The position numbers and the translations under genes were made by a program. This document shows, one piece after another, positions 1 through 24,000 of a stretch of DNA of 24,000 nt (position 1 is the stretch's first letter; each line of letters opens with the position of its first letter). The DNA lies in the NCBI RefSeq assembly GCF_000620785.1, contig NZ_JIAI01000018.1:89187-113186 (forward strand), read 5' to 3'. The DNA comes from Pseudonocardia acaciae DSM 45401. Lineage in GTDB: Bacteria > Actinomycetota > Actinomycetes > Mycobacteriales > Pseudonocardiaceae. The notes beneath the pieces are model-generated. The model saw only the letters and a program-made list of their open reading frames with translations, had not been told where the DNA came from and made no database searches.

Positions 1-2
1 AC

Positions 3-1115
3 GTGCACACCATCGGCGCCGGGGGCGGCGCGATCGCCTGGGTGGACCCCGGCGGGAACCTCAGGGTGGGGCCGCGCAGCGCCGGCGCCCGGCCCGGGCC
101 GGCCTGCTACGGCGAGGGCGGCACCGAGCCCACCGTCACCGACGCCGACCTGGTGCTCGGCATCATCAACCCGGCGAACTTCCTGGGCGGCCGCAAGAAG
201 CTGGACACCTCGCTCGCCCGCGATGCCATCGCCGAGCGCCTGGCCGGCCCGCTGGGCATGTCCGTCGACGAGGCGGCCGCCGCCGTCTACGAGATCCAGA
301 ACGCCCAGACCGCCGACCTGGTGCGCAAGGTGGTGGTCAACTCCGGCCAGGACCCCAGGGACTTCTCCCTCTACGCGTTCGGCGGCGCCGGCCCGATGCA
401 CTGCGCCCGCTACGCCCGCGACCTCGGGGCGCGCCAGGTCGTCGTGCCCCTCGGCTCCACCGCGGCGGTGTTCTCCGCCTACGGGCTGGCCACCTCGGAC
501 ATCGTGCTCACCGCCGAACGGTCCGAGCCGGCCGCGATGCCGGTCGACCCGTCGGCGTTCACCGAGGCGTTCCGTGGCCTGGAGGCCGAGCTGGAGAACC
601 GGCTGGCCGAGCAGGGCCTGGCCTTCCGGGCGATCCGCTACGAGCGCGAGGCCGACCTGCGCTACACCATGCAGCTGGCCGAGGTGTCCACCCCGGTGCC
701 GGCCGGAGCGCTCGACGCGGACGCGGTCACCCTGGTCGGCGCCGAGTTCGAACGGCGCTACGAGGAGCTCTACGGAAAGGGCACCGGGTTCCCGGACGCC
801 GGGCTGCAAGTGATCACCTATCGGGTCCGCGCCGTCGGCACCCTGCCGATCCGCCCCGAGCTGCCCCAGCACGCCCCTCGCGCCGGCGAGCCGATCTCGT
901 CGGGCACCCGCGAGGTGCTGCTGGACATCACCCACGGCGTCCAGCGGACCGCGATCTACGACTACCGCGCGCTCGGCGCCGGCCACCGGATCGACGGCCC
1001 CGCCATCGTCGAGGCGCCCACCACCACCGTGGCGCTGCCGCCGGGCACCCGCGGTGTGGTGGATCGGCTGGGAAACCTGGTTCTCGACCTCACGTCCGGG
1101 AAGGAGAGCGCGTGA
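3..1115 (+). CDS. Hydantoinase/oxoprolinase A-family subunit (HyuA-type; beta-like subunit of acetone/acetophenone-carboxylase-type enzymes), 5'-truncated by the window edge
   Basis: The frame is open to the left window edge. The translation (GAGGGAIAWVDPGGNLRVGPRSAG..GTEPTVTDADLVLG..LYAFGGAGPMH) matches the conserved core of the hydantoinase_A family as I know it. Third codon positions are almost all G/C. Stop TGA 1113-1115 overlaps the next start (GTGATG). Confidence 0.85.
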   Translation: MHTIGAGGGAIAWVDPGGNLRVGPRSAGARPGPACYGEGGTEPTVTDADLVLGIINPANFLGGRKKLDTSLARDAIAERLAGPLGMSVDEAAAAVYEIQNAQTADLVRKVVVNSGQDPRDFSLYAFGGAGPMHCARYARDLGARQVVVPLGSTAAVFSAYGLATSDIVLTAERSEPAAMPVDPSAFTEAFRGLEAELENRLAEQGLAFRAIRYEREADLRYTMQLAEVSTPVPAGALDADAVTLVGAEFERRYEELYGKGTGFPDAGLQVITYRVRAVGTLPIRPELPQHAPRAGEPISSGTREVLLDITHGVQRTAIYDYRALGAGHRIDGPAIVEAPTTTVALPPGTRGVVDRLGNLVLDLTSGKESA

Positions 1116-3064
1116 TGCCCGTCATCCCGATCGCCGGTTCCGAGCGGTTCGCCCAGCCCTCGGCGCCGCTCGACCCCGAGCAGACCTTCGGCGAGCTCAC
1201 CCTGCACCGGGGGGAGCGGGACGTCGACGCACTGACCTACGAGGTGATCCGGCACCGGCTGGTGGCGATCACCGACGACATGGGCGACGCGATCAAGCGC
1301 ATGTCCGGGTCGGTCGTGGTCACCGACTGCAACGACTTCGGCGCCGGGATCATGGACGAGGCCGGCGAGACCGTGCAGGTCGGCCTGTACAACATGCAGC
1401 TCGGCGCCTCGCTGGACATGGCGGCCCGCTGGACCCTGGCCAACCGGTCGACCAGCCCGGGGATCCACCCCGGCGACCAGTTCCTGCTCAACGACCCGTG
1501 GATCGGCGGCGGGCTGCACCAGAACGACGTCACGGTCCTCGCACCGCTGTTCCACGACGGCCGGCTGTTCTGCTGGACCGGCGCGGTGGCCCACCAGGTC
1601 GACCTCGGCGGGGTCTCCCCGGGCAGCTGGTCGGTCGAGGGCCACGACGTGTTCTGGGAGTCGCTGCCCATCCCGCCGGTGGCCATCGTCGAGCGTGGCC
1701 GGCTGCGCGCCGACGTCGAGGACATGTACCTGCGCCGCTCGCGGGTCCCCAAGCTGGTCGGGCTGGACCTGCGCGCCAAGATCGGCGCCAACAACGTCGC
1801 CCACGAGCGGCTCACCGCCCTGATCGACAAGTACGGGCCGGACACCGTCAAGGCCGTGATGAAACGCATGATGGCCGACGCCGAGACCCGGCTGCGGGCC
1901 AAGCTGCGGCTGCTGCCCGACGGCGAGTGGTCCTCGGTCGCCCACCAGGACGGCGCCCGCGCCGGCGACCGGGACATCCACAAGATCGTCGTGCGGATGA
2001 CCAAGCGCGCCGACCGGCTGAGCTTCGACTTCACCGGCACCGACCCGCAGGTCGAAGGCATCATCAACTGCACCCTGGCCGGGCTGCGCGGCGGGATCCT
2101 GCCGATCGTGCTGACCATGCTCTGCCCCGACATCCCGTGGGCACCGGGCGGCATCTACCGCTGCCTCGACATCGTCAGCGAACCCGGCACCATCAACAAC
2201 TGCACCTTCCCCGCCGGGATCGGGAAGGCCTCGGTGAACTCCGCGTGGGCCACCCAGAACGCCGTCTCCGAGACCGTCGCCGCGATGCTCGCCACCCATC
2301 CCGAGCTGAGCCGCTCGGCGATGAGCGTGTGCAGCGGCACCTGGGACCTGACCCTGCTGGCCGGGGTCGACCAGCGCGGCGGCGGGTTCGCCACCATGCT
2401 CTGCGACGCCATGGCCGGCGGGCTGGGCGCCAAGGTGGACGGCGACGGGGTGGACACCGGCGGGGAGAACTGCATCCCGATGGGCCGCGTCGCCGACGTG
2501 GAGATCAACGAGTTCAGCTTCCCCATGCTGTACCTGTGGCGGCGCGAGGAGGTCGACTCCGGCGGCCCCGGCCGCCACCGGGGCGGCGTCGGCGCCTCGA
2601 GCTGCTTCATCCCCTACGACACGCCCGCCGGCGCGGTGCACCTCGTGGTGTCGGCCAATGGCAAGGCCGTCCCCCAGGCGCCCGGGCTGTCCGGGGGCTA
2701 CCCGGCGGCGACCCAGTGGGACGTGCTGGTCCGCGACTCGTCCGCGCGCCGCCAACTGGCCGAGGGCACCATCCCGTCCCGGCTGGAGGACCTCGGCGGC
2801 CGGCCGGACACCCTGCCGCCGCACCTGGAGACCGACCTCGGCGCGGACGACGTCTACTTCACCCACTGGCAGGGCGGCGGCGGGCTCGGCGACCCGCTGC
2901 TGCGCGAGCCGGAGGCCGTCGCCCGCGACGTGGCGCTGGGGAAGGTGTCCGCTCGGGGCGCCGAGCAGGTCTACGGCGTGCGCCTGCGAGGCCCGGGGGT
3001 CGACGTCCCCGGTACCGAACGCCTTCGCCAGCGGCTGCGGCGCGAGCGCGCCGGCCTGTCCTGA
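1115..3064 (+). CDS. Hydantoinase B/oxoprolinase-family subunit (HyuB-type; alpha-like subunit of acetone-carboxylase-type enzymes)
   Basis: A 649-codon ORF with hydantoinase_B-like segments (LNDPWIGGGLHQNDV, FDFTGTDPQVEGIINC, WQGGGGLGDP). GGAGAG at 1103-1108 lies 6 nt before ATG 1115. GTG 1112 is the alternative start and would give a GTGA overlap. GC3 is strong. Confidence 0.85.
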   Translation: MPVIPIAGSERFAQPSAPLDPEQTFGELTLHRGERDVDALTYEVIRHRLVAITDDMGDAIKRMSGSVVVTDCNDFGAGIMDEAGETVQVGLYNMQLGASLDMAARWTLANRSTSPGIHPGDQFLLNDPWIGGGLHQNDVTVLAPLFHDGRLFCWTGAVAHQVDLGGVSPGSWSVEGHDVFWESLPIPPVAIVERGRLRADVEDMYLRRSRVPKLVGLDLRAKIGANNVAHERLTALIDKYGPDTVKAVMKRMMADAETRLRAKLRLLPDGEWSSVAHQDGARAGDRDIHKIVVRMTKRADRLSFDFTGTDPQVEGIINCTLAGLRGGILPIVLTMLCPDIPWAPGGIYRCLDIVSEPGTINNCTFPAGIGKASVNSAWATQNAVSETVAAMLATHPELSRSAMSVCSGTWDLTLLAGVDQRGGGFATMLCDAMAGGLGAKVDGDGVDTGGENCIPMGRVADVEINEFSFPMLYLWRREEVDSGGPGRHRGGVGASSCFIPYDTPAGAVHLVVSANGKAVPQAPGLSGGYPAATQWDVLVRDSSARRQLAEGTIPSRLEDLGGRPDTLPPHLETDLGADDVYFTHWQGGGGLGDPLLREPEAVARDVALGKVSARGAEQVYGVRLRGPGVDVPGTERLRQRLRRERAGLS

Positions 3065-3075
3065 AGGGAACCACC

Positions 3076-3357
3076 ATGGACGTGGACCTGAACCTCACGG
3101 TCGCCGCCGACGGGCACGTCGGGTGCCGACACTGCGGTGCCCGGGTCGGGACGTCGAGCGCCACCCCGCTCGACCTGGCGAGGCGCTCCGAGCGGCCGTC
3201 CACCGCCGCCGGACCGGGGGTGCATGCCGACCCCGCCCGGTTCACCGACCGCCCGATCGCCCTGCGCCAGGCGTTCTGCCCCGGCTGCCTGGTGCTGCTG
3301 CACACCGAGATCGTCCCCGCCGACGAACCCACGTATCGAGAATGGAGCCTGCGATGA
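3076..3357 (+). CDS. Small Cys4 (zinc-ribbon-like) protein, acetone carboxylase gamma-subunit-like
   Basis: This ORF has no entry of its own in the ORF track. It is the last 93 codons of the 767-aa shadow ORF 1054-3357. ATG 3076 follows AAGGGA (3064-3069) by 6 nt and lies 11 nt after the hyuB stop. There are two Cys pairs, C17-R-H-C20 and C68-P-G-C71. The F-C-P-G-C-x-x-L-L-x-x-E context resembles the AcxC family (PF08882) as I remember it. GC3 is high. Its stop overlaps the next start (ATGA 3354-3357). Confidence 0.6.
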   Translation: MDVDLNLTVAADGHVGCRHCGARVGTSSATPLDLARRSERPSTAAGPGVHADPARFTDRPIALRQAFCPGCLVLLHTEIVPADEPTYREWSLR

Positions 3358-4115
3358 CCGCGCGTGGCCTGGCAGGAAAGGCGGTCGTCGTCACCGGCGC
3401 CGCCCAGGGAATCGGCGCGGGCTACGCCCGCCGGCTGGTCGAGGAGGGCTGCCACGTCGTGCTCGCCGACCGCAACGCCGACGCGGTGCGCGCCACCGCC
3501 GCCGGCCTGACCGGCCCCGGCAAGGCGACCTGCGCCGTGGTGGACGTGGCCGACCCGGACAGCTGCGCGGCCCTGGCTCGGCTGGTCGAGGACGAGCACG
3601 GGCAGCTCGACGGACTGATCAACAACGCGGCGGTGTTCTCCACGATCGAGATGAAGCCGTTCTGGGAGATCACTCCCGCCGAGTGGGACGCCGTCCTCGC
3701 CGTCAACCTCAAGGGGCCGTGGCTGGTCGTCTCCGCGCTGCTGGCGCCGCTGCGCAGGTCCGGCTCGGCCAGCGTGGTCAACGTGGGCTCCGACGCCGTC
3801 CTCATGGGCCGGCAGGGCTACCTGCACTACGTGGCGAGCAAGGGCGGCGTGCAGGGCATGACGTACTCCATGGCCCACGAGCTCGGTCAGTTCGGGATTC
3901 GGGTCAACACGCTCTCGCCCGGACCGGTCTACACCGAGGTCCCCCGAGGCACCGTCAGCCCGGCGCAGCGACAGGCGATGATCGACGCGCAGGCGCTGCA
4001 CCGCACCGCCGACCCCGACGACATGGTCGGGCTCGCCGCCTTCCTGCTCTGCGACGACAGCGCCTACCTCACCGGCCAGACCATCAGCGTCAACGGCGGC
4101 CTGGTGCACCGATGA
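3354..4115 (+). CDS. Short-chain dehydrogenase/reductase (classical SDR, FabG-like)
   Basis: Motifs TGAAQGIGAGYA (cofactor-binding Gly motif), NNAAV and YxxxK (YVASKGG). The ATGA overlap with the upstream stop favours ATG 3354. An in-frame ATG at 3342 is an alternative. The stop overlaps the next start (ATGA 4112-4115). Confidence 0.85.
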   Translation: MTARGLAGKAVVVTGAAQGIGAGYARRLVEEGCHVVLADRNADAVRATAAGLTGPGKATCAVVDVADPDSCAALARLVEDEHGQLDGLINNAAVFSTIEMKPFWEITPAEWDAVLAVNLKGPWLVVSALLAPLRRSGSASVVNVGSDAVLMGRQGYLHYVASKGGVQGMTYSMAHELGQFGIRVNTLSPGPVYTEVPRGTVSPAQRQAMIDAQALHRTADPDDMVGLAAFLLCDDSAYLTGQTISVNGGLVHR

Positions 4116-4801
4116 GCGACGACATCCGTGAGCTGGTCAGCCTCGCCTCCCGCATCCTCGGAACCGCCGACCAGGGCGACCTGATCTGGGGGCACGCCTC
4201 GGCGCGCGACCCGGGGGGACGGGGGGCGTGGCTCAAGGCCAGCGGCTGGAGCCTGGACGAGACCACTCCGGACCGGGTCCAGCTGGTCGACGAGGACGGC
4301 ACCGTGCTGGACGGCGACGGGCCGCGACACAGTGAGTACCCGATCCACACCGAGATCCTCGCCGCCCGGCCCGACGTGGGCGCCGTGGTACACACCCACT
4401 CGCCGTACGCGGTCGCGCTGGCCGCCGCCGGGGTGGAGCTGCTGCCGGTCAGCCACGCCGCCAACTACTTCGTGCCACCGTCCGTACCGAGGTTCACCGC
4501 CACCGCCGACCTGATCCTGACCCGCGAGCTGGGCCGGCGGCTCGCCGCCACCCTCGGCCAGGCCACCGCGGTGTTCCTGGTCAACCACGGCGTCGTCACG
4601 GTCGGGCCCGACCTGCGCCACGCCACCGTCGCCGCCGTCCTCCTCGAACGCGCCGCCCACCAGCAATGGCTCACCCGCGGCTTCGGCGGCTGGCCGACCT
4701 GGTCCGGACCGGAGGAGTCCCTCGCCAAACGCGGCCACATCTACCACGACCAGGCCGTCATCCAGGTGTGGGACCACCTGGTCCGCCGACTGGGGCTCTA
4801 G
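4112..4801 (+). CDS. Class II aldolase/adducin-family protein (aldolase, epimerase or decarboxylase fold)
   Basis: The motifs EYPIHTEI and VVHTHSPYAVALA (a metal-binding His cluster) are typical of the FucA/AraD-like class II aldolase fold. It is translationally coupled to the SDR. Stop TAG 4799-4801. Confidence 0.85.
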   Translation: MSDDIRELVSLASRILGTADQGDLIWGHASARDPGGRGAWLKASGWSLDETTPDRVQLVDEDGTVLDGDGPRHSEYPIHTEILAARPDVGAVVHTHSPYAVALAAAGVELLPVSHAANYFVPPSVPRFTATADLILTRELGRRLAATLGQATAVFLVNHGVVTVGPDLRHATVAAVLLERAAHQQWLTRGFGGWPTWSGPEESLAKRGHIYHDQAVIQVWDHLVRRLGL

Positions 4802-5796
4802 ATCACGTAGCTCTCCAGGGTCTCGGGCACGAAGAGCTCGTCGGGGGCGAGGCGGCGGTCGGTGAGGCCCTGTTCGTGGACGTAGCGGAGGAAGACGCCC
4901 AGGGTCGCGCGGTTGGGTTCGAGTCCGTAGGGCCAGAAGTCGGTGCCGAGCAGTTGTCTGGTCCGCTCCACCTCGTCGTAGAGCCAGGGCAGCATGTAGC
5001 GGTTCGCGGCGGTCTCGTTCATCCGCTCCTCGGTGGCGGCCTTGGCCCGCTCGAAGGCCGTGTAGAGCGAGCGGGCCAGCCATCGCCCGCGCTCGTACAC
5101 GTCGCGGCGGAGCACCACCAGGTGCATGATCGGGAAGATGCCGGTCTCGGCGGCGTAGCGCTGCTCGGCCGCGCGCGGGTCCTCGAACAGCCGCCGGACC
5201 TCGGGGCGGCCCTCGAGCAGGGGGCGCGGGGTGCGTGGCGCGTAGAGCGCGTCGATCTCCCCGGTGACCAGCATGTCGGCCAGCGTGCGGTCGGGTGGGA
5301 TCGGCGCGATGTCGATCTCGGGTGGCAGGCTGAGCCGTTGCTTCTCCACCCGCCCCGGCCGGTGCATACCGCCGGTGCGGTAGCGCACCGAGGACACCGG
5401 GACGTCGTAGTGGTCGGCGAGGATGCCTCGGATCCACACCGCGGCGGTGAGCTGGTACTCGGGCACGCCGACGGTCCGCCCGACCAGGTCGGACGGTTTC
5501 TCGATGCCGCTGTGGGCGTGGATGTAGATGCCGTTGTGCCGGAACGCGCGCGACGGGAACACCGGGATGGCCCGCATCGGCGTGCGCTCCGGGTCCGCCG
5601 CCAGCGCGGTGACGTAGGAGGACAGCGACATCTCGGCGGCCTCGAACTCCTGGTGGCGCAGCATCCGGAAGAAGGTCTCCTCGACCGGCAGGCACAGGTA
5701 GGTCAGGTCCACCCCCTCCGGGCGCACCGAGCCGTCCGCGAGCGGCTGCGTGCGGTCGTAGTCCCAGCAGGCCAGGGTGATCGGGATGCGGGTCAT
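4798..5796 (-). CDS. 4,5-dihydroxyphthalate decarboxylase-like protein (OphC/Pht5 type, NMT1/periplasmic-binding-like fold)
   Basis: This gene is the last 332 codons of track ORF 4798-7224. The N-terminus MTRIPITLACWDYDRTQPLADGSVRPEGVDL..EETFFRMLRHQEFEAAEMSLSSY matches the conserved N-terminal pattern I recall for this family. ATG 5794-5796 overlaps the upstream MFS stop (ATGA). Confidence 0.75.
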   Translation of the reverse strand: MTRIPITLACWDYDRTQPLADGSVRPEGVDLTYLCLPVEETFFRMLRHQEFEAAEMSLSSYVTALAADPERTPMRAIPVFPSRAFRHNGIYIHAHSGIEKPSDLVGRTVGVPEYQLTAAVWIRGILADHYDVPVSSVRYRTGGMHRPGRVEKQRLSLPPEIDIAPIPPDRTLADMLVTGEIDALYAPRTPRPLLEGRPEVRRLFEDPRAAEQRYAAETGIFPIMHLVVLRRDVYERGRWLARSLYTAFERAKAATEERMNETAANRYMLPWLYDEVERTRQLLGTDFWPYGLEPNRATLGVFLRYVHEQGLTDRRLAPDELFVPETLESYVI

Positions 5797-7148
5797 GCTG
5801 TCCCTTCTGACGGCGACGGGCCCATGCGTGCCTGACGGGCGTGACGGGCCTGACGGAGTGCGGCGGCGGCCAGGCCACCGACCAGGCACACGGCGCCGAG
5901 CACGGCGAACACACCGGCGACCGGCCAGGCGGCGGCGACCAGGGCGGCCACCAGCAACGGCCCGACGAACGAGCCGACCCGCCCGACGCCGAGCGCCCAG
6001 CCGACGCCGGTGGAGCGGATCGCCGTCCGGTACGCCACCGCGGCGAGGCCGATGACGCCCGAGCTGGCGCAGCCCAGGCCCACGCCGATCAGGATCTGCA
6101 TCCCGATCACCCCGGAGACCGACGGGGCGGCCACCCCGATGCCCGTGACACCGGCCGCGGCCAGCGCGAACGCCGAAGGGAGGACCCGCCGGACACCGAA
6201 CCGGGTGATCAGCCAGCCGCCGGCGGCCGTGGCGACGACGCTGCCGGCGTTGAACAGCGCCAGCGCCACCGCCGTGCGTGCGACCGGCACGCCGAGCGGG
6301 GCGAGCAGCGTGGGCGTCCAGGAGGAGTTGACCACGAGCACCCCGAACGAGGTGAAGGACGCGGCCCACAGCAACAGGGTGTTCGCCCGGCGCCCGGTGG
6401 CGAAGAGCTGGCCCACCGGGGCTCGCCGCTCCCGCTGTTCGACACCGGTGAAACGGGTGGACGCGTCGATCGTCAGCTCCGGGGCGACCCTGGCCAGGGT
6501 GCGCGCGATCCGCCGCACCGGCGCCCGGCGTGCCACCAGGAAGACCGGCGACTCGGGCAGCGACACCACGACGACCACCGCGACCACGAGCGGCGCGATC
6601 CCGCCGACCAGGAACAGGCCGTGCCAGCCCGCGGTGGGGATCAGCCGGCTGCCCAGCAGCCCGGCGAGCACACCGCCGACCGGGAAGCCGGCGAAGAGCA
6701 GACCGGCGACCGTGGCGCGGCGGTGGGCCGGCACGAACTCCGAGGCGAGGCTGATCGCGGACGGTATCGCGGCACCGAGCCCGAGCCCGGTGGCGAACCG
6801 AAAGGCCAGCAGCGCCGTGACGGCGTTCGCGGCCATCGTGGCCAGCGTGAACGCACCGAAGCAGAGCACCGCCGCGACCAGGACGACCTTGCGACCCACC
6901 CGGTCGGCCAGCGGCGCGAGCACCAGGCCGCCGATCGCCATGCCCGCGATCGCCGCCGAGAAGACCGCGCCCAGGCTGGCCGCCGGGATGCGCAGGTCGG
7001 CGGCGATGGCCGGCGCCGCCAGCCCGATGATCTGCAGGTCCATCCCGTCGAACAGCGCCACCAGCGCGCACAGCACCACCACCAGAGCCCTGACCGGGCC
7101 GATGCGCGGCCGCCCCATCAGCTCGCCGAGGTGGACCGTCCCGGTCAT
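5793..7148 (-). CDS. MFS transporter, aromatic acid:H+ symporter (AAHS, PcaK-like) family
   Basis: The sequence FDGMDLQIIGLAAPAIAADL..LADRVGRKVVL and about 12 hydrophobic segments fit this family. ATG 7146-7148 is preceded by GGGAGG (complement of 7155-7160) at 6 nt. The longer track start at 7235 lacks an RBS and lies in the AT-rich promoter patch. Confidence 0.85.
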   Translation of the reverse strand: MTGTVHLGELMGRPRIGPVRALVVVLCALVALFDGMDLQIIGLAAPAIAADLRIPAASLGAVFSAAIAGMAIGGLVLAPLADRVGRKVVLVAAVLCFGAFTLATMAANAVTALLAFRFATGLGLGAAIPSAISLASEFVPAHRRATVAGLLFAGFPVGGVLAGLLGSRLIPTAGWHGLFLVGGIAPLVVAVVVVVSLPESPVFLVARRAPVRRIARTLARVAPELTIDASTRFTGVEQRERRAPVGQLFATGRRANTLLLWAASFTSFGVLVVNSSWTPTLLAPLGVPVARTAVALALFNAGSVVATAAGGWLITRFGVRRVLPSAFALAAAGVTGIGVAAPSVSGVIGMQILIGVGLGCASSGVIGLAAVAYRTAIRSTGVGWALGVGRVGSFVGPLLVAALVAAAWPVAGVFAVLGAVCLVGGLAAAALRQARHARQARMGPSPSEGTA

Positions 7149-7304
7149 CGTCGACCTCCCTGGCGTCCGCCCCGCGCCGGCAGTTCCGACCCACCGTACA
7201 GCCCAGCGCGGCGGGCGATCGCAAAAGCGAAACAAATACTAGCCGTTCGGATTGAAGCTGTTGTAGTCTCCTGACGCTGCTACTGGCGAGGAGGCGCGGC
7301 CGCG
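7149..7304. promoter_or_regulatory. Divergent promoter/operator region between the MFS-decarboxylase operon (-) and the Rieske oxygenase operon (+)
   Basis: A 156-bp non-coding gap flanked by divergent starts, each with a strong Shine-Dalgarno (GGGAGG for the minus gene, GAGGAGG 7288-7294 for the plus gene). It contains an AT-rich island at about 7221-7270, unusual for this DNA. It also contains a degenerate GAAAC-N26-GTTGT element at 7229-7264. I could not assign -35/-10 boxes confidently. Confidence 0.5.
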
Positions 7305-8564
7305 ATGTTGAAGCCCGAAGAGAACGAGCTGTTGTGTCGCGTCGGCCCCGACACCGGCATGGGTGGGCTGCTGCGGCGCTACTGGCTGCCGGTCGCGTGC
7401 GGCGACGAGCTGGTTGCCGGCGGCGCTCCGATTCGAACCAGGCTGCTTTCGGAAGACCTGGTTGCGTTTCGTGATCCGGGCGGCCGGGTGGGGGTTCTGG
7501 ACGAGCACTGCCCGCACCGGGGGGCGTCGCTGAGCCTGGCCCGCAACGAGGAGTGCGGCCTTCGCTGCATCTACCACGGCTGGAAGATCGGCGCGGACGG
7601 TCGGGTTCGGGAGACGCCGTCCGAGCCGGAGTCGAGCTCGTTCCGGCATCGGATCAGGCACGCGGCGTACCCGGTCCACGAGAGCGGCGGCCTGGTGTGG
7701 GCCTACCTCGGCTCGCAGGACGCGCCGGAGCCTCGGGCCTTCGAGTGGACGCTGTTGCCCGCCTCCCATTACGTGGTGTTCAAGGCGCGGGTGGCCTGCA
7801 ACTGGGTCCAGGGGCTGGAAGGCGTGATCGACTCCGCGCACCTGACGCACCTGCACAAGGACCTGTTCTTCCGGGCCGGCGACGCGGCCGGCGGTGAGCG
7901 GCTGGGGTCGATCTCGATGGACGGAAGCCCTCGGCTGGAGATCGAGGACACCGCGTACGGCTTCCGTTACGCCGCGTTGCGGCGGGCCGGGGACGAGGCC
8001 AGCCGGCTGGTCCGCCTGTCCCATTTCGTGGCGCCGTGTTTCGGCCTGTTCGCCGGGCCGATGGCGCTGCCCAGCGTGCAGGCGTACGTGCCGGAGGACG
8101 ACCACAACACGGCGATGTACTTCGTGATCGCCGACCGGGAGAACCCCATCGGCGAGGACCTCAGGGCCGCGCTGCGCACGGCGCTGGGCATGGTTCCCGG
8201 GGTCGACCTGGACGCCGGGCTGCGCCGGGTCCGGCGCGCGGAGAACGGGTGGCTGCAGGACCGCGAGGCGATGGGGCGGGGGGAGACCTTCACCGGAATC
8301 GCGGGCGTGAACGCCGAGGACCAGGCCGTCCAGGAAAGCATGGGCAGGCTTTACGACCGCGGCCGTGAGCATCTCGGCACCAGCGATGTGGCGGTCATCC
8401 GGATGCGCCGCATCATGATCAATGCGGCTCGCCGGTACCTGCGGGGCGAGCGGGACGATCTGGTCGGGCTCGGCGCCGGCGCGCGGACCGACGAGCTGTG
8501 CGGGTTCGAACGGCTGGCCCCGGCGGCCGTCCCGTGGCAGGAACTGGTCGGTGCCGATGCCTGA
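7305..8564 (+). CDS. Rieske non-heme iron oxygenase, alpha subunit, phthalate-dioxygenase family (alpha-only type, like PDO/VanA/CarAa/LigXa)
   Basis: Rieske motif CPHRGASLSLARNEECGLRCIYHGW (CxH-x16-CxxH). Mononuclear iron motif DSAHLTHLH (D-x2-H-x4-H). The N-terminus EENELLCRVGPDTGMGGLLRRYWLPV is typical of this family. No beta-subunit gene follows. Confidence 0.9.
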   Translation: MLKPEENELLCRVGPDTGMGGLLRRYWLPVACGDELVAGGAPIRTRLLSEDLVAFRDPGGRVGVLDEHCPHRGASLSLARNEECGLRCIYHGWKIGADGRVRETPSEPESSSFRHRIRHAAYPVHESGGLVWAYLGSQDAPEPRAFEWTLLPASHYVVFKARVACNWVQGLEGVIDSAHLTHLHKDLFFRAGDAAGGERLGSISMDGSPRLEIEDTAYGFRYAALRRAGDEASRLVRLSHFVAPCFGLFAGPMALPSVQAYVPEDDHNTAMYFVIADRENPIGEDLRAALRTALGMVPGVDLDAGLRRVRRAENGWLQDREAMGRGETFTGIAGVNAEDQAVQESMGRLYDRGREHLGTSDVAVIRMRRIMINAARRYLRGERDDLVGLGAGARTDELCGFERLAPAAVPWQELVGADA

Positions 8565-8793
8565 GCGGCTGGTGTGGCGGGCCGGCGACGCGGAGGCGAC
8601 GACCGCGCAGCTGCTCGACGACGTGCGCCGGCTCATCGTCGAGGCGCGCGAGCGCGGCGAGGACCCCGGGGAGCTGGTCGTGGACGAGGCGACCCGGCGA
8701 GTGCTGGACCTGACCAAACGGCGTGAGGTGCAGCGCGGCCAGCCCGTGCTGGTGCTCGGGCTGCGCGTGGTGAGCGAGGAGCGGTCCCGATGA
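8557..8793 (+). CDS. Hypothetical small protein (78 aa), function unknown
   Basis: ATG 8557 overlaps the oxygenase stop by 8 nt (ATGCCTGA). Its stop overlaps the next start (ATGA 8790-8793). GC3 is about 90% when read codon by codon. I recognise no family. Confidence 0.55.
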   Translation: MPERLVWRAGDAEATTAQLLDDVRRLIVEARERGEDPGELVVDEATRRVLDLTKRREVQRGQPVLVLGLRVVSEERSR

Positions 8794-9152
8794 GCGTGCA
8801 CGTCGGTCGAGAGGCGGATTTCGCCGAGGGGGACCGCAGGCTCGTCGTGTCCGGCGACACCCAGATCGGGGTGTTCCGGTTGAGCGACGGGTTCGTCGCC
8901 TACGAGAACAAATGCGTGCACCAGGGTGGCCCGGTGTGCCAGGGGCAGTATTTCCCGAAAATGGAGGCCGTCCTGGACGCCGAGGGCCGGGTGCTGGGAG
9001 AACGGGCGAACCCCGGGATCGCGCATCTGGTGTGTCCGTGGCACAGCTGGGAGTACGACATACGCACCGGGCGGATGGCCGCCGATCCCAGGATTCGGCT
9101 GCGTCGTTTCGAGGTGGTCTGCCGGGATGGCGAGGTCTACGTTGTCGCCTGA
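8790..9152 (+). CDS. Rieske-type [2Fe-2S] ferredoxin-like protein (120 aa) with atypically long inter-motif spacing
   Basis: CVH (CxH) and CPWH (CxxH) motifs, with WEYDIRTG after the second motif as in Rieske ferredoxins. GAGGAG lies about 8 nt upstream of the ATG. It sits in an operon with a Rieske oxygenase. Confidence 0.8.
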   Translation: MSVHVGREADFAEGDRRLVVSGDTQIGVFRLSDGFVAYENKCVHQGGPVCQGQYFPKMEAVLDAEGRVLGERANPGIAHLVCPWHSWEYDIRTGRMAADPRIRLRRFEVVCRDGEVYVVA

Positions 9153-9420
9153 GCGAGCGGCCGAACTGTTGGAGTCGTATGTCGACGAGCCGGACCTGGT
9201 CGGCGACGACGAGGTCAGCCGACTTTTCACCGCGGCATTCCGGCTGTTCGTCCACCGCGCCCGCCAGGGACTGCATCCATTCGCCGGCGACGTCACGGCC
9301 ACCGACGTGGTGATCGCGGCGACCGCGATGCTGCGCCAGCAGAACCTGGAGGTCTTCGAGCTCGCACTGTGGCAGAGCTTCGGCGGGCAGCCGTGGGTGG
9401 GCGCGGACGGGAGGGAATGA
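9127..9420 (+). CDS. Hypothetical small protein (about 92-97 aa), function unknown
   Basis: This is the C-terminal part of track ORF 8926-9420. GC3 is about 87%. Its stop TGA 9418-9420 is embedded in the start region of the next gene. The start is uncertain: ATG 9127 gives a 26-nt overlap with the ferredoxin, while TTG 9142 is preceded by GAGG. I recognise no family. Confidence 0.5.
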   Translation: MARSTLSPERAAELLESYVDEPDLVGDDEVSRLFTAAFRLFVHRARQGLHPFAGDVTATDVVIAATAMLRQQNLEVFELALWQSFGGQPWVGADGRE

Positions 9421-9422
9421 CG

Positions 9423-10598
9423 ATGTCCTTGTACGACCGAAGCCAGGTGCCGGTCCCGAACATGCTCACGAACGCGCGCAAACAGGCCGAAGAACGCAAC
9501 CTGTACGACTTCACGATTGTCGACGTCGACTCGCACCACTACGAGGACACGTCGACCTGGCAGACCCTGGTGCCCTACATCGAGGACGACGGCATCAAGG
9601 CGTGGGCCAGGCACCAGTTCGACAGGCAGATGGCCACCCGCGCGGTCGGGGCGCCGATCGGCGACCAGGAGCTGGCCGGCCGCATCCTGCGCGGCGGGCT
9701 GGACGTCCCCGACGAGCTGCGCGCGGACCGGCACGACGGTCGAAACCCGCTGGTGGCGCGCACGCTGTGGGCCATGGACAACCTCGGCATCGACTACACC
9801 GTGCTGTTCCCCACCGTCATGTTGACCTTGGGGCTGCACCCGCAGGTGGAGGTCGAGGTCGCGCTCGCCCGCGCCTATGCGCGGTGGCTGACCCGTGATG
9901 TCCTGACCCGGGACGGGCGGATTCGGACGATGGTCTACCTCCCGTTCAACGACCCGGCCGCCGCGCTGCGCATGGTGCGCGAGTTCGCCGACGAACCCGG
10001 CGTGGTCGGTTTCATGGTGACCAGCGTCCGCTACCGCCAGGTGCACGCCAACGAGTACGTGCCGGTGTACGCGGAGCTGCAGGAGCGGGGCATGCCGCTG
10101 GCGTTCCACGCCGCGTACAACTGGCACGACCGGTCGATGGGAATGCTCAACAAGTTCATCTCCGTCCACGCCCTGGGTTTCACCACCACCAACATGATCC
10201 ACCTCACCAACATGGTGATGAACGGTATTCCGGAGCGTTTCCCCGGCCTGAAGGTGGTGTGGGTGGAAAGCGGCCTGGCCTGGATACCGTTCCTGATGCA
10301 GCGGCTGGACAACGAGTACCTGATGCGCTCCAGCGAGGCCCCGATGCTGACCCGGCTGCCCAGCGAGTACATGCGGGACATGTACTACTCCTCGCAGCCC
10401 ATGGAGCGCACGGCGAAGATCGAGGTCATCGAGAACACCTTCGACATGATCAATGCCGAGCGGCGCCTGCTGTACTCGTCCGACTATCCGCACTGGGACT
10501 TCGACACCCCCGCGGTGATCTACGACCTTCCTTTCCTGGGTGAGAAGGCCAAGCGCCGCATCCTGGGGGAGAACGCGATCGAGCTGTTCGGGCTCTGA
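9423..10598 (+). CDS. Amidohydrolase_2 (PF04909/COG2159-type) metal-dependent hydrolase/decarboxylase
   Basis: N-terminal ligand motif VDVDSHHYE and C-terminal YSSDYPHWDFD, typical of the ACMSD/LigW/LigY/LigJ superfamily. GGGAGGG at 9409-9415 is 7 nt before ATG 9423. ATG 9417 is an alternative start and would give an ATGA overlap. Confidence 0.85.
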   Translation: MSLYDRSQVPVPNMLTNARKQAEERNLYDFTIVDVDSHHYEDTSTWQTLVPYIEDDGIKAWARHQFDRQMATRAVGAPIGDQELAGRILRGGLDVPDELRADRHDGRNPLVARTLWAMDNLGIDYTVLFPTVMLTLGLHPQVEVEVALARAYARWLTRDVLTRDGRIRTMVYLPFNDPAAALRMVREFADEPGVVGFMVTSVRYRQVHANEYVPVYAELQERGMPLAFHAAYNWHDRSMGMLNKFISVHALGFTTTNMIHLTNMVMNGIPERFPGLKVVWVESGLAWIPFLMQRLDNEYLMRSSEAPMLTRLPSEYMRDMYYSSQPMERTAKIEVIENTFDMINAERRLLYSSDYPHWDFDTPAVIYDLPFLGEKAKRRILGENAIELFGL

Positions 10599-10612
10599 GG
10601 AGAGACGGGATC

Positions 10613-11641
10613 ATGGCAGAGATCTGCACGGTCATATGCACCTCGCATTCGCCGTACCTGTTCGCGTCCGCGCGAGAATGGCGGCAGGCGCGGGACGAAC
10701 GGTCCAGGCAGGGCACGCTCGACGAGGCGGTCCCGCTCGACACGCCCGAGGAGAACGAGCGGAAGTTCCAGCGGTGCATGACCGCCCTGGCCACGCTGCG
10801 CGAGCGGCTCGACGCCGCGCGCCCCGACGTGCTGCTGGTGTTCGGCGACGACCAGGGCGAGCAGTTCAGCTTCACCAACTTCCCGGCGTTGGGGATCTTC
10901 GTCGGCCCGGGCTTCGAGGGATACAAGGTGTCCCGCTACTTCGGGCTCCCGATCATCGGGACGGCGCGGCCGACCAGGCCGAAGAGCATCGAGCACTGGG
11001 TCGCGGTCAAGGGCCATCCGAACCTGGCCAGGTACCTGATGGAGACCCTGACCGAGGACCGGTTCGACCTGGCCTTCTGCACCGGGCTGGCGGACATCGA
11101 GGAGGGCATGGGCCACGCCTTCATGCGCCCGTCCTACTACCTGCGCCCGGACTACGACCTGCCCACCGTCCCGTTCTTCATCAACTGCTACTACGCGCCG
11201 CAGCCGACCGGGCTGCGCTGCTACCAGCTGGGCCGCGCGGTCCGGGCCCGGATCGAGGCGTGGGACCAGGACCTGCGGGTCGCGGTGATCGGCTCGGGCG
11301 GGCTGTGGCACACCCCGGGCATGGCCGACGCCGGCCTGGACGAGGAGTTCAACAGGGGAGTCCTGGAGGCCGTGCGCCTCGGCGACGCACGGGCGATGGC
11401 CGACCACTTCGACGGCTGGGCGCTGGGCGCCGCGAACGTCTCGGACCGGGACACCGAGGCGTTCGCGGTGGCCAGCGGCGGGACGGGCATGCGAGGCGGG
11501 CTGGGCAGCGGCAGCGGGGAGACCCGCAACTGGATAGCGGCCTCGGCGGTGGCCGACGGGGCGGCGGGCACCGTCGTCGACTACGTGCCCGTCTACGACT
11601 CGCCGGTCGGTATGGCCTTCGCCCACTGGGAGCGGCCGTGA
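10613..11641 (+). CDS. Class III extradiol ring-cleavage dioxygenase, LigB family (single-subunit type, 342 aa)
   Basis: By eye it aligns without gaps to LigB/MhpB segments I recall. These are CTSHSP (His12), FGDDQGEQFSFTNFPALGI (equivalent to NDHASAF..IPTFAIG), VKGHPNLA, GHAFMRP, GSGGLWHTPG (catalytic His) and GETRNWIAA (Glu ligand). GGAGAG RBS upstream. Confidence 0.85.
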   Translation: MAEICTVICTSHSPYLFASAREWRQARDERSRQGTLDEAVPLDTPEENERKFQRCMTALATLRERLDAARPDVLLVFGDDQGEQFSFTNFPALGIFVGPGFEGYKVSRYFGLPIIGTARPTRPKSIEHWVAVKGHPNLARYLMETLTEDRFDLAFCTGLADIEEGMGHAFMRPSYYLRPDYDLPTVPFFINCYYAPQPTGLRCYQLGRAVRARIEAWDQDLRVAVIGSGGLWHTPGMADAGLDEEFNRGVLEAVRLGDARAMADHFDGWALGAANVSDRDTEAFAVASGGTGMRGGLGSGSGETRNWIAASAVADGAAGTVVDYVPVYDSPVGMAFAHWERP

Positions 11642-11660
11642 CCGGGACGGGGTGCTGACC

Positions 11661-12752
11661 ATGTACCACGGCGTCGCCGTCATCGACACCCACGGACACA
11701 TGTCCACACCGCCACAGTTCCGCGCCTACGCCTACAACCTGATCGCGCTGCGCAGCCCGGCCGCGATGCGGCTGAGCATCCCCGACGAGCAGATGGACGG
11801 GGCGCTGCGCCGCCACCTGCGGATCATGGACGAGCGCGCCATCGACCTGCAGCTCGTCTCCCCCCGACCGGTGGCGATGATGCACTGGGAGCGGCCGTTC
11901 CTGGTCCAGGCGTGGACCGAGACCACGAACGACGTCATCGCGTCGCAGTGCCGTGCCCATCCGACCCGGCTGGCGGGGGTGGCGCAGCTGCCGCAGAGCT
12001 CCGAGTGCGACACCGCCAACTGCGTCGCCGAGCTGCAACGGCGGGTGGCCGAGGGCTTCGTGGGCGCGCTGGTCAACCCGGACCCCGGCGCGGACCGCCG
12101 CACGCCCGCGATGAGCGAGCCGTACTGGTTCCCGCTCTACGAGGCGGCGCAGGACCTGGGGGCGACGCTGGTCGTGCACCCGTCGATCAGCCGCGACCCC
12201 CGGCTGGAGGCCGTCTCCCACGGCTACCAGCAGCACAACATGGCCGAGGAGACGCTCGCGACGATGCATCTCGAACAGGGGGAGGTGTTCGAGCGCTACC
12301 CCGGCCTGCGGGTCCTGGTGTGCCACTGCGGCGGCGCGCCGCGCCGGCTGCTCCAGGCGGGGCAGCGACTGCGGGTGGGCGCCTCGGAGGTGGTGGTGCG
12401 GTCCAGCGCCGAACGGGAAGGCGGCCAGGTCGGCATGCCGGTCACCGAGGTGGCGCGGACCCGGCGGGACCTGCGCGCCAACCTGTTCTTCGACACCTGC
12501 GCCTACGACCCGGACTTCCTCGCGACGGCGATCAGGCAGCGCGGGGTGGCCCAGATGGTGTTCGGCACCGAGGCCCCCGGCGCCGGCACCGGCGTGCTCA
12601 ACCCGGTCACCGGCCGCCCCTCCGACGACCTGGTGCCGGTGATCGACGCGATGGACTTCCTCAGCGCCGAGGACCGAACCCAGATCCTGCACCACAACCC
12701 CCGCGCCGCGTTCCCCCTGTTGCCCGAGCCCCAGGCGAGGAAAAGCCGATGA
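11661..12752 (+). CDS. Amidohydrolase_2 family protein, LigJ-like (4-oxalomesaconate hydratase-type)
   Basis: IDTHGH (HxH), DLQLVSPRP, VNPDP, YWFPLYEAA, VCHCGGA, LFFDTCAY and FGTEAPGAG..LSAEDRTQILHHN parallel the LigJ sequence as I remember it. GTG 11652 is an alternative start. The stop overlaps the next start (ATGA 12749-12752). Confidence 0.8.
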   Translation: MYHGVAVIDTHGHMSTPPQFRAYAYNLIALRSPAAMRLSIPDEQMDGALRRHLRIMDERAIDLQLVSPRPVAMMHWERPFLVQAWTETTNDVIASQCRAHPTRLAGVAQLPQSSECDTANCVAELQRRVAEGFVGALVNPDPGADRRTPAMSEPYWFPLYEAAQDLGATLVVHPSISRDPRLEAVSHGYQQHNMAEETLATMHLEQGEVFERYPGLRVLVCHCGGAPRRLLQAGQRLRVGASEVVVRSSAEREGGQVGMPVTEVARTRRDLRANLFFDTCAYDPDFLATAIRQRGVAQMVFGTEAPGAGTGVLNPVTGRPSDDLVPVIDAMDFLSAEDRTQILHHNPRAAFPLLPEPQARKSR

Positions 12753-13879
12753 ACGAGCCGTTGCTGCTTGTGCCCGGTCCGTGCACCGTCGAGCCCGACG
12801 TGCTCGCCACCCTCGGGCGGCCCGTCCCGCTTCACTACGGACCGCACTGGACGGCCACCTACGACCGGCTGCGGCGGCAGCTGGCGGAGGTGTTCGGTAC
12901 CGCCGGCGAGGTCCACCTGTTGTTCGGGCCCGGCTCGGCCGGCATGGAGATGACCTTGGGCAGCGTCCTCGCGCCCGGCGACGAGCTGGTCGTGGTGGTG
13001 GAGGGCATCTTCGGGCAGCGGCTGGTCGAGATCGCGCGGACGTTGGGCCTGGTCGTGCACGAGCTGCGCACCGAGGGCACCCGGCCGGCGGGCGGTGAGG
13101 AGCTTGCCGCGATGCTGGGCGGGCACCCGGCCGTTCGGGCGGTCGCGATGGTGCACCACGAGACGGGGACGGGCGTGCTCACCCCGGTCGAGCGGCTGTG
13201 CCGCACCGCCAGGGCGGCGGGGCTGATCACCGTGGTGGACGCGATCTCCTCGCTGGGCGGCGCGCCGCTGCGGATGGACGACTGGGGTGTCGATCTGTGC
13301 GTCACGGTGGCCAACAAGTGCCTCGGCGGGCCGGTCGGGGTGGCGCCGGTCGCGGTGGGTCCCCGCGCGCTGGAGCTGATCAGCGCCCCGCCCGCGCGGC
13401 GGCGCAAGGCGGTCGGGTGGTACCTCGACCTGGCCACCTGGCACCGCTATCAGGACATGTGGTCCAGCTGGCACCCGCACCCGACCACGATGCCCGGCAA
13501 CGTGGTGCACGCGCTCGCCACCGCGACGGACCGGATCTTCGAGGTCGGGCTGGACGCGCACCATCGGCGGATCGCCGCCGCCGCGCGGCAGGCCCGGGGT
13601 GGGCTGCGCGCCCTCGGCCTGTGCACCCTGGTGCCGGACGAGATCGCCGCCCCGGCGGTGACCTCGGTGCGGGCGCCGGACGGCATGGACGTCGACCACT
13701 ACCTGCGATGGCTGGTCGACAAGCACGGCATGCTGGCCGCGGCCGGGCTGCCCCCGCACGCCGGCGCCTCGTTCCGGGTCGGGCACATGGGCCGGGCCGC
13801 CGAGCCAGGGGTCGTCACCGACTGGTTGGACGCCACCCGGGACTACCTGCGCATCGAGGGCATCGGGGCGCGGTCGTGA
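12749..13879 (+). CDS. Class V (AGXT/PhnW-like) PLP-dependent aminotransferase
   Basis: This is the last 376 codons of track ORF 11912-13879. It has LLLVPGPCTV at the N-terminus. The PLP-lysine motif VTVANKCLGGP resembles the SANKC motif of 2-aminoethylphosphonate:pyruvate aminotransferase rather than the SQK of AGT-type enzymes. Start and stop are both coupled to neighbours. Confidence 0.85.
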   Translation: MNEPLLLVPGPCTVEPDVLATLGRPVPLHYGPHWTATYDRLRRQLAEVFGTAGEVHLLFGPGSAGMEMTLGSVLAPGDELVVVVEGIFGQRLVEIARTLGLVVHELRTEGTRPAGGEELAAMLGGHPAVRAVAMVHHETGTGVLTPVERLCRTARAAGLITVVDAISSLGGAPLRMDDWGVDLCVTVANKCLGGPVGVAPVAVGPRALELISAPPARRRKAVGWYLDLATWHRYQDMWSSWHPHPTTMPGNVVHALATATDRIFEVGLDAHHRRIAAAARQARGGLRALGLCTLVPDEIAAPAVTSVRAPDGMDVDHYLRWLVDKHGMLAAAGLPPHAGASFRVGHMGRAAEPGVVTDWLDATRDYLRIEGIGARS

Positions 13880-15525
13880 CCGGCGCCGACGCGCTGCTGG
13901 ACGCCCTCGCCGACGGCGGCGTGCGGGCCATCTTCACGGTGCCCGGGGTGCAGCTCGACGCGCTGTTCGACGCCCTGGCCCGTCGGGACGGCGCGTTCCG
14001 GGTCTGGCACACCCGCCACGAGCAGGCCACCTCGTACATGGCCGACGGCTACACCCGGGTCAGCGGCGAGCCGTCCTGCTGCCTGGTCGTTCCCGGACCC
14101 GGGCTGCTCAACGCCACCGCAGGCCTGGCCACCGCGTACGCCCGCAACACCCCGATCCTGTGTGTGGCCGGGCAGATCCCGTCGGCCACCATCGGCGCGC
14201 AGCTCGGCCAGCTGCACGAGCTGCGGGACCAGGCGGCCGCGCTGCGCGCCGTGGTGAAGTGGTCCACCACCGTGATGCGGCCCGGCGAGCTGGGTCCGGC
14301 GGTGGCCGAGGCACTGCGCCGGATGCGCACCGGCCGTCCGCGCCCGGTCGCCGTGGAGGTGCCCCCCGACGTGCTGGAAGCGGCCCGCCCGCCGACCGAC
14401 CGGGCCGCGACCGACCCGGCCGGCCCGGCCGACCCGAGCGACGCGTGGACGCCGGACCCGGATCCGGACGACCTGGACCGGGCCGCCGCGCTGCTCACCG
14501 CGGCGCAACGGCCGTTGGTCCTGGCCGGCGGCGGGGTGCTCGTCGCGGGCGCCTGGGACGAGCTGCGCGAGCTGGCCGAGCGCGCCGGCGCCCCGGTCGT
14601 CATGACGGCCGACGGCAAGGGCGCCCTCGACGCGCGCCACCCGCTGGCCTGCGAGCCGACCCTCGGACCTCGCCTGACGCCCACCGCGGACGTGATCCTG
14701 GCCGTGGGCACCCGCCTCGGCCTCCCGATGGGCCGGCGGCTGCCGTTCGGGCCCGACCAGAGGCTGGTCAGGATCGACGCGGACGCGGCCGAGCTGCGCC
14801 GCGAGGTCAGCCCCGAGATCGCCATCCACGCCGACGCCCGCCTCGCCCTCGCCCAGCTCGCCGAGCGACTGCCCCGCTCCGGCCGAACCCCGAGCTGGCC
14901 CGACCTGACCCGGCTGCGGGAGGACGCGGCGGCCACGGTGCTCGCCCTGAGGCCGCAGGCCCACTACGGCGAGGCGATCCGCCGCGCCGTCCCCGAGGAC
15001 GGCATCGTCGTGGCCGGGATGACCCAGATCGGGTACTGGTGCCGGCTCGGCTTCCCGGTGTGGCGGCCGCGAACCTTCCTCACACCCGGTTACCAGGGCA
15101 CGCTCGGCTTCGAGCTGCCCACCGGGCTCGGCGCCCAGCTCGCCGCGCCGGACACCCCGGTGGTCGTGCTGGCCGGCGACGGCGGGTTCCTGTTCAACGT
15201 CCAGGAGCTCGCCACCGCGGTGCTGCACGACATCCCGGTGGTGGCCGTGGTGTTCAACGACGGCGCCTACGGCAACGTCCGGCGTACCCAGATGGAGCGG
15301 TTCGACGGACGCTGCATCGCCTCGGAGCTGCACAACCCGGACTTCCCGGCGTTGGCGGAGTCGTTCGGGGTGCGCGGGGTCCGCGCGGTCGGTCCGGACG
15401 CGCTGGAGCGTGCCCTCGGCGCCGCGATCGAGGCCCGCCGGCCCACGGTGATCGAGGTTCCGGTCGGGCCGATGCCCGACCCGTGGGCGATGCTCACCAT
15501 GAAACACGAACGAGTAAGTCGTTAA
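13876..15525 (+). CDS. Thiamine diphosphate-dependent enzyme (acetolactate synthase large subunit / benzoylformate decarboxylase-like, 549 aa)
   Basis: GTG 13876 overlaps the upstream stop (GTGA). The N-terminal PYR domain reads GADALLDALADGGVRAIFTVPG..HEQATSYMADGY. The ThDP motif is GDGGFLFNVQELATAV..VVFNDGAYG. It ends with the only TAA stop in the window, inside an AT-rich patch. Confidence 0.9.
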   Translation: MTGADALLDALADGGVRAIFTVPGVQLDALFDALARRDGAFRVWHTRHEQATSYMADGYTRVSGEPSCCLVVPGPGLLNATAGLATAYARNTPILCVAGQIPSATIGAQLGQLHELRDQAAALRAVVKWSTTVMRPGELGPAVAEALRRMRTGRPRPVAVEVPPDVLEAARPPTDRAATDPAGPADPSDAWTPDPDPDDLDRAAALLTAAQRPLVLAGGGVLVAGAWDELRELAERAGAPVVMTADGKGALDARHPLACEPTLGPRLTPTADVILAVGTRLGLPMGRRLPFGPDQRLVRIDADAAELRREVSPEIAIHADARLALAQLAERLPRSGRTPSWPDLTRLREDAAATVLALRPQAHYGEAIRRAVPEDGIVVAGMTQIGYWCRLGFPVWRPRTFLTPGYQGTLGFELPTGLGAQLAAPDTPVVVLAGDGGFLFNVQELATAVLHDIPVVAVVFNDGAYGNVRRTQMERFDGRCIASELHNPDFPALAESFGVRGVRAVGPDALERALGAAIEARRPTVIEVPVGPMPDPWAMLTMKHERVSR

Positions 15526-15539
15526 TGTTTTGTTTCGAA
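15498..15539. promoter_or_regulatory. Candidate operator-like inverted repeat CATGAAAC-N26-GTTTCGAA at the 3' side of paaX
   Basis: Read directly from the sequence: ATGAAAC at 15499-15505, a 26-nt spacer, then GTTTC at 15532-15536. The core and spacing are identical to the repeat at 16485-16530. It overlaps the last codons of the ThDP gene and the 20-bp convergent gap. Function is inferred only. Confidence 0.4.
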
Positions 15540-15545
15540 ATTGAT

Positions 15546-16394
15546 TCAAGTTGGATAGCGGGTCACGGCTTGCTGGTAGTACTTCGCGGCGGGTTCTTCC
15601 AAGATCCCGTAGACGCGCAGGAAGAGCTGGTGGGCAATTCGACCCCGCCAGTCGTTCGGGAGCAGTCGGGGATGCAGGTCCGGATCATGGAATGAGGCGT
15701 TGCGATAGCCGTAGAGCACCTCGACCCGCAGCGCGAACGAGTCCTGGTCGCTGAGATCGGCCAGCGCCGCGTCGTCGAACCGGGAGTAGCGGTCGATGAA
15801 CTCGGCGTACTCCTCGTTGAGGCGCCGCAGGTCCCAGCAGCGGTTCGCCATGACCCGGTCGTGCTCCGCGGAGATGCTGCTCGCGACCAGCGGGTCCAGC
15901 CGCAGCTCGGGCTCCTCGCCGATCTCCTCCAGCGCCGCGTCGAGCCGGTCGTGGCTACAGATCCAGGTGGAGGTCGCCAACGGCCCGAACCCGTGCCAGT
16001 CCAGGATGCGGCGGATGCGGATGCGGGTGGCGCGACGGGCCTCCGGCACCGTGTAGATGATCATTCGCCATCTGCCGTCCCACAGGTCACCGTCGCGCCG
16101 GTAGAGCCGGCCCTCGCCGGCCCGCATGAGCTGGCTGGTCTGGTCGGTCATGGTGATCACGCTGCGCCGGCCCTCGCGCTGCACCGCTACCCAGCCCTCC
16201 CGGCGCAGGCGCGAGATGACGACCCTGGTGGCGTCGGGGGACGTGCCGAAGGCGCCCATGAGCTCGGCCATGGCCTGCATGCTGATGCGGCCCGTGTCGT
16301 GCCGGACGAACCCCCCGAGCAGGTCCAGGACGATCTCACGGGCCGGAATGGTCGGCCGGTCCCCGGTCGACCCACTTGTTCGCGTGCTACCCAC
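15546..16394 (-). CDS. paaX: PaaX-family transcriptional repressor (phenylacetyl-CoA-responsive regulator family)
   Basis: A 282-aa ORF with a GTG start (complement of 16392-16394) preceded by GAGGGG at 5 nt. It has an N-terminal winged-helix region (IVLDLLGGF..ISMQAMAELMGAFG..ATRVVISRLRREGW). The central and C-terminal segments are PaaX-like (WDGRWRMIIYTVPE..R..IRRILDWHGFGPL). Confidence 0.9.
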   Translation of the reverse strand: MGSTRTSGSTGDRPTIPAREIVLDLLGGFVRHDTGRISMQAMAELMGAFGTSPDATRVVISRLRREGWVAVQREGRRSVITMTDQTSQLMRAGEGRLYRRDGDLWDGRWRMIIYTVPEARRATRIRIRRILDWHGFGPLATSTWICSHDRLDAALEEIGEEPELRLDPLVASSISAEHDRVMANRCWDLRRLNEEYAEFIDRYSRFDDAALADLSDQDSFALRVEVLYGYRNASFHDPDLHPRLLPNDWRGRIAHQLFLRVYGILEEPAAKYYQQAVTRYPT

Positions 16395-16484
16395 GGCGGC
16401 CCCTCGGTGAGCTTCGGTTCCCTCGAACTATAGGCAGTCCCCCGGGGTGCCCTCGTCGCCGCGCCGGGCTGCCCGGCCGAGATC

Positions 16485-16530
16485 AATATGAAACTAGTAG
16501 TTGCCGGACGGATAGATTTCGTTTCATACT
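16485..16530. promoter_or_regulatory. Candidate PaaX-type operator: AATATGAAAC-N26-GTTTCATACT in the paaX/MFS divergent region
   Basis: Read directly: 10-bp arms (16485-16494 and 16521-16530) are complementary at 9 of 10 positions, with a 26-nt spacer. The repeat lies in an AT-rich island of the 169-bp divergent gap. The right arm overlaps a -10-like CATACT (16525-16530) that is 18 nt downstream of TTGCCG (16501-16506). Short half-sites about 26-27 bp apart match what I recall of E. coli PaaX operators. Confidence 0.55.
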
Positions 16531-16563
16531 GAGTGTCCTCCGTCACACCATGGGAGCTGCGCA

Positions 16564-17838
16564 ATGTTCCGTTGGGTTGTTGCCGCCTTCCTCACCCTGT
16601 ACACGATGATCAACGTCGTGGACCGGGTCGCGATCTCGGTCGGGACCGAACCGATCACCCGTGAGCTGGGCCTCAACCCCGCGCAGTGGGGGTTGGTGCT
16701 GGGGGTCTTCTTCGTCGGCCTGGTACCGGCAACGATCGCGACCGGCTACCTCGCCGATCGCCACGGCGCCCGGCGATGGCAGCTCATCGGCGCGACCTCC
16801 TGGTCGCTGCTCACCGCGGCGACCACCCTGGTCAACAGCTTCGGAGCGCTCCTGGTGGTGCGGTTCCTGTTCGGGGTCGGCGAGGGGCCCGGCGGCTCCG
16901 TCGGCGGCCGGGTGATCGCCAACTGGATTCCGGCCCGGCAACGCGGCAGGACGTTCAGCATGATCATGGTCGGCATCCAGCTGGCCCCGGCCCTGGGCGT
17001 CCCGCTGATCGCCTGGATCATGGTCGAGCTGGGCTGGCGCCCGGCGTTTCTCATCCTCGGCGGTGTCGGCCTGCTGTGGGTGCTGGCCTGGCGGGTGATC
17101 TTCACCGACGATCCGGCCCGCAACCGATTCGTCGGCGAACGCGAGCTCGCCGTCATCCAGCGGGGCATCACCACACCCGAGCACCTGCGGGCCGTCCCGG
17201 AAACCGGGCTCCGTCCCGACAGGATGAGGACCCTCGCCGGGTGCTTCTGGGGAATGTTCTGCACCGGCTACCTTCTCTACTTCCTGCTCACCTGGTTACC
17301 GGGCTACTTCTCGATGGCTCGAGGGCTGGACCTGAAACAGATGGGTGTGGCGGCGAGCCTGCCCTGGCTCGGTGGGGTCCTCGGCGTGCTGCTCGGGGGG
17401 CTGCTCACCGACCGCATCCTGGCCCGAACCGGCCGGTTCCGCTGGGCGCGGGCCTATCCGGCCTCGGCGGCCCTGCTGGTGTCCGCGATCGGCCTCTACA
17501 TCTGCGCGAGCGCCGTCTCCCTTCCCGCCGCCATCGCCCTGCTCGCCCTGGTCAGCTTCTGCCTCGGCTGGATCGGCCCCGTGCTCAGCTCCGTCGTGCT
17601 CGACGTGACCTGGCGGCGCGCCGGCCTGTTCTCCGGCGTCAGCCAGGCGCTCGAGGCCACCGCGGGCGTCGTCGCACCGGTGCTCACCGGCGTCATCGTC
17701 AACCGATCCGGCTCGTTCGACCTCGCGTTCACCATCGCCGCCCTGGTCGCGGCCAGCGGGGCCGTCGCGGTCTTCGGCCTGGTCCGGCACGCGGGCGACG
17801 CGTCGACGGCGCCGGAACGCCAGAAGGAGTCACGGTGA
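16564..17838 (+). CDS. MFS transporter, anion:cation symporter (ACS) family (OphD/HpaX/DgoT-like organic-acid permease)
   Basis: The N-terminus FLTLYTMINVVDRVAISVGTEPITRELGL and LFGVGEGPGGSV..NWIPARQRGR are typical of ACS-family MFS proteins. GGGAG lies 7 nt before ATG 16564. There are about 12 hydrophobic segments. Confidence 0.85.
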   Translation: MFRWVVAAFLTLYTMINVVDRVAISVGTEPITRELGLNPAQWGLVLGVFFVGLVPATIATGYLADRHGARRWQLIGATSWSLLTAATTLVNSFGALLVVRFLFGVGEGPGGSVGGRVIANWIPARQRGRTFSMIMVGIQLAPALGVPLIAWIMVELGWRPAFLILGGVGLLWVLAWRVIFTDDPARNRFVGERELAVIQRGITTPEHLRAVPETGLRPDRMRTLAGCFWGMFCTGYLLYFLLTWLPGYFSMARGLDLKQMGVAASLPWLGGVLGVLLGGLLTDRILARTGRFRWARAYPASAALLVSAIGLYICASAVSLPAAIALLALVSFCLGWIGPVLSSVVLDVTWRRAGLFSGVSQALEATAGVVAPVLTGVIVNRSGSFDLAFTIAALVAASGAVAVFGLVRHAGDASTAPERQKESR

Positions 17839-17849
17839 GACACGCTCAC
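17835..17849. repeat. Short inverted repeat GTGAG-acacg-CTCAC spanning both convergent stop codons
   Basis: Read directly. The left arm contains the MFS stop TGA (17836-17838). The right arm contains the complement of the acylase stop (17846-17848). Only 7 nt separate the two convergent CDSs. Terminator function is unproven. Confidence 0.4.
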
Positions 17850-20116
17850 TTCGCGAGTTGGCCCGGCGCGTAACTCCGCTCGACATGGCCCTTGAGGTCG
17901 TCGGGATAGAAATAGACGGGCCGGAGGTTGCCGCTCGCGTAGCGTTCGGCCTGGTCGTTGAAGTGCGGCGAGTCGGGATGTCCGCTCGCGCCGCCCGTGG
18001 TGACAGCCCAGGCGCGCACCTTCGGCCCGAACTCCACGGTCGCCACGAAACTGTTGCCGCTGGTGCCGTAATAGCGCTTCGTGCCGGGCCAGCGCTTCGC
18101 CGCGAATGACGCGAGGGAGCCCCACCGGGCGGAGGTGAACGGCACCGGGATGCTCGGCTTGGCATCGTCGAACTTCTGGACGATCGCGCCGTCGTTGCGC
18201 TGGAAGCGGTTGATCTCGCCCCACGGCACCTGCCAGCCGCCGAAATCCTGCGTGAGCCGGTCCATCGCCGATTCGAGCGCCGCGAGCCGCTGCGCATCGG
18301 TGGCGCGGTCGGCCATGTAGTCGGATACCGACAAACCCGCGGCCGCGGCCGGCCGGGCCGAGGTCGCCCAGAGTGCCTCGGCCCAGAAAACGGCCAGCGA
18401 GGTCGGGGTCGATGCCGTGGCCCAGCGATAGTCCCAGCCGCGCAGCAGGCCGATCGGGCCGGCGAGCTTCGCCTTGTGCAGATCGCCCTCGGGGAGGCGG
18501 TCCCACCCCGCGACCAGCCCCGGCACGAGCCGGGCGAAGCCGGTGAGATAGGGATCGAAGGCGGCCGCGATCAGCGTCTCCGGCGTGAAGTCGGTTCGGG
18601 CGCTCAGCACCCGGACCGCGTGCGGCCCGCGCGCGTTCTCCCCGGCACCGTCGAAATAGCGGGGATAGTTCGCGGCCTTGGGGCTGTCCGGGCCGGCGGC
18701 GGTCCATGGCCAGTTGTTCGAGTTGAACGCCCAACCATTCTTCGGATTCACCACCTGGGGCAGGCTTTCGAGGCTGTGCAGCTCACGCCAGTCGGTCGCC
18801 GGATCGCTGCCGTCGACGGGTTTGCGATAGTCGAACCGATCGTCGCGCACCGGCATGAACTGGGGCATCAGGAAGGCGATCTCGCCCTTCGAGTCCGCGA
18901 ACAGCGTGTTGTTCGAGCTGTTGGCCTTGAGTCCGGCCACCTCGAGGAAGCCCGCGTAGTCCCGCGCCTTGGTGCGCAGGAAGCTCTGCTGCAGCGCCTC
19001 GATCGGCTTGTTCATCAGCGCGAACGCGATCCATCTGCCGTCCGCCTCGCGCACGATCGGGCCGTGGTGCGTGGCGAAGGTGGTGAAGCTGCGCTGCGCA
19101 GGCCGGCCGTCCTCGGTGCCGTAGGACAACGTGATCGTCTTCGTCGTCACCGGCCGCAGCGCGTCGCCGTAGCGGTAGGAGTGGCTGCCGTCCGTCCCGG
19201 TCACGATCGTCTCGGCGAACTGGTCGGCATTGTCGACCCCACTCGACGTGTGCATCCATCCGGCGTCGGCGTTGAACCCCTGGTAGATGAAGAACTGGCC
19301 CCAGGTGGCGGCGCCGTAGACATTGAGCCCTTGCTCGCTGGTGACGTGTTGCTCGGAGCGGAAGAAGAAGCTGGTGTGCGGGTTGATCAGGAGCAGCGCG
19401 TGGCCGTCCCGGGTATGGCTCGGCGCGATGGCCATGCCATTCGAGCCGGTGGGCTCGCGGAACAACAACCGGCGCTCGTCATCGGTCATCGGCACCGGGC
19501 GCTTGCCGTAGAAGGCCTCGACCTGGCTCAGTGGCGCTCGCTCGATGTCGCCGCCGATGCTGCCTTCGGAGAAACTCAGCGGCATCCACGGCTCGAACCG
19601 GTTGATGACGCGTGGACGCACCTCGGGATGCGTCGCGAGGTAATAGTTCAGCCCGTCCGCCCAGGCCTGCATCAGCTCGCGCAACCAGGCCGGGCACCGC
19701 TCGTAGTCTCCCTTCAGCACCTCGGGGTCGATGAACAGGCGCTGGCGCAGGTCCTGCCAGATCGCGCTCTCACCCTCGGCCTCGGCGAGGCGGCCGAGGC
19801 TGGTCAGATAGTTGGTCTCGATCCGGTTGAAGTCGTCCTCGGCCTGGGCATAGATCATCCCGAACACCGCGTCGGCGTCGGTCTTTCCCGAAACGTGCGC
19901 GATGCCCCAGTCGTCGCGGGTTATCGTCACGTGCTCCGCCCGCGCGCGTAGGCGGTCGAGATCGGGCGGGGTCTGCGTCTGCGTGGAAGTGGCGGTGCCA
20001 CAGGCCGGCAGTCCCACCGCGACCGCCACGGCACCGGCGGCCAGTCCGGCCGCTCCGCCCAGGACGCGGCGTCGGCTCAGGCCCTTGTTCCGCGCGTTGT
20101 TCATATGTTGGCTCAC
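17846..20116 (-). CDS. Penicillin acylase family (S45 Ntn-hydrolase) protein, predicted Tat-exported lipoprotein
   Basis: A 756-aa ORF. The N-terminus SRRRVLGGAAGLAAGAVAVAVGLPAC combines a twin-arginine motif with a lipobox-like LPAC. The candidate autoprocessing site is TG/SNGMAIAP, with Ser225 at codon 19442-19444. The C-terminus GASGHPDSPHFNDQ is typical of the family. The start may instead be ATG 20102-20104, which is preceded by AGGTGA. Confidence 0.9.
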   Translation of the reverse strand: MSQHMNNARNKGLSRRRVLGGAAGLAAGAVAVAVGLPACGTATSTQTQTPPDLDRLRARAEHVTITRDDWGIAHVSGKTDADAVFGMIYAQAEDDFNRIETNYLTSLGRLAEAEGESAIWQDLRQRLFIDPEVLKGDYERCPAWLRELMQAWADGLNYYLATHPEVRPRVINRFEPWMPLSFSEGSIGGDIERAPLSQVEAFYGKRPVPMTDDERRLLFREPTGSNGMAIAPSHTRDGHALLLINPHTSFFFRSEQHVTSEQGLNVYGAATWGQFFIYQGFNADAGWMHTSSGVDNADQFAETIVTGTDGSHSYRYGDALRPVTTKTITLSYGTEDGRPAQRSFTTFATHHGPIVREADGRWIAFALMNKPIEALQQSFLRTKARDYAGFLEVAGLKANSSNNTLFADSKGEIAFLMPQFMPVRDDRFDYRKPVDGSDPATDWRELHSLESLPQVVNPKNGWAFNSNNWPWTAAGPDSPKAANYPRYFDGAGENARGPHAVRVLSARTDFTPETLIAAAFDPYLTGFARLVPGLVAGWDRLPEGDLHKAKLAGPIGLLRGWDYRWATASTPTSLAVFWAEALWATSARPAAAAGLSVSDYMADRATDAQRLAALESAMDRLTQDFGGWQVPWGEINRFQRNDGAIVQKFDDAKPSIPVPFTSARWGSLASFAAKRWPGTKRYYGTSGNSFVATVEFGPKVRAWAVTTGGASGHPDSPHFNDQAERYASGNLRPVYFYPDDLKGHVERSYAPGQLAK

Positions 20117-20188
20117 CTTTTCGGGGTCGTCTTTGACCCATTCCGCCCCGGATCACGCCACACCACCGGCTCGGCATTGTCAAGATGG

Positions 20189-20968
20189 TCAGCCGGCGGG
20201 ACTCAACCGTGCCTGGATGGCCCGCACCGACCGGCGGAGCGTGGCGGAGAGCTCTCGTTCGGTCGCCGTCTCGGTGTCGTCGCGTTCGAGCAGCAGCCGG
20301 GCCTGCGGGCCGGCGACGGTGACCGCGATCGGCGGCATCCTGGCGGGCCCGTGCACCGCCATCGCCAGCGCCGCCACGCCCGGTTCGGTGTCCTCCACGT
20401 TGCGTGCGTAGCCGCGCCGGCGGACCGCCTCCAGCTCGGTCTCCAGTGCCTCGCGCGTCGGGGTCGACGTCCGGCCGACGGTGAGCAGCGTCGGCTCCGG
20501 GTAGAGCTTGCGCAGCGCGACCACCGGCAGCGTGGCCAGCAGCGCGCGGCCGGCCGAGGCGGCGTGGGCGGGGAGCAGGTCGCCGACCCGGGACTCGACG
20601 CGCATCGTGTGCCGGGAGACGATCGTGTAGAAGAACCGCACGTTGCGGCCGTGCAGCGCGGCCAGGTGGACCGTCTCGCCGGTGGCCGCCTGGAGCTGGC
20701 GCAGCTGGTCCTGGGCGATCGCGATGTAGTCGGCGTCCGAGCTCTCCGGGCGCAGCGCGAGCAGCGCCGGCCCCAGGCAGTACGCGCGGGAGTCCGCCGC
20801 CCGGCGGGCGAACCCCCTGGCCTCGAGCGTCGCGAGCAGCCGGTGCACCACCGAGGTGCCCACCCCGAGGACCTCGGCCGCCCCGGAGACGGTGACCTCG
20901 CTGTGCACCCGCAGCAGCTCGATGAGCTGGAGCGCGCGGTCCACGGTTCGCAGCACGGGAACTGACAT
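20189..20968 (-). CDS. IclR-family transcriptional regulator
   Basis: This is the last 259 codons of track ORF 20189-21856. It has an N-terminal HTH (VLRTVDRALQLIELL..VTVSGAAEVLGVGTSVVHRLLATLEARGF) and a C-terminal effector domain (GRALLA..GYARNVEDTEPGVAALAMAV). Confidence 0.9.
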   Translation of the reverse strand: MSVPVLRTVDRALQLIELLRVHSEVTVSGAAEVLGVGTSVVHRLLATLEARGFARRAADSRAYCLGPALLALRPESSDADYIAIAQDQLRQLQAATGETVHLAALHGRNVRFFYTIVSRHTMRVESRVGDLLPAHAASAGRALLATLPVVALRKLYPEPTLLTVGRTSTPTREALETELEAVRRRGYARNVEDTEPGVAALAMAVHGPARMPPIAVTVAGPQARLLLERDDTETATERELSATLRRSVRAIQARLSPAG

Positions 20969-20987
20969 GGCCGCCAGTTTCCCCCAT

Positions 20988-21057
20988 ACCGGGATACTTT
21001 GCCCGGTTCGTGACTCATAGTGGGATGTTGAGGGGGACCGCGGCGGATCCCGCCGCG
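20988..21057. promoter_or_regulatory. Inverted repeats in the IclR/MHS-transporter divergent region (candidate operator and/or leader hairpin)
   Basis: Read directly: ACCGGG (20988-20993), an 8-nt spacer, then CCCGGT (21002-21007). A perfect 8-bp GC repeat CGCGGCGG (21039-21046), atc, CCGCCGCG (21050-21057) lies 28 nt upstream of ATG 21086. The functional assignment is inference. Confidence 0.35.
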
Positions 21058-21085
21058 CCACCCGACCCGATAAGGCACGTACTCG

Positions 21086-22438
21086 ATGACCAACAGCTCG
21101 AACAGCGACGTCCGAGGGGGCTCGACCGCGTCGGAGCTCGGCGGCGCGGGGAACACGGCCGACAGCCCGGCGGCCCGGCGCGCGGTGGTCAGCGGCGCGG
21201 TCGGATCCGCGCTGGAGTGGTTCGACTTCTCCGTCTACGGCGCGCTGTCCGCCACGGTGTTCCCGAAGCTGTTCTTTCCCGAGCTGGCTCCGGGGGTCGG
21301 CCTGCTGGCCAGCTTCGCCACGTTCGGCGCGGGGTTCTTCGCCCGGCCGCTCGGCGGGCTGGTCTTCGGTGTGCTGGGCGACCGGGTGGGCCGCAAGCGG
21401 GTGCTCACCTGGACGCTGCTCCTGATGGGCGCGGCGTCGACCTTGATCGGGCTGCTGCCCACCTACGGCAGCGTCGGGTTCGTCGCTCCGCTGTTGCTGG
21501 TGATGCTCCGGTTCCTGCAGGGCCTGGGGCTCGGCGGCGAGGCCACCGGGTCCCAGCTGCTGTCCATGGAGCACGCGCCCGAGGGCAAGCGTGGCCGCAA
21601 CGGCGCGCTGATGGCGATCGGCTCGCCGATCAGCCAGGTGGTCGCCACCCTGGCGCTCACCGCGCTGGCCGCGACGATGTCGGCGGAGGCGTTCGCCGGC
21701 TGGGGGTGGCGGGTCCCGTTCCTGTTCAGCGTCGTGCTCATCGGGGTCGGCGTCTACATCAGGGCGCGGGTGGCCGAGACCCCGCTCTTTCTCGCCGATG
21801 CGCGAGCCTCGGACAAAAGGGACCGGCCCTCCGCGCTGACGGTGTTCAGGACGCATCCGAGGATTCTCACCCTGCTCGTGCTGACCTGGGCCTCGTCGGC
21901 GTCGGTCTTCTACATTTGCGTCACCTTTGCCATCAGCTATCTGACCGGCACCCTCGGGCTGAGCAACAGCATCAGTTTCAGCCTGCTGCTGACCGGCAAC
22001 GCGCTGTCCATCGCCGCCGGCGTGCTGGGCGGCTGGCTCAGCGACCGCATCGGCCGCCGGAAGGTCTTCGCCATCGGCACGGTCGGGCTGCTGGTGTCGG
22101 TCGTTCTGCTGTTCCCCCTTCTCGACCTGCGGAGCTGGTGGGCGAGCGCGGCGGTGATCAGCCTCGCGCTCTGCTCGGTGCAGCTGAACGCGGGGGTGCA
22201 GCCGGCGTTCTACGCGGAGGCGCTGCCGACCTCGGTGCGGTACACCGGATCCGCGATGGGGTACACCCTGGCGAACCTGATCTTCAGCGCGCCGACCCCG
22301 TTCATCGCCGCCTTTCTGCTCGGGCTCTTCGGGGGCAACCCGATCGGCGTCACGGGTTATGGGCTCGTGATCGTCATCATCTCGGCGGTGGCCCTGTACT
22401 TCATGCCCGAGCGCTACGACCGGCCGCTGGAGCGCTGA
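21086..22438 (+). CDS. MFS transporter, metabolite:H+ symporter (MHS) family (KgtP/ProP/ShiA-like)
   Basis: GSALEWFDFSVYGALSATVFPKLFFP, LGDRVGRKRVL and LRFLQGLGLGGE are signature-like for MHS transporters. The protein is 450 aa. Confidence 0.85.
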   Translation: MTNSSNSDVRGGSTASELGGAGNTADSPAARRAVVSGAVGSALEWFDFSVYGALSATVFPKLFFPELAPGVGLLASFATFGAGFFARPLGGLVFGVLGDRVGRKRVLTWTLLLMGAASTLIGLLPTYGSVGFVAPLLLVMLRFLQGLGLGGEATGSQLLSMEHAPEGKRGRNGALMAIGSPISQVVATLALTALAATMSAEAFAGWGWRVPFLFSVVLIGVGVYIRARVAETPLFLADARASDKRDRPSALTVFRTHPRILTLLVLTWASSASVFYICVTFAISYLTGTLGLSNSISFSLLLTGNALSIAAGVLGGWLSDRIGRRKVFAIGTVGLLVSVVLLFPLLDLRSWWASAAVISLALCSVQLNAGVQPAFYAEALPTSVRYTGSAMGYTLANLIFSAPTPFIAAFLLGLFGGNPIGVTGYGLVIVIISAVALYFMPERYDRPLER

Positions 22439-22440
22439 TT

Positions 22441-23196
22441 ATGTTGCTGACAGAATGCGTCGCGGTCGTCTCAGGCGCGGACAATGCCAAAGGCATCGGT
22501 TTCGCCATCGCCCGGGCTTTTGTCGCGCACGGGGCGCGGGTCGGGCTGATCGGGCTGGGTCAGCGCGAGCTGGCCGGGCTGAGCGACTCGCTGGTCGGTC
22601 CCGACCGCGCCGAGGCGGCGATCGGGATCGAGGCGGACGTGACCGACCCGCCGGCGGTGGCGTCGGCGGTGGACCGGGTGGTGGCCAGGTTCGGGAGGCT
22701 CACCACGGTGGTGGCGAACGCCGGCATCGTGGAGGGCACCGCGCTGGCGGACGTCACGCCCTCGGCGCTCGCCAGGATGGTCGAGGTCAACCTGGGCGGC
22801 GGGCTCAACCTGGTGCAGGCCGCGCTGCCGCACCTCGGCCCGGGCGGCTCGATCGTGACCATCGGCTCGATCGCGGCCCAGCAGGGCGGCGGCCTGCGCG
22901 GTGGCCCGCACTACGCGGCGTCCAAGGGCGCTGTCGTCTCGCTGACCCGCGCGATGGCGCGCGAGCTCGGCCCCAGGGGGATCCGCGCCAACACCATCCA
23001 CCCGGGGATCGTCCGGACGCCGATGACCGAGGACGCCTCGCCCGAGCTGGAGGCTCGGCAGGCTCGCGGCGTCCCGCTCGGCCGGCTCGGCGAGCCCGAC
23101 GACATCGCGGGCGCCGCCGTCTTCTTCGCCAGCGGCCTGTCCCGCTACACCACCGGCACGGATCTGGCCGTCAACGGCGGCTTGTACATCGGATGA
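22441..23196 (+). CDS. Short-chain dehydrogenase/reductase
   Basis: This is the last 251 codons of track ORF 21010-23196. ATG 22441 lies 2 nt after the transporter stop. Motifs: SGADNAKGIGFAIA (Gly-rich cofactor motif), NAGI, YAASKGA (YxxxK). Confidence 0.85.
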   Translation: MLLTECVAVVSGADNAKGIGFAIARAFVAHGARVGLIGLGQRELAGLSDSLVGPDRAEAAIGIEADVTDPPAVASAVDRVVARFGRLTTVVANAGIVEGTALADVTPSALARMVEVNLGGGLNLVQAALPHLGPGGSIVTIGSIAAQQGGGLRGGPHYAASKGAVVSLTRAMARELGPRGIRANTIHPGIVRTPMTEDASPELEARQARGVPLGRLGEPDDIAGAAVFFASGLSRYTTGTDLAVNGGLYIG

Positions 23197-23215
23197 GCAC
23201 GATCGAGGAGGGCCA

Positions 23216-23638
23216 ATGGCCGACGTGAAACCGGTAGTCACCAGGAGCGGCGAGGAAGAGCGCGGCACCGGCCAGTCCGGCGGCGCGGTGCGCATCTCCG
23301 GGGTGAGCGCGCAGCACACGCCCGCCACCAGGATCTGGTTCGGTCAGGTGTCGAACGAGCCGGGCTACCGGTCGCTTCCGCACCACCACGGCGAGGCCGA
23401 GACCGGCGGGTACGTGCTCCGGGGTTCGGCTCGGATCTACTGGGGGGAGGACTACTCCGAGTACCTCGACATGCGCCAGGGTGACTGGGTGTTCGTCCCG
23501 CCGTTCATGCCGCACGTGGAGGCGAACATGAGCACCACCGAGGAGCTGGTCTGGCTGACCGCGAGAACGCCGGAGAACATCGTGGTCAACCTGGAGGACG
23601 TGCCGGACGAGTCGCTCGCGGGCTACCGGCGGGCCTGA
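23216..23638 (+). CDS. Cupin-domain protein (cupin_2 type, 140 aa)
   Basis: Cupin motif 1 is HHHGEAETGGYVLRG and motif 2 is GDWVFVPPFMPHVEAN. GAGGAGGG RBS lies 4-5 nt upstream of the ATG. Confidence 0.8.
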   Translation: MADVKPVVTRSGEEERGTGQSGGAVRISGVSAQHTPATRIWFGQVSNEPGYRSLPHHHGEAETGGYVLRGSARIYWGEDYSEYLDMRQGDWVFVPPFMPHVEANMSTTEELVWLTARTPENIVVNLEDVPDESLAGYRRA

Positions 23639-23643
23639 GCGGG

Positions 23644-24000
23644 ATGAGACACGTCATCGTCACCGGTGCGGCGGGTGGGATCGGCTCCGCCGCGGTTCAC
23701 GAGCTGTTGGCCGGTGGGTTCGCGGTCACCGCGATCGACCTGTCCACCGACGCGCTCGACCGGCTCCCGCACCACGCGCGCCTGCTGCCGGTCGCGGCCG
23801 ACGTCACCGACAGCGGCGAGGTCGCCCACGCCGTCGCGGCCGGCATCGAACACCACGGCGCCCCATACGGACTGCTCAACATCGCCGGCAACAACCGACT
23901 CGGCCCACTCGAAGACATCACCGACCAGGACTGGCACTTCCTCATCGACGCCAACCTGACCAGCACCTTCCTCATGTGCCGAGAAGTCATGCCACACATG
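23644..24000 (+). CDS. Short-chain dehydrogenase/reductase, 3'-truncated by the window edge
   Basis: This ORF is not in the ORF track because it has no stop inside the window. My own translation from ATG 23644 gives MRHVIVTGAAGGIGSAAVHELLAGGFAVTAIDLS..DVTD..LLNIAGN.., a TGxxxGxG Rossmann motif plus NxAG. The ATG is 5 nt after the cupin stop. GC3 is high. Confidence 0.75.
   Translation, partial: MRHVIVTGAAGGIGSAAVHELLAGGFAVTAIDLSTDALDRLPHHARLLPVAADVTDSGEVAHAVAAGIEHHGAPYGLLNIAGNNRLGPLEDITDQDWHFLIDANLTSTFLMCREVMPHM

Follow-up and report, generated by a model that had tools for sequence, protein, structure and literature searches.

A putative composite operon for aromatic acid cleavage in Pseudonocardia acaciae, with a predicted two-metal oxygenase and a terminal aminotransferase–ThDP enzyme pair

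Introduction

How is the product of ring cleavage processed when an aromatic catabolic operon has no aldolase gene? The question is raised by nine consecutive genes, here called A to I, of the soil actinomycete Pseudonocardia acaciae DSM 45401. They lie in the 24,000-nt stretch that was analysed (GCF_000620785.1, NZ_JIAI01000018.1, 89,187-113,186), which is referred to below as the window. A first-pass annotation of this DNA had suggested that the last two genes, encoding an aminotransferase (H) and a ThDP-dependent enzyme (I), stand in place of an aldolase.

Organization of the operon

Genes A to I were delimited by a third-codon-position GC frame plot and by per-gene GC3, which ranges across the nine genes from 0.84 to 0.96 (Table 1). 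The eight junctions comprise six stop/start overlaps and two gaps shorter than 20 nt. A and B overlap by 8 nt, and C and D by 11 nt with the TTG start at 9142 or by 26 nt with the ATG at 9127; the overlaps are ATGA at B/C, D/E (the D stop overlapping the E start) and G/H, and GTGA at H/I. F follows E after 14 nt and G follows F after 19 nt, or 10 nt if G starts at the GTG 11652. No terminator-like sites were found between the genes, and the sole match in the unit lies inside I (15167-15184), which is no more than a chance-level frequency. From A to I, Pfam and NCBIfam give Rieske and LigXa_C; none; Rieske ferredoxin; none; Amidohydro_2; LigB; Amidohydro_2; Aminotran_5; and three TPP_enzyme domains. 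Frame plot, domain searches and re-measured junctions thus uphold what had been proposed about gene order, gene families (except for the fifth gene, E), overlaps, gaps and a single tightly packed unit.

Such packing argues for co-transcription of A–I. At the same time, 11 of the 15 same-strand junctions in the window are overlapping, neighbouring operons included, and 4-nt overlaps are the norm; tight packing therefore neither sets A–I apart nor proves a shared pathway.

Table 1. Genes of the operon and of its upstream flank (positions within the window)
Feature	Position	Strand	Description
A	7305..8564	+	alpha-only Rieske oxygenase (Rieske + LigXa_C domains), phthalate-dioxygenase clade
B	8557..8793	+	78-residue protein, function unknown
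C	8790..9152	+	small Rieske-type [2Fe-2S] ferredoxin
D	9142 (or 9127)..9420	+	~92-97 residues, conserved uncharacterised family
E	9417..10598	+	predicted amidohydrolase-related dinuclear oxygenase (ARO)
F	10613..11641	+	LigB-type (class III) extradiol ring-cleavage dioxygenase, divergent subfamily
G	11661 (or 11652)..12752	+	LigJ/LigY-clade metal-dependent hydratase or C-C hydrolase (Amidohydro_2), third subfamily
H	12749..13879	+	class V (AGXT/PhnW/PPAT-like) PLP aminotransferase
I	13876..15525	+	ThDP-dependent enzyme, acetolactate-synthase-like fold, PRK08266 subfamily
Transporter	5793..7235	-	MFS transporter, aromatic-acid/H+ symporter type (Pfam MFS_1, Sugar_tr); divergent from A
332-residue protein	4798..5796	-	cytoplasmic, weakly SsuA/TauA-like fold; ATGA-coupled to transporter gene
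Upstream operon	3..4801	+	hydantoinase A (cut at window edge), hydantoinase B, 98-residue ORF, SDR, class II aldolase-family protein

The ring-cleavage core

Comparison of related loci shows that A, F and G form a conserved core: they occur together in many of about 80 loci from several phyla. Of the loci with a G homologue, tblastn finds 42 that have an A-like Rieske gene and 27 that have a LigB gene. When all ORFs within 6 kb are clustered without bias in 80 loci, Rieske (29 loci) and LigB (18) come out on top.

The Pfam matches of A are LigXa_C (3e-54) and Rieske (6e-15). Its best solved relative is the phthalate 4,5-dioxygenase PDO-KF1 of Comamonas testosteroni (7FJL; E 7e-95, 43.8% identity over the full length), which, like A and the DDVA O-demethylase LigXa, is alpha-only and has a catalytic domain of the LigXa_C type. 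PDO is supplied with electrons by a reductase and no Rieske ferredoxin, and the A–I operon has no cis-diol dehydrogenase gene. In the alignment to PDO-KF1, A keeps the Rieske motif (C69-x-H...C-x-x-H), the Fe ligands H179/H184/D339 and the bridging Asp. It has been reported that in PDO-KF1 Arg207 is essential for phthalate turnover and Arg244 binds the carboxylate (PMC8649396). The equivalents of Arg244 and Arg231 are kept in A as R237 and R226, whereas Arg207 is replaced by Ser202 and three further pocket residues are changed (Ser182 to Leu180, Phe278 to Met271, Phe339 to Val335). The retained Arg244 equivalent, together with the symporter-type transporter encoded next to A, points to an aromatic acid as the substrate.

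F matches LigB in Pfam (2.5e-21), with every NCBIfam match far under cut-off, and is distant from both LigB (1B4U, 3.5e-15) and the gallate dioxygenase DesB (2e-11). Its orthologues (52-65% identity) lie directly 5′ of G orthologues in loci L014, L019, L022, L025, L026, L066 and L166; in one gammaproteobacterial locus, a TonB receptor gene adjoins the F–G pair. G (Amidohydro_2, 2e-36) matches LigY (5e-46) and LigJ (4e-41, identity roughly one third), and its H11-x-H13, H173, H222, D278 and E304 line up with the corresponding residues of both. It carries an insertion of about 40 residues common to its family, and homologues at about 60% identity are spread over many phyla. The sequence does not discriminate between a hydratase and a C-C hydrolase.

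The three relatives closest to G (L165, L166 and L079; 64-66% identity) are each followed directly by one or two RraA-like (LigK-family) aldolase genes, in the very slot that H–I occupy in P. acaciae. The order is LigB-G-RraA in L165, Rieske-LigB-G-RraA-RraA in L166, which bears the closest F–G pair (65% identity each), and AldolaseII-G-RraA-RraA-LigB-Rieske-GFO_IDH_MocA in L079; a GFO/IDH/MocA (LigC-family) dehydrogenase gene is present in some G-relative loci. The succession of a LigB-superfamily dioxygenase and a LigJ/LigY-clade Amidohydro_2 enzyme, continued in close F–G relatives by LigK-family aldolases, is that of the protocatechuate 4,5-cleavage/gallate route of Sphingobium sp. SYK-6 (LigAB or DesB, LigC, LigI, LigU, LigJ, LigK). 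The P. acaciae operon differs from it in the divergent subfamilies of F and G and in having H–I in the aldolase position. The reported lack of a dehydrogenase (LigC), an isomerase and an aldolase (LigK) in the operon was confirmed and extends to the whole 24 kb window, where no LigC-, LigI-, LigU- or LigK-type (RraA-like) gene was found.

The putatively inserted block B–E

Protein E had been taken for a LigW/LigY/LigI-like amidohydrolase, and its Pfam match is Amidohydro_2. Within the same fold, amidohydrolase-related dinuclear oxygenases (AROs) are defined by D-x-H and D-x-P-H-x-D motifs that no characterised hydrolase or decarboxylase of PF04909 has (PMC13154177); AROs were first found through their adjacency to small Rieske ferredoxins (PMC10811679). 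E bears both motifs (D38-S-H40 and D356-Y-P-H-W-D361), which line up with those of 8SM9, 8SM7 and SfbO, as well as aromatic residues at the gamma4 and gamma5 positions (W360, F362), and the gene of the Rieske ferredoxin C is two genes away. Its five best solved relatives are all AROs (8SM7, 3e-44; 8SM9; SfbO, 8SM6; AibH, 6M1W/8FUL), with PtmU3 and DitZ further down the list; identity to the best of them, an orphan, is about 38-40% as read from the printed alignment. Neither motif occurs in G.

Judged by its sequence, E has every feature published for an ARO and is predicted to be a ferredoxin-dependent Mn/Fe or Fe2 monooxygenase, with C as its predicted electron donor; C could possibly donate electrons to A too. 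The amidohydrolase assignment is thereby superseded, and the analogies with DDVA and carbazole degradation fail for this gene. AibH1H2/AibG, SfbO/SfbR, PtmU3 and DitZ (PMC10811679, PMC13154177) share with E the PF04909 fold, both motifs, the aromatic gamma4/gamma5 residues and a small Rieske ferredoxin partner, while E has the small proteins B and D interleaved in its block. None of the characterised AROs that these two studies cover is encoded within an operon for aromatic ring cleavage, and none has a Rieske oxygenase as its neighbour.

C matches Rieske (7.5e-13), Rieske_2 and Rieske_4 ('soluble Rieske-type ferredoxin') in Pfam and has the motif C42-x-H44...C82-x-x-H85. B and D, formerly listed as small ORFs, both look like real genes. 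The in-frame GC3 of B is of a coding type (0.96 over the non-overlapping part, 0.92 for the whole gene), and a single-sequence AlphaFold model (pLDDT 69.6) shows a beta-alpha-beta-alpha-beta layout; B has no Pfam or NCBIfam match and no relatives in any of the fetched comparison loci. D (in-frame GC3 0.89) has 202 homologous cluster representatives (E<=1e-3), each about 80-130 residues long, which share the motif VTATD...FELxLWQxWGG. The TTG at 9142 is the start of a 92-residue database representative 99% identical to D; no Pfam or PDB match to D was obtained, profile search included.

The terminal pair H–I

H matches Aminotran_5 in Pfam (6e-20) and alanine-glyoxylate aminotransferase in the PDB (2e-46), its match list also holding 3-hydroxykynurenine and pyridoxamine transaminases. 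In NCBIfam, pyridoxamine-pyruvate transaminase (197 bits) precedes PhnW-AepZ (195 bits), all under cut-off. The conserved N189-K190 is presumed to contain the PLP-binding lysine. I scores 655 bits with PRK08266, over its cut-off of 571; the next model, 5-guanidino-2-oxopentanoate decarboxylase (AruI), reaches 390 bits, below its cut-off of 500, and all acetolactate synthase models are likewise under cut-off. E49 and the ThDP motif G434-D-G...N461-D462 are present. With a GC3 of 0.95, both genes are in line with the rest of the operon, which argues against a recent insertion.

In none of the loci of G relatives (80), H relatives (80) or I relatives (4) do H or I homologues neighbour ring-cleavage genes, or one another. 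The co-conservation by which the first-pass annotation had proposed to judge its own idea is therefore absent from these loci. The sole repeat of the arrangement is in a strain about 95% identical (L164), where the G/H and H/I overlaps are kept; outside the species, homologues of H and I reach no more than 57% and 60% identity, those of I standing alone in unrelated contexts, which leaves a single lineage in which this gene order is known. Replacement of an aldolase by an aminotransferase and a ThDP enzyme thus holds in position, the slot being filled by H–I, but does not hold as a conserved association. The usual surroundings of H homologues, as annotated in a single locus (L135), belong to the breakdown of amines and amino acids, with genes for a flavin amine oxidase, peptidases of the M20 and M24 families and an SDR; an SDR gene lies a few kb 5′ of the H homologue in 24 of the 80 loci.

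The pairing of a transaminase with a ThDP enzyme that uses the 2-oxoacid or aldehyde so formed is known from the arginine pair AruH/AruI and from phosphonate pairs, e.g., Ppd or Xsc with PhnW/Tpa-type transaminases. The likeness is a functional analogy only: the scores of I and H for the AruI and PhnW-AepZ models are below cut-off, AruH is of a different aminotransferase class, and no phosphonate, sulfonate or arginine genes were found near H–I. Another actinobacterial cluster, that for lumichrome (vitamin B2) in Nocardioides simplex, includes a Rieske dioxygenase, an extradiol catechol dioxygenase, hydrolases and a ThDP decarboxylase acting on a 2-oxoacid-like intermediate (PMC12746152). Its layout is not homologous to A–I: the Rieske enzyme is alpha-beta with its own reductase, the ThDP enzyme is split (20+23 kDa) and acts before ring cleavage, a xanthine oxidase and a P450 are present, and both an ARO and an aminotransferase are missing.

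Flanking genes

The transporter gene is separated from A by 69 nt and probably encodes the uptake system. Its NCBIfam matches are TIGR00895 aromatic acid/H+ symporter (6e-99), PcaK (2e-80) and MhpT (4e-75), all below curated cut-offs. The 332-residue protein has no Pfam match and only a weak TauA/SsuA similarity. Its homologue in L036 (35% identity, E 7e-68), encoded next to a Rieske oxygenase gene, shows this similarity more strongly.

The upstream operon, with 4-nt overlaps throughout, gives caprolactamase- or acetophenone-carboxylase-like and PhtC-decarboxylase-like NCBIfam matches, all under cut-off. Hydantoinase A/B genes lie between LigB and Rieske genes in L039, the sole such locus annotated in full; tblastn gives a similar layout for other alphaproteobacterial loci, e.g., L042 and L044, and an Aldolase_II gene neighbours G in at least six loci. 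The hydantoinase, SDR, aldolase-family and transporter genes, which had been overlooked, are recurrent partners of the Rieske/LigB/LigJ-like set elsewhere; the upstream operon is probably part of the same catabolic island and may supply steps that had been counted as missing. Just 3′ of A–I are genes for a penicillin-amidase-family protein and a PaaX-like regulator, in separate transcription units.

A proposed three-layer operon and its alternatives

The reading that we prefer, at a probability of about 0.5, is that A–I is a composite, lineage-specific operon of three layers for an aromatic carboxylic acid, in which H–I most likely process a pathway product. In the order of reactions that we infer, A would hydroxylate or O-demethylate the ring, E, fed with electrons by C, would perform a second oxygenation or dealkylation before ring cleavage as part of the inserted module B-C-D-E, F would cleave the ring, and G would turn what F releases into an aliphatic 2-oxoacid by hydration or hydrolysis. 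H and I would then most likely transaminate and decarboxylate a 2-oxoacid or aldehyde of the pathway, replacing aldol cleavage or acting alongside it. The genes for a ferredoxin reductase and for any aldehyde dehydrogenase must lie outside the operon. A widespread three-enzyme core would thus have gained a recently recognised two-metal oxygenase and a pair of unproven role.

A transaminase-plus-decarboxylase route instead of an aldolase is positionally plausible, and the nearest named relative of I, the AruI model, represents a 2-oxoacid decarboxylase paired with a transaminase. Against it, the comparative data give no sign that H–I belong to the pathway, an aldolase gene could be elsewhere in the genome, and decarboxylation of the G product would need extra enzymes absent from the operon. 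So far, moreover, no ARO is known to use an aromatic acid as its substrate.

It is also conceivable, if rather unlikely, that H–I, probably with E, do not act on the ring-fission product but tailor a nitrogen-bearing side chain of an aminoalkyl- or amino-acid-substituted aromatic, prior to ring cleavage or in parallel with it. In such an Ehrlich- or AruH-AruI-type sequence, an amino acid or amine would be transaminated, the 2-oxoacid or aldehyde so formed would be decarboxylated, and the aldolase would come from elsewhere. The AruI-like match of I fits this too, as do the amine oxidase and peptidase genes of L135, the SDR genes 5′ of H homologues, and the known AROs AibH and SfbO, whose targets for hydroxylation are C-H bonds in amino acids or adjacent to an amine nitrogen (PMC10811679). 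B, C, D, E, H and I, the extras relative to the L166 layout, could then be one functional add-on. However, direct evidence for an amino-substituted substrate is absent, H–I occupy the aldolase slot after G and not a place beside E, and the AGXT/PhnW-type enzymes most like H mostly handle small substrates. The penicillin-amidase-family and PaaX-like genes could hint at such a substrate, but they are separate units, and their candidate operator repeat is absent upstream of A.

More doubtful still is that H and I are co-transcribed passengers for general pyruvate, glyoxylate or amine handling, inserted by chance 3′ of G and not part of the aromatic pathway, whose lower part would then depend on a LigK-type aldolase and further enzymes encoded elsewhere, or on the SDR and aldolase-II genes upstream. 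The missing co-conservation, the stand-alone occurrence of both widespread families in soil bacteria, the 4-nt overlaps as the default of the window, and the recurrence beside G of Aldolase_II, hydantoinase A/B and GFO/IDH/MocA genes rather than of H or I all agree with this. Yet the G/H and H/I overlaps mean obligatory co-transcription and probably coupled translation, GC3 speaks against a recent insertion, a second strain keeps the arrangement, and the aldolase genes of the relatives are replaced, not followed, by H–I.

Finally, a DDVA-like biaryl pathway, the analogy first drawn for the upper part, with E as a LigW/LigY-type decarboxylase or hydrolase, G as a meta-cleavage-product hydrolase and A as a LigXa-type O-demethylase, is very improbable: the strong LigXa_C domain of A, the marginally closer match of G to LigY and the TonB receptor gene by the F–G pair, which recalls DDVA uptake in SYK-6, are outweighed by both ARO motifs in E, whose LigW match is weak (4e-11 against 3e-44 for an ARO), by the LigK-type aldolases after G in the closest relatives, which fit a LigJ-like hydratase and a monoaryl (gallate/protocatechuate-type) route, and by a transporter of the monoaryl-acid type.

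Organization of the Nine-Gene Operon

The operon under study comprises nine consecutive plus-strand genes, flanked on both sides by other operons. Because raw ORF lists are unreliable at the G+C content of the window (72%), coding frames were found by third-position GC (GC3), which lies between 0.84 and 0.97 for every gene of the window, and the proteins were assigned by means of Pfam, NCBIfam, and comparison with solved structures. In order, the genes encode a Rieske oxygenase (A), a small protein (B), a Rieske ferredoxin (C), a second small protein (D), an Amidohydro_2 protein (E), a LigB-type dioxygenase (F), an enzyme of the LigJ/LigY clade (G), a class V aminotransferase (H), and a ThDP enzyme (I). 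The coordinates of the main features are collected in the table below.

Genes A and B overlap by 8 nt, the B/C, D/E, and G/H junctions are ATGA overlaps, and the H/I junction is a GTGA overlap. The C/D overlap measures 11 nt if D starts at TTG 9142, the start of a 92-residue database representative 99% identical to D, or 26 nt if it starts at ATG 9127. Only short gaps separate E from F (14 nt, with a GAGGAG ribosome-binding site) and F from G (19 nt), and no terminator-like site was found between the nine genes. The tightly joined unit described in the first-pass annotation is thereby confirmed. Such packing shows that A to I are co-transcribed and is nothing special to them, with 11 of the 15 same-strand junctions over the whole window being overlaps. 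A scan for sigma-70-type promoters, which is uninformative for an actinomycete, found none, and no riboswitch or other RNA element was detected at the Rfam gathering thresholds.

The small protein B has coding-type GC3 and a predicted beta-alpha-beta-alpha-beta model of moderate confidence (pLDDT 69.6). It gave no family match and has no detectable relative in any of the genomic loci fetched for homologues of the operon proteins (L-numbers below).

Features of the window and their coordinates
Feature	Position	Strand	Remarks
Hydantoinase A, hydantoinase B, 98-residue ORF, SDR, class II aldolase-family protein	3-4801	+	Five-gene operon; all junctions are 4-nt overlaps
332-residue protein	4798-5796	-	ATGA-coupled to the aromatic-acid transporter gene; without obvious signal peptide
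Nine-gene operon A-I	7305-15525	+
B, small protein	8557-8793	+	78 residues
C, small Rieske ferredoxin	8790-9152	+	120 residues; two genes upstream of E
D, small protein	9142-9420	+	Uncharacterised family
E, predicted ARO		+	PF04909 (Amidohydro_2) TIM-barrel fold, E 4.5e-28, residues 119-393
G, LigJ/LigY-clade enzyme	11661-12752	+
PaaX-like regulator (-), MFS transporter (+), penicillin-amidase-family protein (-)	15546-20116		Separate units directly downstream of the operon
Inverted repeat	16483-16532		12-nt arms, 26 nt apart
Putative catabolic unit	20189-24000

Gene E Belongs to the ARO Superfamily by Sequence

The fifth gene had been read as an amidohydrolase, that is, a hydrolase or decarboxylase, and this reading has to be abandoned in favour of an amidohydrolase-related dinuclear oxygenase (ARO). 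The AROs, described in 2023-2026 (PMC10811679, PMC13154177), are defined in sequence by an N-terminal D-x-H, which gives two ligands to metal site 1, and a C-terminal D-x-P-H-x-D/E that follows after about 200 residues or more; the pair is reported to be absent from all characterised hydrolases and decarboxylases of PF04909 (PMC13154177). Protein E carries both: D38-S-H40, in the context FTIVDVDSHH, corresponds to VIDTDIHH in the alignment with the solved ARO 8SM9, while D356-Y-P-H-W-D361, preceded by 355 residues, is matched there by DYPHWD in 8SM7, 8SM9, and SfbO and by DYPHFD in AibH. The five best solved relatives of E (8SM7, 8SM9, 8SM6, which is SfbO, 6M1W/8FUL, which is AibH1H2, and 8SM8) are all AROs, with two further AROs, PtmU3 and DitZ, ranking lower. 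The same test is selective within the operon, since G lacks the C-terminal motif and fails it.

The bioinformatic discovery of AROs made use of a small Rieske ferredoxin encoded within three genes (PMC10811679), and the ferredoxin gene C lies within this distance of E. In addition, Mn-preferring AROs (L-AROs) bear a signature of a hydrophobic gamma1, a hydrophilic gamma2, and an aromatic gamma4 residue, together with an aromatic gamma5 for ferredoxin docking. Alignment with W341 and W343 of SfbO places W360 of E at gamma4 and F362 at gamma5, a pattern that, for the two positions compared, appears typical of the ferredoxin-partnered, Mn-preferring class. By every testable sequence criterion, then, E falls within the ARO superfamily. 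With C nearby, the operon thus encodes two predicted ferredoxin-dependent oxygenases acting before ring cleavage rather than an oxygenase and a hydrolase.

The ARO superfamily counts about 17,000 members, mostly misannotated as "amidohydrolases" (PMC13154177), and the cited studies that characterised orphan AROs left their native substrates unestablished. The setting of E is unusually informative, for it comprises a transporter for aromatic acids, a Rieske oxygenase, a dioxygenase that cleaves the ring, and a Rieske ferredoxin that is presumably shared, and it therefore narrows the search for a physiological substrate. An ARO inside a ring-cleavage operon is a useful lead to the native substrate of an orphan enzyme class.

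Since the stop codon of D overlaps the start of E, D could be an ARO accessory protein. Its family has 202 cluster representatives of about 80-130 residues each, with a common motif VTATD...FELxLWQxWGG. A Pfam search of 36 members and a PDB profile search yielded only noise, no D-like ORF was found in the other fetched loci, and the predicted model of D is of low confidence (pLDDT 58).

The Rieske Oxygenase A

Protein A, an alpha-only Rieske oxygenase whose catalytic domain is of the LigXa_C type, is related to LigXa and to phthalate dioxygenase, sharing 43.8% identity with PDO-KF1, and it retains the iron ligands as well as the equivalents of Arg244 (R237) and Arg231. In phthalate 4,5-dioxygenase, Arg207 and Arg244 clamp the ortho-dicarboxylate, and the loss of either abolishes phthalate turnover (PMC8649396). 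In A, the Arg207 position is occupied by Ser202, and three further pocket residues are changed (Ser182 to Leu, Phe278 to Met, Phe339 to Val). Thus, despite the kinship, A is not a phthalate dioxygenase; its ligand is probably an aromatic mono-carboxylate.

The Conserved Core: F, G, and Their Neighbours

Protein F is a divergent LigB-type extradiol dioxygenase. Protein G stands at about equal distance from LigJ (E 4e-41) and LigY (5e-46), and in alignments its residues H11-G-H13, H173, H222, D278, and E304 fall at the positions of the metal-binding and catalytic residues of both enzymes; H11, H13, H173, H222, D278, and E304 are among the invariant columns of the G family. No NCBIfam model matches G, in which about 40 residues are inserted relative to LigJ and LigY, a feature specific to its family. 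G is assigned to a third subfamily of the LigJ/LigY clade. The family is unusually conserved: members from Actinomycetota, Proteobacteria, Chloroflexota, Binatia, and Eremiobacterota share about 60% identity, and about 90 positions are invariant when 26 sequences are compared. No characterised member is apparent.

The neighbourhood of G was surveyed in 80 loci, 75 of which were reached by alignment of G homologues (from Proteobacteria, Chloroflexota, Binatia, Eremiobacterota, and others) and 5 by exact-protein look-ups. When all window proteins were searched against the G-homologue loci by tblastn, matches came up to the A-like Rieske gene (42 loci), to LigB (27), to hydantoinase A/B (about 8), and to the class II aldolase-family gene (about 7), and in no locus to H or I. 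Unbiased clustering of all ORFs within 6 kb of G in the 80 loci gave, in descending order, the LigXa-type Rieske proteins, LigB, ABC- or NMT1-type transport components, GFO/IDH/MocA dehydrogenases (the LigC family), regulators of the LysR type, Zn-dependent alcohol dehydrogenases, Aldolase_II, and RraA-like (LigK-type) aldolases; no aminotransferase or ThDP family was among these clustered neighbours.

Coupling of G with LigB and an RraA-like gene was seen in six loci, including those of the closest relatives. The gene order is Rieske-LigB-G-RraA-RraA in L166 (65% identity for both F and G), LigB-G-RraA in L165, and AldolaseII-G-RraA-RraA-LigB-Rieske-GFO/IDH/MocA-cupin in L079. The P. acaciae window has LigB but no RraA-like gene. 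Compared with L166, its operon carries B-C-D-E as an insert that separates the Rieske gene from LigB, and H-I occupy the place of the LigK-type aldolases. Because such aldolases follow G in its closest relatives, a LigJ-like hydratase role in a monoaryl (gallate/protocatechuate-type) route is favoured for G by comparison of gene orders.

In its LigB/LigJ/LigK logic, the core resembles the protocatechuate 4,5-cleavage and gallate pathways; unlike them, the operon uses divergent subfamilies and lacks LigC, LigI, LigU, and LigK. The absence of LigC-, isomerase-, and LigK-type genes, which had been noticed at first reading, holds for all 24 predicted proteins of the window, where no member of the LigC (GFO/IDH/MocA), LigI, LigU, or LigK families was found. 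A literature search found no characterised pathway of this composition. The lumichrome/riboflavin catabolic cluster (PMC12746152), considered as a known match, also combines Rieske, extradiol, and ThDP enzymes but differs from A-I in components, layout, and order of steps, and was rejected.

Other variants of the toolkit were met among the fetched loci. A contig of GCA_030157125.1 (L078) carries a G homologue with 62% identity and, after it, genes for ABC transporter components, a LigXa-type Rieske protein, a dehydrogenase of the GFO/IDH/MocA family, two solute-binding proteins, and a decarboxylase of the UbiD family, which adds a prenyl-FMN-type decarboxylase to the set. Meth_synt_2 genes (cobalamin-independent methionine-synthase-like) adjoin G homologues in L022 (7663-8850) and L077 (8546-9775); they also lie within a few kb of I homologues on the Dormibacterota-like contigs L082 (63-1178) and L083 (5844-6974), where the I homologues adjoin a DNA_binding_1 (methyltransferase-type) gene. 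ThDP genes near the G homologue of L077 were considered as relatives of I and proved not to be close ones.

The Aminotransferase H and the ThDP Enzyme I

Protein H has the class V aminotransferase fold of the alanine-glyoxylate/PhnW/pyridoxamine-pyruvate type, with a conserved N-K motif, and passes none of the named NCBIfam equivalogs (best scores 196.9 against a cut-off of 600, 195.2 against 360.8, and 161 against 400.8). Protein I is a full-length ThDP enzyme with all three TPP_enzyme domains, the catalytic glutamate E49 in RHEQATSY, and the ThDP/Mg motif G434-D-G...N461-D462. The only NCBIfam model that it passes is the unnamed subfamily PRK08266 (655 against 571). The next-best model, the 2-ketoarginine decarboxylase AruI (PRK07524, 390 against 500), is below its cut-off, as are TIGR00118 (331.9 against 538) and Xsc (244-254 against 620-676). 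The likeness of H-I to the AruH/AruI or phosphonate-type transaminase/ThDP pairs is one of working only, and both proteins fail the membership cut-offs of those enzymes. A parallel with vitamin B6 catabolism, in which a PPAT-like aminotransferase, a pyridoxal-dehydrogenase-like SDR, and a class II aldolase-type decarboxylase were compared, was dismissed because the scores were generic and far below the cut-offs. A recent horizontal gain of H-I was rejected on composition: GC3 is uniform throughout, and where genes differ in GC content, they do so at codon positions 1 and 2.

No homologue of H above 57% identity was found outside the species. In 80 metagenomic loci with H homologues of 46-56% identity, no relative of I, A, E, F, or G lay close by; a recurrent neighbourhood, annotated in L135, contains M20 and M24 peptidases, an SDR, and a flavin amine oxidase. 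Homologues of I with 60% identity, mostly from Dormibacterota, occur alone in unrelated contexts. The arrangement H-I-PaaX recurs on one contig only, with about 95% nucleotide identity, which is effectively the same lineage. The expectation that H and I would be conserved together with the ring-cleavage genes in related genomes was thus disappointed in the loci surveyed, with the caveat that the databases contain no relatives at intermediate distance for a fair comparison. The "non-canonical lower pathway" proposed in the first-pass annotation is a hypothesis resting on a single lineage.

Proposed Pathway and Alternatives

The reading to which we give about an even chance (probability roughly 0.5) is a composite one, namely a lineage-specific operon built of a conserved core, the inserted B-C-D-E, and H-I. 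What has been demonstrated is which families the proteins belong to, that E carries the ARO motifs, that a conserved core has gained additions specific to this lineage, and that H-I stand at the position of the aldolases. In the corresponding route, an aromatic acid would be imported, and A and E, receiving electrons via C and an unlinked reductase, would oxygenate or dealkylate it in two steps, yielding a ring of the catechol or gallate type. This ring would be cleaved by F, and the cleavage product hydrated or, less likely, hydrolysed by G to a 2-oxoacid; H and I may then transaminate and decarboxylate a pathway 2-oxoacid or aldehyde.

That H-I act on the product of G itself, as their position in place of the aldolases would suggest, is a tentative proposal, to which we give, within this model, somewhat less than even odds. 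If they do process the ring-fission product, a new link would exist from lignin-type meta-cleavage to central metabolism, which could help to direct aromatics into products beyond pyruvate and oxaloacetate. It is rather unlikely that H-I, together with E, instead tailor a nitrogen-bearing side chain of the substrate. Slightly less probable again is that H-I are co-transcribed passengers, a reading with which their absence from the loci of G homologues is compatible and with which their place at the aldolase position sits less easily. Were H-I not to process the ring-fission product, they would be a caution that tight overlap in a high-GC operon is, alone, no sign of a shared pathway.

A bolder version of the composite model, which we consider improbable, combines an aldolase-independent exit from gallate/protocatechuate-type meta-cleavage with E as the first ARO acting on an aromatic acid. 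Here, the 2-oxoacid formed by G in a LigJ-like reaction, 4-carboxy-4-hydroxy-2-oxoadipate, would be decarboxylated by I to a citrate-semialdehyde-type product, and this product would be one oxidation from citrate or could be transaminated by H, so that no splitting into pyruvate and oxaloacetate would take place. The decarboxylation is unproven; it is chemically attractive, as judged from the structures of the compounds. For its part, E would oxygenate or demethylate the aromatic acid, with one Rieske ferredoxin common to E and the Rieske oxygenase; for example, A and E might remove both methyl groups of a syringate-like substrate.

A DDVA-like reading is very improbable: G is marginally nearer to LigY and has Rieske and LigB partners, but there is no LigW-type decarboxylase, E being an ARO, and the aldolase neighbours of the relatives of G fit a hydratase better than a LigY-type hydrolase.

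Surroundings of the Operon

Divergent from A lies an MFS transporter gene of the aromatic-acid/H+ symporter type (PcaK/MhpT-like). The 332-residue protein coupled to it has no Pfam or NCBIfam assignment, and its sole clear homologue (35% identity) adjoins a Rieske oxygenase gene in L036. A likeness to 4,5-dihydroxyphthalate decarboxylase-like proteins was considered and given up; the family searches gave just a weak similarity to the SsuA/TauA binding-protein fold and the literature search nothing relevant.

Hydantoinase A/B genes like those of the five-gene operon repeatedly accompany LigB and Rieske genes of the LigXa type in Stellaceae-type loci of Alphaproteobacteria (L034, L036, L039, L042, L044, and L065). 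L039, the only one of these with a complete annotation, has hydantoinase A/B flanked by the LigB and Rieske genes, all in a single operon divergent from the neighbouring G homologue, and tblastn matches are similarly laid out in several other loci, e.g., L042 and L044. Thus, an ATP-dependent hydantoinase/carboxylase-type enzyme seems to be a recurrent partner of the ring-cleavage set. Because hydantoinase A/B lies among LigB and Rieske genes in such loci, the region 3-15525 is best seen as one catabolic island, and some functions that had been counted as missing may be encoded upstream of the operon.

Downstream, the PaaX-like regulator and penicillin-amidase-family genes echo the PaaX-controlled penicillin acylase of E. 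coli, and a link of this region to the nine-gene operon is possible. In the promoter region from which the PaaX-like regulator and MFS transporter genes diverge, there is an AT-rich inverted repeat, TCAATATGAAAC / GTTTCATACTGA, which is a candidate operator. Control of the operon by the PaaX-like regulator was considered and rejected, no copy of this repeat being found upstream of A. Finally, the putative catabolic unit at the end of the window consists of an IclR regulator gene (-) divergent from genes for an MFS transporter, an SDR, a cupin, and a second SDR (+), the last of which extends past the window end.

Follow-up and report, generated by a model that had tools for sequence, protein, structure and literature searches.

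The 24-kb stretch of DNA analysed here (the window; 24,000 nucleotides of Pseudonocardia acaciae DSM 45401) contains a gene for a PaaX-like regulator of 282 aa on the minus strand (15546..16394). The first-pass annotation had placed a paaX-like gene between two inverted repeats, and this identification is borne out by three PaaX Pfam domains above cut-off (PF07848, 43.1 bits, cut-off 24.8; PF20803, 67.5, cut-off 24; PF08223, 65.8, cut-off 22). The protein combines N-terminal winged-helix PaaX, central Cas2-like PaaX_M and PaaX_C domains, and matches E. coli PaaX (PDB 8A39) over residues 19-270 with E=1.4e-28. The model of the true PaaX equivalog (TIGR02277) gives 169.4 bits, below its cut-off of 264.55, and among the selected ORFs across the window there was no Pfam match to a phenylacetyl-CoA oxygenase or CoA ligase. 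Judged by this sub-cut-off score and by the lack of paa genes among these ORFs, the regulator belongs to the PaaX family but does not qualify as a true PaaX. Its closest relatives are 43-45% identical; no close orthologues were found in a set of 5.8 billion proteins or in GTDB genomes, and the sole further contig, found in Logan run SRR3452918, does not differ from the window. At conserved positions of the winged helix the regulator carries the unique changes T55A, Y80I, L82M, D91R, E92A and R94E.

Divergent from the regulator gene lies an MFS transporter gene (16564..17838, plus strand; Pfam MFS_1). On the other side, a row of aromatic-catabolic genes (7305..15525, plus strand) converges on the regulator gene and, according to Pfam, encodes a LigXa-like Rieske oxygenase, a Rieske ferredoxin, two Amidohydro_2 proteins, a LigB-type dioxygenase, a class-V aminotransferase and a TPP enzyme. 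This row had been described as a nine-gene operon; about eight genes are clear and a ninth is not demonstrable. A second MFS transporter gene (5793..7148, minus strand; Pfam) is divergent from the Rieske operon. No Rfam families were found in the window.

Inverted repeats in the window

A pattern search of both strands of the window returned exactly two matches to GAAAC-N26-GTTTC (15501-15536 and 16490-16525), the two that had been described earlier, and no further copy. As single cores, GAAAC and GTTTC occur 13 times each, somewhat more often than the approximately ten apiece of the earlier estimate. Dinucleotide shuffles predict 0.02 GAAAC-N26-GTTTC matches per window, and shuffling of 60-nt blocks, which keeps the local AT-richness, gave a mean of 0.0065 with two or more matches in 0 of 2000 windows, which upholds the earlier claim that the pairs are not due to chance. 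Local GC content around the two copies, termed site 1 (in front of the regulator gene) and site 2 (behind it), is 46-58% versus 71% window-wide. A mismatch search detected a third element, site 3, that agrees with the window template at 15 of 18 positions versus 13 at the next-best position. Agreement with TGAAAC-N26-GTTTCA is perfect for site 1, 11/12 for site 2 and 9/12 for site 3.

A composite element in homologous loci

We compared 80 GTDB loci homologous to the regulator gene, sampled from many actinobacterial genera and including a few labelled Chloroflexi or Dormiibacterota. A 38-bp composite element, TGTGTC-N6-TTGACGnnCGT-N9-GACACA followed by a -10-like CAnAaT, is present in 67 of the 80 loci, its layout being an arm, N6, an 11-nt block of -35 hexamer and centre, N9, the second arm and the -10 tail. 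These 67 loci contain 106 element sites, 78 of them no farther from the regulator gene than 260 nt on its 5' side or 200 nt on its 3' side. The spacing of TGTxxC/GxxACA arms in the 80 loci peaks at N26 (22 cases, against three at N27, two at N28 and at most one at any other spacing in the range 10-44), and an everted-arm control was near zero, with no more than four cases at any spacing. Generic 6-mer inverted repeats upstream of the homologs, taken over all spacings, gave a peak only after the search was restricted to AT-containing words, and a degenerate TGnnnC/GnnnCA search proved too noisy in GC-rich DNA. The N26 element is thus conserved family-wide beside PaaX-like genes, which supplies the phylogenetic support sought in the first-pass annotation at the level of the family; footprinting of the exact TGAAAC variant would require closer orthologues than the relatives of at most 45% identity.

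Two features of the family element are asymmetric, namely TTG at positions 13-15 and T42, and in 71 of 78 cases a start codon follows 0-60 nt past the family site; together, these features would fit a promoter embedded in the element. Target classes in the homologous loci comprise FAD monooxygenases, MFS transporters and cupins, with MFS transporters as the second commonest class at family sites (17/58). In 18 loci, the element flanks the regulator gene on both sides. Where the gene downstream of the regulator is co-directional, 21 of 48 loci have a 3' site; where it is convergent, only 0-1 of 26 do (p = 3e-4 to 2e-5). The 3' sites examined had a gene start downstream in all cases but one, located at a contig end.

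The sites in the window share the layout and the N26 arm spacing of the family element but differ from it in two respects. Arm position 3 is A in the window and T in 91% of family sites (TGAAAC versus TGTGTC/TGTTTC/TGTAAC), and centre position 16 is C in the window and A in 95% of family sites (CCGnnCGG versus ACGnnCGT), the symmetric change from ACGnnCGT to CCGnnCGG being common to sites 1 and 3. Exact GAAAC-N26-GTTTC has no match in the 80 homologous loci; other arm triplets are used in the family. A metagenome scan for the window-type operator gave 21 matches, none of them beside a PaaX-like gene and several of them representing an unrelated hairpin repeat. We then scored the window with a 62-column family matrix trained on the homologous loci only, with the window excluded; the sites entering this matrix are not independent of each other, since the training loci come from related species. 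The matrix exceeds zero at only three positions in the window, with scores of 23.9 (site 1), 19.9 (site 3) and 17.7 (site 2), compared with a top score of 7.0 in 40 block-shuffled windows. When the 62 nt of each site were shuffled, the score of the site itself was reached in 0, 0 and 5 of 50000 shuffles for sites 1, 3 and 2, respectively.

Sites 1 and 3

Site 1 (16489..16526, plus strand) reads TGAAAC tagtag TTGCCGGACGG atagatttc GTTTCA and is predicted to be a 38-bp composite operator/promoter. Its arms (16489-16494 and 16521-16526) form an exact inverted repeat, extending to a 12-nt inverted repeat of 92% complementarity (16483-16494/16521-16532), and enclose a central palindrome, CCGGACGG (16504-16511), of the CCGnnCGG type. 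A -35-like TTGCCG (16501-16506) is followed after 18 nt by a -10-like CATACT (16525..16530) that overlaps the right arm, as had been noted before, and coincides with the family CAnAaT position. The MFS start codon (ATG 16564) is 38 nt past the end of the site, which points to CATACT/TTGCCG as the probable promoter of the MFS gene. A mirror -10-like CATATT (16485..16490, minus strand) overlaps the left arm and is a candidate promoter element of the paaX-like gene. Site 1 indeed scores 23.9 on the plus and 21.3 on the minus strand; in the latter, the -10 tail contributes +6.8, while the -35 part is poor (-0.5). A minus-strand promoter within site 1 may therefore drive the paaX-like gene, making the regulator a candidate for autoregulation.

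Site 3 (7228..7265, plus strand), with the sequence CGAAAC aaatac TAGCCGTTCGG attgaagct GTTGTA, is the predicted promoter/operator of the Rieske/LigB operon. It comprises a -35-like TAGCCG (7240-7245), the centre CCGTTCGG (7243-7250), a degenerate right arm (GTTGTA) and a -10-like TAGTCT (7264-7269), and has a family-matrix score of 19.9 on the plus and only 10.4 on the minus strand. The Rieske start codon (ATG 7305) lies 40 nt past its end, and the catabolic row from 7305 onwards would be its target. With the likely start of the second MFS gene at ATG 7148, site 3 is wholly intergenic, and this divergent gene is possibly co-regulated from the same site. The first-pass annotation had listed neither site 3 nor the CCGnnCGG palindrome nor the -35 hexamer within the 'spacer'.

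The distances of 38 and 40 nt from the ends of sites 1 and 3 to the next start codon thus fall within the 0-60 nt seen in the family, and both sites have hexamers where the family has its -35 and -10. A generic sigma-70 scan with a threshold of 9/12 hexamer matches calls no promoter at any of sites 1-3; the hexamers of site 1 match the sigma-70 consensus at 8 of 12 positions and those of site 2 at 7 of 12.

Site 2

Site 2 (15500..15537) is a predicted promoter-operator on the minus strand, reading CGAAAC aaaaca TTAACGACTTA ctcgttcgt GTTTCA tggt. The family matrix assigns it 17.7 on the minus strand and -3.0 on the plus strand. In the minus-strand orientation it leads away from the 3' end of the paaX-like gene and, in antisense, into the convergent TPP-enzyme gene at its 3' end. 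In plus-strand reading its arms are complementary over GAAAC/GTTTC only, or at 6 of 7 bases when taken as CGAAACA/TGTTTCA. A -35-like TTAACG (15525-15520) and a -10-like CATGGT (15501-15496) are arranged as TTAACG-N18-CATGGT, and the family 5' flank and spacer are retained. The centre has lost its right half, including the near-invariant positions C21 and G22. It had earlier been placed just beyond the paaX stop, but the left arm falls within the last codons of the TPP-enzyme gene, whose stop codon TAA (15523-15525) lies inside the site, 20 nt from the stop of the regulator gene. Homology of the TPP enzyme ends at residues 528-542 of 549, as in many solved relatives, and is uninformative on a tail extension. 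The 16-nt extension that the paaX-proximal arms of sites 1 and 2 had been said to share matches at 12 of 16 positions only (counted by eye); in the family motif, this stretch is the AT-rich 5' flank, which contributes 6.5 and 6.1 bits to the two scores.

Unlike sites 1 and 3, site 2 has no gene start within about 60 nt downstream, and a search of the minus strand beyond it found neither a gene nor an Rfam family. It also faces a convergent gene, unlike the 3' site of any homologous locus. Since 3' sites in the homologs occur only with a co-directional downstream gene, which is absent here, site 2 is most likely an orphaned promoter-operator, a relic that has lost its gene, with residual repressor binding being possible. 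The idea that the two repeats mark the ends of a regulator cassette comes closest among the earlier proposals, in that 18 homologous loci have the regulator bracketed by two sites with the 3' one facing outward in 22 of 24 cases; contrary to it, the 3' sites checked in homologs serve a co-directional downstream gene, which the window lacks.

It is conceivable, if rather unlikely, that site 2 is instead a working auxiliary element, either as a second operator cooperating with site 1, 989 bp away, through looping or local repressor concentration, or as a repressor-controlled antisense promoter whose transcript would enter the catabolic operon from its 3' end. Its arms equal those of site 1 (6/7 palindromic, 11/12 to TGAAAC/GTTTCA), TTAACG-N18-CATGGT persists together with the family 5' flank and spacer, a centre with the left CG only also occurs in 10 of the 106 accepted family sites, and the matrix score of 17.7 is far above that of shuffles. 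Site 2 may also be active because its -35/-10-like hexamers fall only a little short of those of site 1. These points are countered by the loss of C21 and G22, by the minus strand downstream being devoid of a gene or Rfam family, and by the finding that a 3' site is present in none of about 25 homologous loci with a convergent downstream gene. Looping would, moreover, require oligomers beyond the dimer, and we know of no such oligomerisation in the PaaX family. A roadblock function of site 2, as considered in the first-pass annotation, is weak on logical grounds and was rejected because the conditions that induce the operon would also take the repressor off site 2, lifting the block exactly upon operon induction. 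Near-perfect arms, as seen in site 2, would not be required of a long-abandoned relic.

We consider it improbable that site 2 is mainly a transcript-end hairpin, a terminator or stabiliser for the convergent regulator and TPP-enzyme genes, with its likeness to site 1 being secondary. The site does lie between two stop codons 20 nt apart, and a fold of -16.1 kcal/mol is predicted for the minus-strand RNA of 15490-15560 (z = -3.15; 0 of 200 shuffles were as stable). The plus-strand fold is unremarkable, though (z = -0.74), the stem is AU-rich and lacks a U-tail, and a terminator scan finds nothing. The inner palindrome AACGA/TCGTT is also 2.5 bp off the arm dyad, and a hairpin therefore leaves the exact N26 arms and the match to the family flank and -35 unexplained. 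A hairpin at this position would be compatible with the other explanations of site 2, including that of an orphaned promoter-operator.

Discussion

In E. coli, PaaX operators are located at the paa promoters Pa, Pz and Px, and PaaX has also been linked to the penicillin acylase gene. The PaaX of Pseudomonas sp. Y2, a proteobacterial true PaaX acting on aromatic (styrene/phenylacetate) catabolic promoters, reportedly has the consensus GATACA-N26-TGTATC, with half-sites unlike those of the window. The E. coli site has been defined as TGATTC(N27)GAATCA, overlapping promoters such that repression results from competition with RNA polymerase, and that of Pseudomonas sp. Y2 (del Peso-Santos, 2006) has been referred to as 'a similar sequence' in the same review (PMC9493321). 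Direct reading of the K-12 paaA promoter (Pa) gives TGATTC-N27-GAATCG. The window shares with these sites the hallmark of PaaX-type operators, two inverted hexamers about 26-27 bp apart: its TGnnnC...GnnnCA hexamers are likewise spaced by about three helical turns and accompany a regulator of the same three-domain family, in keeping with the PaaX-operator architecture suggested in the first-pass annotation and now found as an N26 element across the family. The autoregulation predicted via site 1 would be a further parallel to E. coli PaaX. The differences are equally clear. The half-site is TGAAAC and not TGATTC, a distinction already drawn in the first-pass annotation, the spacing is 26 and not 27, and the spacer holds a co-centred CCGnnCGG and a -35 hexamer that we do not see by eye in K-12 Pa. 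Finally, the protein scores under the TIGR02277 cut-off, and its inferred targets are an MFS gene and the Rieske/LigB operon rather than paa genes.

From the sequences of the three sites, their statistical significance, their family-wide conservation and their position relative to genes, we infer a model of binding, repression and promoter activity that, as a whole, we consider probable. The PaaX-like repressor would bind to the repeats that bracket its own gene, and these would represent an operator type common to an actinobacterial branch of the PaaX family, in which inverted arms 26 bp apart share their centre with a palindrome, the -35 hexamer lies inside the 'spacer' and the -10 hexamer overlaps the downstream arm. 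A bound repressor dimer would then cover the whole promoter and shut out RNA polymerase until released by an aromatic effector. The regulator of the window would be a specificity-switched member of this branch, recognizing TGAAAC/GTTTCA and CCGnnCGG in place of the normal TGTGTC/GACACA and ACGnnCGT. Site 1 would control the divergent MFS gene, and probably the regulator gene too, and site 3 the Rieske/LigB catabolic operon. By its position and orientation, site 2 corresponds to those sites of relatives that would drive a co-directional downstream gene; here that gene is absent, the convergent operon reads in, and the site would be orphaned.

A different factor might bind these elements, or they might merely share a promoter type while the PaaX-like protein acts elsewhere, given that TTGACG, the most strongly conserved block, is an ordinary -35 hexamer. 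We regard this as very unlikely: in 67 of the 80 loci, which span many actinobacterial genera, the sites cluster next to a PaaX-like gene, promoters as such have neither palindromic arms at a constant N26 nor a symmetric centre, the architecture fits the experimentally defined E. coli PaaX operator (PMC9493321), and the remainder of the 24-kb window has no position with a positive matrix score. A chance origin of the N26 pairs from AT-rich intergenic DNA in a GC-rich genome can practically be dismissed, for although sites 1 and 2 lie in AT-rich stretches, neither the pair of matches nor, with five exceptions for site 2, the matrix scores were reproduced by shuffling.

Our literature search found no description of an actinobacterial PaaX operator, of a PaaX-DNA structure or of the composite element, and to our knowledge the operator model for actinobacterial PaaX-like regulators has not been described before. 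As of 2022, no PaaX-DNA complex had been solved (PMC9493321), and a PDB sequence search revealed none. A more far-reaching proposal, which we put forward as a speculation with a low likelihood of holding in all its parts, is that of a tripartite operator of an undescribed kind (7-bp arms, ACGnnCGT and an embedded promoter) responding to aromatic effectors other than phenylacetyl-CoA, with a re-specified regulator governing a lignin-biphenyl-type (LigXa/LigB/amidohydrolase) pathway and with site 2, as an active repressor-controlled antisense promoter or as a looping partner, fine-tuning the end of the convergent operon.

The analysis overturns no established idea. The preferred model, in which the repeats are operators of the PaaX-like repressor, provides this orphan regulator with a testable regulon, consisting of the MFS gene and the Rieske/LigB aromatic-degradation operon, and offers an operator model for actinobacterial PaaX-like regulators that would be usable for target annotation in many genomes. 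The paired change in arms, centre and winged-helix residues may represent a natural case of specificity re-programming in a poorly understood repressor fold.

Results

The GAAAC-N26-GTTTC repeats bracketing the PaaX-like regulator gene are real. The first-pass annotation had proposed two exact N26 pairs, and a pattern search of the window recovered precisely these two (15501-15536 and 16490-16525) from 13 occurrences each of GAAAC and GTTTC. At a GC content of 71%, dinucleotide shuffles give an expectation of 0.02 pairs. Shuffling within 60-nt blocks, which preserves the local AT-richness of both intergenic stretches (46-58% GC), gave a mean of 0.0065, with two matches in 0 of 2000 shuffles. 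The pair at site 1 forms a 12-nt inverted repeat of 92% complementarity.

The gene layout was derived from Pfam and an independent gene call on the identical Logan contig. An MFS transporter gene (5793-7148, minus strand; likely start at 7148) precedes a catabolic gene row on the plus strand (7305-15525) that encodes, in this order, a LigXa-like Rieske oxygenase, a small unknown ORF, a Rieske ferredoxin, an Amidohydro_2 protein, a LigB-type dioxygenase, a further Amidohydro_2 protein, a class-V aminotransferase and a TPP enzyme. Then follow the genes for a protein with all three PaaX domains (15546-16394, minus), an MFS transporter (16564-17838, plus), a penicillin-amidase family protein (17846-20116, minus), an IclR-type regulator (20189-20968, minus) and a third MFS transporter (21086-22438, plus). 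The section 7305-12752, with its LigXa-like Rieske oxygenase, Rieske ferredoxin, LigB-type extradiol dioxygenase and two Amidohydro_2 genes, is similar to the lignin biphenyl (5,5'-dehydrodivanillate) pathway known from Sphingobium SYK-6, with LigX, LigZ, LigY and LigW; the window row differs in adding the aminotransferase and the TPP enzyme. Ahead of the cluster (3-4801) lie hydantoinase A/B genes (oxoprolinase or acetophenone-carboxylase type) and a gene for a class II aldolase domain protein, with no associated PaaX-type site.

Among 80 homolog-encoding loci, mostly from Actinomycetota, the exact window motif occurred in none; a related N26 element stands beside the regulator gene in many. 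AT-containing inverted hexamers upstream of homologs (TGTTTC-N26-GAAACA and TGTGTC-N26-GACACA) have an internal layout in common with site 1, namely arm, 6 nt, TTGACGAACGG, 9 nt, arm. TGTxxC/GxxACA arms were spaced by N26 in 22 cases, N27 in three, N28 in two and any other distance (10 to 44) at most once each, and everted-arm controls were near zero (at most four at any spacing). Iterating a position matrix over the 80 loci yielded 106 sites, 103 of them distinct, and 67 loci contributed at least one; their consensus is tGTGTC-Aaat-T-n-TTGACG-nn-CGt-c-N7-T-GaCACA-nAaT. On the 5' side of the regulator gene, 54 sites fall within 260 nt, and on its 3' side 24 fall within 200 nt; the other 28 are located elsewhere in the clusters, and 18 loci have both a 5' and a 3' site. 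In this family matrix, arms and centre (ACGnnCGT) form palindromes about one common dyad; TTG (positions 13-15) and T42 have no mirror counterpart. TTGACG and, after an 18-nt spacer, CAnAaT form a putative -35/-10 pair, with the -10 lying partly in the downstream arm. A start codon follows within 0-60 nt in 71 of 78 cases, and several sites very near it suggest leaderless transcripts. Because of this pair and the nearby start codons, the element is a predicted promoter enclosed by its operator, where a repressor dimer, once bound, would keep RNA polymerase out, the mechanism reported for E. coli PaaX.

Target genes at the homolog loci encode FAD-dependent monooxygenases (20 of 58), MFS transporters (17), cupins (4), hydrolases and a 770-840-aa protein; no paa genes were among the 58. 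Proteins of the 770-840-aa family lack any Pfam domain, and nothing was hit but, weakly, an NCBIfam model for the catalytic domain of PHA depolymerase; their genes are repeatedly found right after PaaX-type sites in actinobacteria, Kribbella among them (homolog loci L029:4953-7271, L033, L040, L042, L067, L017, L039, L043, L051 and L069). Locus L065, from a metagenome-assembled genome, contains two near-identical operator sites (799-1658 and 3942-4801), and behind each stands a 270-aa ORF, equal in length to the other, the second being a PaaX-like match; this would be a candidate duplicated regulator-operator module.

With the window excluded from training, the family matrix was run on both strands and scored above 0 at three positions only: 16489 (plus; 23.9, and 21.3 on the minus strand), 7228 (plus; 19.9) and 15500 (minus; 17.7). 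The maximum in 40 block-shuffled windows was 7.0, and 0, 0 and 5 of 50000 shuffles of the respective 62 nt reached the observed score. A generic promoter/terminator scan called nothing at any site, and Rfam nothing in the window. Site 1 (16489, plus; TGAAAC-tagtag-TTGCCGGACGG-atagatttc-GTTTCA-tact) is directed at the MFS gene, whose ATG lies 38 nt past the site end; the mirror CATATT on the other strand could be a candidate -10 for the regulator gene. Site 3 (7228, plus; CGAAAC-aaatac-TAGCCGTTCGG-attgaagct-GTTGTA-gtct), overlooked in the first-pass annotation and found in the follow-up, carries TAGCCG-N18-TAGTCT with the Rieske ATG 40 nt past its end, and apparently ties the regulator to the catabolic operon. 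Within that operon, 216 nt (9153-9368) separate the Rieske ferredoxin gene from the first Amidohydro_2 gene, a stretch that offers the downstream ORF no start codon in frame; the operon may have a gap or a second promoter at this point, and the matrix scan found no PaaX-type site in this interval.

Site 2 (15500, minus; CGAAAC-aaaaca-TTAACGACTTA-ctcgttcgt-GTTTCA-tggt) still has both arms (6/7 palindromic) as well as the 5' flank and spacer of the family, and its -35-like and -10-like hexamers are TTAACG and CATGGT. The right half of its centre is missing, as in 10 of the 106 family sites. Relative to the regulator gene, site 2 points the same way as 22 of 24 homolog 3' sites, which in this orientation always occupy the promoter position of a co-directional downstream gene. 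A 3' site occurs in 21 of 48 homolog loci with such a gene versus 0-1 of 26 with a convergent neighbour (p = 3e-4 to 2e-5). The neighbour in the window, the TPP-enzyme gene, is convergent and reads through site 2; on the opposite strand its stop TAA supplies the TTA that opens TTAACG.

Discussion

The first-pass annotation had called a 3'-flanking operator odd. Such sites are recurrent in homolog loci, and what is peculiar to the window is a 3' site without a target gene. The simplest account of site 2 is an orphaned promoter-operator, left behind when a rearrangement would have removed its original downstream target. Site 2 may nevertheless still bind the repressor, act together with site 1 at a distance of 989 bp, or drive antisense transcription. 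In addition, the minus-strand RNA of the site folds into a hairpin (-16.1 kcal/mol, z = -3.15), which could mark the end of the regulator transcript. The earlier suggestion of a roadblock against operon read-through is unlikely, because the repressor would leave under the very conditions that induce the operon.

On the equivalog model for true PaaX the regulator reaches 169 bits (cut-off 264.55), and its best relatives in all sets searched are 43-45% identical; by these sequence measures it is PaaX-like, not PaaX. At otherwise conserved winged-helix positions it has unique residues (T55A, Y80I, L82M, D91R, E92A, R94E). In a PDB sequence search, the one solved structure that came close contains no DNA. 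Relative to family sites, sites 1 and 3 both have A for T at arm position 3 and a symmetric CCGnnCGG in place of ACGnnCGT. Changed arms and centre together with the unique residues would fit a re-specified protein-operator pair. A metagenome scan for TGAAAC-N9-CCGnnCGG-N9-GTTTCA gave 21 matches, none adjoining a PaaX-like gene. The same pattern picked up the palindrome GATCTGAAACGCAAGCTyCCCGGCCGGGGCCTTTGGGTTTCAG in unrelated soil contigs (L083, L084, L086, L091, L093), which looks like a hairpin repeat unrelated to PaaX.

The E. coli PaaX site is TGATTC(N27)GAATCA, and the protein is autoregulated and competes with RNA polymerase (PMC9493321). The K-12 paaA promoter, read directly, contains TGATTC-N27-GAATCG; the operator architecture cited in the first-pass annotation was correct, and its main interpretation, operators of the PaaX type whose half-site differs, is supported by the conserved element beside homolog genes. 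The literature searched describes neither an operator for an actinobacterial PaaX nor a complex of PaaX with DNA. The E. coli half-site TGATTC also occurs at 15543-15548, overlapping the stop codon of the PaaX-like gene; no GAATCA partner was seen about 27 bp to either side, so it is probably a coincidence. According to reference titles in PMC9493321, PaaX of E. coli W has a link to the gene for penicillin G acylase. In the window, the penicillin-amidase family gene (17846-20116, minus) lies 1.4 kb from the PaaX-like gene; the family matrix scored nothing above 0 in its upstream region, and one transcript may cover this gene and the IclR-type gene (20189-20968).

The picture that emerges from sequence comparison is wider than the initial one: three sites, a central palindrome, embedded putative promoters and an element conserved across the family, in which an operator 3' of the regulator is a recurrent arrangement whose target was probably lost here. 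The PaaX-type operator system is known and the variant seen in the window is new; it holds no conceptual surprise and is of use for annotation and for the study of specificity in the PaaX fold.
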